Source: a virus. Taken from it: 64,000 nucleotides of DNA. A model generated the notes under the pieces. The model saw only the letters and a list, made by a program, of their open reading frames with translations, was not told the DNA's origin and did not search any database. Of this stretch, positions 1-64,000 are shown in pieces. The stretch is from IMG/VR virus record IMGVR_UViG_3300023174_000141, positions 12,064 to 76,063 of that record, one strand, 5' to 3'. The position numbers and the translations under genes are program-made. The stretch's first letter is position 1, and each line of letters starts with the position of its first letter.

Positions 1-377
1 CGGTGCGCGGTCCAGAATCTCTTCTCGCGCCAGTAGCTAGACATCGTCACGCTGATCATGCAGTTCTTCGGGTCGAGCAGGTTCAGAACCCAGTTCGACA
101 GGTCAGGTCCTGCGAGACCGTTCGACTTCCCGTAGGCGAGGAGGCAGCGCTGCACGCCAGCCCACGCGCTGGCCTCGACTTGCTCTCGCGTGTTTCCCGG
201 CCCAGTAGCGTACCCTCGGCAGGCGTAGTTCTCGAGAGGGGCCACGGTGTAGACCAGCATCTCGTTGGCGGGCACGTTGATGCTCCAGCGCGGAGGCGCC
301 TCGCCCGCCGCGCCGACCAGCCTCGGTCTCGCCAGCTCCTCTCCGAAGGCCAGCGCCACGAGCAGCAGAGCGGTCAC
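1..377 (-). CDS. hypothetical protein, 3' end outside window, short hydrophobic N-terminus
   Basis: Translated by hand. The GTG at 377 overlaps the upstream stop and the frame stays open to the window edge (MTALLLVALAFGEELARPRL...). Confidence 0.55.
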   Translation of the reverse strand, partial: MTALLLVALAFGEELARPRLVGAAGEAPPRWSINVPANEMLVYTVAPLENYACRGYATGPGNTREQVEASAWAGVQRCLLAYGKSNGLAGPDLSNWVLNLLDPKNCMISVTMSSYWREKRFWTAH

Positions 378-886
378 GTCTCGACGCCGAGGATGGAGAG
401 CAGGCCGCGCCGCTGTTCCGTCACGCTCTGCGCCATCGCCTCGTGCTGACGTCGCACGTCAGCCAACCGGAGCGCGAGGTCGTCGCGCTGCTTGAGTGCG
501 CGGTCGCGCTCCTGCCGCGCTCGCTCTACGTTGTCCTCCCCAGCCTTAAGTTGCCCGAGGTAGGTCCTCACGAGGGCGTCGGCGGCTTGCTTGTCCTGCT
601 CTGCCTGCCACGCCAACTTGGTGAGTCGCTGGTTCTCCTTCGTGAGCTGCACCACCTCGGCGGCGAGGTCGCGCTCGGTGAGCTTCGCGTCCGCGAGCTG
701 GCCGCGCAGGTCGACGTTGGACTCGTGCAGCGACCGGATGGTGGCGTCGAGGTCAGGCTCCGGCTCGGGCGGCTCGGTGTGAACCGCCAACATCAGCTTC
801 TCGACATTCATCATGGTCGCCTGGACCTCGAGGTTGAGGCGCAGCACGGCGCGCTCCAGCTCGTCGATGCGTGTGCTCCCGATCAT
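374..886 (-). CDS. coiled-coil hypothetical protein
   Basis: ATG at 886 follows GGAGG. Heptad-rich sequence (MIGSTRIDELERAVLRLNLEVQ...). Confidence 0.75.
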   Translation of the reverse strand: MIGSTRIDELERAVLRLNLEVQATMMNVEKLMLAVHTEPPEPEPDLDATIRSLHESNVDLRGQLADAKLTERDLAAEVVQLTKENQRLTKLAWQAEQDKQAADALVRTYLGQLKAGEDNVERARQERDRALKQRDDLALRLADVRRQHEAMAQSVTEQRRGLLSILGVET

Positions 887-1083
887 ACTGACCTCCAGCC
901 GTGGATGCCCGACAGGGCGAACGTGCGGACCCGGTCGTCCTCGGTGCGTTCGAGGTCGACGGCATCGACCAGCCATTGAGGGCCGGGGTGCCACGACACC
1001 TCGCCGAAGTAGAACCGGATGGGCTTGATGCGGCGCTGGCGGCGCTCGCCTCGCCAGTTGGTGTAGTCGATGACGGCTCTCAT
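883..1083 (-). CDS. stand-alone WYL-domain protein
   Basis: IDYTNWRGERRQRRIKP...QWLVDAVDLER...VRTFALSGI matches the WYL pattern Y..G....R.I.P...W.L.A.D..R...RTF.L..I. Confidence 0.85.
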   Translation of the reverse strand: MRAVIDYTNWRGERRQRRIKPIRFYFGEVSWHPGPQWLVDAVDLERTEDDRVRTFALSGIHGWRSV

Positions 1084-1391
1084 GGCTTCCTCTTCTTCGG
1101 CTTCGGCTTGGGTTCGTGGACGATGTCGGTGTCCGGCTCGACGATGTCCTGCACGAGGACGGCCGGCGCCACGGGCCCCATCGGGGCGCGGGTTGGGACG
1201 TAGGTGCAGGAGAGCGCGCTGCCCCTGTGGTAGCAGGACACGCCGTCCTCGTAGTCTACCCGGGTCGTCTCGCTCGCGAGCATGGCCCGAATGTCCGGCT
1301 TCTCGGAGCAGGACCGGAGACCTCCGATGACGAGGAGCCCGACGAGGATCAGGGCGGCGGCCGTGGCCGTGGTGCGACTGTACTCACGCAT
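1080..1391 (-). CDS. membrane-anchored hypothetical protein
   Basis: Coupled ATG at 1391. Hydrophobic segment AAALILVGLLVIGGLRSC. Confidence 0.65.
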   Translation of the reverse strand: MREYSRTTATAAALILVGLLVIGGLRSCSEKPDIRAMLASETTRVDYEDGVSCYHRGSALSCTYVPTRAPMGPVAPAVLVQDIVEPDTDIVHEPKPKPKKRKP

Positions 1392-1821
1392 CGTTGAAGT
1401 CCTCGCAGTCATCGCGGAAGGCCCACGAGAAGCTCTTCCAGTCGCGGCTGTCCTCGTCGTGCATGGCCGTGGCGAGCCACGACAGGGAGAGCTGGAGCAG
1501 CTCGTCGGCGGCGGCCACGTTGCCGGAGGTGAGCATGAGGGGCTCAAGCTCGGCGGCCCGGTCGGCCTCCGCCTGGGCGACCTTCACGTCCACGTCCACG
1601 GAGACGCGGACCCACGTCGTATCGCCCTCGCGCCGGGCCGTGCGCTGGCGGCTGTCGATGAGGTCAGCGAGGCCGCGCAGCGTGGCGCTCAGGGCCTCGC
1701 GCTCGTCGCGCCCGGAGCGCGTCACGGTGGCGCCGGCCCCAATGCCGGGGAGCGTCATCGTGGCGACGGCTCGGTTGTCGTCAGCGGCGAGCGAGATGGT
1801 CACGGGTTCACGGGTTCTCAT
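1384..1821 (-). CDS. hypothetical protein
   Basis: Overlapping ORF in the operon with GC3-biased codons. Confidence 0.7.
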   Translation of the reverse strand: MRTREPVTISLAADDNRAVATMTLPGIGAGATVTRSGRDEREALSATLRGLADLIDSRQRTARREGDTTWVRVSVDVDVKVAQAEADRAAELEPLMLTSGNVAAADELLQLSLSWLATAMHDEDSRDWKSFSWAFRDDCEDFNDA

Positions 1822-1960
1822 TGTCGTCGTCCTCGTCGTCCCAGGGGTTGTGGAAGTGAGCGTCGGGGGTGATCTGGTAGCCCACGATCAGCATGATGTA
1901 GGCGATCAGCATGCTGGCGGGGCAGAGCAGGCCCCCCAGCGTAGTGTAGATGGGGTTCAT
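1808..1960 (-). CDS. small single-TM protein with acidic tail
   Basis: Translated by hand: MNPIYTTLGGLLCPASMLIAYIMLIVGYQITPDAHFHNPWDDEDDDNENP. ATGA overlap with the upstream gene. Confidence 0.6.
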   Translation of the reverse strand: MNPIYTTLGGLLCPASMLIAYIMLIVGYQITPDAHFHNPWDDEDDDNENP

Positions 1961-2193
1961 GCGACACGCGTGCGGGCGAGGCGGTGCTCGACCTCAGCGT
2001 AGGCGCGAGACTCCATCCAAGGCTGCGCGGCGATGACCTCCCACCCGTCGTCCTCGGTAGCGGCGCGGACCTCGTCCACCTCCACCACCAGCGTGCGGTA
2101 GGCCCGGTCGCCCACCGGGAGGAGGTCGTAGGTGTAGGTCACGTCGGCCTCGAAGATGCAGCCGTCGTTGTCGTAGAACGTGATCGTCATCAT
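1957..2193 (-). CDS. small acidic hypothetical protein
   Basis: RBS GGAG, GC3 bias, coupled to the next ORF. Confidence 0.75.
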   Translation of the reverse strand: MMTITFYDNDGCIFEADVTYTYDLLPVGDRAYRTLVVEVDEVRAATEDDGWEVIAAQPWMESRAYAEVEHRLARTRVA

Positions 2194-2251
2194 GGTGGTC
2201 TCCGTTTGCGTGCGGTGTTACAGCGTAGCTGTCGGGGGCCCTGCGTATTCT

Positions 2252-2491
2252 CTACGGCGCTTCGGCCATGAGACGCTCACCTGGGCGCGCCTCCACGGCG
2301 CTGAGCATGTCGAGGTAGATGAGGGCGCGCTTGAGGCCGTCCACCTTGCCCTTGGCGTAGTCGCCCTGCATCCCGGCGTAGGTGGCGGCGAACTCTTCGA
2401 GGTTGCGGCGGATGATCGCGACGCGCTGGCCGATGTACTTGAGGCGCATCTCGGGAGTGAGCAGGGCGAAGTATTCGGACTCGGTCATCAT
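2252..2491 (-). CDS. hypothetical protein
   Basis: ATG at 2491 follows GGAG and lies just downstream of the promoter at 2516-2544. Confidence 0.7.
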   Translation of the reverse strand: MMTESEYFALLTPEMRLKYIGQRVAIIRRNLEEFAATYAGMQGDYAKGKVDGLKRALIYLDMLSAVEARPGERLMAEAP

Positions 2492-2515
2492 GGCGTGCTC
2501 CGGGGTGGCGTGTAC

Positions 2516-2544
2516 TATGTAGCGGTGCGGTAAGGTGTCGTCAA
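2516..2544 (-). promoter_or_regulatory. sigma70-type promoter
   Basis: TTGACG-17 bp-TACATA on the minus strand. The spacer resembles that of the 5591-5619 promoter. Confidence 0.6.
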
Positions 2545-2644
2545 GCGGGAGCCGGAAGGGACGCACGTTGGAGGCGCTGTCGCGGGTCAACGTGCTCGGG
2601 CGCTCGAACGTGCGCCCCTTGCGGCCCCCGCTGGGGCCTGGGTT

Positions 2645-4066
2645 CTACGCCTCGGCGCGCTGCGCGAGGACCGGGAGGAGGGCACCGGCGGCCCGCTCGA
2701 CGCGCCACCGCTGGGCCTCGTCGAGGAGGCCGTCGTGCGCGGCCCGGGTCACGGCGTTGAAGATGTCGGCGAGGGTCTCGCCCGGCTCGGCGTCGAAGCC
2801 GCGGAGGAGGGCCTCGACCATGACGTCGCGGCCGACGTCCGGGTCCAGCTCGCCGCTGGTGACGAGCCCCTTGAGGAACGCCTTGGGGTCGTTGGCCTTG
2901 CTCACCTTGGCGAGCGGGGTCTCCCGGAGGATGCCCCACGCGTCGAGGAAGAACCGGGCTGCCTCGCCGGTGCGGTTGACGAGGTCGCCCACGTCCTGCT
3001 GGATCTTGGCCAGTCCCTGGCTCGTGAGGTCCGCCACCCGGCTGCCCTTGTGCACGCGGCGGAGGGACTCGTTGCCGAAGTCGCCGGTCGTGCAGTTGAT
3101 GCAGATGATCCGGGTGAACGTGTTGCCGCCACGGTGGGAGCCGCTGCCGGCGTCGTTGGTGCGGGCGGAGATGCCGGACTCGAACACGTCGCCGACGCTG
3201 GGCCGGAAGCTCTGCGGCGCGTGCCACGTCGCCCGGATGGTCACGTCCGTGGTCTCGCCGTTGTAGGCGATGGCCCCTCGGGGGTCCGGCAGACCCAGCG
3301 CGTCGAGGGTCTCGACGTATGCGTTGAGCACGCGGTCGGCGTCCATCGGCATGTACGTCGGGCTCACCGCGGCGAAGGCGCGCCAGCCGCCGACGTTGCG
3401 GAGCCTGAGCCGGAGGTTGCGCTCGTCGTCGGTGTACCACTCATGCAGTCGGCCAAGCTGGGCGTTGACCGCCTCGGCGCGGGCGGCCGGGTCGAGCATG
3501 GACAGGAAGGTCCACGCGTTGGGGAAGGCGCGGGGGAACCGGCCGATGATCCCCTTCAGCGCGTTGGGTTCGAGGGCGATGGGCTGGCGGCCCCGGGTAA
3601 GCTGGCCGTCGGCCGTGAGGCGCAGGGCCTTGGCGTCGCCCAGCACCATGTCGCGCCGGTCCTCGGAGCGGATGACGTCGATCACCTCGCGGGCCGCGTC
3701 CCGGAAGACGGGCAGGTTCTCGTGCCGCTTGGCGAGGGAGCCGAACTTGGCGCGCCCCTCGGGGAGCATCTCGGTGCCGGCGGCGAACCACGTCGGAGGC
3801 GGCGCGAAGCCGCGCGCCTTGAGGAACTTCTCGGCGGCGACAATGCGGGCCTGGGCCTCGGGGTCCACGTCCACGCCGGGGCGGAGCGTGACCGGCCTGG
3901 GTGCCGGCACCTCGACGACGTCGACGGGGACGAGCTTCCCTTCGAAGCCCGCCTCGGCGTAGGCCCGCATGATGACGTCACGGGGGCCCTCGCCGACGTT
4001 ACCGTCGGGGTGGAGCCAGCGGAGGCGGGCGGGGAGGTTGGTGCTGTTGTCGGTGTTGGGGGTCAT
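2645..4066 (-). CDS. DUF932-like protein
   Basis: C-terminal GISARTNDAGSGS...FTRIICINC resembles the DUF932 N(S)xxGxxS...RxxCxN motif. RBS AGGAG. Confidence 0.65.
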   Translation of the reverse strand: MTPNTDNSTNLPARLRWLHPDGNVGEGPRDVIMRAYAEAGFEGKLVPVDVVEVPAPRPVTLRPGVDVDPEAQARIVAAEKFLKARGFAPPPTWFAAGTEMLPEGRAKFGSLAKRHENLPVFRDAAREVIDVIRSEDRRDMVLGDAKALRLTADGQLTRGRQPIALEPNALKGIIGRFPRAFPNAWTFLSMLDPAARAEAVNAQLGRLHEWYTDDERNLRLRLRNVGGWRAFAAVSPTYMPMDADRVLNAYVETLDALGLPDPRGAIAYNGETTDVTIRATWHAPQSFRPSVGDVFESGISARTNDAGSGSHRGGNTFTRIICINCTTGDFGNESLRRVHKGSRVADLTSQGLAKIQQDVGDLVNRTGEAARFFLDAWGILRETPLAKVSKANDPKAFLKGLVTSGELDPDVGRDVMVEALLRGFDAEPGETLADIFNAVTRAAHDGLLDEAQRWRVERAAGALLPVLAQRAEA

Positions 4067-4149
4067 GGTGCGTTCTCCTGGGTGGTGCAGTCTACTATGT
4101 CGGGGTGGTATGAGTGTCGAGGGTGGCCGGGCATATTCTCGGCGGCCGG

Positions 4150-4446
4150 TTAGAAGCTGTCCGCCTGTGCTCCCCACAGGCAAGCCGCCGCGGCATTCGC
4201 ACACAGCGCGCCCTGCCGGGCGGCCTCGCGCATGTCGGCGTCACGACCGGCGGCGGCCCACCGCTCGGCGGCCACAGTCCACAGCCGGGCGGCCTCGACG
4301 TAGGCGCGGGCGGCGGTCTGGAGGAACCCCTCCCGGGCGTCGGCGTCGCCGACCTGGGCCCAGCGCTCGGCGGTGTCCTCCGCGGCGGTGGCCTCCGCCT
4401 CGCGGAAGTCGATCACGTCGGCGGGTGTTGCGTTGTAGTCGGTCAC
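4150..4446 (-). CDS. Ala-rich helical hypothetical protein
   Basis: RBS AGGAGGT before the GTG start. Confidence 0.7.
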   Translation of the reverse strand: MTDYNATPADVIDFREAEATAAEDTAERWAQVGDADAREGFLQTAARAYVEAARLWTVAAERWAAAGRDADMREAARQGALCANAAAACLWGAQADSF

Positions 4447-4542
4447 TTGATACCTCCTGCATGTTGGGGACGTGTGCGTTTACGGTGTCGGGCACCGGCT
4501 CCCGGCACGCCGGGCTAGGGCGTGTCGGGCGTCGAGGTCCGG

Positions 4543-4830
4543 CTAGCCGTTAAGGTCGGCGGCCCAGCCTTCCGTATAGGCGGCAGCGCGGGTGAGAAGG
4601 TCTGCCCGGTCGAGGTCCGCCTGGGTGCCTCCGTCGACGGCGGCAGCCTCGCGGAGGATGGACGCGGCCTCGCGGAGGTGGATCGCGGATCGCCGGTACT
4701 CGTCCTGGGCCTTATCGAACCGGCCCGCCCTTTCGTAGTCCTCCGCGTGGCCGTCGCACCGGTCGCTCCAGCTTTCGCGGGCGTTGGCGTCGGCGCGCAG
4801 GCGGGAGGCGGGGGTGAGGTAGGGATCCAT
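4543..4830 (-). CDS. Ala-rich helical hypothetical protein
   Basis: ORF in the operon with RBS GGAG. Confidence 0.7.
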   Translation of the reverse strand: MDPYLTPASRLRADANARESWSDRCDGHAEDYERAGRFDKAQDEYRRSAIHLREAASILREAAAVDGGTQADLDRADLLTRAAAYTEGWAADLNG

Positions 4831-4833
4831 GTG

Positions 4834-4980
4834 CTAGCTCCGGGAGGTGTCGACGATCACGCCGACGATTAGGAACAGGGGGGCGCCGGCGGCTACCAGC
4901 CCGGCGAGGTCAACCATACCGACGGCGAGGCACGCGCCGGCCGTGGCCACAAGGGCCGCGAAGCTGTAGACGCCGATCAT
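4834..4980 (-). CDS. small two-TM membrane protein
   Basis: Translated by hand: MIGVYSFAALVATAGACLAVGMVDLAGLVAAGAPLFLIVGVIVDTSRS. ATGA overlap. Confidence 0.55.
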   Translation of the reverse strand: MIGVYSFAALVATAGACLAVGMVDLAGLVAAGAPLFLIVGVIVDTSRS

Positions 4981-5294
4981 GCGCGCACCGCGTCGACCTG
5001 GGTGCACCGGGCGCGGACCTTATCGGCGTCCGCGAGGGCCTCCGCGCCTGCGAGGAGGCAGCCGTCCGCGCAGTCCGCGTCACTCTCCCGGCCGCCCGGG
5101 GAATGACGGGCCGCCAGCCATAGCCCGGCCGCCTTGTGCCAAAGCGTCGCGGCGCGTTCCCATTCCGTCGACGTGTCGACGTTGATCGCGGCGGACTCCG
5201 CGCACGTCGCGAGGTATTCGACCTCGCGCGCGGCGCGGCGCGCCTGTCCCGCGAGCGTAAGAGGGCCGTGGCCCCAAAGGTGGCGCCGGTTCAC
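4977..5294 (-). CDS. Ala-rich helical hypothetical protein
   Basis: GTGA overlap with the upstream ORF. Confidence 0.65.
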   Translation of the reverse strand: MNRRHLWGHGPLTLAGQARRAAREVEYLATCAESAAINVDTSTEWERAATLWHKAAGLWLAARHSPGGRESDADCADGCLLAGAEALADADKVRARCTQVDAVRA

Positions 5295-5536
5295 GCGGAC
5301 ACCGCGGCCGCGAAGCGCCAGCCCGTGCGGGTGCCCTCGGAGGCGGCGTACACCTTGACTGCGCCGAGCTTTGCGCCCAGCGCCCGGGCCGCTTGCTCGT
5401 GGGTACCGTAAATGCCGGCCGCGTGATCGAATGGCACGCGGGCGGTGACGCGGCGGCCGTCGACAGTTGCGGAAGCGGTGACGCGCGAGCCGCGGGTATT
5501 CGTGGGGCCGCTGTAGCGAGTGGTGATCGTGATCAT
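5291..5536 (-). CDS. small phage early protein
   Basis: ITTRYSGPTNTRGSRV.A is a recurrent N-terminal motif in small phage proteins. First gene after a strong promoter. Confidence 0.75.
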   Translation of the reverse strand: MITITTRYSGPTNTRGSRVTASATVDGRRVTARVPFDHAAGIYGTHEQAARALGAKLGAVKVYAASEGTRTGWRFAAAVSA

Positions 5537-5590
5537 GTTGACCTCTAGTTGGGTTCGTGTGCGCCGGGGTTCGTCCCCCCGGCTGTTAGG

Positions 5591-5640
5591 AATGTACCGT
5601 GGCGGTATGGTGTAGTCAAGCCGCCCCGGTAGATTTATTT
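5591..5640 (-). promoter_or_regulatory. strong sigma70 promoter with A/T-rich UP-like element and palindromic operator in the spacer
   Basis: AAATAAATCT-N11-TTGACT-17 bp-TACATT. The spacer region contains TACCG-CCA-CGGTA. Confidence 0.8.
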
Positions 5641-5748
5641 CGGGGTCGCGCCGGTCGGGGTTGACCTTGGCTCACCTTGCCCCGGCCGGCGGGCGTCTAG
5701 ACGTTGCGGTCTAAACCCCCGTCGGCGTTAGCTTATTCGTAAACCCTT

Positions 5749-6039
5749 GATCTTTAACGTGTAACGCCGCGCCATGCTACGATCCGCACGGGGCGCGCAT
5801 CTCTACAGCGTTACCCGTTACGCGACCTGGGTGTAGGGTTACCCGGAAGCTCTTAAAGATCTAGATCGGGGAGATCGATCTAGGCTCATTAGTAGACCTG
5901 ATCAGGACATGTAACGGGTAACGATTTGATCTATGGATCTGTAAGCCCATAGGATCGTTCGGGGATCCCGTTATAAGGGGGGGCCTAACTGCAACCGAGT
6001 TGCATTTAGGGCTAGGCCCCCCGGCCGGAGTTGCAACTC
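5749..6039. repeat. GATC-dense, inverted-repeat-rich non-coding locus (candidate origin or pac site)
   Basis: 11 GATC sites between 5749 and 5967. Perfect 13-bp inverted repeat CGTTACCCGTTAC (5809-5821) / GTAACGGGTAACG (5911-5923). TGCAAC/GTTGCA palindromes at 5984-6010 and 6028-6039. Confidence 0.7.
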
Positions 6040-6057
6040 GGGCCCCCGTCCCCCGGG

Positions 6058-7125
6058 CTAGGCGCGAGCCGCGGACCGGGACCGGCGGGCCTCATTCATG
6101 CGGGCCAGCGCTTCGACCGCGCGGCAGCGGGCCGCGGCGCTACGGTTCGCGTGGCCGTGGGACATAATCACGACGGGCCCGCGGGGGTCCGGGTGGACGG
6201 TCCACGTTTCGGCACGCTCGCGGGACGCGCCGTCGCACAAGCCGCAGGTCGCGCACGTTGCATCGCTCGCGCGCTCGGTCGACGCGGGACAATGGGCGGA
6301 GGGCCCGGCGCCGGCAAGGGCTACCGCGTCGGCGACCGCGTCGGGGTTGCGCCCGTCGACGACCGTAAAGGGACGCCACCCCTGCGCGAGCGCGAGCCGC
6401 GCCTCCGCGGGGCTATGCGCGCTTGCCATCGCGAACGTGCGCCACGGGGCCGCGACCTGGGGCGCGTAGGCCCACGTCCGCGTGTAGCAGGTCCACACCG
6501 CGGGCCGCTCGCGCCCGTCGGGGTGGGCGACCCGAACGCGGGGACCGCGATGGCCGCCGGTCGTATCGTGGCATGCGGCGTATAGGGCCGCGTGGATTTC
6601 CGCGGGGGCGGCGGCCGGGTCGCCCCACGAGCCGCCGCGCACGCCCGCAATGCGGCCCGCGGCAAGCTGGCGACGGACGTAGGCTTGCGCCTCCGCCAGC
6701 GTGGCGACGGGGTAGGCCCCCCTCCCGACGGCCGCGGCTACGTCGCCCGGCCCATTCAACACGTAGCACGGGTCCGGGGCCTCGAAGCCCGCAGCCTTCA
6801 ACGCGGCGACGGTGCTAGGGCGGAGGGGGCAACCCCCGCACACCGCGGCGTCGCATCCCCCCGCGAGGGCGTCAAACCATGCGCGGGACGCGTCTCCCTG
6901 GCTCGTGCCCGCAGCCGGGATCATCGCGCGCGGGAGGATGTACGTTTGAGCGAGCGGGAGGGGGCCGCCCGACGTCTTATCGTTACTCGACGTGCCCCGC
7001 AGGGACGTGAGCACGACGACAATAGGGGCGCCGTTGATCAAGCTCGGGCCGTCATAGATGATCACGCCCTTCGGGACGGGCGGGAGGGAGGGGCGACGGG
7101 CGCGGGGGGAGGGCATGGGGTACAC
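6058..7125 (-). CDS. Cys-rich conserved phage protein (putative metal or Fe-S enzyme)
   Basis: Motifs SxNxKT, CGGCP...CYV, RGGSWGDP, CYT..W, MASAHS and CP...TCATCGLC. Confidence 0.7.
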   Translation of the reverse strand: MYPMPSPRARRPSLPPVPKGVIIYDGPSLINGAPIVVVLTSLRGTSSNDKTSGGPLPLAQTYILPRAMIPAAGTSQGDASRAWFDALAGGCDAAVCGGCPLRPSTVAALKAAGFEAPDPCYVLNGPGDVAAAVGRGAYPVATLAEAQAYVRRQLAAGRIAGVRGGSWGDPAAAPAEIHAALYAACHDTTGGHRGPRVRVAHPDGRERPAVWTCYTRTWAYAPQVAAPWRTFAMASAHSPAEARLALAQGWRPFTVVDGRNPDAVADAVALAGAGPSAHCPASTERASDATCATCGLCDGASRERAETWTVHPDPRGPVVIMSHGHANRSAAARCRAVEALARMNEARRSRSAARA

Positions 7126-7230
7126 CTTCGAGAAGGGCCCTAGGAACGCGCCTAGGGCAAATGGGGATGCGGGGTAGGGTAGGGTAGCGGGGCGCCTATC
7201 CGCGTGGCGCGGCGCCCCGTTTCCGCGCGA

Positions 7231-7551
7231 CTAACGGGCCATGCGGTACGCGGCGCGAGCCACGCGGAACGCGTGACGGCCGACGGCGCGCAGGGCGCGG
7301 GGCGCGTGCGCGTCCCACGCACGAACGGCGATCACAGCGAGCCCGAGCGCCGCGAAACCGCCAGCCATGGCGAGGAGGAACACGTCGACCGTCGCCATAA
7401 CGGGCGCGCTAAACGCGACGCGCACGATATCGAAAGCGAGCGCGCTAAGCGTATCCGCGACGGGGGCCGCAGGTGCCGCGAGCTTCGCGCCAACGTATAC
7501 GCCGACGAAGGGGAAGGAAACGAGCGCGGGGAAGAGGCGGGAGGTGTTCAC
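7231..7551 (-). CDS. membrane hypothetical protein
   Basis: Hydrophobic segments. The GTG start downstream of the 7601-7632 promoter-like element is inferred. Confidence 0.55.
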   Translation of the reverse strand: MNTSRLFPALVSFPFVGVYVGAKLAAPAAPVADTLSALAFDIVRVAFSAPVMATVDVFLLAMAGGFAALGLAVIAVRAWDAHAPRALRAVGRHAFRVARAAYRMAR

Positions 7552-7600
7552 GTTGACCCTGTGTGCGCCGGGGGAGTGAGTGAGTGTTTCCCGGCGACAC

Positions 7601-7640
7601 ACTATACATACCATGGCGGTTGATACACGCAAGGGAAAAA
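7601..7640 (-). promoter_or_regulatory. probable leftward early promoter with operator-like site
   Basis: TTTTTCCC-TTGCGT...AACCGCCATGGTA-TG-TATAGT on the minus strand. Confidence 0.5.
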
Positions 7641-8205
7641 CGCACCGCCCCCAAAATAGATCTGGCCGCCTCCCAGGCCGACGCGCCCGCGCGCCTCCGA
7701 GCTTCACGTCCTCCGAGCTGTGAGCCCGGGGGACGGGCGCGCCCGCGGCGCGCACGGGACACGGGCCGCCCCCGGCAGGGTGCCGACGCGCCAACCCGCC
7801 CGCGGCGCCCGCCCGTCCGCGCCGGTCCCCCGCTCACCCGTCGCCGCCGGTACGCCCGTCCGCCCGCAAGCTGGACCGCCCGACCGTCCGCCCTCCCGCC
7901 AGCCCGGCGCCGATCAACCCCCCGACGCGCCCGACCCCGACGCCGGTCGGCGCGCCCCCGCGGGGGAGGGTCGCGCAGGGGATCCCGACGACGCCAGCCG
8001 ACGACGCCGAGCCGAAGCCCCGGAGTACCGGCGCCGCAACGCCGCCGAAAAGTTTTAGACACCCCCATTCCCGCTTTTGGTCATCAGGGGACCCATAGCC
8101 GAAAGCCCTTTCCGGGACCGCGCACAAAATCCGAAACGCCATACCACTGCGGTTTAAGCTAGTCGTCTTGCCGCCACGGTGTTATACCAAACCGACGAGG
8201 ACCCC

Positions 8206-9300
8206 ATGAACATCCAGGACCTGCCGCTCCCCCTACGCCTCCGCAACGCCCTCACCAAGGCGGGCTTCAAGACGGACGACGACCTTCGCGACTGGGTCGT
8301 CGAGGCCGACCAGACGAAGAACTTCACCGTCATGGGCGTCGGCGCCACCGGCGTCCGGCAGATCCTCGACTGGGCCGCCGGCGAGAAGACCGCGACGGCG
8401 GCCATCGAGCCGGCGGTCATCGAGCCGCGCACCTTCGGCGAGCTCGCCGACGGCTACGGCACGCTGGAAGAGGCGGTCGCCAAGTCCACCAAGCGCCACG
8501 AGGGCGCAACGACGGGGTCGCAGCGCCACGAAGTCGCCAAGATGGTCGACACGGCCATGCGCGGCGGCCTCGAGCAGCTCGACAGCCGTCGCTCGGACGA
8601 GGAAGCGACGCGGATCCACCGTCGTCAGTTTGACGCGGCCCTCGAGAAGGAGGTTTCGCGCGGCTTGGCGCTGGCGGGAACGGGCAGTTTCGGCGACATG
8701 GCCGCGATGTTCCATGCGACGGGCGGTTCGGTCGACGTCAGGTCGGGCAAGAACGCGCGGAAACTGCTGGCGCTTGACCTCGAGGCCGATATCCAAGCAC
8801 GGATCGCCTCACTTATACCCACTATCAAGGCGCTCCCGCATGTCAAGGAGCTGGGCGTCGAAGTTTCGGCGGAAACGGTGGGTCGAATGGCGCTGATCCG
8901 GGGTCTCGACGCGCTGGATCGCGCTCACGGCGGCGGAAACGGCGCGAAAAAGGGCGAAAACCGCGCAGATCCGGCCGAAAATCGCGAAGATCCGCCCGTG
9001 ATCGCGCCGCCGGAGGACGCGGACGTGCTCGACACGCCCGAGGGCTGGACGAAAGTGGGCCCGAACGAGTCGATTCCCATCCCCGAGGCGGTTCTCCACG
9101 ACTACTACACGCAGAACGGGTGGAATCGGTACTGGGGACGCGTCGACGACCAGGTGATCTACTTCTACTGGAGCCCCGAGAAGCGCCTCCAGGACCTCAA
9201 GCCCTTCCCCGGGACCGACAAGACGGGCCGGCGCATGGCGGAGCAGCAGACGCCGTGGGGTCCGGGGCACGTCGTCCCCACGAAGTGGACCAACAGCTAG
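8206..9300 (+). CDS. protein with N-terminal RNA polymerase alpha-CTD-like (HhH) domain and possible RHH-like segment
   Basis: IQDLPLPLRLRNALTKAGFKTDDDL...GVGATGVRQI parallels the alpha-CTD pattern I.EL.LSVR..N.L..AGI.T..DL...GxGxKS..EI. Confidence 0.7.
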   Translation: MNIQDLPLPLRLRNALTKAGFKTDDDLRDWVVEADQTKNFTVMGVGATGVRQILDWAAGEKTATAAIEPAVIEPRTFGELADGYGTLEEAVAKSTKRHEGATTGSQRHEVAKMVDTAMRGGLEQLDSRRSDEEATRIHRRQFDAALEKEVSRGLALAGTGSFGDMAAMFHATGGSVDVRSGKNARKLLALDLEADIQARIASLIPTIKALPHVKELGVEVSAETVGRMALIRGLDALDRAHGGGNGAKKGENRADPAENREDPPVIAPPEDADVLDTPEGWTKVGPNESIPIPEAVLHDYYTQNGWNRYWGRVDDQVIYFYWSPEKRLQDLKPFPGTDKTGRRMAEQQTPWGPGHVVPTKWTNS

Positions 9301-9303
9301 ACG

Positions 9304-9339
9304 AAGAAAGCCCCGGAGAACCTTTCGGCGCTCCGGGGC
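9304..9339 (-). terminator. intrinsic terminator between convergent genes
   Basis: GCCCCGGAG/CTCCGGGGC stem followed by TTTCTT on the minus strand. Confidence 0.7.
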
Positions 9340-9356
9340 CCCGGCCTGTCAGATGA

Positions 9357-9860
9357 TCAGTCGGCCTTGGCGAGCTGAAGGTAGATGCGGAACGGGGCCA
9401 CGTTCGCCGCCGTCGCCTTGAGCACCGTGATGGTGAGGCTCTCGGGGTCGGTCGCGAACGGGTTGATGGTCTCCGCCGCAGGGTCGTGCGTCGCGATGGC
9501 GCGGGGGGTCTTGTCGGTGTTCACCGCAGCCGCGGTCGGCTGGATGGCCGTCGCGCCGGCGCTGGGGGCCGACTTGCCGACCGTGATGGTGACGTTGCCC
9601 GCCGTCGTCGCCGTGGGGACGATGATCGTGTCGGGGAGCACGCGCACCTTGTAGGGAAGCGTGATCGTGTGGACGGTGCTCGCCACGCTCGCGTTGTCGG
9701 GGATGCTCAGCACGAAGCTGACGTCCGCCGACGCGTTGCTGGCGTCGAGCGCCGAGTTGGTGCCGACGACGAGCGACTGCACCGACTGACCGGTGAAGTG
9801 CTGAGGGATGACCTCGCCGTAGCGAATGAACTTCCGAGTGATCCAGCCGTATGCCGCCAT
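9357..9860 (-). CDS. beta-rich putative virion protein
   Basis: Strong RBS GAGGTAGG. Thr/Ala/Val-rich. Confidence 0.7.
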   Translation of the reverse strand: MAAYGWITRKFIRYGEVIPQHFTGQSVQSLVVGTNSALDASNASADVSFVLSIPDNASVASTVHTITLPYKVRVLPDTIIVPTATTAGNVTITVGKSAPSAGATAIQPTAAAVNTDKTPRAIATHDPAAETINPFATDPESLTITVLKATAANVAPFRIYLQLAKAD

Positions 9861-9939
9861 GACCTACCTCCTAGTGTCCGACCCGAGCGGTATTGCTCGT
9901 GGCTCATGGCAGTGGTACTCTACCGCAAACGGAGTCCCC

Positions 9940-10332
9940 ATGCACGGCAGCATCCTCGTTCTCGCCAAGAAGAAGGCCGCCGGGCCGGGTGGCTACTTCG
10001 ACCCGATGGAGGGCGCCGCGCCGATGGCGATGGGTCCCATGGTCTTCCAGGTCTCCGAGGAGTCCGAGACCGAGGAGCCCGAGGAGAAGGGCGAGTACGA
10101 CGTGAAGACCGCCGACAAGGCGAAGGGCTCCCCGTCGATGGACCTGAAGTCCATCATCGCCGACCTCAAGGCCACCGCGATGAAGCTCGACCAGATCGCC
10201 ATGGGCGGTGAGCTCGGCGCCGAGGACGAGCCCTCCGAGGAGGAGCCGATGGCCGAGGAGGCCCAGGCCCCGGCCCCCAAGGCGAAGAAGTCCGTCCCCG
10301 CCTTCCTCAAGAAGACGGAGATGAAGTACTGA
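9940..10332 (+). CDS. acidic hypothetical protein
   Basis: ATG at 9940 follows GGAG. Extended -10 TGGTACTCT upstream. Confidence 0.7.
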   Translation: MHGSILVLAKKKAAGPGGYFDPMEGAAPMAMGPMVFQVSEESETEEPEEKGEYDVKTADKAKGSPSMDLKSIIADLKATAMKLDQIAMGGELGAEDEPSEEEPMAEEAQAPAPKAKKSVPAFLKKTEMKY

Positions 10333-11084
10333 TGGGTGCGACCGACCCCGAGGTGGCGAAGCGCAACGCGCAGGCGGAGGAGAGGATCAAGAACCTCACC
10401 CTGCCGGCGTTGCGGCCGGAGAGCACCAAGGCGCTCGACGACAACCTCAAGCGCACCGAGGGTCGGTACGACCTCATCAAGACGGTGGCGACCCGCCACG
10501 GCGTCGACCCCGACGAGCTCTACGCGAAGTACGTCATCGAGACGCGTGGCGAGGCGGACCCGGAGAACCCCAAGGTGTCGGGCGCTGGAGCCGCCGGCCC
10601 GTTCCAGCTCATGCCGAACACGCGCAAGGCGTTCGAGCAGGCGGACATCACCGACCCGTTCGAGCGCGATGCGGACGCCGCGGCGCGGCTCATGGCCGAC
10701 ATCCAGCAGCGCAACGACCTCTCGCCCGACGCGCTGTCTGTCGCCTACAACCTGGGAGAGGGGAGCCTGCGCAAGTACGGCGGCGACGCGACGTCCAGCC
10801 TGCCCGGCGAGACGACGAACTACCTCGCGTACTCGCGCTACCTTCGACCGCAGCTCCGCAAGCAGACCATGGACACGGAGCTCGCGCAGGCGGCCTCGAC
10901 GGTCCAGGCACCGAAGTACCGGGAAACCGGCTTCCTCGAGGACGCAGGTCGCATTCTCGCGCGCACGGTGGGTTACAAGTCCAGCGAGACCGACGACGCC
11001 ATCGCAGACTACGACCGCAAGGTCGCCGCGGCCAAGGCCGCCAAGCAGGCCGAGCTCGACCAGCGCTACAAGGAGACCCGATGA
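10332..11084 (+). CDS. lytic transglycosylase (SLT domain)
   Basis: Catalytic IET, S.AGA.GPFQLMP.T, AYNLGEG and ETTNY motifs. Confidence 0.9.
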   Translation: MGATDPEVAKRNAQAEERIKNLTLPALRPESTKALDDNLKRTEGRYDLIKTVATRHGVDPDELYAKYVIETRGEADPENPKVSGAGAAGPFQLMPNTRKAFEQADITDPFERDADAAARLMADIQQRNDLSPDALSVAYNLGEGSLRKYGGDATSSLPGETTNYLAYSRYLRPQLRKQTMDTELAQAASTVQAPKYRETGFLEDAGRILARTVGYKSSETDDAIADYDRKVAAAKAAKQAELDQRYKETR

Positions 11085-11254
11085 TGTACCGCAGCGGCTA
11101 CTACAGCCACCTCGACGCCATGAAGAAGAAGGCGATGCAGGACGACGCTGAGGCCAAGGGGGAGAAGCTCCCTCCGGGCTTCAAGGTCTTCGATCCTTCG
11201 AAGCTCACGCCGAAGCCGGTGGTCAAGGTCGCCGTGAAGATCGGCAAGCAGTAG
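11081..11254 (+). CDS. small basic hypothetical protein
   Basis: Translated by hand: MMYRSGYYSHLDAMKKKAM...KIGKQ. ATGA overlap. Confidence 0.6.
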   Translation: MMYRSGYYSHLDAMKKKAMQDDAEAKGEKLPPGFKVFDPSKLTPKPVVKVAVKIGKQ

Positions 11255-11297
11255 GGCAGGACTTGAGCACCTGACCAGACCGCGGAGACGCGGTCGG

Positions 11298-11369
11298 CGC
11301 CCCGGAAGTCACGACTCCGGGGCGTTTCACGTCAAAGGAAACTGCCGGGAGAGTCACCCCTCCCGGCAG
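11298..11369. terminator. tandem hairpins, probable bidirectional terminator
   Basis: CGCCCCGGA/TCCGGGGCG followed by TTTC, and CTGCCGGGAG/CTCCCGGCAG, between convergent genes. Confidence 0.6.
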
Positions 11370-11499
11370 CCACCACACCAGCACTGAGAACAGAGGACAC
11401 GCCGCGGTTGAACGCTTGCCGACCCGTTGACTCTACAAGCGCACGACCCCGACATGGGTGGTGTATCGCCAGACCGCTACTTGGTCAAGGCGAATCCGT

Positions 11500-12360
11500 C
11501 TACTTGTAGAACTTCGACTCGTCGGCCTGGGCGGCCCGGCGCATCGAGTCCATGATGTCCTTGTAGGAGCGGTTGTCGGTCTGCGCGGTCGACGCCGCAC
11601 GGCTCGGCCCCATGTTCATGAGGTTCATCGCCTCGGGGACGGGCTCGGGCTCCGGGGGAGGAGGCGCGCCGTAGGCCGCGCGCACCATCTTCACCGCCGT
11701 CTCGGGGTCGGTGCCGAAGGTGACCAGGGCGCAGAAGTTGCCGAACGCTTCGTCGTGCTCGTAGACGTCCGACGCCTCGCTCTTCAGCCAGTCCTCCACC
11801 TCGGTGACCGCGGCCTCGATCTGCTGCTCTTCGGCCTGCTTCGCCTGGTACTCGAACGCCTCGAGCCGCTGACGCAGCTCGTCGCGCTCGCGCTCCGCGG
11901 TGCCGTACTTGCCGGTCCACTCATCCGCCGCCTTGCGGACGGACTGGTCGTACTCGTCACGAAGCGTCTGAAGCGCCGCGTCGTGCGCGGCCTTCAGTCG
12001 CTCGATCTCCGCCTGCTTCTCCGCCATCGGGTCGGCGTCGCCGGTGAGCCAGCGCTGGATGCGCTGCTCCTCTTCGCGAAGCTTCGACTCGCGACGGTCG
12101 AGCTCGCGCCGACGCTGCGCCGTCTCCTGGTACGACTTCGTGTAGCCGCGCTCGAAGTTGCGGTACTTCTGCTCGAACCCACGCGTGATGGTGTTGCGCA
12201 TGGGCTCGTCGACGCGGTTGAACCAGTCGGCCTTCGTGAGTGAGTCGAGCTCACCGTTCCAGTCGAACAGACTCGGGGGAGCCTCCTCGGCTGGCTCGGA
12301 CGAAGGCTGGACCTCGGTCTCCTGCGTCTCTGCCTGGACGTTCTCGCTCTCTTCTGCCAC
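11500..12360 (-). CDS. capsid scaffolding protein
   Basis: Acidic N-terminus, long coiled coil, YTKSYQE.A motif, downstream of the portal gene. Confidence 0.7.
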   Translation of the reverse strand: MAEESENVQAETQETEVQPSSEPAEEAPPSLFDWNGELDSLTKADWFNRVDEPMRNTITRGFEQKYRNFERGYTKSYQETAQRRRELDRRESKLREEEQRIQRWLTGDADPMAEKQAEIERLKAAHDAALQTLRDEYDQSVRKAADEWTGKYGTAERERDELRQRLEAFEYQAKQAEEQQIEAAVTEVEDWLKSEASDVYEHDEAFGNFCALVTFGTDPETAVKMVRAAYGAPPPPEPEPVPEAMNLMNMGPSRAASTAQTDNRSYKDIMDSMRRAAQADESKFYK

Positions 12361-12378
12361 GTTGGCCTCCTTGGTGGT

Positions 12379-12894
12379 CTACTTCGTGCCGCCCGCGGGG
12401 GTCGGCTCCATCGGCGGAGGCCCGGCCGGAGGAGCGGACATGCTCCCCTCGGACATGGACTTCCGCATCTTCATGTCCTCGCCGGCGCCGATGTTCTTCT
12501 CGACCTGCATGCGGAGGTTCATGTCGGTAGCGAGCATCTGCCCGATCTGCTCGGGGCTCATGTCGGCGAACTTCGGCATCGCCATCGCGGCGTCAAGGAG
12601 CTGCTGCGCCTTGTCCATCGAGACGTCGAGCATGTCGGCGATGACCGCCGCACCGCCGCCGGCAGCCGGCTCGGTCCCGCCGGTGGAGGGCGTCGCGCCG
12701 CTCTCGCCCATCATCGGGCCGCCAGCCTTCTGCTCGCCAGGTGCGCCCGCGCCAGCAGGCCCCATCTCGCTCATGCCGGCCTCGTCCATGATCGCCTGGA
12801 TCTCGTCGAAGACGGGCTTGGCGTCGCGGCGGGGGATGAACTTGCCGTCGGGCGTGGGAGCGGCCATACCGCCCTGCTTCATGTTCTCGGCCAT
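12379..12894 (-). CDS. Met/Gly/Pro-rich hypothetical protein
   Basis: RBS AGGAGGT, located in the head operon. Confidence 0.75.
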   Translation of the reverse strand: MAENMKQGGMAAPTPDGKFIPRRDAKPVFDEIQAIMDEAGMSEMGPAGAGAPGEQKAGGPMMGESGATPSTGGTEPAAGGGAAVIADMLDVSMDKAQQLLDAAMAMPKFADMSPEQIGQMLATDMNLRMQVEKNIGAGEDMKMRKSMSEGSMSAPPAGPPPMEPTPAGGTK

Positions 12895-12955
12895 GCGGAC
12901 CTCCTAACGTGGTTGAGTGAAACCGGAAGGGTAGAGAGAGGACTGCGCCGGTTCG

Positions 12956-13195
12956 CTAGTCTTCCTGAGTCGGCTGCGCATCCTCGAAGCCCGGCGACGC
13001 CGGCACCATCTCGAACGCGATGCGGTAGTCCCCGCCCGCCATGAGCATGTACTTGTTCGGCACTCGGCGCCGCTCACCGGTTGCCCGGTTCTCGAGGACG
13101 ATCATGTCGTAGCCGGGCATCTCGCCGACGTGGCGGATGGAGCGGCTGTGCTTGCGCGCCGCGTACTGAGCGGCCTTTATGTCGATGGGCTTCAT
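12956..13195 (-). CDS. hypothetical protein
   Basis: ATGA-coupled ORF. Confidence 0.7.
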   Translation of the reverse strand: MKPIDIKAAQYAARKHSRSIRHVGEMPGYDMIVLENRATGERRRVPNKYMLMAGGDYRIAFEMVPASPGFEDAQPTQED

Positions 13196-13671
13196 GCGGT
13201 GGCTCCAGCCTTCTGCGGCTTCGGGGGAGGCAGGTTCTTGCTTTCGGCCACGCGGTGGGCCTCGGCCTTCTTCGCGCTCGCCTCGGCGCGCAGCTCGTCG
13301 GTCGCCTTGCCGGCGATGCCCATCTTGCTGTGGCGCTCGTGGCGGGCGTGGCGCATGGCGTCCAGCCGCGTCTGCTTCTGAGTCTTGCTCTCACTCTCGA
13401 GCTCGATGCGGTGGCCCGGGAAGCGCTTCTCGATGACGCCCTTCATCCGGTCGAAGTCCTCCTTCGTCTCGGCCTTCCCGAGCACGCCCATGTCGATGGG
13501 CGTGAAGCTTCCATGGCCCTGACCGTGGACCGCGGGCGCGAGGCCGTGGCTCCAGTCGACGCGCCGAAGCGCGCCGCAGTCGGGGCAGGCGGGGAACCCC
13601 TCCGACATGCGGTAGTAGACGTTCTCGGTGGTGACCTCGCAGACTGGGCACCTCAGATCTTGCAGCGGCAT
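13192..13671 (-). CDS. FmdB-like zinc-ribbon protein
   Basis: MPLQDLRCPVC...CPDCG. This type is commonly found after the portal gene in podoviruses. Confidence 0.8.
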   Translation of the reverse strand: MPLQDLRCPVCEVTTENVYYRMSEGFPACPDCGALRRVDWSHGLAPAVHGQGHGSFTPIDMGVLGKAETKEDFDRMKGVIEKRFPGHRIELESESKTQKQTRLDAMRHARHERHSKMGIAGKATDELRAEASAKKAEAHRVAESKNLPPPKPQKAGATA

Positions 13672-13686
13672 GGTGGTCTCTCCTGG

Positions 13687-15444
13687 CTAGGCGACAGGCA
13701 CGGGAGTCGGGCCCTGCGAGGCCATCGTGGCCGAAGCGGGGGCCTGCGTCGCGGCCTCGGTGGTCTGGTTGGCTGGAAGCTCCGGCGGCACCGGGGCGCC
13801 CTGGAGCATCGCAGCAAGCTCGGGAGGAATGGCGCCCGGAGGAGGACCACCGGGGGCCCCGCCCTGCGCGGCCTCCATCTGGGCCTGCATCATCATGGCG
13901 GCCTGCTGCTCCTGCGCCTCGAGCTCCTCCTTGGGGACGAGGAGGTTCGTAGAGAGCCCGACGCTCTCGACGAGCTCCTCGATGAGGCGGCGCTTGTTGA
14001 TGTTCGGGTCCTGCATGAGCATCGGGAAGAGCTTGAGCAGGGTCTCGGACATGACGGACGGGTTCTGCCGGATGGGGTTGTAGGACACCATCTGGAAGTT
14101 GCAGTCGACCTCGCGGATGTCGGCGAGCCCGACCTCCTGCCAGCCGTCGTACCCGCTCACCTTCACGAGCTTCTCTTCCTTCATGTACTTCTTGCTGAGG
14201 AAGAAGCACTTCTCGGCGACGTCCTCGAGGGCCGTGTTGATGTGGCCTTCGCGCGTCGCCAGACGGGTGCGCATCTGCGCGTCGATGATCGCCATCTCCG
14301 TCGCGGTGCGGGCGCCAGCCACCTGACCGCGGGCCGCCTCGGCGAGGGCCGAGATGAAGGCCGCGTCGCCTTCCTGGCGAGCGATGAAGTTCTCGACGCC
14401 GACCGGGACCTGCGGCATCGGCATCTCGTAGAACAGCGTCCCGAGCGAGCGGATGCCCTCGGCGTTCGTCGGGCTGACCGGGACGAAGCTGCCGGTGCTG
14501 GCCTCAACCGCCTTGTTGAGATCCTCCTCGGTGATGAGCTCGCTGTTGAACAGGATGCGCGGGATCATCAGGTAGACGATCTGCTTCATGTGCGTGAGCA
14601 GGTCGTTGATGGTCTCCTGCTGGTTCAGAACGAGCTGGACCTCGGAGAGACCGAGGCAGTCCACAGCGCTCTGGTTGAGGCTGAACATCGAGTAGGGGAT
14701 GTACTCGAGGTCCTGCTGGAACACGACGGCGTCGGCCTGGCGGATGTAGTGGACGACCTTGTTCGTCTCGCGGTCGTAGTACTCCCACACCGTCACCCAC
14801 TCGAAGGCGTCGCGCAGGCTGGCCGCGTCGTTGCTCTTGTAGGTGTCGCTGATCCACTTCGGGTAGCGGTCAGGGGTGACGTCGCCGAGCTTCGGGCTCT
14901 TGTAGGCCCCGCTCTTCACCCGGCGCTGAAACTCGGTCCACGGGATGACCGCGGCCTCGAGCCAGTAGCGGATGTCGTCGACGTCGCGCACCGTCTGGTC
15001 GAAGAACACCGCACCCGGCTCCAGCACCCGCACGATGGGGCGGTCGGCCGCGACGTCCCAGCCCACCTTGAACACGCCGCGCTTGCAGAGCACCGCGTCG
15101 ATGAGCGCGGTCGCCGCGCGCCGGCGCATGTTGTTAGCGTCGAAGACGTACTCCATCAGGCCGTTCACCAGGGGCAGCGCGTCCTGGCTCTCGCGGTTGC
15201 GGGGGTTCGCCGCGACCTTCGGGTTCGGCCCGAGGAGCGCGCTCACCGCCGTGTCGGCGATGGCGTAGATCATGTTCTTCGAGCAGAGGAACGACGGGAT
15301 GGCGCCGTCCGCCATGTTCACGTCGTTGCGCGAGGTGTAGAACTCGCCGCGGTAGTACCGACGCGCCTTGTCGAAGTTCTTCTTCTCGGAGCGCTCGTAG
15401 TGGCGCTTGTGGCGGTCGATCAGGTTGGCGAGGTTCATGTCCAC
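13687..15444 (-). CDS. portal protein (P22-like)
   Basis: About 585 aa, directly after the terminase. RRYYRG, DAVLCKRGVFKVGW, ARTATE and Q/P-rich tail. Confidence 0.85.
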   Translation of the reverse strand: MDMNLANLIDRHKRHYERSEKKNFDKARRYYRGEFYTSRNDVNMADGAIPSFLCSKNMIYAIADTAVSALLGPNPKVAANPRNRESQDALPLVNGLMEYVFDANNMRRRAATALIDAVLCKRGVFKVGWDVAADRPIVRVLEPGAVFFDQTVRDVDDIRYWLEAAVIPWTEFQRRVKSGAYKSPKLGDVTPDRYPKWISDTYKSNDAASLRDAFEWVTVWEYYDRETNKVVHYIRQADAVVFQQDLEYIPYSMFSLNQSAVDCLGLSEVQLVLNQQETINDLLTHMKQIVYLMIPRILFNSELITEEDLNKAVEASTGSFVPVSPTNAEGIRSLGTLFYEMPMPQVPVGVENFIARQEGDAAFISALAEAARGQVAGARTATEMAIIDAQMRTRLATREGHINTALEDVAEKCFFLSKKYMKEEKLVKVSGYDGWQEVGLADIREVDCNFQMVSYNPIRQNPSVMSETLLKLFPMLMQDPNINKRRLIEELVESVGLSTNLLVPKEELEAQEQQAAMMMQAQMEAAQGGAPGGPPPGAIPPELAAMLQGAPVPPELPANQTTEAATQAPASATMASQGPTPVPVA

Positions 15445-17087
15445 TCCCGTGCGATGGGCTTGAAGGGGTTCCGCGAGGATGCGCGTTCTTTGTGCTTGAA
15501 GCGGTCGAGGTCTGCGATGGTAACGCGCGGCCCGTCCTCGTGCGGCTCGTAGTCTCGCACGGGAACAGGCTCTTCGTCGCTCGTGAAGCGGCGCCGGCTC
15601 AGGATGTCCGCCGCCATGACCGCGGTGCGCGCCAGGTCGAAGTGGTGCGTCGTGCCGTCGCTGTTGCCGCTGCGCTTGGTCCGGTCGCCGTCGTAGTTGA
15701 TGAGCTGGTGCAGCAGCGTCTTCGACTTCAGCTCGAGCTCACGGTCACGCAGCATGCGGACGAGGCGAGCCTCGCCCTCCTGCACGCGCTTCTCGGTGGC
15801 GTACCAGCCGGGGTGGTTCCGGTCGGTCCAGAGCAGGTTCTTCGCGCCCTTGTCCTTGAGCATCGCGATGCACGCCGCGGCGTTGCTCTCGACGGCGAGG
15901 AGGGCGTTGTTGAAGAAGCGTTGGAGGTTCAGCAGCCGCTCGCTGAAGCGGCCCGGGTCCTCGCGGCCTTCCCACACCGCGACCTCACGACGCTCGATGG
16001 CGTCCCACACCGTCACGGCGCTGTTGTCGCCGACGGCGCCGAAGCCCGCGGGGTCCGCGCACACGAGGTAGGACCGACCCTTGACCGGGCGCTCGAGCAG
16101 GCTCGCGCCCTTGGGCACCGGCTCCGGCGGAACGACCGCGGTGAGCAGGCACTCCTTCAGCACGTCGATGGGCATCACGGGCTGCCCGCTGCCCAGCCAG
16201 CCGTCGTAGGGGTCGCTGGGGTACTTCGACGTGAAGAGGCGCTCGTCGTTGCCCATCTCCGTCTGGAGGGAGAGGCGACGGAACGCCAGGTTGTGGAGGT
16301 CCATGCCCGGGTGGCGGGCCATGTACTCGAGCTCGGTCTCGGTGGGCCGCAGCCCGTGCGGGTCAGCACGGCAGCTCGGGTCGAGCCACCACTCCAGGAA
16401 CACGGGGTGGAAGCGGCCCTTGCCCTCGAGCGCGTTGTGCCACATCGTTTCGTGGTGGCTGCCCGCGGTCCCTGGGGTGGACTCGAGGATGACGCGTGCG
16501 TTGATACGCTTGTTGACGGCGGGGAAGATGTTCGCCGCGGCCTTCCGCTGCCACTGCGCCTCACCGAACTCGGTGAGCAGCAGACGGTCGATGGAGCGAC
16601 CGACCGCGGGGGAGCGTCCGCCAGCCGTCAGCACCTTGATGCCGCCGCCGTGGACGAAGTGGATCTGGGTCGTGCCCGGCTTGCGCCCCGCCTCGACGGG
16701 GACCTTCACGTCGTCGGGCAGGTTCTTGTAGGCGAACAGGATGCGCTCGAAGATGTCCTCAGCGGTGTCCTGCCGCTCGGCGATGAGCACGCCCTTCACG
16801 CCCTCGAGGTACATGCAGTCCCGGAGCAGCAGCATGACGGCCGGCGTCGTGATCTTCGCCTGACGAAACTTGTCGGTCAGCACCCAGCGGTGGTCCGCGC
16901 AGGCTTGGAGGAACTTCATCTGGATGTTCGTCGGCTCGAGGTAGCCGATGGACTCGTCCTCTCGAACGATCTGGCACATCGAGACGAAGGCCCAAGGAGT
17001 CGAGAACATCGCGTGGACCTTCCCCAGGTGAAGGCCCGGCACCTGCGCGATCTTCGCGCCGCCCGGTAGACTTGAGGGTGCGCTCAC
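15435..17087 (-). CDS. terL: terminase large subunit
   Basis: KFRQAKITT (Walker A variant), LLLTEF (Walker B), ILESTP, and nuclease motifs ADPAG...DNS, VESN, HFDL. GTG start after GAGGAG. Confidence 0.9.
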   Translation of the reverse strand: MSAPSSLPGGAKIAQVPGLHLGKVHAMFSTPWAFVSMCQIVREDESIGYLEPTNIQMKFLQACADHRWVLTDKFRQAKITTPAVMLLLRDCMYLEGVKGVLIAERQDTAEDIFERILFAYKNLPDDVKVPVEAGRKPGTTQIHFVHGGGIKVLTAGGRSPAVGRSIDRLLLTEFGEAQWQRKAAANIFPAVNKRINARVILESTPGTAGSHHETMWHNALEGKGRFHPVFLEWWLDPSCRADPHGLRPTETELEYMARHPGMDLHNLAFRRLSLQTEMGNDERLFTSKYPSDPYDGWLGSGQPVMPIDVLKECLLTAVVPPEPVPKGASLLERPVKGRSYLVCADPAGFGAVGDNSAVTVWDAIERREVAVWEGREDPGRFSERLLNLQRFFNNALLAVESNAAACIAMLKDKGAKNLLWTDRNHPGWYATEKRVQEGEARLVRMLRDRELELKSKTLLHQLINYDGDRTKRSGNSDGTTHHFDLARTAVMAADILSRRRFTSDEEPVPVRDYEPHEDGPRVTIADLDRFKHKERASSRNPFKPIAREWT

Positions 17088-17136
17088 GATAGACTCCTCA
17101 CAACCCATGCTATCACGGTATGGCTCGGAGGTCGAC

Positions 17137-17355
17137 ATGGCAGAGAAGTGGATCCAGGGGGCGATCAAGAACCCAGGCGCCCTCCGAGAGAAGCTCGGTG
17201 TGGCGAAGGGCGAGAACATTCCCAAGGGTGAGATCGCCTCGAAGATCTCCGACCTCAAGCAGCAGGCTGAGGGCGACAAGAAGCTCTCCGCGGCCAAGCG
17301 CACCATGCTCAAGCAGCTCGTGCTGGCCCGCACGCTTGGCGAGATGAAGAAGTGA
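17137..17355 (+). CDS. small basic protein
   Basis: KWIQGAIKNPGALREKLG is a motif common in environmental phages. RBS GGAGG. Confidence 0.8.
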   Translation: MAEKWIQGAIKNPGALREKLGVAKGENIPKGEIASKISDLKQQAEGDKKLSAAKRTMLKQLVLARTLGEMKK

Positions 17356-17483
17356 TCGGCACCGACATCCAGAACACCACGCTTCCGAACAAGGCGCCAG
17401 CGAAGGCGGCGCCTGCCGAGGCGAAGCGCGAGATGCTGAAGCGGGTCATCGCCGACAAGGTGAAGCGCCAGTACGGAGGCTGA
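17352..17483 (+). CDS. small basic hypothetical protein
   Basis: GTGA overlap, 43 aa, fills the gap in the operon. Confidence 0.55.
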   Translation: MIGTDIQNTTLPNKAPAKAAPAEAKREMLKRVIADKVKRQYGG

Positions 17484-17484
17484 G

Positions 17485-17871
17485 ATGGCGGACGGGAAGT
17501 ACAGCCACATCAACTTCAAGCCGCCCGCGTCGGTCTCGGCCGCTGCGGTGCGCGGCCTCATGCTGCGCCGCCAGCAGTCGAAGTCCCAGAAGGCTGGCCT
17601 CGACGTGAAGCAGGCCGCGGCGCAGGGCATCGGCTCCGGCGTTCAGCGCGCCTCCGACCTCAAGGCCGGAGCGACGATGAGCCCCGGCACCGTCCGCCGG
17701 ATGAAGGCGTACTTCGACCGTCACGCCAGCGACTACCAGCTCGACGCCGGGAAGTCGCCGAAGGAGGACAAGGGCTACGTCGCCGGCCTCCTCTGGGGCG
17801 GTGACGCAGGCAGGTCCTGGGCCAACAAGGTGGTGCGCCAGATGGAGGCGGCCGACAAGCGGGGGTCGTGA
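17485..17871 (+). CDS. conserved phage head-associated hypothetical protein
   Basis: PP..V..AA.RGL...RM.AYF.RH...G.VA..LWGGDAG.SWA motif. Confidence 0.8.
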   Translation: MADGKYSHINFKPPASVSAAAVRGLMLRRQQSKSQKAGLDVKQAAAQGIGSGVQRASDLKAGATMSPGTVRRMKAYFDRHASDYQLDAGKSPKEDKGYVAGLLWGGDAGRSWANKVVRQMEAADKRGS

Positions 17872-18293
17872 TGGATCGACGCGAGAAGCTTCGGCAGGTC
17901 TACTCCAACCCGGGCCTGCGCAACCGCATCAAGGCCCGCATCTTGGCGGGCGGCAAGGGCGGCAAGCCCGGCCAGTGGTCTGCGCGCAAGGCGCAGATGG
18001 TGGAGCAGGAGTACAAGAAGGCCGGCGGGAAGTACAAGAGCGGCCCCACCTCGAAGCAGAAGAGCCTCAAGCGCTGGACGAAGCAGAAGTGGACGACGCC
18101 CTCGGGCAAGCCCAGCGTCCAGGGACCGAAGGCGACCGGCGAGGTCTACGCGCCGAAGAAGGCCATCGAAAAGCTGCGCTCCACCCCGGGCGGGATGGAG
18201 AAGCTCGCCTCGGCCACCCAGAAGAAGCGCGAGGCCAGCCGCAAGGGTGAGCAGTTCGCCAGCCACGGGCTCCACAAGGGAGCGAAGCGCTAG
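17868..18293 (+). CDS. Lys/Gly-rich protein, DUF5872-like
   Basis: GGKPGQWSARKAQ...EYKKAGG.Y...QKSLKRWTKQKW. Confidence 0.75.
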   Translation: MMDRREKLRQVYSNPGLRNRIKARILAGGKGGKPGQWSARKAQMVEQEYKKAGGKYKSGPTSKQKSLKRWTKQKWTTPSGKPSVQGPKATGEVYAPKKAIEKLRSTPGGMEKLASATQKKREASRKGEQFASHGLHKGAKR

Positions 18294-18448
18294 TCCGGCG
18301 CCTGCGCGTCCCGCCACACCTCGAGCAGCAGCTTTCCGAGCCGCCGACGCGCAAGCCGGCGGCTCTTCTGCTTCTCCGCCTCGCGACAGCACGGGCAGGT
18401 CGTCCCGTCCTTACGAAAGCCCTTGATGTGTCTCTTGAACTCATCCAT
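18290..18448 (-). CDS. small CPCC-motif basic protein
   Basis: Translated by hand: MDEFKRHIKGFRKDGTTCPCCREAEKQKSRRLARRRL... Confidence 0.55.
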   Translation of the reverse strand: MDEFKRHIKGFRKDGTTCPCCREAEKQKSRRLARRRLGKLLLEVWRDAQAPD

Positions 18449-18485
18449 ACGCGGACCCTCGCACCCTCACCCTATAACGTAGAAA

Positions 18486-18531
18486 AAATCTTCGGCAACG
18501 GCTTGCGCGATAATACCCACAGCGGTATTCT
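18486..18531 (+). promoter_or_regulatory. capsid-operon promoter
   Basis: AAATCT-N11-TTGCGC-17 bp-TATTCT, the same geometry as the 5591-5640 promoter. Confidence 0.7.
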
Positions 18532-18678
18532 CCTCGTGCACCCCTCGAAGGGTTTCGGGTAGCCCGTAAGGGTCCGAGGCAGAACGAGCGGGCAGGCGCA
18601 GCCCCCGAACTTCAACGTTCCTTCGACCTGGCCGGTCGGAGTCGCTAGCGCGTCTGCCCCCGGCCTCTGGAGTCCAAG

Positions 18679-19728
18679 ATGGCGATCTCTACCGAAATCC
18701 TCAACACCACCTTCGCGGACCTGCGCGGCCCGCTCATCAACTCCTTCATCCGCTCCAACGAGCTGCTCGACGCGCTCATGAGCAAGGCCCGCATGCCCTC
18801 CGAGGGCGGCAGCCTCATCGAGCGGTCCTTCGCCGGTGGCGCCCCCGCCCGCGGCGTTGGCGTGTTCGTCGGTGACGAGCTCCTCAACATGACGCGCCGT
18901 CAGCAGACCAAGCGCTTCCAGGTTGAGCCCCACCGCATCGTGGCGGCCATCAACATCCCGAAGAAGGAGCTCCTCTTCAACAGCGGCAAGCTCGCTGTGA
19001 TCCGCCTCATCGAGGAGTACCCCCAGACCACCCTCGAGGGTGCGAAGGCTGACCTCAACAAGTACCTCCTCACCGGCGCCTCCCGCGGCCTCGTCTTCCA
19101 GACGGCGGACCTCTCGGGCTTCCTGAGCCTCAACGGCCAGTTCGCCGCGGGCTCCGGCACCGGCGTGACCAACGGCCTCCTCGACTTCGCGGCGCCCGCC
19201 TCGCAGACCGAGGTGGTGCAGAACGTGGCGAAGAGCTCCAGCTACTACCACTTCAACCAGTTCAACCAGATCACGACCTGGGCCACGGACGGTCTCCCCA
19301 CCCTCCGCAAGACCTACCGTCAGTGCGCCCACTACGCGGGCGGCATGGGCAAGGGTCCCGACCTCGTCATCATGGACGACAGCACCTACACGAACTTCGA
19401 GGACAGCCGCCTGTCCCTCGTGCGCGTGACGCTCGTCGAGGACAAGACCGAGAAGAGCAACACCCTCGGCCTCGACCTCGGCGTGGCGAAGGTGTACAGC
19501 TCCATCGACCTCGACCTCGCGGACTTCACCTCCGCTCCGGCCCAGGGCGTGACCTACATCCTCAACACCGACTTCCTCGAGATGCCCCTCATGGAGGCCC
19601 CGAGCATCACCCCGTTCACTGAGCGCGTGGGTGACCAGGACGTCGTCACGGCCATCTTCTCGATGCAGGGCAACCTCATCTGCACGAAGACCCCGGCCCA
19701 GGGCTGCGTCGCCGGCGGCTCGGTCTGA
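18679..19728 (+). CDS. major capsid protein
   Basis: 349 aa with very strong codon bias. N-terminal TT....I.N.F..N.LL..L...GG..I pattern, PDLVIM and YILNTD motifs. Confidence 0.85.
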   Translation: MAISTEILNTTFADLRGPLINSFIRSNELLDALMSKARMPSEGGSLIERSFAGGAPARGVGVFVGDELLNMTRRQQTKRFQVEPHRIVAAINIPKKELLFNSGKLAVIRLIEEYPQTTLEGAKADLNKYLLTGASRGLVFQTADLSGFLSLNGQFAAGSGTGVTNGLLDFAAPASQTEVVQNVAKSSSYYHFNQFNQITTWATDGLPTLRKTYRQCAHYAGGMGKGPDLVIMDDSTYTNFEDSRLSLVRVTLVEDKTEKSNTLGLDLGVAKVYSSIDLDLADFTSAPAQGVTYILNTDFLEMPLMEAPSITPFTERVGDQDVVTAIFSMQGNLICTKTPAQGCVAGGSV

Positions 19729-19770
19729 GCGACGTAGGCTTCATCCTCATCATCAACTAGGAGGTTTCTC

Positions 19771-20307
19771 ATGTCCTACAGCAACAACCAGGTCTTCGGG
19801 AACGACGTCAACGTCCTCGACAGCACCCAGCTCTACCCCCTCGGCACCACCCGCACCGTGCTCGGCTCTCAGTCGAACAAGGGCGACCAGGTGTGGCGCT
19901 ACGTTCGGAACGCCGGCGCTGCGGCGTGGACCGAGGGTCAGGTCGTGCTCGCCGTCGCGGCGACCGCCCAGAACCTCGGCACGGGCCAGACCGCGACGGC
20001 GACCGCCAGCCTCGCGCGCAACCGCATCCTCGGTGTGGCGCAGACCTACGTCACGTCCGCCGGCGTGACCTCGACGTTCTCCGTCGGGTCCTACGGCTGG
20101 ATCCTGATGCTTGGTGAGGGTTCGATCCTCAACGACAGCGCGGGCACTCTCGCCGCTGACACGTCGTTCGCGTCGTCCAGCGTCGTGGCGGGCTCCGTCG
20201 AGATCGCGGCCAACAGCGGTGTCGGCGCGAACGCGACCATCGGCGTCACGCACGTCGCCATTTCGGCGAGCACCGTCGGCTCCGCGTACATCGTCTGCCG
20301 CCCCTGA
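19771..20307 (+). CDS. capsid decoration/cement protein
   Basis: Follows the major capsid gene. Q.YPLGT...WRYV and YGWI...G motifs. Confidence 0.7.
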   Translation: MSYSNNQVFGNDVNVLDSTQLYPLGTTRTVLGSQSNKGDQVWRYVRNAGAAAWTEGQVVLAVAATAQNLGTGQTATATASLARNRILGVAQTYVTSAGVTSTFSVGSYGWILMLGEGSILNDSAGTLAADTSFASSSVVAGSVEIAANSGVGANATIGVTHVAISASTVGSAYIVCRP

Positions 20308-20343
20308 TGTGGTAGACTAGGTCGGAACAGTTAGGAGGCGGGC

Positions 20344-21840
20344 ATGGACACTTCTCTCGGAGCGCTCCGCGCCCGCCTCTTCAACTACCGAGCTTGGGAC
20401 AGCACGGGCACGACCCTCGATGGTCGCGTTCGAGAGGCGATGAACACCGCTCTCGACCGCATCTCGGGGGACGTGCCCGAAGCTGTTGTCCCCGACGACG
20501 AGCACGTCGTCCTTCTTCCCGACGCGGTGGGGGAAGCCGCCGACGTCAACGCGCGTATCGCTACGACCTCCGACACCCGCGTTCTTGAGTTTACCGACCC
20601 CAGCGGTGCTCCGCTCACCCCGTCGAGCCCCTGGGTCCCCGCCACCGACGGCTCTCTCGATGGCATCATGCACTTCGAGATTGTCGACACCAAGGGCCAG
20701 CGCCACCGTCGCCAGAGCCGCGAGTTCTGGATCCAGAAGCCGGGAGGCGGCGCCCCCGACCGCTACTACGTCAGCATCGACCGGCCGTGGGACCTCGGCA
20801 CGATGTCGGGGCTGAAGTTCCGTATGCACCAGCCCGAGTTCTTCGTCACCGACGATGTGACCCGGGTGCTCGAGCCGGCGCGCATCTACGACGAGACCCG
20901 TCAGCAGATGTGGGCCATCGACACGGGCGGCGCCTATCGGCAGGACCTCGTCGACTTCATCGGCGAGGACAAGGCCCGGCCCTTCCGGTTCTGGCGTGGT
21001 CGCCACTTCCAGATCCCCGCGCCCACGACTACGCCGACGCTCGCCGCAAGCCAGCAGGGCGTTGCGCCGTGGGCTGGCCCTGAGTGGGAGGGCACGTTCC
21101 GTTTCTGCTACACCTACGTCTGGGGGCGGAAGGAGCAGGAGTGGCAGAGCGCCCCGGGAGGCATCCGTGATCCCCAGTGGGAGAGCGCTCCGTCTCCGCT
21201 CAGCACCACCTTCTCGCACGCGGGGTCGAACGCGGGCCGCAGCATCCGCATCACGGGCACGAACATCGACGCCATGATGGACTTCGGAGAGTCGTCGACG
21301 CTGCGCTACAGCCGCAGTGGCATGCGCCTCCGCATCTACGTCGCCCGTGACAGCGTCATCTCCACCACCCCCTACGGCACGGGGTTCAACCGGGTCGAGA
21401 CGAACGGGAAGTTCTACCTCCTCGCGGAGATCGAGCCGGTCGCGGGCACCTTCATCTGGGACGGCTCGACCGTGCCGGACTACCAGCGCGAGCTGAAGCA
21501 CAGCACCGGCTACTACGCCTACAGCGTCTACCCGCATCAGGACCAGCGCTACGAGCTGGACTTCCGGGTGCAGCGCCTGCCGAAGGCGCTGAAGAACGAC
21601 CAGGACACGGTGCCCATCCAGCGAGACGCTGTGATGGCGTATATCGAGCTCTCGCTCTACTACATGTGCCTGATGGACGGCGTCGACCAGACCGGCGCGC
21701 AGGTCCACCTCTCCCGCTACGCCGAGCTCGCGCGCCACTTCCGCAAGCGGTACGCGAACCCCGGCGGGGTCGTTGAGCCCACGCCGCTCACCGGCTACCA
21801 GGTTCGTTTCCGCTACGGTAGGTTTCGCGACATGACGTAG
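20344..21840 (+). CDS. head-tail adaptor protein with inserted domains
   Basis: Adaptor-like helical N-terminus (LRARL...MNTALDRI) and C-terminus (RLPKAL..D.D.VPI...LYY). Confidence 0.6.
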   Translation: MDTSLGALRARLFNYRAWDSTGTTLDGRVREAMNTALDRISGDVPEAVVPDDEHVVLLPDAVGEAADVNARIATTSDTRVLEFTDPSGAPLTPSSPWVPATDGSLDGIMHFEIVDTKGQRHRRQSREFWIQKPGGGAPDRYYVSIDRPWDLGTMSGLKFRMHQPEFFVTDDVTRVLEPARIYDETRQQMWAIDTGGAYRQDLVDFIGEDKARPFRFWRGRHFQIPAPTTTPTLAASQQGVAPWAGPEWEGTFRFCYTYVWGRKEQEWQSAPGGIRDPQWESAPSPLSTTFSHAGSNAGRSIRITGTNIDAMMDFGESSTLRYSRSGMRLRIYVARDSVISTTPYGTGFNRVETNGKFYLLAEIEPVAGTFIWDGSTVPDYQRELKHSTGYYAYSVYPHQDQRYELDFRVQRLPKALKNDQDTVPIQRDAVMAYIELSLYYMCLMDGVDQTGAQVHLSRYAELARHFRKRYANPGGVVEPTPLTGYQVRFRYGRFRDMT

Positions 21841-21881
21841 TCCTCGTGTTATACCGAAGAGGCAACCACGAGGAGTACCTC

Positions 21882-22304
21882 ATGCCGCAGACCACCAAGT
21901 TCCCCCGTCCCGACCTCGGCGACGTCTTCGTTCGTCGCAACCTCAACGGCAACGATGAGGAGGCCATGATCCTCGCCGTCCAGTCCAAGCCCAACGGCTT
22001 GCTCTGGCAGGCGGTCATGACGACGAAGAACGGCGTCGAGTTCGTCACGGGCGACGCCGAGTACCGCAACGTCCACGACTGGCGCCCGAAGGGCTGGCTC
22101 TTCGACGACGTGAACGGCAACTGGCGCACGCCCGCTGACAAGGCGAAGCTCGACGCGGAGCGCGCCGCTGCCGCGGCGGCCAAGCCCGAGCCCGAGCTCA
22201 AGGACGAGTTCATCGTCGCCGACGCCTCCGAGATCCCCAACGCTCTCACCAAGAAGCGCGCGGGCATCCCGCTGCCGAAGGTGAGCGCACCGCCCCAGGT
22301 GTAG
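21882..22304 (+). CDS. hypothetical protein
   Basis: RBS GAGGAG, GC3 bias. Confidence 0.75.
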   Translation: MPQTTKFPRPDLGDVFVRRNLNGNDEEAMILAVQSKPNGLLWQAVMTTKNGVEFVTGDAEYRNVHDWRPKGWLFDDVNGNWRTPADKAKLDAERAAAAAAKPEPELKDEFIVADASEIPNALTKKRAGIPLPKVSAPPQV

Positions 22305-22307
22305 CCG

Positions 22308-24401
22308 ATGGCAGGGCCCGACAACCAGCGCAGCGCGAACTTCATCATCCCCGCCGGGGAGAGCCAGCTCAACTACACGGCGAAGGCTCTGACCCAGAAG
22401 ATCTTGAACTTTGAGTTCACGATCAAGCGGACGCTCGCGACGACTGTCGGGCCCACTGTCTACGAGCCGGATCGGCCGACCACGCCGGACCCGGCTCTAG
22501 TGTTCGGGCAGATGCACGGCATCTTCCACACGACGCTGCTGGGCGGCCAGATGGACCTCCTTCTGGTCCGCTCCGGCGACAAGCTCTTCCGCCACGCCGG
22601 CTGGCAGCGTGGCTGGGAGCAGCTCTACTCGGGCCTCACCTCTGACACCAAGGGCGCCGCGTTCCCGGACCAGTTCGTCGTCGTGAACGACACGGTCATC
22701 TGGACGAACGGCATCGACCAGCCGCTGGTCATTGGCGCGCACGGCGTCGTGACGCCGCTAGGCTTCAACAACAAGCCCGCGGCTCCGTCGGTCTACGGGC
22801 CGGGACAGTTCGCCAGCACGGCCCAGTTCTACCCGAACGCCAGCGGTTACTCGTGGCGCGGCGACATCGGCACGCCGGGCGACGTGCTGAGCGGTACGCA
22901 GGGCGCGATCCTCGACGGGGCTTGGTACTACTACGCCCAGTTCGAGGACATCTACGGCAACATGAGCCCGCCGTCGGCCATCTCGAACGCTGCATGGGTC
23001 CGCACCATCCAGGCGAATCCCTACGACCCGAAGTCGACGGGTGAGACGACGGGCGCGACCATCGACGACCTGACGCGCCAGTTCTTCGTGCGTCTCGCCT
23101 CGAAGGGGCCTGAGCACACAGCGGCGACGCACATTTTCCGAACCCCCGACACGCGCCGCGCTTCGACAAAGCCTCGTCGGCTGGTCCGTCTACCCGGCCG
23201 CGAGCCTTCCATCTTCGGGGACCGACGTGCGGACAGCGACCTCGGCGACGAGATGGAGACTCCCGTCATCGTTCCGACGTTCCGCACCATGTGCGTGCAC
23301 GAAGGACGCCTCGTCATCGCGAACACGCCGTCGGACCCGGGTATCGTCCGCATCTCGGACCCGGGGTTCCCCGGCACGTTCCTAGAGGACAACTACACCT
23401 ACCCCGACGTGCACGGGGCAGACGTCATCGCCGTCGCTTCGCACATGGGGATGCTGCTGGCCTTCACCGAGGGTGCGGTCTACGACATCACCCCAGACCG
23501 GCAGACGGGCATGCTGACGACGGGCTCGACGCTCATCCAGGGTATCGGCTGCACGGCACCCCGCAGCATCGCCGCGCTCTACAACGGCTTCCTCATCTGG
23601 CTCGGCCGCGACGGCTTCTACTCCTGCGACGCCAAGGGGAACATCCAGCTCATCAGCGACGACATCCACAAGATCCTCAACTACGACATGAACACGTCGA
23701 AGTTCCGTCGTGCGGTGTCCGTGGTCGACCCCGTCAGCCGAGAGTACCACTGCGCCATCCCCATCGCGGGAACCCCCAACAACCGCGTCACGTTCTGCTA
23801 TGACGGGCAGAACTGGCGCCGGCACGACTTCGAGAAGCTGTCCGTCGACGACATGACGGTGACCGAGGACTACCGCCAGCTCGTCCTGTTCGTGGGCCGT
23901 CGGCTCGACATCATCAACGCCCAGTGGAACGTCTACGTCAAGGACCGCGAGACGACGAACTACGAGGTGCCGGCGCGCTCCGCCTACTACCGCTCTGGCT
24001 GGTTCTTCGCCGACGACACCGGCAGCACCTTCATGCACGTTCGGTCGCTCTACCTCGGCATGCTGGACTCCTGGAACGGGCCGTTCACCATCCGCTTCTT
24101 CCGCAACAACTCGTGGAAGCCCGTGCTCGAGATGACCGACGTCCTCGGCATCGGGGTGGACGACGACAGCGACGTGGTCCGCGACGTGGCTGGCAGCGCC
24201 ATCGTCGGAGAGGCGCGCGTCCACGAGCCCCGTCTCTTCTGGCGCATGGTGCCGGTCGGCCTTGAGAACGCCTACTCGTGGGCGTTCGAGATTCAGGCGG
24301 ACTACCCCACGCGCCTTAACCTGGCCTCTGTCGCCTACGACGTCAGCGCGGCGTCGGGCGGCAACAACCGCGGCCGCGTGCCGCTGCGAGCCGACGTATG
24401 A
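22308..24401 (+). CDS. tail nozzle / DNA stabilisation protein (P22 gp10 or T7 gp12-like)
   Basis: 697 aa, beta-rich. IGC.AP.SI and IWLGRDGFY...ISDDI propeller-type motifs. Position in the operon fits. Confidence 0.7.
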   Translation: MAGPDNQRSANFIIPAGESQLNYTAKALTQKILNFEFTIKRTLATTVGPTVYEPDRPTTPDPALVFGQMHGIFHTTLLGGQMDLLLVRSGDKLFRHAGWQRGWEQLYSGLTSDTKGAAFPDQFVVVNDTVIWTNGIDQPLVIGAHGVVTPLGFNNKPAAPSVYGPGQFASTAQFYPNASGYSWRGDIGTPGDVLSGTQGAILDGAWYYYAQFEDIYGNMSPPSAISNAAWVRTIQANPYDPKSTGETTGATIDDLTRQFFVRLASKGPEHTAATHIFRTPDTRRASTKPRRLVRLPGREPSIFGDRRADSDLGDEMETPVIVPTFRTMCVHEGRLVIANTPSDPGIVRISDPGFPGTFLEDNYTYPDVHGADVIAVASHMGMLLAFTEGAVYDITPDRQTGMLTTGSTLIQGIGCTAPRSIAALYNGFLIWLGRDGFYSCDAKGNIQLISDDIHKILNYDMNTSKFRRAVSVVDPVSREYHCAIPIAGTPNNRVTFCYDGQNWRRHDFEKLSVDDMTVTEDYRQLVLFVGRRLDIINAQWNVYVKDRETTNYEVPARSAYYRSGWFFADDTGSTFMHVRSLYLGMLDSWNGPFTIRFFRNNSWKPVLEMTDVLGIGVDDDSDVVRDVAGSAIVGEARVHEPRLFWRMVPVGLENAYSWAFEIQADYPTRLNLASVAYDVSAASGGNNRGRVPLRADV

Positions 24402-26029
24402 GCTACCAGTTCCCCCGCCGTGTCCTTCGCACGCAGGACGTGCTGGACCCCATCGAGCTCACGCAGGACATCTCTCCCGCAGCAGAGCGGCTGTCGGGTC
24501 GGCTCAACGCCCACAACTTTAGTTCGACCATCTCGTCGACGGTGCCGGTGGAGCCCGACGCGTTCTACGCAGTCCAGCACTACGAGTATGACCAGTTCTT
24601 CTACTGGGACGGGGTGAACCCGAACTGGGGCAACCCCGACCTCAACTGGGCACCCGGCCTCGCCTACCAGGTCCAGAACAACTTCGAGTGGAACGTCATC
24701 ACCGAACCCGCGAGCTTCAACAGCGACCCGGCGCAGGTGACGATCAGCACGGGCAACAGCGTGCTCTGGATCAACGCCTACGCCCAGTACCTCTGGTACG
24801 GCTTCGACGACCCGCCCACCACGACATGGTTCCCGACGCCCCGGGACCAGCACGCGCACGGGGCCATGACGACGCCGGCGAACATCCAGTTCGCGATTCG
24901 TGTCGACGGGAACATCGTGCCGGAGAGCATCACGGGCATCGACGACATGACGTACCGCGCGTCTGTGCCCATCCGGCAGAGCGTCCAGCGCACGGCGTCG
25001 TCGATCCTGCCTGGGCCGGCGGACATCCGCGGTAGCCAGATCGTAGCGCTCGGGCCTCCGGTACTTCCAGTGCGCGTCTCCGCGATGGTTCCCGTGCAGG
25101 CGGGAGAGCACACCGTGGAGCTCGTCGTTCGACGCGTGCCGGTCATCAACGGCAACAGCATCAAGGCGTACAAGAGCTCCGACAAGGTCTACGTCTTCGG
25201 CCGGCAGGTCAACGCCATCGACCTCAAGAGCTTCCCTGTCGACAGCGTCACGGGGTCAGAGGTCTCGGCCGCTGGCTGGGACGAAGAGGACGAGATCACG
25301 ACGGCCTCCATCTACACGGCGCGCGTGCAGCCCATCATCACGCGGAGCAACGCGATCCAGGAGGGCAACCTCTCTCGCGGCGCGCTGATGCACTACCACC
25401 TCCCGTCGGCGCTCCTCGGCGCGTATTCGGTCGAGGTGATGTTCTCGGGCGAGCTCTTCAACAACACGATGCCGGGGCAGGGGTCGACGACCACCACGAC
25501 GACCCGCTACGCAGGCGCCCCAACCAACGGCTGGACGCTCGTGTCGGACGGCGGAGCCTCTCCGACGGGCGGCACGCTGCTCGTGACGAACATCCCGGCG
25601 GCGGTTGACCAGAAGCTCCTCGTGCTGGCGAACGTGCAGGTCCGCAACCTCCGCGGCGGTGTCGACGCCAGCCTCACCACGCGCGCCGCGTCCATCCGGT
25701 CCTTCGCGCTGTTCCGCCTCATGTGGCGCCGCTCGGCGTTCGCGCCATGGACGGCCGTGAACGAGAGCGACGGGATGGTGAACAGCTTCGTCTGGTGGCC
25801 GTCTGATCCGTCGACGAACCCAGACCCGGCGGACGCCGCCAACCGTCAGCCGATGCAGGCCTACGGTCTCGAGCAGGTGGAGGTGCCGCTCATGGCGCTG
25901 ATCACGGTGCCGGCCGGAACGCCGGTGCAGGTCGGCATGTTCTGCGGCACGGCGGGTCAGTCTGAGGGGACCGACACGGAGTTCGAGATCCGGCACGGCA
26001 ACATCGTCGTGCTCGCGCTGCGCGCGTAG
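24398..26029 (+). CDS. putative tail structural protein
   Basis: Coupled to the nozzle gene, beta-rich. Confidence 0.6.
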   Translation: MSYQFPRRVLRTQDVLDPIELTQDISPAAERLSGRLNAHNFSSTISSTVPVEPDAFYAVQHYEYDQFFYWDGVNPNWGNPDLNWAPGLAYQVQNNFEWNVITEPASFNSDPAQVTISTGNSVLWINAYAQYLWYGFDDPPTTTWFPTPRDQHAHGAMTTPANIQFAIRVDGNIVPESITGIDDMTYRASVPIRQSVQRTASSILPGPADIRGSQIVALGPPVLPVRVSAMVPVQAGEHTVELVVRRVPVINGNSIKAYKSSDKVYVFGRQVNAIDLKSFPVDSVTGSEVSAAGWDEEDEITTASIYTARVQPIITRSNAIQEGNLSRGALMHYHLPSALLGAYSVEVMFSGELFNNTMPGQGSTTTTTTRYAGAPTNGWTLVSDGGASPTGGTLLVTNIPAAVDQKLLVLANVQVRNLRGGVDASLTTRAASIRSFALFRLMWRRSAFAPWTAVNESDGMVNSFVWWPSDPSTNPDPADAANRQPMQAYGLEQVEVPLMALITVPAGTPVQVGMFCGTAGQSEGTDTEFEIRHGNIVVLALRA

Positions 26030-26037
26030 GAGGACAC

Positions 26038-26838
26038 ATGGCGACCATCACCCCGGCGACGACCTACCCCGCCGGAGCGCTCGACATCGCGGGCCACAAC
26101 GCGAACATCTTCTCGACGACGGCGGGCCAAGGCGTGCTGTCCGAGCCGAACGGTGGCCTAGAGCAGGCCAACCTCGACGCGACGTTCTCCGTTCGCGACG
26201 AACACGTCATGTCGGAGGAAGCGGTCATGGCGAGGGCCGAGAGCCTCACCATGCCGATGGACATCTACAACAACGCCTTTGCTCAGCGCGAGGAGGATGA
26301 CCCTACGTTTGTCCCCATCGGCGGACTGTGCCAGCGCGTCCTCGTGCCCTACGACGTCAGCGCCGTGGTCTGGCAGTGGTCGTTCTTCGTGTCGGTGTGG
26401 CGCCCGTTCGTCGTGAAGTCGCAGGACGAGACGCTGTTCGGCGCCGACGTGCCACAGGTCGCGGTGCGTGTCTACGTCGATGGAGTGGAGTACCCCGCGT
26501 TCCGCCGTCCTCTCCCCGTGTCGGCCGACATCAACGCGTTAGCGATTCCGCTCGCCGGGTCAGCCGGGGCTGAGATCAGCTACGAGCGCGTGACGTCGCT
26601 CTGGTTCGAGCTCTCGAAGCTCCAGACCAGCGTGAGCAAGGGCTACCACGAGCTGACGGTGCGGCTCTTCATGCCGCGGGTCCACTTCAACAACGAAGAG
26701 GACGAGCTCACGGCGATGGTGGGCGTGGGCCGCTTCTGCGAGTCTCCGACGAACGATGGTGACGCCGAAGTCATCTCGACCATACACACGCGCGTCACCC
26801 TCGGAAGCCGCGGCGTCCGATTCGTGATGTTCAAGTAG
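26038..26838 (+). CDS. putative tail structural protein
   Basis: RBS GGAGG, operon context. Confidence 0.6.
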   Translation: MATITPATTYPAGALDIAGHNANIFSTTAGQGVLSEPNGGLEQANLDATFSVRDEHVMSEEAVMARAESLTMPMDIYNNAFAQREEDDPTFVPIGGLCQRVLVPYDVSAVVWQWSFFVSVWRPFVVKSQDETLFGADVPQVAVRVYVDGVEYPAFRRPLPVSADINALAIPLAGSAGAEISYERVTSLWFELSKLQTSVSKGYHELTVRLFMPRVHFNNEEDELTAMVGVGRFCESPTNDGDAEVISTIHTRVTLGSRGVRFVMFK

Positions 26839-26887
26839 CCCGTCGCGCGCCTCGGCGCAACACGATATACTCGGCGCGAGGTGAAGA

Positions 26888-27544
26888 ATGGCACCACTGG
26901 TCACTTCCGCGCTGATCGGTATCGGGGGCAAGGCGCTTGCTCCCGCGTTCGGTGCGGCGGGCGCGAAGCTCGCTGAGGTCTTTGACCCCGAGGCGCGGGC
27001 CTACCAGAAGCAGCTTCGCAAGGACACCGAGGCGCTGCGGCAGGGCAAGCTCGGTCTCTCCGAGGCGGAGAAGCGCGGCATGCTCGCCGGGACGCAGCGG
27101 GCGCTCCAGGCGCAGACGATGGGTGCCGAAGCCAACCTCCGGCGGCAGGCCGCGGCGATGGGCGGGTTCGGGCGCAGCGGCGCCCAGACCAACGCCCTCC
27201 GCGGCATCGCGGCGGCGCAGGGCGAGCAGCTTGCGAAGGCGGCGGGAGCTGCCGACGCACTGTCGCAGGACGTCGCGCAGCGGCGGTTCCAAGACGTCAT
27301 GGGGCGGCTGTCTCGTCAGCGCGACGAGGCTCGTCAGACGGCCGGCATGCTCGGCGGTGCGGCTGCCGCAGCGATCCAGGAAGGCGTCGGCGCCTACCCC
27401 GCGGTGAAGCTGACCCAGCTCACCGAGGCTGTGGCGGACGCGAAGGCCAAGCTCGCGATGGCGGAGAAGGGCGGCGACCCGAAGGCCGTCGAGGCCGCGA
27501 AGGCAGCATACGACGCGGCGCTCGGCGCTGCCGGAGGTAAGTGA
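26888..27544 (+). CDS. small ejection/internal virion protein
   Basis: Ala/Gly/Gln-rich helical protein with a hydrophobic N-terminus, first of the large internal proteins. Confidence 0.6.
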   Translation: MAPLVTSALIGIGGKALAPAFGAAGAKLAEVFDPEARAYQKQLRKDTEALRQGKLGLSEAEKRGMLAGTQRALQAQTMGAEANLRRQAAAMGGFGRSGAQTNALRGIAAAQGEQLAKAAGAADALSQDVAQRRFQDVMGRLSRQRDEARQTAGMLGGAAAAAIQEGVGAYPAVKLTQLTEAVADAKAKLAMAEKGGDPKAVEAAKAAYDAALGAAGGK

Positions 27545-30500
27545 TGGCGGCCCCTAGCTACGAGAACCCCCTCTACGCGGCGTACCTCACTCGCCACAAC
27601 ATCTACGACGACACCCTTCCGACGCCGAACCCGGCGGTGCTGAAGGAGTGGCAGGACTACAGCGGCGACCTGGCCCGGTACTCCAAGGACAAGGACGCGC
27701 AGGGGCTCAAGGAGCGCATCGAGGACAAGAAGCTCCGCCTAGGGTACATCAAGGCCAGCCAGGACTTCCTCGCGAAGATCGAGGAGACCAAGGGGAAGAA
27801 CGCGCGCGTCTCGCTGCAGGAGTTCGTCGACCGCAACAACAACCTCACGGACAACTCCACCAAGATCGCGACGCAGGGCACTCAGTACACCAGCCGAGCG
27901 TTCGAGCCGTCCAAGGAAGCGTTCCGCACGGCTCCCGGCAACACCGGGGCCGCGGCGTCTCTTGCCGCGCTGACGCGCGCGATGACGGACAAGGGCATCA
28001 GCTACGACGCCTCGAAGCCGGAGATCGCAGGGCTCGCCACGCAGTGGGCCACGATGGTGCTGAAGGCGCCCGACATCATGAGCGTGACGGAGGACCAGGC
28101 CGCGAAGGCCGTCCAAGACGCCGGTGGCGGCGACACCCTCCAGCAGCAGGCGCGCGAGCTCATCCGCGCCGGCAAGCAGTCCGAGTCCGCGGTTCGCTCG
28201 GCGAACATGAAGATCAAGGACAGCGCGGACTACGCGAAGCAGCTCAGCGCGGCGGGCGGGCAGGTCACGCAAGAGCAGATGGACGAGCTGGGCAAGAAGA
28301 TGGCCGAGGCCGAGCTCGGCTTCCGCTACCTCGTCGGCCGTTCTCCCGAGGAGCTCTCCTCTGACATCGAGTCGCTGAAGTCCTACGACAGCCAGTACCA
28401 GTTCATGCTCGAGCGCGAGAAGCAGCTTCGCGACGTCGCGTTCGGCGTCGGCAAGGAGGGCCTCCGCTCGAAGATGGGCCGCATCATGGCGGACCCCGAC
28501 TTCCAGCTCTGGGCGCGCGACAACGGCTACGAGCTCGGTCAGGCCCAGATCGACGAGAACGGCAACGTCCTCTACGTCCCCGGCCCCCAGGACGAGCGGG
28601 CGCTCCTGCGCTTCGCCTACCAGGCGCGCACCGGCCGTCAGAGCCCGTGGCCCTTCGCGGGCAAGCCCCAGCCGACGGGTGAGCTGGTCAAGGTCACCAT
28701 CACCAACGAGGGTGAGCGGCAGCGTCTCCTCTCCGGGTCGGATCTTGGCGGAGGAAAGTACGCGATCAGTGCGGACGGCTCGCTGGTCGACCCTGCGGCG
28801 TACCGAGAGGAGATGAAGAAGCTCGGCTTCACCGACCCGCAGGTAGAGGTCGCCTTCGACGACAATGGCAACCACTACTTCAAGGCCGACGGTCAGTACT
28901 ACGTTGTGGGTGCGGACAGCAGCGTCGGGTCCCTCAGCGAGGCGCCCACCGGGGTGACGTTCAAGCCCGCGGTGTTCTACGGCAACGGCGACACGGCACA
29001 GCACTACCTCACGCTTGACGAGCTCAAGGGCGGAAAGGCCCAGCTCTTCGATGCCGACGGCAACCCTCGGTATGGCGTCTACGAGCAGGCCGACCAGGAG
29101 GCGTTCGACAAGGCGTCCCCGTACAAGGTCGTCGGCGCGGACCAGATCCAGGGTCTGGGCGTTCAGACCTTCGAGGGCTACCGCGACAAGCGCAACGCGA
29201 GCACGCTGGGCGCGATGGGCAACGGTGCGTTCAGCATCAACGGTGGCCAGTACGTCTTCGGCGAGGGCGCGAAGTACGAGGTGCTTCTGTCCGATGCCGA
29301 GAAGACGCCCGGGGCGCGCCGCCAGGCTCGCCTCGCCGAGAAGGCGCAGCGTGAGCTTGGCGGGGCGACGGGGATGCCGACGGAACAGGTGCTTCGTACC
29401 GAGGCGCCTCGTCCTGCGGCGCGTCCCGCGGCGCAGCCCCCGCTCACCGCGCTCGGCGAACAGGCTGTGACGAGCCCCGCTGCGGCAGCCCGCACCGAGC
29501 AGCTCCAGCGCCAGGACCTGCTCGTCACGGGTGGGACGGCCGCGACGGGCGGCGCGGCGGCTCCGACTCCCGCGGCGGCTCCGGCGGCGGAGGACGTGAC
29601 CTACGTCAAGACCAAGGACGGCGCGACCTACAAGGCCAACGTCGACGGTGTCCAGATGGTCGCCCCGCCCACCGGCGGCACGCTCGACACCAAGGTCGTG
29701 CCCTACGCCAATCTTGGCGACCTCGAGGCGAAGCTGAAGGAAGGCGAAAAGGTCGCGGCTCCCGCTGGAATCGCGCCTCCCGCCGCAGCACCCACTCCGG
29801 CGGCCGGACCCACGATGGTGACGGCGCCTCCGGTCGGCCGCCCTCGCCCCGAGGTCACCCGCGAGGGTGAGGTCACGCGCATCGACTACGGTGCGCGCCG
29901 CCCCTCGTTCGGTGAGAAGGTCGCCACGGGGCTCGAGCGCGCGGCGGGTGCGGTCAGCTCCACCGTTGGCGGTCTCTTCCGGCGCAAGCCGGGCGAGGAG
30001 GGCCTCGAAGCTGGACCTTCGGCCGCGGAGCCGACGCTCGTCGAGAAGATTCGCACCAGCCGCGAGGCTGCTCGTGGCGACCGCGCACGGGCGGAGGCCG
30101 AGGCCGCACGTCCTGCGTTGCCGCCGCTTGCTCCGCTGCCCGACAGCGCGCGCAACGCTCCGCTCGAGACCGGTCTGCCGTCTATCGACGAGGCGCGCAA
30201 GCGCGGACTCGACGAGCAGATCATGGGGTTCTTGCTCGACAAGAACGTAGACCCCAAGGTCAGTGACCTCGCTGGTCGCGCCCAGGTGCTCACGGCGCGT
30301 CGGGCTGAGGCTGACAAGGCGCGAGACCTCGCCCGTCGCGGTCTCGGTCAGATGCCTGAGTTCGACGCTGACGCCTACACGGCGCAGGTCCGCGCGCTGG
30401 CCGACGAAGCGCGCGAGCGGATGCGCGGCCGTCGCGGGACCGACCTCAGTCTGTTTGACTCCACGCCGGGTAAGGTCGAGGGTCTGGGCTCTAACATCGA

Positions 30501-31011
30501 AGGAGAAACTCCGGTTCTTCAGCTCCCCGGGACGGAGACGAACATCGCCGTGTCGCCGTTCCTCCGGCGCGCCGTCGAGTCGCTCGGACGCAGGCGGGCT
30601 CCCGCCCAGCCCGAAGCAGCGGCACCGCCCAGCTCGCAGATCCTGCCACCGGCGTCGACCAAGCTGGTGACGGAAGAGCAGAAGACTGGCCCGAGTTTCC
30701 TGCGAAAGACGCCGCCGGCCGCGCCGCCCGCTACCAAGAAGCCGCCGGTGGGAGCCACGAAGCCTGCGCCCGCAAAGCCCGCGGACGATGAGCTGAACTT
30801 CGACACGAGCATCGAGATGGCGTCCGAGCAGCCGAACCAGCCGCAGACGGTGCCGATGGGTCGAGACCTTGGCGCGGGTTCGTTCACGACCTTCGGAGTG
30901 CAGCCCTTCTCCAAGCAGGAGGCGACGCCGCTCACCACGTTCCAGCGGCTCCGCCAGCAGGCGCTGCGCGCCAAGCAGGGTAACGCTCCGACCAACGGAG
31001 GAGTACGATAA
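27544..31011 (+). CDS. large putative ejection/internal virion protein
   Basis: About 1155 aa with Pro/Ala linkers, in the ejectosome position. Confidence 0.65.
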   Translation: MAAPSYENPLYAAYLTRHNIYDDTLPTPNPAVLKEWQDYSGDLARYSKDKDAQGLKERIEDKKLRLGYIKASQDFLAKIEETKGKNARVSLQEFVDRNNNLTDNSTKIATQGTQYTSRAFEPSKEAFRTAPGNTGAAASLAALTRAMTDKGISYDASKPEIAGLATQWATMVLKAPDIMSVTEDQAAKAVQDAGGGDTLQQQARELIRAGKQSESAVRSANMKIKDSADYAKQLSAAGGQVTQEQMDELGKKMAEAELGFRYLVGRSPEELSSDIESLKSYDSQYQFMLEREKQLRDVAFGVGKEGLRSKMGRIMADPDFQLWARDNGYELGQAQIDENGNVLYVPGPQDERALLRFAYQARTGRQSPWPFAGKPQPTGELVKVTITNEGERQRLLSGSDLGGGKYAISADGSLVDPAAYREEMKKLGFTDPQVEVAFDDNGNHYFKADGQYYVVGADSSVGSLSEAPTGVTFKPAVFYGNGDTAQHYLTLDELKGGKAQLFDADGNPRYGVYEQADQEAFDKASPYKVVGADQIQGLGVQTFEGYRDKRNASTLGAMGNGAFSINGGQYVFGEGAKYEVLLSDAEKTPGARRQARLAEKAQRELGGATGMPTEQVLRTEAPRPAARPAAQPPLTALGEQAVTSPAAAARTEQLQRQDLLVTGGTAATGGAAAPTPAAAPAAEDVTYVKTKDGATYKANVDGVQMVAPPTGGTLDTKVVPYANLGDLEAKLKEGEKVAAPAGIAPPAAAPTPAAGPTMVTAPPVGRPRPEVTREGEVTRIDYGARRPSFGEKVATGLERAAGAVSSTVGGLFRRKPGEEGLEAGPSAAEPTLVEKIRTSREAARGDRARAEAEAARPALPPLAPLPDSARNAPLETGLPSIDEARKRGLDEQIMGFLLDKNVDPKVSDLAGRAQVLTARRAEADKARDLARRGLGQMPEFDADAYTAQVRALADEARERMRGRRGTDLSLFDSTPGKVEGLGSNIEGETPVLQLPGTETNIAVSPFLRRAVESLGRRRAPAQPEAAAPPSSQILPPASTKLVTEEQKTGPSFLRKTPPAAPPATKKPPVGATKPAPAKPADDELNFDTSIEMASEQPNQPQTVPMGRDLGAGSFTTFGVQPFSKQEATPLTTFQRLRQQALRAKQGNAPTNGGVR

Positions 31012-31931
31012 TGGGAAGGAAGCTCGAGAAGCCTGGCACCATCAAGCCGGCGACCCCGTCGGCCCCCGCGCCCAAGGCCACCGCTCCGGCGGGCGGTGGC
31101 GGCGCGGCCAAGCCCAAGGCGGCTGCGGGCGGCACGCCGCGCAACCCGCCGCCTCCTCCGCCTCCTCCGGCACCCGAGCAGGAGCCGGCCGTCCCCGGCG
31201 CCGAAGCCATCGTGGAGCGGAGCATCTTCGACAGCGGCGCCGCGCGTGACACGGGTGTTGCCACCGAGCTGACGCCACAGCAACAAGCAGACCTGACGCG
31301 GGGTGTGGCTCCGGGAACGGCCGCCGAAGTACCTGACATGGGCAAGTACCGCGACCTGCGGGAGAAGGCGATCCGTCGCGCGGCGGAGCGGCGTTCCTGG
31401 TACGACCCCCTCAAGCGAGGGGCCACGCTAGCGTCGCTCGGCGCGTCGAACTTGGCCGTTCCGGTCCTGGCGGCCGACGTAGGCACCGCGGCCGGACGCT
31501 TCATCGGGGAGACGATCAACGAGGCGGTGACCCCGGAAGGCCGAGCGCGACTGCGGTACGGCGTAGAAAGCCGCCTGCCAGACTGGGAGATACTCGGCAA
31601 GTCCAAGGGGGCTGTCGTGCGCAACCCGTCGGGACGGACGGGGCAGGAACTCGTGGTCTACCCCAACCCGTCTGTCGTGGAGATCGGAGGCTCGCCGGCC
31701 GAGTTTGCCGCCAACGCACGCGCCAAGGAAGCGGAGCTGCGCACCGCCCAGCGCGGGTACGACACGTTGGCCGAAGGCTACGTCTCCGCCGCCAGTCAGG
31801 CGACTACGCCAGACGCGTCGCTGGGCAGCTATGAAAAGTACATGCGTGACAGCCTCCAGCGGGTCGCCGACCTGCGAGAGACGTTGCGCCGGTCGGGGTA
31901 CTCCGAAGAGGACATCGACGCCATCAAGTAG
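31011..31931 (+). CDS. putative internal virion protein
   Basis: TAATG coupling, Pro-rich N-terminus. Confidence 0.65.
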   Translation: MGRKLEKPGTIKPATPSAPAPKATAPAGGGGAAKPKAAAGGTPRNPPPPPPPPAPEQEPAVPGAEAIVERSIFDSGAARDTGVATELTPQQQADLTRGVAPGTAAEVPDMGKYRDLREKAIRRAAERRSWYDPLKRGATLASLGASNLAVPVLAADVGTAAGRFIGETINEAVTPEGRARLRYGVESRLPDWEILGKSKGAVVRNPSGRTGQELVVYPNPSVVEIGGSPAEFAANARAKEAELRTAQRGYDTLAEGYVSAASQATTPDASLGSYEKYMRDSLQRVADLRETLRRSGYSEEDIDAIK

Positions 31932-32029
31932 CGCATGCGCCAGCACCAGCGCCGTATCCGCCGTGGTTTATGCTACGATGCGGGCGGCGTTCGTGCGTCT
32001 GTGTTACGAGCGCCGAGACGGAGTGAAGC

Positions 32030-35000
32030 ATGGCGCGCAACTACGAAGAGCTGAAGGCGGCCCTGGCGAGCGAGAAGGCGGCGACGCAGGCGCCCACCGC
32101 ACAGCAGGCCGTGGCGCCCACCCCCGCTGCTCCGGTTCCCGCACCCGCGAAGAGTGCCGGCGGCATCCCGTCGTTTCTGCTCCCGCCTGCCGAGCCCACG
32201 AAGGCCAAGGTTCAGAAGAGCGCACTCCCCTCTTCCCCGAAGATAACGGCTCCGGCCGCACTGCGCAAGGCCAAACTCCCAACTCCTGCCGAAGTTTCTG
32301 CCGAAGTCAAGGCTGGCGCGCCGCGCGCCCAGCCCGGCGCCGCGCCCCAGTCGCCGCCCGCCGCCGACATCGTTCTGCCTCCGGACCTCCAAAAGGAGGT
32401 CGACTGGCGAAAGGTATACGACGCTTCTGGTGTCGGTGTGCGCACCGCGAAGAAGAACGCGGCGCAGCTCCTCGGCATGGAGGAAAGCGAGCTGGAGAGA
32501 ATCTCGCAGGCCCAAGGTGTCGACCTCGACAGCATCGACAAGGCGAAGACCAAGGGGCGCACGTTCGATGAGATCATGCGGGCTGGCCGCGAGCGCGGTG
32601 TTCTCGGCTTCCTGCCCCAGGACGAGCGCCTCGCGGTGTTCCGGCGCACGGCCGAGACCGTGGAGAAGGCCCAGCGCGGCGAGGCGGACGACCGCCCCAT
32701 TGAGCTGATCAAGTCTGGCGCCGACCGCGGCCTCAGCGGTGGCGGAGCCGCGGCGGGTGGAATGCTCGGCGCGGCGGGCGGCCCCATTGGTGCGGGTGTC
32801 GGTGCCGCGGCGGGGTCTGTGCTGGGTTCCGGCGGCTACATGGCGGCGGGCACCTCCACCGAGCTGCCCGAGGTGTCGAAGCCCGGCGAGTACGGCTACC
32901 TCGCGAGCTCCCTGCTGGCGGAGGCTCTCCAGAAGGACCCCAAGGCGTCTCGCATCTACGACCTCTACGGGCGTGGCGTTGCGACGGGCAACACCCAGCA
33001 GTACATCACCGAGCGCACGCTCGACCTGCTTCAGCGCGCGGGCGCTGCGCCGGGCAGCGCCGAGGCGGAGGAGCTCTTCCCGAAGTTCCGCCGTCGCGCC
33101 ATCAACGAGGTGCTGGCCTACAAGACCATCGGCCAGTGGACGCCCGCCATCACGATGCAGGACGTTGAGGTGACCGAGGGTGCGAAGGCCCCTGGCTTCT
33201 TCGCGGCGCTCGGCCCGAACGTGGAGCTCGTCGGCATCAACAACAAGCAGCAGGCGGTCTACCGGCAGGAGAGCCCGCTCGGTGTGCTGTTCCGCGTCAT
33301 CGACATCCCGCAGGAGGCGCTCGTCGCGAAGCTCGAGGGGCAAGACGCGGCGACCGGTATCCAAGCCGGCTCGAACCTCTTCGAGTACGCCATCGAGCAC
33401 ACCAAGGACGAGTCCGCCTACGTCCGCTATCCCGCGATGGCCGCGGGCTTCCTCGCCTCGGCGTTCTCGCCCGATCTGTTGCTCGCGGGCGGCGCCGCCC
33501 AGAAGGCGGGCAAGCTTGCGAAGCGCGCCTACGACGTGAAGAAGAATGGCGCGAAGGCCATCGGCCTCCTCGAGACCGTGGCGCAGGCGCGCCAGGCGAA
33601 GGACTACGTCAAGGCGACGGACGCCGAGAAGGCGCTGCGCGAGCTTTCCCCCGGCCTCGCCGACCAGCTCGACCGCTACGACGCGAACGCCGCGTCGCTC
33701 ATTGAGCTCGTGGACCCGAACACCGACATCCTGCGCGAGGACATGGCGTCCCTCATCGGCTCGCAGATCCCGTCGTCCAAGGAGTTCGCGGCCGAGCGCG
33801 TCTTCCTCCATCCGTCGAAGCGGAAGGAGATCGTTTCGGGCAAGCTCCCGAAGAAGCACGTCCCGCTGCCCACCTACTCGGGCCTTTTCGACACGCACGA
33901 CCTGATGGACCGCGCGGCTGCGGCCAAGCAGTCCTACATCGCCAACGCGCCGAAGAGCATCGACGAGTACGCCCAGAACTTCGCCCGCGGCACGACGCGC
34001 GACGTGCTCGGCAAGGCCGTCATCGGCGGCGCCGGTGTGCTGACCCCTGCGCAGATCGACGAGATCGCCGACATCGTCGCGACCCACGCGCCCGTCGCTC
34101 TTACGGACGAGCAGCGTTTCGCCGACCTCGTGCGCCAGGATCTCAAGGCGCACCCGGAGTACGGGCAGGCCAAGTACAACATCATCCGGCAGGTGGTCTA
34201 CACGCCGGGTAAGAACAAGCTTCGCGGTCGACTCGACCGCAAGCTGACCGGCATCAAGGGCAAGACGGTCGTCGACCTCCAGACCCCAGACATCGCGCTC
34301 TTCGACCGCGTGATCGCCGCCATCGAGAAGAACAACGAGGCCCGCGCCACGGGTGCTGCGCTGCTGCGTGAGGAGATCGCCAAGGAGGCGAAGCTCCGCG
34401 TTGAGCCGCTCAACGTCTTCGACGACGTGTCGCTGAAGACGCCGGGCGGCGACCCCATCCGCCTCTCTCCTGGCGGTGTGCTGTGGCTGCGCCAGGTGCG
34501 CAACGCGCGCCCCGAGATGGACTTCAAGGACGCCTACGGTGCGGTCACCGTTGTCGACCAGTTGGTCGTCGCCGAGGCAAAGAAGCGCGGGGTCGACTCG
34601 TTCGACCTCTACCGTGAGCTGCTGCCCACCATCCGCGACGCGACAGACGCTGAGATCCTCAAGTACACGGGCCGTCCCCGCGGCAGCGCTCCTCCCGCCG
34701 CGCCCGCGGCTCCTGCTGCCGGTGGCGCACCTCCTGCTCCCGCCGCTCCCGCCGCTCCCGCCGCGCCCACGGCCGCCGCTCCGGCGATGCCGCCGGCGCT
34801 CATGGGCGCGCCCGCGGTGATGACCGCGCCTACGGCGATGACCCGGCAGGCCGCCGCTGCGGCGGCGACCAAGTTGACGGCGGCGGCCGGGCTTAGCCCC
34901 CACGGCGTCCTCGCGGCTCAGTTCGTCGCGAAGCTCCCCGTCCTGATGATCGAGGAGGACGTCACCGACCTCGCGCAGGCGAAGACCATCCTGAGCGATG

Positions 35001-38000
35001 TCTCGCGCAACGCGCGGGACTATTATGGCGCGCAGGGCCTCCAGACGGGCATCTTCAGCGCGGCTCGTGACGGCGCCGTCTCGCGCGCCGTCGCGGTGGG
35101 CGACGTCCGCGTCGTCGTAGACCAGCCGAAGGTCGACGAGGCCTTCACCATCTACGTTCTCGTCGGCGACAAGCTCAGCCGCATCCAGGCCCCGCAGGGC
35201 CTCAACCCTGTGGCTGCGATGCGCCGTGGCGTCGACGAAGCCGAGAAGATGATGGAGGCGCGCGTCAAGGCGGGCCAGCCCGCCATCAAGGGCGCACCGG
35301 TCGCGGTCGTGTCGCAGCCCCAGATGTTGCCGACGCCTCGCGTGTTCCCGCCCGTTCCCGAGGAGATCGACCTCGACATCACGCAGGCGCTGCCCGCGAC
35401 GATGAGCGACGAGGACATCGCTCGCGCCGTCGAAGCGCGCGTGGCCTCCGGTGCGCCCGAGGAGATGGCCGCCGAGATGACCCAAGCGCTGCCCCCGCAG
35501 CGCCTCACTCCGGCGCAGCGCTCGGCTGGCTTCGAGCGTCTGTTCCAGAGCGGCGAGACCCCCGAGCCGACGGCGCGTCTCTTCGAGGAAGCCGAACCCA
35601 CGACTGAAGTGACCGCATCTCTCCTCGAGCCCACTCGGGAGATTCCGCGGCGTCGAATCCGCGCCGAACTGGTTCGTGGCGAGCAAGACATCCAGCGCCG
35701 TCTGGCCGAGGGTGAGGCCGCGTTCCAGCGCAACATCGAGGAGCCTCGTGCCCGCCTCGCCGAGCTCGAGCCCACGGCCAAGGTCGAGGCTCCCGCCGCG
35801 GAGCGCGTCGCCCCGGAGGTCGCCGAGGAGGCGCCTGTCGCGGCCGAGCCCGTGTTCCAGGTCGAGCCGAAGGCCGAGGCCCCTGCCGCGGCGGCTGCTG
35901 AGGCTGTTCCGCCCGCAGCCCGGGTCGAGGCCGCGGCGCCGCACCGCGGGTCTACGTTCTCCTCGGGCAAGGCCGCCCGCGACGCAGCGGAATCGGCCAA
36001 GGCGCAGACGACTGCCGCGCCGGAGTTCGCGTCGTGGTTCAGCGGGTCTCAGGTCGTCGACGACGCCGGCACCCCGCTGATCGTGTACCGCGGCGGAACC
36101 CCGGCAGATGTGATCCCCACCGCCGCCAAGGCGGGGTCGGTCCAACTCGGGCCGGGGGCGTACTTCGGCGGTGTCGGCCTCGCGGAGGAGTTCGCGGGGT
36201 TCCGTCCTGGCGGTGAAGTCGGGGCGTACTACCTGTCGCTGAAGCGCCCGTTCAACGAGATCGAGTCGGCGAAGACCGACCCCGAGCTGTTCAACCGGTT
36301 CATCGGAAAGATGCGCGACGCGGGAATCCCCGAGAAGACCCTGCGCGAGATCGACAGGCCCTACGCAGGCGTCCTCACGGATCTGTCCAAGGACTTGGCG
36401 AAGGTCCGCGGACTAACGGGCAGCGACGCGGCGTGGCGCGCGGCTGACGAGGTCAACGCTGCGCTGCGCGAGGTCGGCTTCGACGGCATCGTGGCTGACT
36501 GGAATCGCGGCAACGTGCAGTACGTCGCGTTCGATCCTGACCAGATTCGCAGCGCGACCACCAAGGTCGAAGAAGCAGTAAGCGCGGGCCCCGCTCAGCC
36601 CTCCGGTATCACGCCGGCGGCTGTCGCGCCCGTCGTTGCCGAAGAAATGTCGGAAGGTCTCAAGAAGGCGCTTGCCGACGTGAAGAAGCTCCGCTCGCCG
36701 AAGGCGACGGACAAGCTGCTCGGCGAGATCGCGGCGTCGACCCTGGCGCCGGCTGAGAAGGTCCGGGTCTACGAGAACCTCAGCTCTAAGCTCGAGACGC
36801 TCGCCGCGGCCGAGGAGGACGCCATCAAGCAGAGCGAGCTTGAGGGTCTTCTCAGTAAGGCGGCGGATGCAGAGTTCCGCGCTCGAGGGGACGCGGAGCG
36901 GGCGCTTCGTGAGAGCTTCGCGCAGGCTCCCGAGGAAGGCCGCGGTCTCAAGCAGATCAGCCCGACCGGCGACGTAAAGGGCGTCACCGAGCTCATGGCG
37001 GACGGCCGCAGCGTCATCATCCTGTTCCAGGGGGCGGACGCCTCGACGGTGCTCCACGAGGTCGCGCACGTCGTGCGCCGCAACGTCCTCGACCAGGACG
37101 ACATGAACGCCATCGCGAAGTGGGTGATGAGCCGCGGCGTCGGCATCACCGGCCATCGGTACGGCGAGTTCGAGGGGTCGCCCGCGGACGTCGAACAGGC
37201 CGAGGAGCTCTTCGCCAAGGCGTTCGAGGAGTACGTCCGCGCGGGTGTGGCGCCGAACAACCCGGCGGTCCAGTCGGCCTTCGACACGCTCAAGACGACC
37301 ATCGCGAACATCTACCGCGGCATCTCCGACCCGGTTATTGGAGTGAACCTCCAGCCGGAGGTCCGTCAGGTCTTTGACAAGCTCCTCTCCGAGACCTCGG
37401 AGCAGTCGGGCGCATCCATCAAGCAGGTCCTCCGCAAGGAGATCCTGGGCACAAACGCGCGCGAGGAGACCGGGTTCCTCGATGTCCTGTCGAAGGAGGC
37501 CCAGCGCAAGGGCATTCCGATGTCCTCGGTGGAGGACCTCGCCAAGCAGTTCACCACGGCCCAGCGCAACAAGGCCGCGGCGAACGCACCTCACGTCTCG
37601 TTCCCGGTGCCCGTGCTCGGGAAGAAGGACTGGAGCCTCGACGACCTGGCAGAGCTCCAGGCGGCGCGCGAGGTCGACACGGCCGTCGCTGCGGCGCGGA
37701 AGAAGGGCATCCTGCTCGACCTCACCGGCTCGAGGACCTCCGCCGCGGCGGTTCCCGAGGACGACGCGGTCGAGTCGCTGCGGAGCGCCATCGCGCACAA
37801 CGACGATGACAGCATGCTCACCGGTAAGGCGAAGCAGGCGTCGCGCGTTGTCGCCGCGACGTTCTTCGGCGGCGACGTGGTGGGCGAGAACGGCATGCGC
37901 GGGTTCCCGCCGGAGCTCCGCAACGCCATCAACACGACGGTCGCCGTCGTCGAGCAGAGCGTCGGCGACACCGTGTCGCTCACCAACGACGCGCTCGAGG

Positions 38001-40882
38001 TTGGTCGTAGCTCTGTGCTCTACCGCTACCTTGGTGGCGAGGGCGACATCCGTCGTCTGGCGGGCCGCCCCATCGTGTCGGCGGGCCACGACTACATGGG
38101 CTCAGTGCGTCAGATGTTCAAGCGGGCCATCGACTCGCTGAACCCGGAAGAGAAGAAGGGCCTCGAGCTGCTGTGCGACGCGCTCAACCAGCCGGCCGGC
38201 GCGCAGCGCAACCGCGCGCTGGAGCTACTGGGCTTCGACAACAACGGTGCGACGTTCCGCCTGGCTGACGCGGCGCGCCAGTCGACGCAGGACGCGGCAG
38301 TAAGCGCCGTGAACAAGCTCCTCTACCTCCAGACGAAGGAGAACGAGACGGACTTCGGCGCGGCGCTGGCGACGGCGATGCGCCAGGCGGTCGAGGCTTC
38401 TCCGACCCCGCGGCCCACGCACGAGATGCGCCTCGTTGAGGCGATGAGCTACATCGCCGGCAACACCAGCCGTGGCGGCGCACTCTTCTCGGGTAGCTCG
38501 GTCAACGCGGCGGAGGTCTTCCTCACCGACGTCGGGTCCATCTACAAGAGCGAAGAGGCGGCGCGTCGCGTCGCCGCGCTCGTGGGGGGCTACGGCTCGG
38601 CAGCACTCGGGAAGAACATCCTCGTCAAGCTCAACCTCGGCATCACCCCGGACGCCTACAAGGCGTTCACGAAGTGGATCGCGGGCGAGCAGTGGGACCC
38701 GCGCTTTACCGAGGAGATCCAGCGCGTCGTGGACCGCTACGGCTACAACCCCGAGTTCGTGGCCGACCAGGTGCTCGCGAGCGACATGTACATCCCGCGC
38801 ATGGCGCGTGAGCGTATGGGACAGGCCCTCGCCCGCTCGGTCTACCGCCCGACCACGGCGGTGACGGGTGGCGACGCGCTCAACATCACGTACCGCTACA
38901 TGAAGACCCGCATGACCCGTGGCTCGTTCGTGCTGCGCCCGAAGTACTTCATGGCGAACACGGTCGACCACTTCATCCAGATGGCGATCACCAACGGCTT
39001 CGGTGTGGCCGCGGTGTCGCTGACCCGCGTGCTGGCGCAGGACCTCATGGTGCTGCCGTTCTGGCAGCAGCTCGTGGACGCGGCGCAGAAGGTTCCGGTG
39101 GTCGGCGGCATGGTCCCGCGTGATGTGCTCGAGCGCACGCGAGCGATGCTCCAGAAGCAGGGCGACCGAGCCGCCGGTCACATCGGCAAGCTCTTCAGCG
39201 TGTCGAAGTACCGCATCGAGGTGAACCCCATCCTCGAGGGCGTTGACGGCGGCTTCGTGGTGGGTGGCAAGGTCTACCGCTACCGCGACATCCGCGACAT
39301 CGCGGTGCAGGAGCGCGTGTTCGCGTCTTACGACACGCGCCAGCTCGCCAACGCCATCGAGCGTGAGGGCGCGCTGTTCTTCTCTCCGACCCTCACGGGC
39401 TCGGGCGGGACGCTCACCACGGCTACGGGCAAGTCGCGCATCCGTGACTTCCTCGCCGACTGGCAGACCACGGTGTCGGACACCGCAGAAGCCTGGGGCG
39501 AGCGTGAGCGCCTCGGCGCGATGGTGTCGCTCATGGAGGTCGGCTACGACCCCCGCACGGCGGCGCGGCTCACGACGCAGGCCCTCTACGACTACAGTCA
39601 GTCCATGACGAAGGCCGACCGCTCGATTCTGGTGGGCATCATGTTCCCCTTCTGGGCCTTCCAGAAGAACGCCAACCAGCAGGTCTTCAACAACATCTTC
39701 AGCCCGTGGGGCGCGTACCGCATGATGTGCATCAAGCGGGCGCGTGAGCGCGGCATGGATGCGCTGGCGGAGGTCCTCTACAACGAGGTCGGGGGCGAGT
39801 ACGGTATCGACGTCGAGAGCATGCCGCCGGAGCTCCAGTCGTCCTACTACGCGGTCATCACGCGGTTCGAAGAGTCCTACCCGAACAGCGAGCCGCCTCC
39901 CGAGGCCAAGCGCGCGATGCGCATGCTGCTCGCGGGACGTGGTCGCATGGTGGAGGAGGGCAAGCTCGTCGAGCTCGCCGAGAACCTCCAGGATCTCCGC
40001 ATGAGCGGCGGGTTCGCGGACTTCCAGCGCTTCGCGGCCTTCGCCGTCGCGCGGCCCAGCAAGTCCGAGCGTCCGACCTACATGCGCGACCGCATCGGCG
40101 CCGCCATCCCGTTCCCCCGCACCGAGGCTGTGCGGATGTACTACTCGATGGCCGGCGACGACCACTCCTACATGGAGCTGTTCATCCCCGAGTCCTCCAT
40201 CGAGGCCGGCTTCCGCCACCTGACCCAGGTGAGCGCAGCGTACATGCTGATGGGGGCGGCTCCGGTCGACTTCCTGATGGGCGGCGACCTGACGCAGGGC
40301 GGCATGGACGAGGTCAAGCTCACTCGTGTGCTCGAGCCCATCGCTGACCCGGCGCGCTCCCCGCTCATCGCCCCGCTGCTCGCGGGCTCGGTCAGCGATG
40401 CGGTGCCGCCGCGCAAGGTCTCGAAGCGCCTCGCGGGCGCCGCCGAGGGTGTGACGAAGATCCACCCCTTCGTCGGGAAGATGATGGACGACGCCTTCGG
40501 GACGACGTTCATCCGCATCCCCGAGATCTCCGACCCCTTCGTCGTCGACCCCGACCGTGGTGAGCTGATGGGCCTGCCCCCCGAGGAGGCGCAGCGGATT
40601 CGCGAGCTCCAGAAGCAGTACCCCGATGTGGGTATCGTCAAGGACCAGCGCTACTACATCCCCGGCGGGACGTGGTCGGTGGCGTTCGACAACTCGCCGC
40701 TGGGCGAGCTCAACGCGCTCCTGCTGCGCTACGAAGCCAACCCGCTAGAGCGCTCCGACCTGCGCGGAGAAATCCTGAGCTGGTCGCGCGGGGCGCTCGG
40801 CCTTGATGTAGAACTGGTTTCGCCGCAGGCCGTCATTCGGCGTGAGGAGCCCACGAAGCTCGAGTCCACCAAGAAGATGTAG
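32030..40882 (+). CDS. giant polyvalent/ejection protein with ART-PolyVal-like and zincin (HExxH) domains
   Basis: F..WF.GS.VVD..G.PLIVY.G...G.YF...YLSLK.P...GFDGI...YVAF.P.QIRS (about 36023-36557). DASTVLHEVAH...EELFA.AFE.Y (HEVAH at 37055-37069). C-terminal LYDY...FPFW. Confidence 0.85.
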   Translation: MARNYEELKAALASEKAATQAPTAQQAVAPTPAAPVPAPAKSAGGIPSFLLPPAEPTKAKVQKSALPSSPKITAPAALRKAKLPTPAEVSAEVKAGAPRAQPGAAPQSPPAADIVLPPDLQKEVDWRKVYDASGVGVRTAKKNAAQLLGMEESELERISQAQGVDLDSIDKAKTKGRTFDEIMRAGRERGVLGFLPQDERLAVFRRTAETVEKAQRGEADDRPIELIKSGADRGLSGGGAAAGGMLGAAGGPIGAGVGAAAGSVLGSGGYMAAGTSTELPEVSKPGEYGYLASSLLAEALQKDPKASRIYDLYGRGVATGNTQQYITERTLDLLQRAGAAPGSAEAEELFPKFRRRAINEVLAYKTIGQWTPAITMQDVEVTEGAKAPGFFAALGPNVELVGINNKQQAVYRQESPLGVLFRVIDIPQEALVAKLEGQDAATGIQAGSNLFEYAIEHTKDESAYVRYPAMAAGFLASAFSPDLLLAGGAAQKAGKLAKRAYDVKKNGAKAIGLLETVAQARQAKDYVKATDAEKALRELSPGLADQLDRYDANAASLIELVDPNTDILREDMASLIGSQIPSSKEFAAERVFLHPSKRKEIVSGKLPKKHVPLPTYSGLFDTHDLMDRAAAAKQSYIANAPKSIDEYAQNFARGTTRDVLGKAVIGGAGVLTPAQIDEIADIVATHAPVALTDEQRFADLVRQDLKAHPEYGQAKYNIIRQVVYTPGKNKLRGRLDRKLTGIKGKTVVDLQTPDIALFDRVIAAIEKNNEARATGAALLREEIAKEAKLRVEPLNVFDDVSLKTPGGDPIRLSPGGVLWLRQVRNARPEMDFKDAYGAVTVVDQLVVAEAKKRGVDSFDLYRELLPTIRDATDAEILKYTGRPRGSAPPAAPAAPAAGGAPPAPAAPAAPAAPTAAAPAMPPALMGAPAVMTAPTAMTRQAAAAAATKLTAAAGLSPHGVLAAQFVAKLPVLMIEEDVTDLAQAKTILSDVSRNARDYYGAQGLQTGIFSAARDGAVSRAVAVGDVRVVVDQPKVDEAFTIYVLVGDKLSRIQAPQGLNPVAAMRRGVDEAEKMMEARVKAGQPAIKGAPVAVVSQPQMLPTPRVFPPVPEEIDLDITQALPATMSDEDIARAVEARVASGAPEEMAAEMTQALPPQRLTPAQRSAGFERLFQSGETPEPTARLFEEAEPTTEVTASLLEPTREIPRRRIRAELVRGEQDIQRRLAEGEAAFQRNIEEPRARLAELEPTAKVEAPAAERVAPEVAEEAPVAAEPVFQVEPKAEAPAAAAAEAVPPAARVEAAAPHRGSTFSSGKAARDAAESAKAQTTAAPEFASWFSGSQVVDDAGTPLIVYRGGTPADVIPTAAKAGSVQLGPGAYFGGVGLAEEFAGFRPGGEVGAYYLSLKRPFNEIESAKTDPELFNRFIGKMRDAGIPEKTLREIDRPYAGVLTDLSKDLAKVRGLTGSDAAWRAADEVNAALREVGFDGIVADWNRGNVQYVAFDPDQIRSATTKVEEAVSAGPAQPSGITPAAVAPVVAEEMSEGLKKALADVKKLRSPKATDKLLGEIAASTLAPAEKVRVYENLSSKLETLAAAEEDAIKQSELEGLLSKAADAEFRARGDAERALRESFAQAPEEGRGLKQISPTGDVKGVTELMADGRSVIILFQGADASTVLHEVAHVVRRNVLDQDDMNAIAKWVMSRGVGITGHRYGEFEGSPADVEQAEELFAKAFEEYVRAGVAPNNPAVQSAFDTLKTTIANIYRGISDPVIGVNLQPEVRQVFDKLLSETSEQSGASIKQVLRKEILGTNAREETGFLDVLSKEAQRKGIPMSSVEDLAKQFTTAQRNKAAANAPHVSFPVPVLGKKDWSLDDLAELQAAREVDTAVAAARKKGILLDLTGSRTSAAAVPEDDAVESLRSAIAHNDDDSMLTGKAKQASRVVAATFFGGDVVGENGMRGFPPELRNAINTTVAVVEQSVGDTVSLTNDALEVGRSSVLYRYLGGEGDIRRLAGRPIVSAGHDYMGSVRQMFKRAIDSLNPEEKKGLELLCDALNQPAGAQRNRALELLGFDNNGATFRLADAARQSTQDAAVSAVNKLLYLQTKENETDFGAALATAMRQAVEASPTPRPTHEMRLVEAMSYIAGNTSRGGALFSGSSVNAAEVFLTDVGSIYKSEEAARRVAALVGGYGSAALGKNILVKLNLGITPDAYKAFTKWIAGEQWDPRFTEEIQRVVDRYGYNPEFVADQVLASDMYIPRMARERMGQALARSVYRPTTAVTGGDALNITYRYMKTRMTRGSFVLRPKYFMANTVDHFIQMAITNGFGVAAVSLTRVLAQDLMVLPFWQQLVDAAQKVPVVGGMVPRDVLERTRAMLQKQGDRAAGHIGKLFSVSKYRIEVNPILEGVDGGFVVGGKVYRYRDIRDIAVQERVFASYDTRQLANAIEREGALFFSPTLTGSGGTLTTATGKSRIRDFLADWQTTVSDTAEAWGERERLGAMVSLMEVGYDPRTAARLTTQALYDYSQSMTKADRSILVGIMFPFWAFQKNANQQVFNNIFSPWGAYRMMCIKRARERGMDALAEVLYNEVGGEYGIDVESMPPELQSSYYAVITRFEESYPNSEPPPEAKRAMRMLLAGRGRMVEEGKLVELAENLQDLRMSGGFADFQRFAAFAVARPSKSERPTYMRDRIGAAIPFPRTEAVRMYYSMAGDDHSYMELFIPESSIEAGFRHLTQVSAAYMLMGAAPVDFLMGGDLTQGGMDEVKLTRVLEPIADPARSPLIAPLLAGSVSDAVPPRKVSKRLAGAAEGVTKIHPFVGKMMDDAFGTTFIRIPEISDPFVVDPDRGELMGLPPEEAQRIRELQKQYPDVGIVKDQRYYIPGGTWSVAFDNSPLGELNALLLRYEANPLERSDLRGEILSWSRGALGLDVELVSPQAVIRREEPTKLESTKKM

Positions 40883-40891
40883 GAGGTACAC

Positions 40892-41326
40892 ATGGCATCC
40901 GATCCCCGCTACGGCGGCTTCAACCACGCAGGCATCAGCTACAAGCACCAGGCCGCGCTCACGGCGGCGTACCAGGTGTTCACTCTCACGGCCGACCAGA
41001 CGAACTGCGCGCGCACCGCGGCGGTCCCTCCGTTCGCGCTGCTGAAGAACATCAACTTCGAGCTCGACACCATCGCCGCTGGCGCGTCGAAGGTGACGTT
41101 CTACTTGGCGCGCGACGCCGCGGGCGACATCCCCGTCACGACGGTCTACACCGCCGACGTGGTCTTCGGCCTCACGACCGCCACGAAGGGGGTTGCTATC
41201 GCGTGCATCGACCTCGACTACCACTACCAGGCTCTGGCGGCGGAAGTCCTCGGGACGCTGTATCTGGTGGTGAAGCTTAACGCCGGCACCGCGAACGGCA
41301 ACGTGCGCCAGCACTGGCGCGCTTAA
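40892..41326 (+). CDS. beta-rich putative virion protein
   Basis: RBS AGGAGGT. Confidence 0.7.
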   Translation: MASDPRYGGFNHAGISYKHQAALTAAYQVFTLTADQTNCARTAAVPPFALLKNINFELDTIAAGASKVTFYLARDAAGDIPVTTVYTADVVFGLTTATKGVAIACIDLDYHYQALAAEVLGTLYLVVKLNAGTANGNVRQHWRA

Positions 41327-41398
41327 AAGTTCATCTAGAACGCTGACCTAGCGCCCTCTTTCGACCTGTGATACCGTTTGCCGAAAGAGGGCACAGGC

Positions 41399-41983
41399 AT
41401 GGCTGACTCCGTCACTCAGTTCAGTGGAGGCTGGTACGCCGCCCCGCCGTCTACGGCGACGGCGACTGTGGCCTACACCGACGGTGTTCTGATCCCCGGC
41501 AAGGCGCTCAACAAGAGCGTCTCGCAGGCCACGACGACCATCAGCAGCATCGACACGAACGCGGCTGGGGTGAAGTTCTCCCTCTTCTACAGCCTTCGCT
41601 GCGCCTACAACGTCAACTTCGCCGGCCAGGTTCGGGCTCGCGTGTCGTGGGGCACGACGGCGGGCGCTGGCGCCGGCGCCACGGGCCGCTGGAATCTCGA
41701 CATCCGCCGCAAGGACACCGCCGGCAACGTCTCGACGATCAACGGTCTGGTGAAGGGTTCCGGCGCCACGCGTTCCATCGCCGGCATCGCGAACTACGTC
41801 GACAACCAGATCGTGACGAACGTGCCCGCCCAGACGTTCGTGCCCGGCGAGAGCCTCGTGGCGGTGCTTGAGTTCGAGGTCATCGGGACTGCTGCGGCGG
41901 CGACGCTGGGTGTTGTGGTCAAGACGAACCCGGCGACCTCGGGCGACGAGCTCATCGTTGAAATCGACTCTGGCACGCCGTAA
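41399..41983 (+). CDS. beta-rich putative virion protein
   Basis: Thr/Gly/Val-rich. Extended -10 TGATACCGT upstream. Confidence 0.7.
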   Translation: MADSVTQFSGGWYAAPPSTATATVAYTDGVLIPGKALNKSVSQATTTISSIDTNAAGVKFSLFYSLRCAYNVNFAGQVRARVSWGTTAGAGAGATGRWNLDIRRKDTAGNVSTINGLVKGSGATRSIAGIANYVDNQIVTNVPAQTFVPGESLVAVLEFEVIGTAAAATLGVVVKTNPATSGDELIVEIDSGTP

Positions 41984-41998
41984 GAGGGGGGCTGAACG

Positions 41999-42292
41999 AT
42001 GACGACGCAGATCGTAGAGACGGGCGTGAACTTCAACAAGCCGATCCAGCTCCCCGCGTGGGTTCTGGTTGTGCTGCTCGGTGGTGGGGGCTCCTACCTC
42101 ACATGGCACGAGTTCGGCCCCAAAGAGCCACCTGCCGCCGTCGCTGCGCCCCTGCACCACGACTGCGGTGAAGCTGTGAAGGCCGATGTCGCCGCGCTCA
42201 AGACCGACGTCGCGGCGCTCAAGGTCCAGATGGACCAGATGGACGCCCGCCTGGCGCGCATCGAGGAAGCCCTCATCAACGGAAAGAGGTAG
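41999..42292 (+). CDS. single-TM coiled-coil protein
   Basis: TM segment LPAWVLVVLLGGGG and DVAALK heptad repeats. Confidence 0.65.
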   Translation: MTTQIVETGVNFNKPIQLPAWVLVVLLGGGGSYLTWHEFGPKEPPAAVAAPLHHDCGEAVKADVAALKTDVAALKVQMDQMDARLARIEEALINGKR

Positions 42293-42295
42293 ACC

Positions 42296-42694
42296 ATGTC
42301 CTGCTCCGGCTCCGGCGGTTCCGCCTCCTGCACCTCCATCGGCAACGTCTTCACCGTGACGGGGTCGTTGACGAACTACGCGGCCACGACGGACCTCACC
42401 ATCGACACGGGTGGCGGTATCGCCACCGTCAACGTGCTGCGGGTCAAGGTCAAGCGGACCTCCGGTACCGCGGCGACGTTCACGCCCCGCCTCTACAACC
42501 TCTCCGGCGCGGCTGCTGGAAGCATCAACATGCAGTTCGAGGGGAGCTCCACTGCGGTGGCGACGCTCTTCGATGTGGCGTGTGCCGGCGTCGTGTTCCA
42601 GACGGATACCTCGGGGCAGTTCTTCCTCGAGCCCGGCCCGAACGCTGGCGCCGACAACGCTTTCGACTATGAGATCAGCTACGAGGTGATCTGA
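42296..42694 (+). CDS. beta-rich putative virion protein
   Basis: RBS GAGG, coupled to the fibre gene. Confidence 0.7.
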   Translation: MSCSGSGGSASCTSIGNVFTVTGSLTNYAATTDLTIDTGGGIATVNVLRVKVKRTSGTAATFTPRLYNLSGAAAGSINMQFEGSSTAVATLFDVACAGVVFQTDTSGQFFLEPGPNAGADNAFDYEISYEVI

Positions 42695-43500
42695 TGGCTG
42701 GGACGCAGGTTTTTCCGACTCCGCAAGCTACTGGCGGTGGTGCCGGGACCCCTGCGTCCTCGGTTGTCAGCGAGCAGAGCTTTGGTCAGAGCCCCGTCGT
42801 CGGGGTCTCGACCGACTACGCCCGTGGCGACCATTCTCACGGCACTCCTCCGAATCCGGGCTGGACCGATGGCGGCGCCGTTGCGTACCTGACGACCGGG
42901 ACCGACACGGTCACTGTCGGAGCATCGGCGGCGTCTGTCGCGAACCGAAAGCTGACCGTCGCGAACACGGGGACCAACCTGGGCGTGCGCGTCACGCCGC
43001 TGGCGGCTACCGACAACGTACTCGACGTCGCGCTCGCCGCAGACGCGAACGCGCGTTTCGCGGTCGACGCGAACGGCGCGCACACTTGGGGCCCGGCCTC
43101 AACCGCAGTCGATGTCCGGCTGCGCCGGGCTAGCGCCGGAACGCTCATCATCGACAACAACGCTGGCGGAAGCGCGGTGCTGTCGGTCCTGGGGTCGACG
43201 GTTGTTCAGCGGCTGTCCGTACAGCAGGTCACGACTGCGGCTTCGCCCTACGCCGTGTCTCTCATCGACTGTGTGGTGTTCGCGAATCCGGGAGGGGCCC
43301 AGACCATAAACCTTCCTATCGCTTCTGGCTCTTTGGCGGGACGGCTGATCACGGTCAAGCGCATCAACAACAGCGCGAACGTCGTCACCGTGGGCAGCCT
43401 GGGCGGCACTATCGACGGCGCCGCGACCTACGTCCTCGCCGCCGGCAGCTATGCCAGCGCGACGTTCACGACGGACGGCACTAACTGGTGGGTGATCTGA
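42694..43500 (+). CDS. fibre/appendage protein
   Basis: YARGDHSH motif and C-terminal TINLP...GR.ITVKR...TIDG...DGTNW module. Confidence 0.75.
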   Translation: MAGTQVFPTPQATGGGAGTPASSVVSEQSFGQSPVVGVSTDYARGDHSHGTPPNPGWTDGGAVAYLTTGTDTVTVGASAASVANRKLTVANTGTNLGVRVTPLAATDNVLDVALAADANARFAVDANGAHTWGPASTAVDVRLRRASAGTLIIDNNAGGSAVLSVLGSTVVQRLSVQQVTTAASPYAVSLIDCVVFANPGGAQTINLPIASGSLAGRLITVKRINNSANVVTVGSLGGTIDGAATYVLAAGSYASATFTTDGTNWWVI

Positions 43501-44657
43501 TGAGCTATACCCAGTACCCGGCCGTCATCCGTGAAGGAGCGCCCTCGGCGACGGACGACCGATCCGAAGGCTTCGTGGTCGGCGGCATGTGGATCAACAG
43601 CCTCACGTCCCCCCGTGATGTCTACGTCTGCGCCGACAGCTCTGTCGGAGCCGCCGAGTGGGTGCTGACCAACGGGGGCGGCGGTGGCGGCGGCACGCCT
43701 GCGTCAACCGTCGTGAGCTCGACCAGCTACGGGCAGTCGCCCGTCGTAGGTGTGAGCACGGCCTACGCTCGCGCAGACCATACGCACGGGTCGGTTCCCG
43801 TGCTCGCAGGACTGTTCGGCAACGGCTTCGACGGAAACCTCTCGGTGACGCCCGGCTCGACCTACACGCAGACGCAGGAGCGCATGTGGGGCGACGTCTA
43901 CATCCCGTCGACGAGCGTCTACAAGCCGGCGGGGTACCGTGTGCTGGTCAGCGGCACCCTCACCATCGACGCTGGCGGGTCGATGAATGACGACGGAAAC
44001 AGCGCCGTCGCGAACGTGCAGGGAGCGGCGCTCACGGTTCGAGGCTACCTCGATGCCTCGAGCGGGGCCGGCGGCGCTGGCTACAACCTGTCCACTGTCC
44101 AGGCCGGCAACGGCCTCGTGGGCGGGTCCGTCGTCAACAACATCTACAACCAGTCCCAGCTCCTGCCTACCGGCGGAGCGGGCGGTAACAGCACGACACG
44201 CGCGGCGGGGGCGGCGGGCACCACGACGCAGCTCGCCACCGGCGCACGTATCACGCAGATGTGGCCGTCTGGGCGCCAGCCGGGCCTCCCCGCAAGAGGC
44301 GGGAGCGGCGGAGGGGGCGGAGCGATCACGCTTACTGTCCCAGGTACCTCCATCTCTGGCGGCGGTGGCTCGGGTGCGGGCATCGTGGTCCTCTTCGCGA
44401 AGAACCTCGTGAACAACGGGCGCATCTCCGCCAACGGCGGGAACGGCGGGGACGCCAACTGCCCCGCGGGCAACAACGGTGCGGGCGGAGGCGGAGGTGG
44501 CGGCGGGCTCGTCATGGTCACGACCGGTACGCCCTACGCCAGCGTCGGAACGATCACCGCGAACGGTGGTACCGGCGGTACGGCGTCTGGCGCAGGCGCG
44601 ACCAACGGCGCCAACGGGACCGCCGGTAGCGTCTACATCGTGAGCTTCGGGGGCTAG
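43500..44657 (+). CDS. glycine-rich fibre/adhesin-like protein
   Basis: YARADHTH, FGNG.DG and polyglycine GGGGGGG / I.ANGG.GG repeats. Confidence 0.75.
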   Translation: MSYTQYPAVIREGAPSATDDRSEGFVVGGMWINSLTSPRDVYVCADSSVGAAEWVLTNGGGGGGGTPASTVVSSTSYGQSPVVGVSTAYARADHTHGSVPVLAGLFGNGFDGNLSVTPGSTYTQTQERMWGDVYIPSTSVYKPAGYRVLVSGTLTIDAGGSMNDDGNSAVANVQGAALTVRGYLDASSGAGGAGYNLSTVQAGNGLVGGSVVNNIYNQSQLLPTGGAGGNSTTRAAGAAGTTTQLATGARITQMWPSGRQPGLPARGGSGGGGGAITLTVPGTSISGGGGSGAGIVVLFAKNLVNNGRISANGGNGGDANCPAGNNGAGGGGGGGGLVMVTTGTPYASVGTITANGGTGGTASGAGATNGANGTAGSVYIVSFGG

Positions 44658-44658
44658 C

Positions 44659-44880
44659 ATGGTCATCGAGCGCAGCCAGCGCCTTCTTATCATCGCTATC
44701 GACGCGTCCATCGAGGACAACCTCGCTCTCGCGCAGGCGGAGTCGTGCGTCGCCGTCGTCCGCGGTGTGCCGTCCGAGCTCCAGGCTCGAGCCGTCGAGG
44801 AGGCCTGGGAGTTTCCCCGGGTCTACGTCGAAACGTGGGAAGAGGTCATTCCAGACCCCGACCCGGAACAGCCCGCATAG
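44659..44880 (+). CDS. small acidic protein (possible fibre chaperone)
   Basis: Directly follows the fibre gene. Confidence 0.6.
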   Translation: MVIERSQRLLIIAIDASIEDNLALAQAESCVAVVRGVPSELQARAVEEAWEFPRVYVETWEEVIPDPDPEQPA

Positions 44881-44890
44881 GAGCCGCATC

Positions 44891-45079
44891 ATGCCCATCA
44901 CTCCCGTCGAGATGGTCGACATCGGCAACGACGCCTTCCACATGGCGCAGTTCATTCTGCGTGCTCTCAAGGAAGACGAGCGCGGCCAGAAGAAGCTCGA
45001 CAAGGAAGAGATGAAGGAGCTGCTGAAGCAGCATCTCCTACCGCTCGCGGCCAAGGTCGCGCGCGACCTCGTCGACTAA
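44891..45079 (+). CDS. hypothetical protein
   Basis: RBS AGGAG. Confidence 0.7.
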   Translation: MPITPVEMVDIGNDAFHMAQFILRALKEDERGQKKLDKEEMKELLKQHLLPLAAKVARDLVD

Positions 45080-45080
45080 C

Positions 45081-45800
45081 ATGGACACGGGCTTCGACAG
45101 CGGACTCGAAACGTCCATCTGCGACAGCCTTGTCGCTCGTATGCGCCTGTGGGTGAACCCTCAGAGCGCGGAAGAACTGCACGGTTGCGACATCCCGCAG
45201 GGCTTCGTCTTCTCCATCCCGTACCACGACCAGGAGCCTTCCATCATGGACACCACCGTGCCTCCCATTCAGCCTGCCGCCCAGCCGGCTCCCGTTGCCG
45301 CGCCCGTGGCCGCCGCTCCTGCCGACCCGGCTCATAGTCAGGACAGCACCACTGCACCCGCCCCTCAGCCCTCCGGTATCACTGAGGCTGTTGTCGAGCA
45401 ACCCATCCCGCAAAATATCAGCGACGACCTCACCAAGGTGGTGGGTGCGGCTGGCGGGAACAGCGGCCTCGCGGTCATCCTCGCGCTTCTGGCCGTTGCT
45501 GGCGGGGCCGCCGGTTGGAAGTTCTGGACCAAGCTTTCGGAGCAGAAGCACGAGCAGAAGCTCAAGGAGATGGAGCTCGAGGCCCAGAAGGCCGGGCTCA
45601 ACGGTGCCCAGCCTCCTCCGTGCGTGGTGAAGCAGGCCGAGGTGGACGCGAAGATCGCGGCCCTCGAGGCACGCGTCGGAAAGAGCGAGCGCGCGTCTCT
45701 CGCCCTTCCGGATGACTTCGACCCGGAGGAGATGGACAAGCGCATCCGCAAGCTGGAGCTCGCCTCCGTGAAGGCCAAGGCGAAGAAGGCTAGCCCGTGA
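45081..45800 (+). CDS. membrane protein with coiled-coil C-terminus (possible lysis accessory)
   Basis: TM segment GLAVILALLAVAGGAAGW followed by a charged coiled coil. Confidence 0.65.
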   Translation: MDTGFDSGLETSICDSLVARMRLWVNPQSAEELHGCDIPQGFVFSIPYHDQEPSIMDTTVPPIQPAAQPAPVAAPVAAAPADPAHSQDSTTAPAPQPSGITEAVVEQPIPQNISDDLTKVVGAAGGNSGLAVILALLAVAGGAAGWKFWTKLSEQKHEQKLKEMELEAQKAGLNGAQPPPCVVKQAEVDAKIAALEARVGKSERASLALPDDFDPEEMDKRIRKLELASVKAKAKKASP

Positions 45801-47299
45801 GCCAGCAGATCTTCCCTGGCAGGCCGGCCGTCGGAGGAGTGACCATTGATGGGCCGCTCTCCGGGTTCGGCGAGCTTGAGACCGTCACGCCCACTCCGAC
45901 CTCGCAGGTTGCGTTCGTCTACGGGCTGAACCCCCTGCTCGTGACGACGGACGTGTACGGCGCTGGGGCTTCTGTCACTACCGCCAATGGCGAGGCCGTG
46001 ATGACCAGCGGCACGGCGGTAGACGGGTACGCCCGTCTGACGTCGAAGAAAGTCGCGAAGTACCGCGCAGGCCAGGCCACGATGGCGAAGTGGACCGCTC
46101 GCTTCACCGCCGGGTCGGCCGGCAACCGCCAGATGGCGGGCCTCTACAACATCGAGGCGGGCTACCAGTTCGGCTACAACGGCACTGCGTTCGGCATCCT
46201 CTACACTGAGGCGGCAACGGTCGAGGTCCAGACGCTCACCGTGACGGTGGCCCCCGCGGCGGGTGGCAACGTGACGGTGACCCTCGACAGCGGTACGCCC
46301 GTCGTCGTGGCCGTCACGGTGAGCGGCAACACGAGCGTGACCGCAAGCCAGATCGCGGCTGCTGACTACTCGCAGACGGCGGGCGGCTGGCGTGCCCAGG
46401 CGGTCGCCAACGTCGTGTACTTCGCCCGCAAGACGGCTGGCACTGCGGGCGCCTCGACGTTTGCCGCGGGCGCCACGGGGATGGCGGCGACGTTCGCCAT
46501 CCTGACGACGGGCACCGCACCCACCGAGCAGTTCATCGCGCAGTCGTCGTGGAACGTCGACCGCTTTGACGGTACGGGGCCCAGCGGACAGACCATTGAC
46601 CCGACGAAGGGCAACGTCTACGGGGTGCAGTTCCAGTACCTCGGCTACGGCGACGCCTTCTTCTACGTCGTCAACGGGCTCACGGGACGTCCTCAGCTCG
46701 TGCACGTCATCCGCAACGCGAACACGCGCACCAGCACGGTGCTTCGCAACCCGAACCTCTACCTGACCTGGGAGAGCCGGAACACAGGTACGGGAACCTC
46801 GGTGGCCATGCGTGGGGCGTCGGGTGGAGCGTTTGTTGAGGGGCCGGTTCGGTTTCTCGGCGCGCAGTTCGCCGTGCCTCCTGTTGCCGTCACAACGGGC
46901 GCCGGGACAGAGACCCCCATTCTCTCCCTCCGCGCCAACAACGTGTACCTCAACCGTCAGTCGACGGCGCAGCTTCAGATCGACCGCATCTCGGTGTCGT
47001 GCGACGGGACGAAGGACGTCCTGTTCAAGGTCTACAAGAACAGCACGTTGACCGCGCCTCGCTGGCAGAACGTCAACGCGACCACCTCGGCTGCGTCCTA
47101 CGACCAGAACGCCACTGCGTTCAGCGTCGGTGCGGGCAAGCTCGTCTACGCGTTCGCCGTGAACAAGAACGGAAACTCGACCGAGACCCTCACCGACATC
47201 GACCTGTTTCTCCAGGCAGGCGACTACCTCACCATCACCGCAACGAGCGCCAGCGCGAACGACGTGGGCGCATCCATCGTCTGGGTCGAAGACATCTAG
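45797..47299 (+). CDS. beta-rich virion structural/appendage protein
   Basis: Conserved-looking KYRAGQ, SSWNVD.FDGTGPSG..ID and FQYLGYG motifs. Confidence 0.7.
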   Translation: MSQQIFPGRPAVGGVTIDGPLSGFGELETVTPTPTSQVAFVYGLNPLLVTTDVYGAGASVTTANGEAVMTSGTAVDGYARLTSKKVAKYRAGQATMAKWTARFTAGSAGNRQMAGLYNIEAGYQFGYNGTAFGILYTEAATVEVQTLTVTVAPAAGGNVTVTLDSGTPVVVAVTVSGNTSVTASQIAAADYSQTAGGWRAQAVANVVYFARKTAGTAGASTFAAGATGMAATFAILTTGTAPTEQFIAQSSWNVDRFDGTGPSGQTIDPTKGNVYGVQFQYLGYGDAFFYVVNGLTGRPQLVHVIRNANTRTSTVLRNPNLYLTWESRNTGTGTSVAMRGASGGAFVEGPVRFLGAQFAVPPVAVTTGAGTETPILSLRANNVYLNRQSTAQLQIDRISVSCDGTKDVLFKVYKNSTLTAPRWQNVNATTSAASYDQNATAFSVGAGKLVYAFAVNKNGNSTETLTDIDLFLQAGDYLTITATSASANDVGASIVWVEDI

Positions 47300-47306
47300 G
47301 AGCATC

Positions 47307-47864
47307 ATGGACCGCCAAGAGAAGATCCTCACCGAGGGCACCGAGGCCCCCGACTTCGTTGTCGATGTGCCGGGCGGAGAGCCTCCGGGGCCGAGTCGCC
47401 TCGACGACGCTCCGAGCGCCCCTGTCGAAGCGGCGCCCGTTCTCGTCGAGCAGGTGGCGGAGACGCGCAAGCAGGCGGAGGAGCTCGCTACGGCGGTGGC
47501 CGCTGTCGAGCCCGCGAAGCGGATGTACCCGTCGCTCTACGACACCAAGGCCTCCACCGTAGCGGCCATCCTGCTCGGCATCGCCATCGTGGCGAGCATT
47601 CAGTACGCCGTGGCCCGGATGTACCAGAGCGCGAAGAGCGAGCAGGAGTACCTCACCCGCTTCGTCACCGGGCTCGTCGGCCTCGTGATGGGCGCCTACA
47701 TCGCGGACCTGCTCATCGCTGGTCCGGACACGTCGCTGCTCTCCCCGGAGGAGCACCTCACCATCCTCGGCTTCGTCAAGGACGTCTGCCTCATGGTGTT
47801 CGCCTACTTTTTCGGGACGAAGAGCGCCACGTCCTCCCCCTCCCCTCAGCCTCCCTCGGAGTAA
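47307..47864 (+). CDS. holin-like protein (3 TM)
   Basis: Three hydrophobic segments ending in AYFFG, immediately before the endolysin. Confidence 0.6.
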   Translation: MDRQEKILTEGTEAPDFVVDVPGGEPPGPSRLDDAPSAPVEAAPVLVEQVAETRKQAEELATAVAAVEPAKRMYPSLYDTKASTVAAILLGIAIVASIQYAVARMYQSAKSEQEYLTRFVTGLVGLVMGAYIADLLIAGPDTSLLSPEEHLTILGFVKDVCLMVFAYFFGTKSATSSPSPQPPSE

Positions 47865-47867
47865 CTC

Positions 47868-48575
47868 ATGAGCGTCACCCCTCAGCAGAAGCACACCATC
47901 GACTGCATCCTGTCCATCTTCGAGACGGGCCGCATCCCCAGCCCCGCCGCCTACGCGATGTGCACCATCCTCAAGGACGGCGCCGGCATCAGCTACGGCA
48001 AGCACCAGTGCACCGACAAGTCGGGCAGCCTCGACCTCGTCGTGAAGAAGTACATCGAGCTGGGCGGCCAGCACGCCGCTGCGCTCCAGGCGTACCTGCC
48101 CTACCTCGCCGCGAACAAGAGCGCGGCCGAGCCCCCGGCCGGTCCTTGGTCGGCGGAAACGCAGGCCCTCGTGGCGCTGCTGAAGACGGCCGGTGCTGAC
48201 CCCACGATGCACCGCGCGCAGGACGAGATCTTCGACGCGCACTACTGGCAGCCCGCGGCCAAGCAGTGCGAGGCGATGGGCCTCCAGCACGCGCTGTCTT
48301 GGGGCGTCATCTACGACACCTGCATCCACAGCGGGGCCGGCGGCGTCGCGATGATCCGCGGTAAGTTCCCGGCGGTGCCCCCTGCTCGTGGCGGCGACGA
48401 GAAGCAGTTCATCAACCAGTACCTCCAGGCTCGCGAGGACTGGCTCAAGTCCAGCGCCAACGAGCTGGTGCGGCGCACCACCTACCGCATGGACGCCTTC
48501 CAGACGCTTGTCGCCAACGGAAACTGGGAGCTCGCCCTGCCGCTCGTCATTCGCGGGGTTACGATTCCGGCGTAG
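47868..48575 (+). CDS. endolysin, GH46 chitosanase-like (lysozyme fold)
   Basis: IFETG, DG.G.SYG, DP.M..AQD..F...YW.PA and YDT.IH.G motifs. Confidence 0.8.
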   Translation: MSVTPQQKHTIDCILSIFETGRIPSPAAYAMCTILKDGAGISYGKHQCTDKSGSLDLVVKKYIELGGQHAAALQAYLPYLAANKSAAEPPAGPWSAETQALVALLKTAGADPTMHRAQDEIFDAHYWQPAAKQCEAMGLQHALSWGVIYDTCIHSGAGGVAMIRGKFPAVPPARGGDEKQFINQYLQAREDWLKSSANELVRRTTYRMDAFQTLVANGNWELALPLVIRGVTIPA

Positions 48576-48591
48576 CGTCGGAGGTGCTTTA

Positions 48592-48783
48592 GTGGGCCAC
48601 CGCAAGGTTCAGCCGCGCTATCTACGGTGCGCCGAGATCGAGCATCTTCGGCGCACCGGATGGACGGTTTCTCGTATCGCCTACGTTGTCGGCGTAACGT
48701 CTCGCGCGGTTTACCGCTGGAGCGTCGGCGACACGAGACCCAGAAGCGGGCACATGAAGATTCTCCGGGCCCTGGTGGAGTAG
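48592..48783 (+). CDS. small HTH (Cro-like) protein
   Basis: GWTVSRIAYVVGVTSRAVYRW..G..RP. RBS GGAGG. Confidence 0.75.
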   Translation: MGHRKVQPRYLRCAEIEHLRRTGWTVSRIAYVVGVTSRAVYRWSVGDTRPRSGHMKILRALVE

Positions 48784-49182
48784 CTACTTCTTCGGCGCAG
48801 CCGGCTTCTTCGCGGCGGGCTTCTTCGCGGCAGGCGGCTTCTTCCCCGAGAGCAGCGCGTCACTCGCGGCGTACCGCCTGCGGCGCGCCTCCTTCTGCTC
48901 GTCGGTCAACTCCTGCACCACCTCGATGGCGGGGGCTACTTCCACCGTCGCCGCCGCGGCGGGCTCGGTTTCGCGCGTCTTCCCCACGGCGTACGAGATC
49001 ACAAGGCTCTCAGGAACGCTCCAGATCTTCGTGTCCAAGGGCAGTCCGTCGCGCCCTTCGGTGTCGAGCTCCTTGCAGCCGGTGAGGACTACGTTCTTGG
49101 GAAGGAGGCTATCTCGGGCGAGGCCTTCGCACTCGACGCGAAGGAGGGAACCATTGATGCTCAGTACGACAGTGGCGGTCAT
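48784..49182 (-). CDS. hypothetical protein with KKPAA-repeat tail
   Basis: RBS AGGAG, histone-like C-terminal repeats. Confidence 0.75.
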   Translation of the reverse strand: MTATVVLSINGSLLRVECEGLARDSLLPKNVVLTGCKELDTEGRDGLPLDTKIWSVPESLVISYAVGKTRETEPAAAATVEVAPAIEVVQELTDEQKEARRRRYAASDALLSGKKPPAAKKPAAKKPAAPKK

Positions 49183-49212
49183 GCGGGTCTCCTTGAGGTG
49201 ATCCCGGCGCGT

Positions 49213-49242
49213 AAGAAAGCCGCCCCAGTTTCCCGGGGCGGC
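49213..49242 (-). terminator. intrinsic terminator
   Basis: GCCGCCCC/GGGGCGGC stem followed by TTTCTT, downstream of the 49295-50809 gene. Confidence 0.7.
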
Positions 49243-49294
49243 GTCTTAGTGTGCACCGGACGAGTTGGTTAACCCACCCGGCGCAGCGCGACTA

Positions 49295-50809
49295 TCAGGA
49301 CGCCTGGCCGTAGTACACGGCCCAGTCGTCACCCTGCTGACCCACCGCGGAGTCGAAGGTGATCGTGCTGCCGGAGAGGCTGTAGTCCAGCGTCTTCATG
49401 CGCATCACGCCGTTGATGAACACCATGAGGGCGGAGTTCGTGGTCTGGGGAGCCGCCGTCAGCGTGATGCTGAACGGAGCCGTGCCCGACAGCGCCCCGC
49501 TCTCGTACCCGTCGAAACGGCCGATGCGGCTGGTGACGTCGGCGTTGAGCTTCGCGTAGGTGACCTGCGCGTCGCCGATCTTCGCGGTCACAACCGCCCC
49601 GTCCGCGAGCTTCGCCGTCTCCACCGCGCCGGCGGCGAGCTGAGCCGCCGTGACACCGAGGGGCGCCACGCGGAGCTTGCCGCTGCTGTCAGCGTCAACC
49701 GTGCTGTTGTCCACCTTGATGGCGAGACCAGCGCTGCCGACGTCGATGGCGGGACGGATGTCGCCCGACGCCGCGGCGTTGAGGAGCACCTTCACGCCGC
49801 TGCTGTCCGCGGCGAGACCGGAGTTCGTCGCGGTGAGCTTCACGGCCACGGCGTCGGAGACGATCTGGATGCCGTCGCCCACGTTCACGTCGAGGGTGTT
49901 CCCGGTCTTCGCGAGACCGGCGCCCGCGACGATGCTGCCCGCGCCGGAGAACTGGCTGAACGCGAGGGCGTCCGTGCCGACCACGGCAGAGCCCTTGTTG
50001 TTCGTGCAGACCCAACCGGAGTCAGCGTTCACGGTGCCCTGCTCGACGAACGCGAACGCGCCCGCGGCGTCGGCGCCGACCGGCATGTCGGCGGAACGCG
50101 CCCACGCGCCCGCCGCCACGACGTAGATGCCGTTCTGGGTAGCCGTGGTCTGACCAGCCACGAGGACGCGGTCGCCAGCGACGAGCGCCACGCCGTCGAT
50201 GGTCTGGGGAGCCGAGAGCGTGATGTTGGTGCGGGCGATGGCCTGCACGCTCTGCTTCACGTCGAGACCCTGGGCCACGCCGTCAACGTACTGCTTCGTC
50301 GCCGCATCGCCGTTGCCGACGGGGCTGGCGAGGTTGGTGAGCTTGAACCCACCGGCGCTCACGTCGGCGCCGAAGGTGCCGCGGAGGTCGGAGAAGGTCC
50401 AGGCGGCGGCGAGGTCGGCCTTCGACGGGGTCACCGAGCCCGTGGAGAGCTTGGCGTTCGTGACCTGGCCGTCCTTGATCTTCGCGGTCTCGACCGCGTC
50501 GGCGGCGAGCTTCACCGCGGTGACGGCCGAGTCGGCGAGCTCGGAGGTCCCGACCGCGCCCGACGCGATCTTGCTGGCGTCGACGCTGTCCGCGGCGAGC
50601 TTGGCGAGGGTGATGGCCCCGTCGGCGATCTTCGCCGTGAGGACCGCACCGTCGGCGATCTTCGCGGTCTCGACGCTGGCGGCGGCGAGCTTGGCGGCGG
50701 TGACGTTGGCGTCAGCCAGCTTCGCGGTCGTGACGGCGCTGTCCATGAGGTTGCTGGTCGCGATGGTCGCGGAGGCGATATCGGAACCCTTGACGAACGT
50801 ACGTGCCAT
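49295..50809 (-). CDS. fibre protein with VTxAK(L/I)AxxA decapeptide repeats
   Basis: More than 10 decapeptide repeats, DAATKQYVD, QNGIYV...WARSAD and FVEQGT modules. Confidence 0.8.
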   Translation of the reverse strand: MARTFVKGSDIASATIATSNLMDSAVTTAKLADANVTAAKLAAASVETAKIADGAVLTAKIADGAITLAKLAADSVDASKIASGAVGTSELADSAVTAVKLAADAVETAKIKDGQVTNAKLSTGSVTPSKADLAAAWTFSDLRGTFGADVSAGGFKLTNLASPVGNGDAATKQYVDGVAQGLDVKQSVQAIARTNITLSAPQTIDGVALVAGDRVLVAGQTTATQNGIYVVAAGAWARSADMPVGADAAGAFAFVEQGTVNADSGWVCTNNKGSAVVGTDALAFSQFSGAGSIVAGAGLAKTGNTLDVNVGDGIQIVSDAVAVKLTATNSGLAADSSGVKVLLNAAASGDIRPAIDVGSAGLAIKVDNSTVDADSSGKLRVAPLGVTAAQLAAGAVETAKLADGAVVTAKIGDAQVTYAKLNADVTSRIGRFDGYESGALSGTAPFSITLTAAPQTTNSALMVFINGVMRMKTLDYSLSGSTITFDSAVGQQGDDWAVYYGQAS

Positions 50810-50890
50810 GTTGAAGGCCCTCCTTTGGCCTGAGTTGCACGTACGTTCTACCGCGTGGGGGGCTCACGCAGAAGATGACAAAGCGCCGAG

Positions 50891-51391
50891 CTAGAAGAAA
50901 ATCTGAACGACCGTATCGGCCTCCAGCGGGTAGGCGAACGTCACCCCCTGCGCCGAGGTGACGTAGTCGTTTCCGACACCCTCGCTCAAGATCAAGCCGT
51001 TGCGCGTCACCATGTTTCGCCCAGGCTCCGCGCTCAGCCCGACAGCCGGGAAGAACGTCTGGCTCGCCGAAGCGACGAAGGCCAGCCGGTTCGACCATCC
51101 GCTAGGCGGGGTGAACGTGATGGTCGTGGCGTCCGAGGACACCGACACGTTTCCGGTGGCGAAGTTGATCGCGTACGCGTGGCCGACAGTCGTGCCGCCC
51201 GTCTGCACCGCCACACCGGAAGCCACCACCCACACCGCCGCTCCGAGGGCGTTGTTGGCGCACACGTAGAGCGTGGGAGGGGTGGTGGTCGGGTCGACGG
51301 CGGTAGACCCGATGACGAACCCGACGCTCGCGTCGTCTAGCGGAGTAGGCGCCCGGCCGAGCGAGCTTGCTGGAAGTACGGCATACGCCAT
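50891..51391 (-). CDS. fibre-associated modular protein
   Basis: Shares an AP...DD...GF.(I/V)G...YVCA....GAA.W module with the 43500 gene. Confidence 0.7.
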   Translation of the reverse strand: MAYAVLPASSLGRAPTPLDDASVGFVIGSTAVDPTTTPPTLYVCANNALGAAVWVVASGVAVQTGGTTVGHAYAINFATGNVSVSSDATTITFTPPSGWSNRLAFVASASQTFFPAVGLSAEPGRNMVTRNGLILSEGVGNDYVTSAQGVTFAYPLEADTVVQIFF

Positions 51392-51453
51392 GGCGTGTCC
51401 TCACCGAAGTGATTAACCCTATAACACGCGGCTCTATGCTGCGGCTCTAGGCG

Positions 51454-51732
51454 TTACACGAAGACAGGCGTTCCTGGCCCGAGGTAGGCACAGAACGTGT
51501 TGAACTCGTGCCACTCGAGCGCCGTGTCGTAGTCCATGTCCTCGTGCTCGACAGCCTGCTCAACGACGAGGCTCGCGGTCGTACACGAGGAACATCTGAC
51601 CGTGCCGACTGCCCGTACCGATGGCGAAGGCGATGACGGCAGGGTCGTAGACGTCGGCAGGCTCCATCCGCAGCACGGGACCGCCATGCTGGTCGGAGAG
51701 CACGTCGATCTGGGGTTGCGGCGCGCTTCCAT
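51454..51732 (-). pseudogene. conserved small phage protein with two compensating frameshifts
   Basis: The family-like middle segment (...DPAVIAF...LVYDRE) is in a different frame from the start codon and the C-terminus (DYDTALEWHEFN...LGPGTPVF). Confidence 0.6.
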
Positions 51733-52043
51733 CACGCCTCCTTGGTGCGCACAGCGAGGCGCGCACCCTCGGCCAGGTCGACGAGGTGGGCCACCCACTC
51801 GGCCTGCGACGTGGGCTCGTCTGCGAAGACGGCGGGCGTGCTCGCGAAAGCTACGCCGAAGCCTCTGACGTGACGCAGCGTCGGCATGCGGATGCCGTGG
51901 ACGACGCGGGAGACCTCGGGCTGCGTGAGGCCACCACGGCGGGCGAGCTCAGCGAAGGACCAGTGCCGGGCCTTGCGGTGCCGCTCGATGAGCTGGATGA
52001 AGGGGTCGTTGTCGGGGTCGATGACCTGTGCGGTCTCGTTCAT
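51732..52043 (-). CDS. XRE-family HTH transcriptional regulator
   Basis: RKARHWSFAELARRGGLTQPEVSRVVHG.R.P, divergent from the replication operon. Confidence 0.85.
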   Translation of the reverse strand: MNETAQVIDPDNDPFIQLIERHRKARHWSFAELARRGGLTQPEVSRVVHGIRMPTLRHVRGFGVAFASTPAVFADEPTSQAEWVAHLVDLAEGARLAVRTKEA

Positions 52044-52100
52044 GGTAGCCTCCCTGGCTCTGCTGAGCCTACCCCACCCGAACCGGAGCGTCAACTTTCC

Positions 52101-52129
52101 TTGACAGGGTGGTTGAGGGTCGATACCTC
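52101..52129 (+). promoter_or_regulatory. probable replication-operon promoter
   Basis: Perfect TTGACA at 52101, but the -10 element is imperfect. Confidence 0.45.
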
Positions 52130-52150
52130 TGGAGCACCACCGAGAGGACC

Positions 52151-54904
52151 ATGAGCATCGCCAGCATGTGGGACCAACCCCACTACACCTACAGAGTCGC
52201 CCCCGACTTCGCCCAACACGCCGTCGCCGTAGAGACGCACTGTCCCGGCACACTCGCATGGGCGGTGCGCGGTAGGAAGCGGTATCGGCTCACCCGTAAC
52301 GAGTGGCCCGAGGATGGGCTACCCGCCTGCGTAGAGATTTACGCACCCGTGCACGCGGCCTTCGTCGTCGAGCACTTCCTCAACGGATGGGGCGTCGCGT
52401 TCGACGCGGACGAGCGCATGGGCGCGGCGGCAGTTCTGCCGTGGCCCACGACCCCGGAAGCGCTGGACCGCTGCGCTCGCCAAGGGGCGGACCTCATCGC
52501 GCAAGAAGTGAAGCTGGGCGAGCTCAAGCCGCACGTCGCCGAGATGGCGACGCCCTACCAGAAGCGCAGCGCGGCCTGGGCGGCGAGCCGTCCGTGGGTC
52601 ATGAACGTGTGGCCGTGCGGCTGCCTCGCTGGCGACACCCGTATCGCGGTGAACCGCGCCGGGAAGGGCTATGTGACCACGGTCGCCAAGCTGGTGAAGA
52701 TGACCCGTGAGGGCCGACGCCACGACCGCGACATCAAGACGCGGGCGCAGTCGGTGGACGCGGATGGCTACCGCCGACTGAACGAAGTCACTGACGCTTA
52801 CGAGACCGGCGTCAAGCCTCTTCTCAGGCTGGTGGCGGAGTCGGGGCACTCGATCCGCGCGACCGCGGATCACCGGTTCCTGCGCCCCGACGGCGAGTAC
52901 ACAAGGCTCGGAGACCTCTCGGTAGGCGACGAGGTCGCGATTATCGAGACCGGGCGGAAGCAGGGCCGCACGGCGGAGAAGGCCGGCAACCCGTACTACC
53001 CGCGCGTCGGTCGCATGGACCTGCACCCCTACGCGGTGAAGTGGGTGTCGCCGCGGAAGAACCGTCCGTCGAGCGCGCGGCACGCGCAGGTACCGGCGCA
53101 CCGCCTCGTGATGGAGGCGCACCTCTCGGGTGTGTCGCTGGAAGACTTCATCGGCTGTGTCAGGTCGGGCCAGCACGACGGCCTCGTGTTCCTCGACCCC
53201 GAGACGCATCACGTCCACCACATCAATGAGGACAAGCGGGACTACCGGCTCGAGAACCTCGAGGTGCTGGAGGCACGAGAGCACGCTCATCGGCACGGGG
53301 TCGATGGCGGCTGGCGTGGGGTCCTGCCCAAAGCGGAGTTCACCCCCATCGTCAGCATCGAGCCGGATGGCGAGGAGATGACCTACGACCTCACCATGAC
53401 CGAGGAGATGCCGAACTACGTCGCTGACGGCTTCGTCACCCACAACAGCGGCAAGACCGTGGGCGCGCTCATCGACGCGCTGACGCGCGAGGGCACCATC
53501 CTCGTCATCTGCCCGGCCAAGGCCCGCCACGTCTGGTGGACGCAGGTCCAGCAGTACACGAACATCCTCCCGTGGCGCCTGCTGCCGGAGAGCGAGCGGC
53601 GGAAGAAGGACATGACCTGGCAGCAGTACGAGGCGCACTGCGCCGAGACGGGCCAGCGCAAGTTCATCGTCGTCGGGGCCGAGAGCCTCAACGACAACGC
53701 CGAGTTCGTGATGAACCTCAGCCCCGAGGTGCTCATCCTCGACGAGCTGCACATCCACGGGCAGAGCAAGCGCTGGAAGGCCGTGCAGGAGAAGGACGGC
53801 AAGGTCGGCTTCACCCGCCGCCAGACCGCCTCGGGCGACAAGGACGCGTGGTCGGTCGCCATCATGGACATCAGCCGCCTGCCGAGCCTGAGCCTGCGCG
53901 TGGGCCTCACCGCCACGCCGCTCGACGATGGGCGCCCCAAGCGCCTCTGGGCGCAACTCGACCTGCTCACTCCTGGCGGCTTCGCGCATAGCTACCGCCG
54001 CTTCGCGGAGCGCTACTGCGACGCGGTGCCGAACCCCTACGGCGGCATCGACGACAAGGGCAGCAGCAACATCGAGGAGCTCCGCGCCCGCTGCTCGTTC
54101 TTCACGCACGAGGTTCCCTACAGCGAGAGCCACTCGAGCCTGCCCCCGACGCGCATCCAGGTCGTCTACCTGCCGGTCTCCGCGCAGGACAAGCCGGAGC
54201 GCTACGATGACGCGCAGACTTTCGATCAAGCCATCAAGCAGCTTGCGCGTCAGGCCCGGGGAGAGTATGAAGATGTGCCGGCGCGGGAACGTCTCATCGA
54301 GGCGCGTCTCGCGGAGGCGAGCAGTCGAAAGCGTAGCTACGTCGTCGCCGAGGTCCTCGAAGGGCTGAAGGGCGGGGGCAAGGTCATCGTGTTCACTGCG
54401 CGCCGCCGGGAAGCCGAGCGCTGGGGTGAAGCGATCCGAAAGGCCGCGAGCTCCAGCGACGAGGTGAAGAACGCGACGGTCTGGGTTGGGCACGGCGGCG
54501 TAAGCGAGCCGGAGCGCAACGACATGATCGACGGGTTCCGAAGCAGCGCCGGTCCCTGCTGTTTGGTGGGGACCGGCCAAGCCTTCGGGATCGCCGTGGA
54601 CGGGATGCAGACCGCCGACCTCGCCATCTTCGCCATGCTTCCCTGGAAGCCCGGTGACTTCCTTCAGTGGCGTGGCCGGTTCGACCGGCATGGCGGACGG
54701 GCCACGCTGCTGAAGGTCGTCGTCGCTGCGGCGACCTACGACGAGCGCGTCGTCGAGATCCTCACCGACAAGTTCGGGCCCATCGAGCAGTTCCTCGAGG
54801 CCGACGAGCTCGACGGCATGGGCGAGAAGCTGCTCGGCATGGAGGACCGCGAGGCCCTCGTGGACGACGTCGTCGGCAAGCTGTTCGTCATGGACGAGGA
54901 GTAG
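52151..54904 (+). CDS. SNF2-like SF2 helicase/translocase, intein-containing
   Basis: Walker A PCG|SGKT split by the intein. LILDELH, GLTATP and Q..GR..R.G motifs. Confidence 0.9.
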   Translation: MSIASMWDQPHYTYRVAPDFAQHAVAVETHCPGTLAWAVRGRKRYRLTRNEWPEDGLPACVEIYAPVHAAFVVEHFLNGWGVAFDADERMGAAAVLPWPTTPEALDRCARQGADLIAQEVKLGELKPHVAEMATPYQKRSAAWAASRPWVMNVWPCGCLAGDTRIAVNRAGKGYVTTVAKLVKMTREGRRHDRDIKTRAQSVDADGYRRLNEVTDAYETGVKPLLRLVAESGHSIRATADHRFLRPDGEYTRLGDLSVGDEVAIIETGRKQGRTAEKAGNPYYPRVGRMDLHPYAVKWVSPRKNRPSSARHAQVPAHRLVMEAHLSGVSLEDFIGCVRSGQHDGLVFLDPETHHVHHINEDKRDYRLENLEVLEAREHAHRHGVDGGWRGVLPKAEFTPIVSIEPDGEEMTYDLTMTEEMPNYVADGFVTHNSGKTVGALIDALTREGTILVICPAKARHVWWTQVQQYTNILPWRLLPESERRKKDMTWQQYEAHCAETGQRKFIVVGAESLNDNAEFVMNLSPEVLILDELHIHGQSKRWKAVQEKDGKVGFTRRQTASGDKDAWSVAIMDISRLPSLSLRVGLTATPLDDGRPKRLWAQLDLLTPGGFAHSYRRFAERYCDAVPNPYGGIDDKGSSNIEELRARCSFFTHEVPYSESHSSLPPTRIQVVYLPVSAQDKPERYDDAQTFDQAIKQLARQARGEYEDVPARERLIEARLAEASSRKRSYVVAEVLEGLKGGGKVIVFTARRREAERWGEAIRKAASSSDEVKNATVWVGHGGVSEPERNDMIDGFRSSAGPCCLVGTGQAFGIAVDGMQTADLAIFAMLPWKPGDFLQWRGRFDRHGGRATLLKVVVAAATYDERVVEILTDKFGPIEQFLEADELDGMGEKLLGMEDREALVDDVVGKLFVMDEE
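52622..53446 (+). mobile_element. intein (275 aa) with HNH homing endonuclease
   Basis: Begins CLAGDT, contains block B TADH, ends YVADGFVTHN with Ser+1. Internal AHRLVM...VHHINEDKRD.RLENL. Confidence 0.9.
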
Positions 54905-54906
54905 CC

Positions 54907-55098
54907 ATGCAGACATTGTGTGCTGACCCTCGCTGCACGGCGGCCGGCAAGTGCTGGCGCGCGGAGCACGAGCGATACGGCAACGCGCCCGGCCTGAACT
55001 ACGGGCCGCGCTGCACTCCCGCTGTCGCCGACGCCTACCGTGCCGTCATCCGCAACTTGCATGTGGGCCTGGGCCTCACCAAGAAGGAGAAGCCATGA
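54907..55098 (+). CDS. small Cys-containing protein
   Basis: RBS GAGGAG, ATGA overlap with the nuclease gene. Confidence 0.6.
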   Translation: MQTLCADPRCTAAGKCWRAEHERYGNAPGLNYGPRCTPAVADAYRAVIRNLHVGLGLTKKEKP

Positions 55099-56054
55099 AG
55101 ATGCTCATCGACGCCGGCAAGTCGAGCCGCGGCTGGAGCCGCGTCGGCAACTTCGCGAAGTGCCCCCAGCTCTTCGCCTACCACTACCGCATCGACGACG
55201 TGGACCTCGCGCCGCCTATCGAGGCGCTCGCCAAGGGCTCCATCGGGCACGTCCTCCAGGCGCATCTGCACGCGCTCTGGGGCGCCACGCAGCGCGAAGG
55301 TGTGCGGGTGGACGAGACCCAGCACTACGACCCCAGCGTGTTCCTGGAGCCCGAGGACGCCGCGCAGGCGTGGTGCGACAAGTACGGCAGCCACGACCTG
55401 CTGCCGCAGATGCGCAAGGTGTTCCACGCCTACCTCGCGAAGTTCCCCGAGCGTCCCGGCGACATCATAGCCGTGGAGTCCCCGGTCACCGCCGTACTGG
55501 GCAACCTGCGAGGGGAGTGGGGTCTGTGGGTCGCTGAGGAGAAGGGCGGCGAGTGGCGGAGCCCCGACGGTGCCACCATCGAGGTGACGCCCTTAAACGC
55601 GCCCGACCACCGAGAGCATGGGCGTCCCATCACGCTCACTCGCCGCTTAGACCTCGTAACCCGCGACAAGTCCGGCCGCTACTACATCTGGGACCACAAG
55701 CACCAGGCCAGCGTGAACGCGAAGAGCAGCGCCACGGCCTACGCCATCGACGGCGGCTTCGCGGCGTTCCGCATCATGGGCAAGCAGCTCTACGGCGAGG
55801 CGTTCGGCGGCCTCACCCTCAACCTCATCTGCTCGACGCAGCCCGGCAAGGTCGTGCGTGAGCAGGTGCCCTCGACGCCCCACCGGGACGCCCACTTCGC
55901 GAAGTGGCTGTGGTGGGCGGAGCACCAGATCGCCCTGCTCGACCGCACGGTCGACCCTTGGGAGTGGCCGAAGGCTCAGAATGAGCTCTCGTGTTACGGA
56001 CGGTATGGAGCCTGCGACGGGCTCAACCTCTGCTCCCTCGGCCCCTGCGGCTGA
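55095..56054 (+). CDS. PD-(D/E)XK nuclease, Cas4/RecB-like with probable Fe-S cluster
   Basis: CP..F.Y, G...H, AVE, RLDLV, WDHK and three C-terminal Cys (C......C.....C). Confidence 0.85.
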   Translation: MKMLIDAGKSSRGWSRVGNFAKCPQLFAYHYRIDDVDLAPPIEALAKGSIGHVLQAHLHALWGATQREGVRVDETQHYDPSVFLEPEDAAQAWCDKYGSHDLLPQMRKVFHAYLAKFPERPGDIIAVESPVTAVLGNLRGEWGLWVAEEKGGEWRSPDGATIEVTPLNAPDHREHGRPITLTRRLDLVTRDKSGRYYIWDHKHQASVNAKSSATAYAIDGGFAAFRIMGKQLYGEAFGGLTLNLICSTQPGKVVREQVPSTPHRDAHFAKWLWWAEHQIALLDRTVDPWEWPKAQNELSCYGRYGACDGLNLCSLGPCG

Positions 56055-56115
56055 GGGTGTGCGTCTCGTCGTGCTTGGCCCTACGACGAGAAAGACCACC
56101 GGGCCGGAGACCACC

Positions 56116-57108
56116 ATGACCACCAGCAACCACCCAGCGGTGATGATCACCGTCTACGGGAAGCCGAAGAAGAAGAAGACCAGCGACGTGCTGGCGGCTT
56201 TCCCCACCGCCCTCTGCATCGGAGTGCCGAGCGCCATCGCGCTCGTCGCCGAGAACGAGCTGGGCTTCACCCCGGCCATCCACCCCGAGCCGCCGCAGAC
56301 GCTGCCCGAGCTCGTGGGGCTCCTCGAGTACCTCTCGCACAGCGGGCTCGCGAAGCAGTACGGCGCCATCTTCATCGACGACGCGAGCCACATCTGTGAC
56401 CGCAGCCTCGCCGTCTGGCACGAGGAGGCGCCGCTCGGGAAGAGCGGGAAGAAGGACAAGTTCTACGCCTACCAGCAGCTCAACAAGTACCTGCTGGCGA
56501 TGTCGGGCCTCGCCCGGCACATGGGCGTGCACCTCATCTTCACGTTCCACGAGCGCGCCCCGGGCACGGACAGCGACGGCTTCTTCCAGCCGGGCGGCCC
56601 GAGCCTCGGCTCGAGGAAGCAGACCGAGGTGCTGCCGTCCTGGTGCGACATCAACGTCCGCGCGATGGTCGACTCGACCTACCCCGACCCGTGGTTCCCG
56701 GGCGTCTACTTCTGCGACCCGACGAACCCTGAGTGGGTGACGGGCGACCGCACGGGCGTGTGCTGGGGGAAGACCCCTGGCAACCTGCGCGAGATCCTCC
56801 GGGCTGCTGCCGGCGGGTACGTCCCGGCGCGCGTGCCTGGGCTCGAGTGGCAGGACGATGTAGCCGAGGAGCTCTGCGAGAAGATCCTGGCGACCGGCGA
56901 TATCAATGGTTCTATCAAGGCTATCTCCGAGTCGAACCCACGCTTCAGCGACGGAACTTCGCAGATTCATCTTCGCTGGGCTTGCCAAGACGGTATCGCC
57001 CGGGCTACCTTCAAGAAGCGCAAGGCGAGGAACCTCTTCGACCTCGCGCCCAAGGACGAGCCCAAGAAGAGCTCTGGAGTGCCACTCCCGGTCCCTTCCG
57101 CAGGGTAG
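56116..57108 (+). CDS. AAA_24 / Sak4-like P-loop protein
   Basis: ITVYGKPKKKKTS (variant Walker A), IFIDDAS, HLIFTFHE. Lies between the nuclease and SSB genes. Confidence 0.75.
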   Translation: MTTSNHPAVMITVYGKPKKKKTSDVLAAFPTALCIGVPSAIALVAENELGFTPAIHPEPPQTLPELVGLLEYLSHSGLAKQYGAIFIDDASHICDRSLAVWHEEAPLGKSGKKDKFYAYQQLNKYLLAMSGLARHMGVHLIFTFHERAPGTDSDGFFQPGGPSLGSRKQTEVLPSWCDINVRAMVDSTYPDPWFPGVYFCDPTNPEWVTGDRTGVCWGKTPGNLREILRAAAGGYVPARVPGLEWQDDVAEELCEKILATGDINGSIKAISESNPRFSDGTSQIHLRWACQDGIARATFKKRKARNLFDLAPKDEPKKSSGVPLPVPSAG

Positions 57109-57153
57109 TCTGCGGCATCATCAACCACCAAGACCACCACGAGGTACATCATC

Positions 57154-57768
57154 ATGTCGTTCAACATCTCCGGCGCCAGCTTCAAGGGCGTCTCCACCCT
57201 CGGCGCCTCCCAGCCCGAGGCCGGCTACTACGAGGTCTCCGGCCTCCAGATCGAGCAGAAGGCCGGCGACAAGGCTGACGCCCGTCGCTTCCACGTCGAG
57301 TTCCCGAACGGGTTCAAGATGTTCGAGTTCCTCCACCTCCCGGTGGACGGCCTGGACAAGAAGGCGTTCGGCGGTCGCCTCGCTGCGATGAAGACCATCC
57401 TCGCCAGCTTCGGCTTCAGCAACGAGGACATCGAGAGCAACGACATCTCCGACGCATGGTTCGTGTCGGCGAGCAACGGCGGGCGCAAGGCCTACGTCGA
57501 GTTCGTGCCCGGCCAGCAGGGCGTGCAGGGCAGCTACGCCCGCATCAACAAGTTCCTCACGAAGGAGCAGTACGAGAAGGCCGTCGCGTCGGGCGCCAAG
57601 CCCGTGTCCCGCGATGGTGGCGGTGTCCCCCAGACCCGCCCGTCTGTCCCCGGCACCGTTCCCGTCGCTCCCTCCGCGGCGGCTGGTCGTCCGGTCAGCA
57701 CGGTGGCCCCGGCGCCCGCCGAGTCCATGCGACTGCCCCCGCCCCCCGCGGTCGGAGTGGCGCGCTGA
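57154..57768 (+). CDS. putative single-stranded DNA-binding protein
   Basis: P.AG.Y.V N-terminus, Y.RI.KF, Pro/Ala tail. Strong codon bias, located after the Sak4-like gene. Confidence 0.65.
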   Translation: MSFNISGASFKGVSTLGASQPEAGYYEVSGLQIEQKAGDKADARRFHVEFPNGFKMFEFLHLPVDGLDKKAFGGRLAAMKTILASFGFSNEDIESNDISDAWFVSASNGGRKAYVEFVPGQQGVQGSYARINKFLTKEQYEKAVASGAKPVSRDGGGVPQTRPSVPGTVPVAPSAAAGRPVSTVAPAPAESMRLPPPPAVGVAR

Positions 57769-57772
57769 ACTG

Positions 57773-57874
57773 CCCCTGACGAGGGGATCGTAGACCTGGG
57801 ACTGCAACAAGTGTCTACCCAGCTCCGTTGAGTAGACACTCCTTGCAGCTCATTCCCAGCGAGACCGTAGGCTC
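57773..57874 (+). ncRNA. candidate structured RNA or processing hairpin
   Basis: Nested pairings CTGGGA/TCCCAG, CTGCAA/TTGCAG and AGTGTCTAC/GTAGACACT, plus flanking small hairpins. Confidence 0.45.
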
Positions 57875-57875
57875 G

Positions 57876-57906
57876 GCCCCGCCCTCGTGGCGGGGCGTTT
57901 GCGTTT
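57876..57906 (+). terminator. intrinsic terminator
   Basis: GCCCCGCC/GGCGGGGC stem followed by GTTTGCGTTT. Confidence 0.65.
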
Positions 57907-57936
57907 GTGATACCATCGGCACGACCGAGGCACACG

Positions 57937-58365
57937 ATGCTCCCTGCGCTGCTGAACCTGTGGGCTGACCTGCGCGCTGCGCACCACCTCTACTGGACGC
58001 TGCACTGGCAGAGCCGTGGGCCCTCGTTCTACGGGGACCACAGCCTCTTCGCCGGGCTCTACCAGGAGAAGGCGGAGCAGGTCGACGCGCTGGCGGAGAT
58101 CATCGCGGCCCACTACGGCAGCGACAAGCTCGACCCCATCAAGGCGTGGCAGGAAGCCCTGCCGAAGATCGAGCATCTGGTCGGGTGCCAGAGCGCGGTG
58201 AAGATCGCCGAGTACGTCATCGGCTGCTGCGAGAGCACCAACGAGCTCATCCTCGAGAGCGGCGAGTGCCCCTACCCCGCGGGTCTCAGCAACTTCGTGA
58301 GCGACCTGTCCACGAAGAACATCAAGGACCTGTACATGCTCAAGCAGCGCTTCGGCGCGAAGTAG
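57937..58365 (+). CDS. dps: Dps/ferritin-like protein
   Basis: HW..RG.SF...H.LF..LY......D.LAE ferroxidase signature. Confidence 0.85.
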   Translation: MLPALLNLWADLRAAHHLYWTLHWQSRGPSFYGDHSLFAGLYQEKAEQVDALAEIIAAHYGSDKLDPIKAWQEALPKIEHLVGCQSAVKIAEYVIGCCESTNELILESGECPYPAGLSNFVSDLSTKNIKDLYMLKQRFGAK

Positions 58366-58373
58366 GAGACACC

Positions 58374-58628
58374 ATGCCCAAGCCCGGACCTGAGCTCGAG
58401 ACCATGCCGGCGGCCGAGCCCGCGAAGAAGGCGAAGACCATCAGCGAGCAGCTCACCGACATGCAGGCTGAGATGAAGGGCATCGCCGACGAGGAGTCGA
58501 AGAAGCCCTTCGGCGGCAACCTCCGCGGCGCCATCAACAAGATGAAGGCGAAGGCGGCAGAGGAGGACCAGAAGGTCCGCGACTATGCCGAGAACGCGGC
58601 GAAGAGCCTGCCCACCAAGGGCGCCTGA
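58374..58628 (+). CDS. hypothetical protein
   Basis: RBS AGGAG. Confidence 0.7.
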   Translation: MPKPGPELETMPAAEPAKKAKTISEQLTDMQAEMKGIADEESKKPFGGNLRGAINKMKAKAAEEDQKVRDYAENAAKSLPTKGA

Positions 58629-58669
58629 GAGGTCTTGACTTGACGCTTCGGTAGAGATACTGGAGCGGC

Positions 58670-59107
58670 ATGGACACCGACCTCATGTTCTCCTCGGCCA
58701 CGGACCAGTGGGCGACGCCGCAGGCGTTCTTCGACCAGTGGAACGAGGTCTTCCGGTTCACGCTCGACGTGTGCGCGGACGCCGACAACGCGAAGTGCGC
58801 TCGGTACTTCACGCGCGAGGACGACGGGCTGGCACAGGACTGGAGCCTGGACGTGTGCTGGATGAACCCGCCCTACGGCCGAGAGATCGGGCGCTGGGTG
58901 GCGAAGGCGTACCGGGAGAGCCGGGCCGGCGCCACTGTCGTCTGCCTGCTCCCCGCGCGCACTGACACGGCGTGGTGGCATGACTACGTCATCCCGATGG
59001 CGAAGGTGACGTTCATCCGCGGCCGGCTCAAGTTCGGGACGGCGACGAACAGCGCCCCGTTCCCGTCGGCCGTCGCTGTCTTCTACCCGCCGAAGGTGGC
59101 CTCGTGA
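58670..59107 (+). CDS. dam: phage DNA N6-adenine methyltransferase (T1/HP1 Dam-type)
   Basis: D.W.TP..FF, FTLDVCA, DGL...W, WMNPPY, LLPARTDT.WW and FIRGRLKF motifs. Confidence 0.92.
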   Translation: MDTDLMFSSATDQWATPQAFFDQWNEVFRFTLDVCADADNAKCARYFTREDDGLAQDWSLDVCWMNPPYGREIGRWVAKAYRESRAGATVVCLLPARTDTAWWHDYVIPMAKVTFIRGRLKFGTATNSAPFPSAVAVFYPPKVAS

Positions 59108-62100
59108 GCTACGACCCCCGCGCCTGTGGCGCCCGCTGCGACGTGTGCCCGCTGGGCCCCAACGGCTCTCACCGCACCGGGGCGTGGCAGCCTGTTGCAC
59201 CTGAGATGCATGAAGGCGCGACCATCCTCGCCGTGGCCGAGATGCCGGGGCACGACGAGGCTAGCTTCGGCCGTCCCCTGTCGGGGCGCAGCGGCAGCGA
59301 GTGGAACCTCGCGCTGCTCGCCGCCGGGAAGAAGCGCACCGACGTCGACCTCACGCACGTCGTGGCGTGCTCGGCTGGCGCGGACAAGAACGCCTGGGAG
59401 AAGCTGCACAAGGCTCTCGATAAGGAGAACAGGCGGCGACTCGCACAAGCGCAACCCCTCATCCCCGATCCTACCTCGTGCTGCCGACCCAGGCTACTCG
59501 CTGAGACAGATCGTTACGAGCACATCATCACGCTGGGACGGGCTGCGGCCAACGCCCTGACGGCGAAGGCGCAGTCGGTGTTCGCCCTGCGCGGCGGCCC
59601 GGTGTGGGTGGACGAGAACTACCAGGCCCTCATGCAGACGCCTCTGGCGGGCGAGCAGAAGCCCGAGGGAGCGGTGCGCAAGGTCTTCCCTACCCTGCAT
59701 CCCGGCTTCGTCCAGAAGAGCCCTGGGTGGCGCACGACGATGGTGGCGGACCTGTCCAAGGCGCTGCGCTGGTTCGCAGGCCAGCTCCGGTGGACCGAGC
59801 CGGTGCGCTACCTCAACCCGACGCCCGACGAGCTCTGGCGCTTCCTCCACAACATCGAGGCCCCGTTCTGGGCATACGACCTCGAGACCGACGGCATCGA
59901 GGCGCTGACCTGTCAGGTCCGCTCCATCGCCATCGCGCACCCCGACCTCAACCACTTCGGCCGCGCGCTGCGCGAGGGTCAGATCGAGGCGCTGCGCTGC
60001 GGGGTCGTGGGGCTCAACATCCTCAGCGGCGACGGGGTGACCCGCTTCTACTCGCCCGAGGACGAGGCGCGCATCCACGACATCCTGCGCGAGTTCTTCC
60101 TCGACCCGACGAAGGTCAAGGTCGGGCACAACTGCCTCTACACGGGCACGCCGGTCATCCTCGCCGACGGCACATCGGCCCCCATCGAGAAGCTCGTGCG
60201 GTCGAAGTACGCGGGCGAGGTCATGGCGCTCGACCCGTGGGGTCGCATCGTCAAGGCTCGTGTGACCGACTGGTTCCGGCAGCGCGTCGAGAACCAGGAG
60301 TGGCTAGTCATCCGCCGAGAGGACGAGAAGGGCGGCGCCCGAGGGCTCACGCTGACCCCCGACCACGAGGTCTACACGCCGTCGGGTCGGGTGCGCGCGG
60401 ATCAGCTCACGGTAGGTGACAGCATCCTCTCCGACGAGTTCGAGTACTCGTGGGACGAACAGCAGGCCATCCTGGGCACGTTGCTCGGCGACAGCACGGC
60501 GCGGGCCTACTCGTCTCGCATGGTCGACGGCAAGGTTGTCTTGCACCGGCCCGACATGGCGGAGGCGGCGAAGGCCGTGCTTCGTGGCGGCCACGCCTCT
60601 CGCGAGCTCACGCACGAGAAGGCGCAGTGGCTTCGTGGGTTGACCGTGGCCTCCACCGTGGCGAAGGGTGGCTACAAGCCGGGCGCCGAGGCGCACACCT
60701 ACCGCACCTCGGCGAACCGGCAGGTCGCCGAGCTCGCTCGGCTCGTGTACGACGGAGCGAAGCGGCGCCTGCGGCCCGCAGTGCTCGACGCGCTGGGTCC
60801 GGTTGGCCTCGCGTGGCTCTACGCCGACGACGGGTTCAAGCACAAGCGAGGCGACAGGCGTCGCGAAGCGATGCTGATCGCGACGTGCGGGTTCCCGCGC
60901 GAGGACATCGAAGCCGCCCGTGACTGGTTCACCGGAAGGTTCGGCGCCACGGCCATCACAGGCAACGGGAGCCTGCGCCTCGGCGTCGAGGCGTCGCAGA
61001 GGTTCGCGGCGCACATCGCGCCGTACCTCCTTCCGGCCGCGCGCTACAAGCTCCCGAAGGGAGAGTGGCGTGAGTTCGCCGGGTTCCCGCGGCGCGCCGA
61101 CATGCCGCTGCCCGTTCGCGTCGAGAGCATCGAGCGGTTCGTCCCGGCGCGCGACACTGCGCGGCGGCGCGCCGAAGCCGACACGCGCTGGTGCATCCAG
61201 ACCACCGAGGGCAACTTCCTGACCGGCTTCGGCTTCGTCAAGAACTGCGGGTACTACGACCGGCAGGTCGTCGAGCAGTGGCTCGGCGTCACGCCGAAGC
61301 CCATCATCGACACGCTGTTCTCGGCGCGCTTCCGGGCGCCGGACCTGCCGAAGGGGCTGAAGTCGGTGGGCTCCGTGCTCGCCGACGTGGACCGCTGGGA
61401 GACGACCGAGAAGGGCGAGAGCCTCGCGCACGGCAAGGTCGACGACTGGGACCGCCTCGCCTACAACTGCACCGACAGCGCGGTGAACGCGCGCATCACG
61501 GTGCCGCTGCTCGACGCTGCGGAGGAGGCCGGCGCCTTCCGCGACCTGCCCGAGGAGCTCCGCCCGCCGGGCTGGGAGAGCCGCCGCTGGGACCTCCACG
61601 AGGTCGACCACGCCACGCAGGACATGTGCGTGAACCTCCACAAGATCGGCGTCTACGTCGACCAGGAGGCGCGCTTCAAGATGGAGATCGAGACGCGAGC
61701 CAGCGTCGAGAAGCGCGAGAAGAACCTCACGACGCTCGCGGTCGCAGTGGGCCTCGCCAAGCTCGACCTCAAGAGCGCCGGCGCCAACGACGACTCGGAC
61801 GTCGAGGGCATCCGGCCCGGTAGCGCCGACCAGATTCGCGACCTCCTCTACGAGAACTGGAAGCTGGGCATCCCGCCGAACATGGAGGCCCGGGACTTCT
61901 ACACCGAGTCCGGCATGCCGGGCACCGGCGACAAGGTGCTGCGTGGCCACCTCGCGGGCGGCCGACTGACGAAGCCGCAGGAGGACTTCATCCGCGAGCT
62001 GCGCCTGTACCGCCGGGAGAAGAACAAGATCCTCGGCACCGTGCTGCTTCCCCTAAACCTTCGCGCCCACGATCCGAAGAAGGGCATCATCTGGCATCAC

Positions 62101-63051
62101 GACGGCCGCGTGCGCTCCACCTGGAACGCGCACGTCACGGCCCCGGGGCGCTTGTCTTCGAGCGGACCCAACCTCCAGAACATCGGCAGTCGGAAGGGGC
62201 AGGGCAAGCTCAAGACCCTGTTCGCGGCGCAGCCCGGTCACCTCCTCGTCGGGGCGGACCTCGACCAAGCGCACCTCCGCATCACGGCGAGCTACTGGAA
62301 GATCCCGCTGCTGCTCGAGTGCTTCAGCGAGGGGAAGGACCCGCACAACACGCTGGCGTACCAGGTCTTCGGGGACAAGTTCAAGGCCGCGGACGGCTGG
62401 GGACCCGAGGGGTTCAGCCTCTACCGCAAGCCGCCGGGCGGCATGGCGAAGGCGATGCGCGACGTCATGAAGACATTTCGTTACGCGTCAATTTATTGGG
62501 CCGACCCGATGACGGTCTGGCAGGTGCTGACCTCGACCGAGGCCGACAACGGCGAGATGCCGTACCTGCACATGACCTCGAAGGAGGTGCGCCACTTCCA
62601 CGAGACGTGGCTCAAGACCGAGCCCGAGTGGATGCAGGCGTGGGACGCGATGCTCTCCATCTACCGCCACCAGGGGTACATGGAGGAGCCGGTCTTCGGC
62701 CGGCGCTCCGGCAACCTCACGGACGGGAAGAAGAACGAGGTGGTCAACTTCCCCATCCTCGCGGCGGAGACGAGCATCATGCGTGTCGCCGAGCAGCACA
62801 TCGTCCATGCCTTCCCGTGGGACCTCGACCGCCGGCTCGGGCTCATCCACCAGTGCCACGACTCCGTCGCCATCGAGGTGAAGGCGCCGCCGGGCCTCGA
62901 GAAGTGGAAGCCGACGAAGGGCGAGCCGCTGCCGCCGGAGCTCGAGCGGATGCGCAAGACCCTCGAGGAATGCATGACTGTGCGGGTTCCTGGCTGGGAA
63001 GTGCCATGCACCGCCGAGGCATCTGTCGGCAGGAATCTCAAAGAGGCTTGA
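59104..63051 (+). CDS. polA: family A DNA polymerase with N-terminal UDG-like domain and 3'-5' exonuclease, intein-containing
   Basis: UDG family-4-like C..C, E.PG..E...G.P..G.SG, HP. Exonuclease DLET and HN|CGYYD. Polymerase GRLSS..PNLQN, motif A D..Q..LR, motif B R...K...Y...Y, motif C HDS. Confidence 0.93.
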   Translation: MSYDPRACGARCDVCPLGPNGSHRTGAWQPVAPEMHEGATILAVAEMPGHDEASFGRPLSGRSGSEWNLALLAAGKKRTDVDLTHVVACSAGADKNAWEKLHKALDKENRRRLAQAQPLIPDPTSCCRPRLLAETDRYEHIITLGRAAANALTAKAQSVFALRGGPVWVDENYQALMQTPLAGEQKPEGAVRKVFPTLHPGFVQKSPGWRTTMVADLSKALRWFAGQLRWTEPVRYLNPTPDELWRFLHNIEAPFWAYDLETDGIEALTCQVRSIAIAHPDLNHFGRALREGQIEALRCGVVGLNILSGDGVTRFYSPEDEARIHDILREFFLDPTKVKVGHNCLYTGTPVILADGTSAPIEKLVRSKYAGEVMALDPWGRIVKARVTDWFRQRVENQEWLVIRREDEKGGARGLTLTPDHEVYTPSGRVRADQLTVGDSILSDEFEYSWDEQQAILGTLLGDSTARAYSSRMVDGKVVLHRPDMAEAAKAVLRGGHASRELTHEKAQWLRGLTVASTVAKGGYKPGAEAHTYRTSANRQVAELARLVYDGAKRRLRPAVLDALGPVGLAWLYADDGFKHKRGDRRREAMLIATCGFPREDIEAARDWFTGRFGATAITGNGSLRLGVEASQRFAAHIAPYLLPAARYKLPKGEWREFAGFPRRADMPLPVRVESIERFVPARDTARRRAEADTRWCIQTTEGNFLTGFGFVKNCGYYDRQVVEQWLGVTPKPIIDTLFSARFRAPDLPKGLKSVGSVLADVDRWETTEKGESLAHGKVDDWDRLAYNCTDSAVNARITVPLLDAAEEAGAFRDLPEELRPPGWESRRWDLHEVDHATQDMCVNLHKIGVYVDQEARFKMEIETRASVEKREKNLTTLAVAVGLAKLDLKSAGANDDSDVEGIRPGSADQIRDLLYENWKLGIPPNMEARDFYTESGMPGTGDKVLRGHLAGGRLTKPQEDFIRELRLYRREKNKILGTVLLPLNLRAHDPKKGIIWHHDGRVRSTWNAHVTAPGRLSSSGPNLQNIGSRKGQGKLKTLFAAQPGHLLVGADLDQAHLRITASYWKIPLLLECFSEGKDPHNTLAYQVFGDKFKAADGWGPEGFSLYRKPPGGMAKAMRDVMKTFRYASIYWADPMTVWQVLTSTEADNGEMPYLHMTSKEVRHFHETWLKTEPEWMQAWDAMLSIYRHQGYMEEPVFGRRSGNLTDGKKNEVVNFPILAAETSIMRVAEQHIVHAFPWDLDRRLGLIHQCHDSVAIEVKAPPGLEKWKPTKGEPLPPELERMRKTLEECMTVRVPGWEVPCTAEASVGRNLKEA
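60133..61245 (+). mobile_element. intein (371 aa) with LAGLIDADG endonuclease
   Basis: Begins CLYTGT, contains TPDH, ILGTLLGDS and LAWLYADDG, ends GFVKN with Cys+1. Confidence 0.9.
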
Positions 63052-63077
63052 CGCTTCGGTAGGTACAGCGATAGGAT
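63048..63077 (+). promoter_or_regulatory. sigma70-type promoter
   Basis: TTGACG-18 bp-TAGGAT, followed by the RBS AGGAGG. Confidence 0.6.
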
Positions 63078-63177
63078 GAGTTCACCACCAAGGAGGACTC
63101 ATGACCGAACTGCTGGACATCACGATGTGGCTGCTGGACAGGCTCGCGGACCTCGCGCGCCTCGTCGGGAGGTGGCC

Positions 63178-63411
63178 GTGACCGGCGACGTGAACTGGCT
63201 CCGCGCCGAGGTGGCGTGGCTCCGCACGCCGATCCTGCACACCGAGCCGTGCGCCAACTGCGGGCACACGAAGTTCCGCCACCCAGAGTGTCGGGACATC
63301 CGCACGGACAACGACATGACGAAGTGCTGGGGCCGCGGGTTCGACTGCGACGACTGCCCCGAACGCTGCGAGAGGTTCGTCCGATTCACGCACGATGGGG
63401 GGAAGCCATGA
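63178..63411 (+). CDS. small Cys/His-rich (zinc-binding) protein
   Basis: CANCGH...H...C...C..C..F. GTGA overlap with a 26-aa upstream ORF (63101-63181). Confidence 0.6.
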   Translation: MTGDVNWLRAEVAWLRTPILHTEPCANCGHTKFRHPECRDIRTDNDMTKCWGRGFDCDDCPERCERFVRFTHDGGKP

Positions 63412-63887
63412 GCCTGCCGCGCCTGGACTTCCGGTCTGTCGATGTGACGCTGCCTGCGAACAACCCCGGCGACATTGCTGCCGCCATCGAATCGGTGAGT
63501 ACCATGAGCGAGCCTGTCTTCATCACCCTCCGTGCCCGTGACGTGAAGCCATACCACTACGGTCTGTGGAGCAGCGTGGGCGGCGATCCGTTCGCGAACT
63601 GCATCTGCTCGGTGAAGTGGTCGGACGACGGCGCGCACCTGTGGTTCATGCTCGAGAGCCACAACTTCTACAAGGTGGAACCGGACGAGGAGATCGAGGT
63701 CGTTGAACTCACGACCAACCGCGCGTGGGCGACCACGCGGGCGAAGTACGCCGACTGGACGCTACCGCCCGCTCCGCGTCGCGTCATGCGCTACGGCCAC
63801 GCGTATCGCTGGTCACCGGACGGCCCCGAGTGCGACATTTGTGGCTCCGTCCATCAACCGAACCTCGAACCGTTGGAGGAGCCATGA
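63408..63887 (+). CDS. hypothetical protein
   Basis: ATGA coupling, C-terminal CDICG. Confidence 0.65.
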   Translation: MSLPRLDFRSVDVTLPANNPGDIAAAIESVSTMSEPVFITLRARDVKPYHYGLWSSVGGDPFANCICSVKWSDDGAHLWFMLESHNFYKVEPDEEIEVVELTTNRAWATTRAKYADWTLPPAPRRVMRYGHAYRWSPDGPECDICGSVHQPNLEPLEEP

Positions 63888-64000
63888 CCATCGACCTCGA
63901 CGCCTTGGACGCCAGCATCGCCGAGGGCGAGAAGAAGAACTTCTTCGTGGCGCCCATCGTGAAGGACCTAATCGCGGAGCTGCGGGAGGCCCGCAAGGAG
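63884..64000 (+). CDS. hypothetical protein, partial
   Basis: RBS GGAGGAG, MTIDLDAL...LIAELREAR runs off the window. Confidence 0.6.
   Translation, partial: MTIDLDALDASIAEGEKKNFFVAPIVKDLIAELREARKE

Follow-up and report, generated by a model that had tools for sequence, protein, structure and literature searches.

Coupled replacement of three conserved active-site residues in a UDG-fused family A DNA polymerase from an uncultured lake-water phage

An uncultured lake-water phage of about 73 kb, distantly N4-like, encodes a UDG-fused family A DNA polymerase (UDG-PolA) in which Thr666 of the TGR motif, the steric-gate Glu710 and the motif 6 Gln849 are replaced by Pro, His and Leu. In textbooks, Glu710 is the residue by which family A polymerases keep ribonucleotides out. 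Across related sequences, the changes of Thr666 to Val/Pro, Glu710 to His and Gln849 to Leu are strictly coupled. We consider it probable, judging from sequence comparison, that this enzyme is the sole replicase of the phage, combining a standard core with a co-evolved Pro/Val-His-Leu floor and performing ordinary, dNTP-specific, proofreading synthesis on Dam-methylated, unmodified DNA.

The UDG-PolA kind is already known, and its Pro/Val-His-Leu version is new. A very large clade of replicative polymerases from uncultured phages functions without the gate Glu, the TGR Thr and the motif 6 Gln, providing enzymologists with a natural experiment in rebuilding sugar discrimination and minor-groove checking, and polymerase engineers with a new scaffold. 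For annotators, it is a caution that a missing steric gate does not equal a dead or exotic enzyme.

Gene organization, predicted fold and intein

The gene lies in the window, a stretch of 64,000 nucleotides (positions 12,064 to 76,063 of IMG/VR record IMGVR_UViG_3300023174_000141) whose numbering is used below. Its reading frame has a stop-free translation, and the GTG start overlaps the stop codon of dam. In a Pfam scan, the 1315-aa product matched PF00476 with 100.9 bits (cut-off 34.3), PF03167 with 32.6 bits (residues 38-208) and PF03161 with 27 bits. The features are as follows, with conserved positions given in E. coli Pol I numbering, which was checked on the real polA sequence.

59104..63051, plus strand: whole gene, 1315 aa; UDG-like domain, 3'-5' exonuclease (intein-split) and family A polymerase
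59104..59808, plus strand: N-terminal family-4 UDG-like domain, residues 1-235 (alignment to T. thermophilus UDG, 1ui0)
59878..59895, plus strand: Exo I motif DLETDG (D259, E261), in invariant columns
60133..61245, plus strand: intein, residues 344-714, 371 aa, with LAGLIDADG homing endonuclease (PF03161 at residues 454-604; phrog_11023)
61246..61260, plus strand: C-terminal half of Exo II, CGYYD (D719), from translation and alignment
61462..61476, plus strand: Exo III motif YNCTD (Y787, D791), from translation and alignment
62143..62151, plus strand: PGR, equivalent of TGR; Pro1014 replaces Thr666, Arg1016 (R668) is kept
62257..62280, plus strand: motif A, DLDQAHLR; catalytic Asp1052 (D705), and His1057 (codon 62272-62274) at the steric-gate position E710
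62458..62499, plus strand: motif B (O-helix), RDVMKTFRYASIYW; R754, K758 and Y766 are kept, with Arg at 761, Tyr at 762 and Trp at 767
62746..62769, plus strand: motif 6, NFPILAAE; Asn1215 (N845) is kept, Leu1219 (codon 62758-62760) replaces Q849
62857..62865, plus strand: motif C, HDS; His1252, catalytic Asp1253 (D882), and Ser1254 replacing E883

An AlphaFold model of an intein-free homologue, 99% identical, reached a pLDDT of 90.5 and a pTM of 0.88, and its best matches in the PDB were Klenow and Bst Pol I (TM ~0.8 over the target). The profile match and the model agree on a family A DNA polymerase with a Klenow-type predicted fold. The spliced product is predicted to comprise 944 aa, with a UDG-like domain, a proofreading exonuclease retaining all three motifs and the Klenow-fold polymerase. 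The UDG-like domain keeps the Fe-S cysteines (C12, C15, C89, C126/127) as well as AEMPG (Glu46) and LHP (His199), which pair with GEGPG and FHP of the T. thermophilus enzyme in the 1ui0 alignment; the Phe of GRPF is replaced by Leu.

The intein interrupts Exo II between GHN and (C)GYYD, with junctions GHN/CLYTG and FVKN/CGYYD, and intein-free homologues read GHNAGYYD at this site. It starts with CLYTG and ends with FVKN, so that Cys1, a C-terminal Asn, a +1 nucleophile (Cys715) and an endonuclease domain are all present, and intein-free orthologues lack exactly this segment; the penultimate residue is Lys rather than the usual His, and splicing is a prediction. The same intein, 78% identical and with conserved ends, occurs in the homologue P0014. 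Inteins of other relatives lie in motif B and beside the TGR motif, as expected because these are essential active-site motifs. Neither the exonuclease-splitting intein nor the chimeric contig start described below was part of the initial annotation.

Active-site substitutions and the coupled triad

In a HMMER alignment to Taq Pol I, ADLDQAHLR falls opposite LDYSQIELR, NFPILAAE opposite NMPVQGTA and HDS opposite HDE; on both Taq and E. coli Pol I the alignment assigns E710 to H1057, Q849 to L1219, E883 to S1254, F762 to Y1127, N761 to R1126 and G767 to W1132, while D705, D882, R754, K758, Y766, R668, N845 and H881 are intact. The initial annotation had reported substitutions at near-invariant PolA positions, and this alignment bears out all six residues; the span it flagged, 62257-62865, has D1052, the Asp of motif A, as its first codon and S1254, the Ser of motif C, as its last. 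Among the 121 closest relatives, with identities down to 57%, not only D1052, D1253, R1119, K1123 and Y1131 but also His710, Leu849, Arg761, Tyr762 and Ser883 are invariant. Because of this invariance the substitutions are more than chance, and to judge from the alignment the five variant residues are under purifying selection. Residue 767 is variable in the same set (W 80, A 27, G 12, K 2), so Trp767, earlier taken as a fixed feature, is not one. The view that the enzyme is not dead stands, given its intact catalytic residues, its invariant variants and its position as the sole DNA polymerase in five near-complete relatives.

The HDS form of motif C is likewise no peculiarity of this enzyme, as the annotation had it: position 883 is S, A or Q in His-gate and Glu-gate relatives alike. 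Motif C of the phage N4 polymerase gp39 is HDA, and because gp39 is replicative, the UDG-PolA supergroup evidently tolerates loss of E883. The corresponding motif of T7 RNA polymerase is HDS. An RNA-polymerase-like reading of HDS was rejected, since HDS and HDA are common across the supergroup, including N4, and a proofreading exonuclease is present.

The gate Glu, the TGR Thr and the motif 6 Gln are all marked as conserved positions in the 2023 reclassification of family A, where the gate Glu is marked in the motif logos of 19 clusters with no exception noted in the text, and the TGR Thr is absent from one cluster only, APEX 2 (PMC10201439). In the present enzyme the Glu of A2 (E710) is His1057, and the TGR Thr and motif 6 Gln are Pro1014 and Leu1219. 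The third coupled change, from the TGR Thr to Pro here and to Val in most relatives, was absent from the initial annotation.

Mixed states of the triad were found neither among 150 cluster representatives nor among 149 IMG/VR loci. The rows of the tree, drawn from cluster representatives, comprise 75 with H and L/I/F, 20 with E and Q, and 0 mixed; the IMG/VR loci comprise 81 with (V/P, H, L), 61 with (T/S/G, E, Q) and again 0 mixed. A single clade (SH-aLRT 94), nested among Glu-type rows, holds 74 of the 75 His-type rows, and P0269 gained V, H and L independently within a Glu-type clade (99*). By this tree the triad arose twice, once in a large clade and once in a separate second origin, and the convergent origin of the full set suggests selection for some property and not drift alone. 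The initial annotation had proposed looking for co-occurrence of His, Trp and Leu: His and Leu do travel together as a clade, but Trp does not. Residues 666, 710 and 849 probably contact one another in this enzyme, as their covariation and the literature on Bst polymerase would suggest.

A tblastn search of 50,697 cultured or GenBank phage records returned no close relative, the best matches reaching 31% identity over the whole polymerase domain and 46% in the motif A region. The Glu gate is present in the four annotated matches examined (phCDa, Rctr197k, Orla and Tlacuache), in N4 and in one roseophage. Our literature searches found nothing on E615H, E710H, E658H or E480H, and no description of a His gate in the phage or virioplankton steric-gate literature. 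In a gene-content comparison of His-type and Glu-type loci, a 204-aa ORF (57154-57768) and the primase-helicase occurred only, or almost only, beside His-type loci; because those loci are all close kin, this is regarded as a lineage effect and not as a functional link. The only protein-atlas lead for the 204-aa ORF is DUF669-like (SSB-type).

Replicase status and substrate selectivity

PF00476 is matched just once in each of five near-complete relatives (67-74 kb, 95-100% completeness); because they encode no other polymerase, the His-gate PolA is taken to be the replicase. In the preferred mechanism, the polar cluster of Thr666, Glu710 and Gln849, which normally sits beneath the incoming sugar and the end of the primer, was exchanged as one co-evolved unit, and Pro/Val-His-Leu would be a different way to pack the site for an unchanged function. 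The imidazole of His would still occupy the space needed by a 2'-OH, and Tyr762 would strengthen sugar discrimination. At the primer end Arg668 would keep its minor-groove contact, whereas the one that Gln849 makes to the template strand would be lost; ddNTPs may be accepted more readily, and template-side checking of mismatches or lesions may differ somewhat. His is chemically unlike Glu, being able to donate a hydrogen bond to the 2'-OH and titrating near neutral pH, and because of this difference we infer, rather than observe, that rNTPs are still excluded.

A bolder reading, which we hold to be rather doubtful, is that the triad is an evolved alternative sugar gate and minor-groove sensor that alters what the replicase accepts and was selected at least twice. 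Such an enzyme might extend over abasic or uracil-derived lesions made by its own UDG domain, or might tolerate nucleotides altered in the sugar or the minor groove.

It is unlikely, though worth weighing, that the Val/Pro-His-Leu floor relaxes template-side minor-groove checking and so aids extension past abasic sites, in cis with a UDG domain that clears template uracil before it reaches the active site. SP15-like UDG-PolAs remove dU in front of the replication fork and use dA to get past the abasic site that results (PMC13697223), Q849 of Klenow senses the template-strand base in the terminal base pair (PMC10520511), and the present UDG domain retains its Fe-S cysteines together with both catalytic residues of family 4, Glu and His. 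However, the state of the UDG motifs does not follow gate type: the Glu and His motifs of the UDG domain persist in 40 of 85 representatives of the His type and in 27 of 46 of the Glu type. PolX, ligase and AP endonuclease genes were not found in this genome, unlike in SP15-like phages, and the SP15-like study, with the canonical gate in view, reports no His gate (PMC13697223).

That the His gate admits ribonucleotides or 2'-modified nucleotides, for instance for priming or mixed RNA-DNA, seems improbable. Position 710 is the known sugar gate of family A, His is able to hydrogen-bond a 2'-OH, and the triad originated twice; but His is as bulky as Glu, the phage encodes its own primase-helicase and keeps a proofreading exonuclease, and Tyr762 is invariant. 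The equivalent change in Bst polymerase, F710Y, almost abolishes the use of rCTP (PMC10520511), so that Tyr762 together with the bulky His argues against ribonucleotide use.

The initial annotation had envisaged an undescribed modified-DNA replication system, and a replicase fitted to a non-canonical base or hypermodified DNA is, in our judgement, very improbable. SPO1- and SP15-like UDG-PolA fusions do accompany thymine-replaced genomes (PMC10201439; PMC13697223), and many ORFs here belong to no known family, among which an unrecognised modification enzyme could be hidden. Nevertheless, Dam was the only nucleotide-modification enzyme recovered when practically every ORF of this genome was scanned against Pfam and PHROG, in line with the annotation's own remark that no such pathway was visible. 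Thymidylate-synthase-like, TGT/DpdA, PurZ, dUTPase-type and glycosyltransferase genes were not detected in this genome, and homologues of three families, thymidylate synthase/hydroxymethylase, TGT/DpdA and adenylosuccinate synthetase (PurZ), are absent from the five complete relatives. Glu-gate sister phages carry the same replication module (SNF2 helicase, PD-(D/E)XK exonuclease, Sak4 and SbcC-like genes), which also speaks against such a system. The substituted positions point toward the sugar and the minor groove, whereas the known base modifications of phages lie in the major groove. Genomes of His-gate phages assemble normally from the standard shotgun libraries of several studies, whereas YerA41 and RP13 needed RNA-seq for sequencing (PMC13697223).

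At its start the IMG/VR contig carries a canonical PolA gene truncated to its 386 C-terminal codons (ADYSTLELC, NSHFQG, IHDEF). Over bases 1-3189 it matches, at 97.8% identity, a contig of another phage that encodes the full 638-aa PolA and then diverges; in the likely source run, bases 1-3148 form one Logan contig with a depth of 6.74 against 28-30 for the backbone. The junction element is repeated at the contig end with 85-88% identity, and the canonical gene is found in 0 of about 80 related loci and 0 of 5 complete genomes. Subtracting 3,189 from 76,063 bases leaves 72.9 kb, which matches the size of the relatives. The canonical PolA at the contig start is an assembly chimera, foreign to this genome. 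That the His-gate enzyme is a specialised second polymerase beside a canonical PolA of the same genome, as the opening fragment taken by itself might suggest, is therefore scarcely credible. Joining the contig end circularly to its start as one gene was also considered and rejected, since the last ORF (MTIDLDAL...) is homologous to the gene at genome 3037-3330 and does not encode a PolA N-terminus.

Comparison with known systems

Klenow, Bst BF and KlenTaq share with this enzyme the fold (TM ~0.8), the Asp pair, the O-helix Arg/Lys/Tyr, Arg668 and Asn845, but here Thr666, Glu710, Gln849 and Glu883 are replaced and a UDG domain and an intein are added.

The N4-like UDG-PolAs (cluster #17 of Czernecki et al., 2023, type N4 gp39; PMC10201439) likewise combine a family-4 UDG-like domain (PF03167, also matched here) with exonuclease and PolA, lack Glu883 in motif C (HDA in N4), belong to genomes of ~70-75 kb and have similar replication genes (helicase, exonuclease, Sak4-like, primase). 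The nearest similarity among cultured phages is to N4-like roseophages, with 31% identity over half of the polymerase domain. N4, however, has Glu710, Gln849 and Phe762 (B3), against the Pro/His/Leu triad and Tyr762 here, and no longer has, in its UDG domain, the Fe-S cysteines and the catalytic residues (Glu46, His199) that are kept here.

In SPO1-/SP15-like phages (YerA41, phiLo; Missoury et al., 2026, PMC13697223), the UDG motifs are conserved and fused in cis to a replicative PolA, as the 1ui0 alignment indicates for this protein, and the published excision of dU ahead of the fork offers the best available model for the UDG domain. Those phages replace or hypermodify thymine and encode PolX and ligase, and neither trait is seen here. 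Their polymerases comprise 1142-1306 aa with two large inserts and a C-terminal domain, whereas the spliced product here would have 944 aa, with none of these elements seen.

The sister grade of Glu-gate UDG-PolAs from uncultured phages (P0170, P0222) has the same three-domain architecture at 35-45% identity, and shares HDS/HDA, Tyr762 and the neighbouring helicase, exonuclease and Sak4 genes; these enzymes keep Thr/Ser666, Glu710 and Gln849, and position 761 is mostly Gln where the present enzyme has Arg.

The polymerase gene and its inteins

The UDG-PolA with histidine at the steric-gate position (E710 in E. coli Pol I/Klenow numbering) is encoded by one open reading frame, which is interrupted by an intein in the exonuclease region.

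Features of the UDG-PolA gene (window coordinates or protein residues)
59104–63051, + strand: UDG, exonuclease and family A polymerase ORF, 1315 aa
Residues 38–208: UDG-superfamily domain (Pfam)
Residues 344–714 (window 60133–61245): intein splitting Exo II, begins CLYTG and finishes FVKN, followed by Cys715
Residues 454–604: LAGLIDADG endonuclease (Pfam)
Residues 903–1313: DNA_pol_A (Pfam, 100.9 bits)

The exonuclease motifs read DLETDG (Exo I), GHN...GYYD (Exo II) and YNCTD (Exo III). Intein-less orthologues of ~944 aa form the majority and have GHNAGYYD at Exo II, and the same Exo II intein is present in the metagenomic relative P0014 with 78% identity. The AlphaFold model of an intein-free orthologue (99% identity; pLDDT 90.5, pTM 0.88) finds its best structural matches in Klenow and Bst Pol I (TM ~0.8 over the target). 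Inteins usually home into essential motifs, a pattern matched by the relatives P0025–P0027 and P0117, whose inteins sit elsewhere, within motif B (FRYA/SIY) and directly after the TGR motif (GRLSSSGP/NLQN). An intein bearing an HNH endonuclease also interrupts the SNF2-type helicase (window 52109–54904, +; Pfam Intein_splicing, residues 218–446; HNH_3, residues 364–393), which brings the intein-containing replication genes of this phage to two.

Three active-site positions that change together

HMMER paired ADLDQAHLR, NFPILAAE and HDS with LDYSQIELR, NMPVQGTA and HDE of Taq, respectively, and the Klenow numbering was checked against the actual E. coli polA sequence. On this basis the alignment made by eye in the initial annotation proved right, and each substitution and coordinate listed there was confirmed. 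Arg668, Asn845, His881 and both catalytic Asp residues are retained, which supports the earlier view that this is not a dead enzyme.

Residue states were tallied in 150 representatives of 50%-identity clusters (from an exhaustive HMMER search), the 121 closest proteins and 149 IMG/VR loci. In a scan for group-specific columns, the cleanest group switches were positions 666 (Thr of TGR), 710 (gate Glu) and 849 (motif 6 Gln). They change jointly and with no exceptions, being Thr/Ser-Glu-Gln in Glu-type enzymes versus Val/Pro-His-Leu in His-type enzymes, with Ile or Phe rarely found at 849. The tree rows comprise 75 His-type against 20 Glu/Gln-type, and the IMG/VR loci 81 (V/P, H, L) against 61 (T/S/G, E, Q), with zero mixed states in either set. 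Arg761, found in 54 of 75 His-type rows, is common there but not strict. Position 883 is S, A or Q in His-type and Glu-type enzymes alike, and phage N4 gp39 reads HDA; Ser883 is not diagnostic of the His-type.

According to a review of Bst Pol I (PMC10520511), Q797, R615, E658 and D830 (Klenow Q849, R668, E710 and D882) are near neighbours with electrostatic interactions, and the terminal base pair is read by R615 together with the Gln. The covariation of the triad would fit a swap in which a His sandwiched between aliphatic residues takes the place of the buried polar Thr-Glu-Gln cluster.

A quick maximum-likelihood tree (LG+G4) of 100 polymerase domains, in which many deep forks are poorly supported, places 74 of the 75 His-type rows in a single clade (SH-aLRT 94). 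This clade arises from within a grade of Glu-type UDG-PolAs, with E. coli Pol I and the N4-like enzymes branching outside both. The suggestion that His and Leu might co-occur in one clade is thus borne out, and Trp767, which had been named as a possible member of the same set, does not belong there because it is variable among the 121 closest proteins. The metagenomic representative P0269, a His-type enzyme with the Val-His-Leu combination, falls instead within a Glu-type clade of good support (99). Therefore, the triad was assembled at least twice, the exact count of two or more origins being limited by the weak deep forks.

A single replicase and a chimeric contig start

In each of five relatives of 67–74 kb (95–100% estimated completeness), the His-type UDG-PolA is the sole family A polymerase, and an orthologous primase-helicase lies downstream. 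The 76,063-bp IMG/VR contig, whose bases 12064–76063 make up the window, also bears a second, canonical PolA, truncated at base 1, which was ruled out as part of the genome because five lines of evidence identify the contig start as an assembly chimera. Firstly, genome bases 1–3189 (upstream of the window; the PolA C-terminus and three small genes) match contig Ga0315902_10000568 at 97.8% identity; that contig comes from another phage, which encodes a full-length 638-aa exonuclease+PolA, and the similarity ends after base 3189. Secondly, the last 111 contig bases are a diverged copy (88%) of genome bases 3091–3201, and a 95-base element right behind the polymerase gene is a diverged copy (85%) of genome bases 3000–3094. 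Thirdly, in the lake-water run with 96% of sampled words, bases 1–3148 form one 3149-base Logan contig at depth 6.74 and the backbone from base 3512 on has depth 28–30, the segment coming from a ~4.5-fold rarer phage. Finally, the canonical PolA gene was found in none of ~80 related loci, and the contig minus 3189 bases measures 72.9 kb, the size of its relatives. At ~72.9 kb, the true genome is either circularly permuted or terminally redundant.

The join lies at a shared ~190-nt element, and its own copy makes up the end of the contig (in window 63090–64000). In each of four runs, genome bases 3190–4200 fragment into a large number of short Logan contigs that can be connected in many alternative ways (e.g., 3219 to 3796). 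The pattern fits a hot spot of cassette shuffling immediately downstream of the polymerase module, and the chimeric join occurred in this stretch.

Several neighbouring features were also noted. The 16-nt direct repeat CTTGACGCTTCGGTAG occurs before dam (window 58639–58654) and over the polA stop (63047–63062); the TTGACG within it has GATACT or GATAGG after it at a spacing typical of promoters, so the repeat probably serves as a promoter common to both sites and is less likely to be a scar of recombination. A 204-aa ORF (57154–57768, +) without Pfam or PHROG family, for which the protein atlas lead is DUF669-like (phage SSB-type), is probably the SSB partner of the adjacent Sak4; all 36 His-type loci have it, against 1 of 26 Glu-type loci, an association confounded by kinship. 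A ferritin/Dps-like protein (57907–58365, +; PF00210, phrog_3636 'DNA binding protein') is encoded in the replication module just upstream of dam, and its gene occurs in only about one third of related loci. The 2950-aa ORF (32030–40882, +) has almost no family match, apart from one weak PHROG match of unknown function; no support was found for its being the virion RNA polymerase that might be expected beside an N4-like replication module.

Modified DNA, the UDG domain and known UDG-PolAs

PHROG and Pfam scans covered essentially all ORFs of the genome. Matches comprised a SNF2-type helicase, a PD-(D/E)XK exonuclease, a Sak4-like annealase, Dam, an SbcC-like ATPase and a primase-helicase; the ferritin/Dps-like protein, DUF3310, lysis genes and structural genes were matched as well. 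The helicase/exonuclease/Sak4/SbcC module is common to Glu-type sister phages. These scans detected no thymidylate-synthase/hydroxymethylase, deaminase, dUTPase-type enzyme, TGT/DpdA, PurZ, glycosyltransferase, PolX or ligase, and PF00303, PF01702 and PF00709 were absent from five complete relatives, with control genomes responding. Known phage base modifications sit in the major groove, and the triad positions face the sugar and minor groove. His-type genomes were assembled at normal depth from standard shotgun libraries in several freshwater studies, whereas the hypermodified YerA41 and RP13 genomes needed RNA-seq for sequencing (PMC13697223). The modified-DNA replication system suggested in the initial annotation is therefore without support, given that no modification enzymes besides Dam were found, that assembly was ordinary, and that the changed residues lie away from the major groove; base modification by unknown enzyme families is still conceivable. 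The predicted function is most likely an ordinary one: replication from dNTPs with proofreading, by an enzyme whose sugar gate and minor-groove floor have been rebuilt.

Aligned to the T. thermophilus family-4 UDG, the UDG domain retains the Fe-S cysteines as well as the catalytic Glu of AEMPG and the His of LHP, and the uracil-stacking Phe of the GRPF motif is replaced by Leu. UDG motifs are retained in 40 of 85 His-type and 27 of 46 Glu-type representatives; this patchy retention in both indicates that gate type and UDG status are not linked. The best model for the domain would be SP15-like dU excision ahead of the fork (PMC13697223).

Czernecki et al. (2023) assigned N4-like UDG-PolAs, with inactive UDG and Phe at B3, to cluster #17, noted further UDG-PolAs outside the clusters, and found the crucial catalytic residues strictly conserved across clusters, with the TGR Thr missing from one (PMC10201439). 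Missoury et al. (2026) added an SP15-like group with active UDG and T-modified genomes (PMC13697223). A His gate is not described in the main text of either paper, a literature search for E710H-type variants gave no match, and cultured-phage records held no close relative; the six cultured-phage polymerases examined (N4, a roseophage, phCDa, Rctr197k, Orla and Tlacuache) all have Glu at the gate. UDG motifs are not kept in N4, but are kept in this high-GC freshwater member. The enzyme is related to the UDG-PolA replicases and works like them, yet it departs in defining details from both the N4-like and the SP15-like subgroup.
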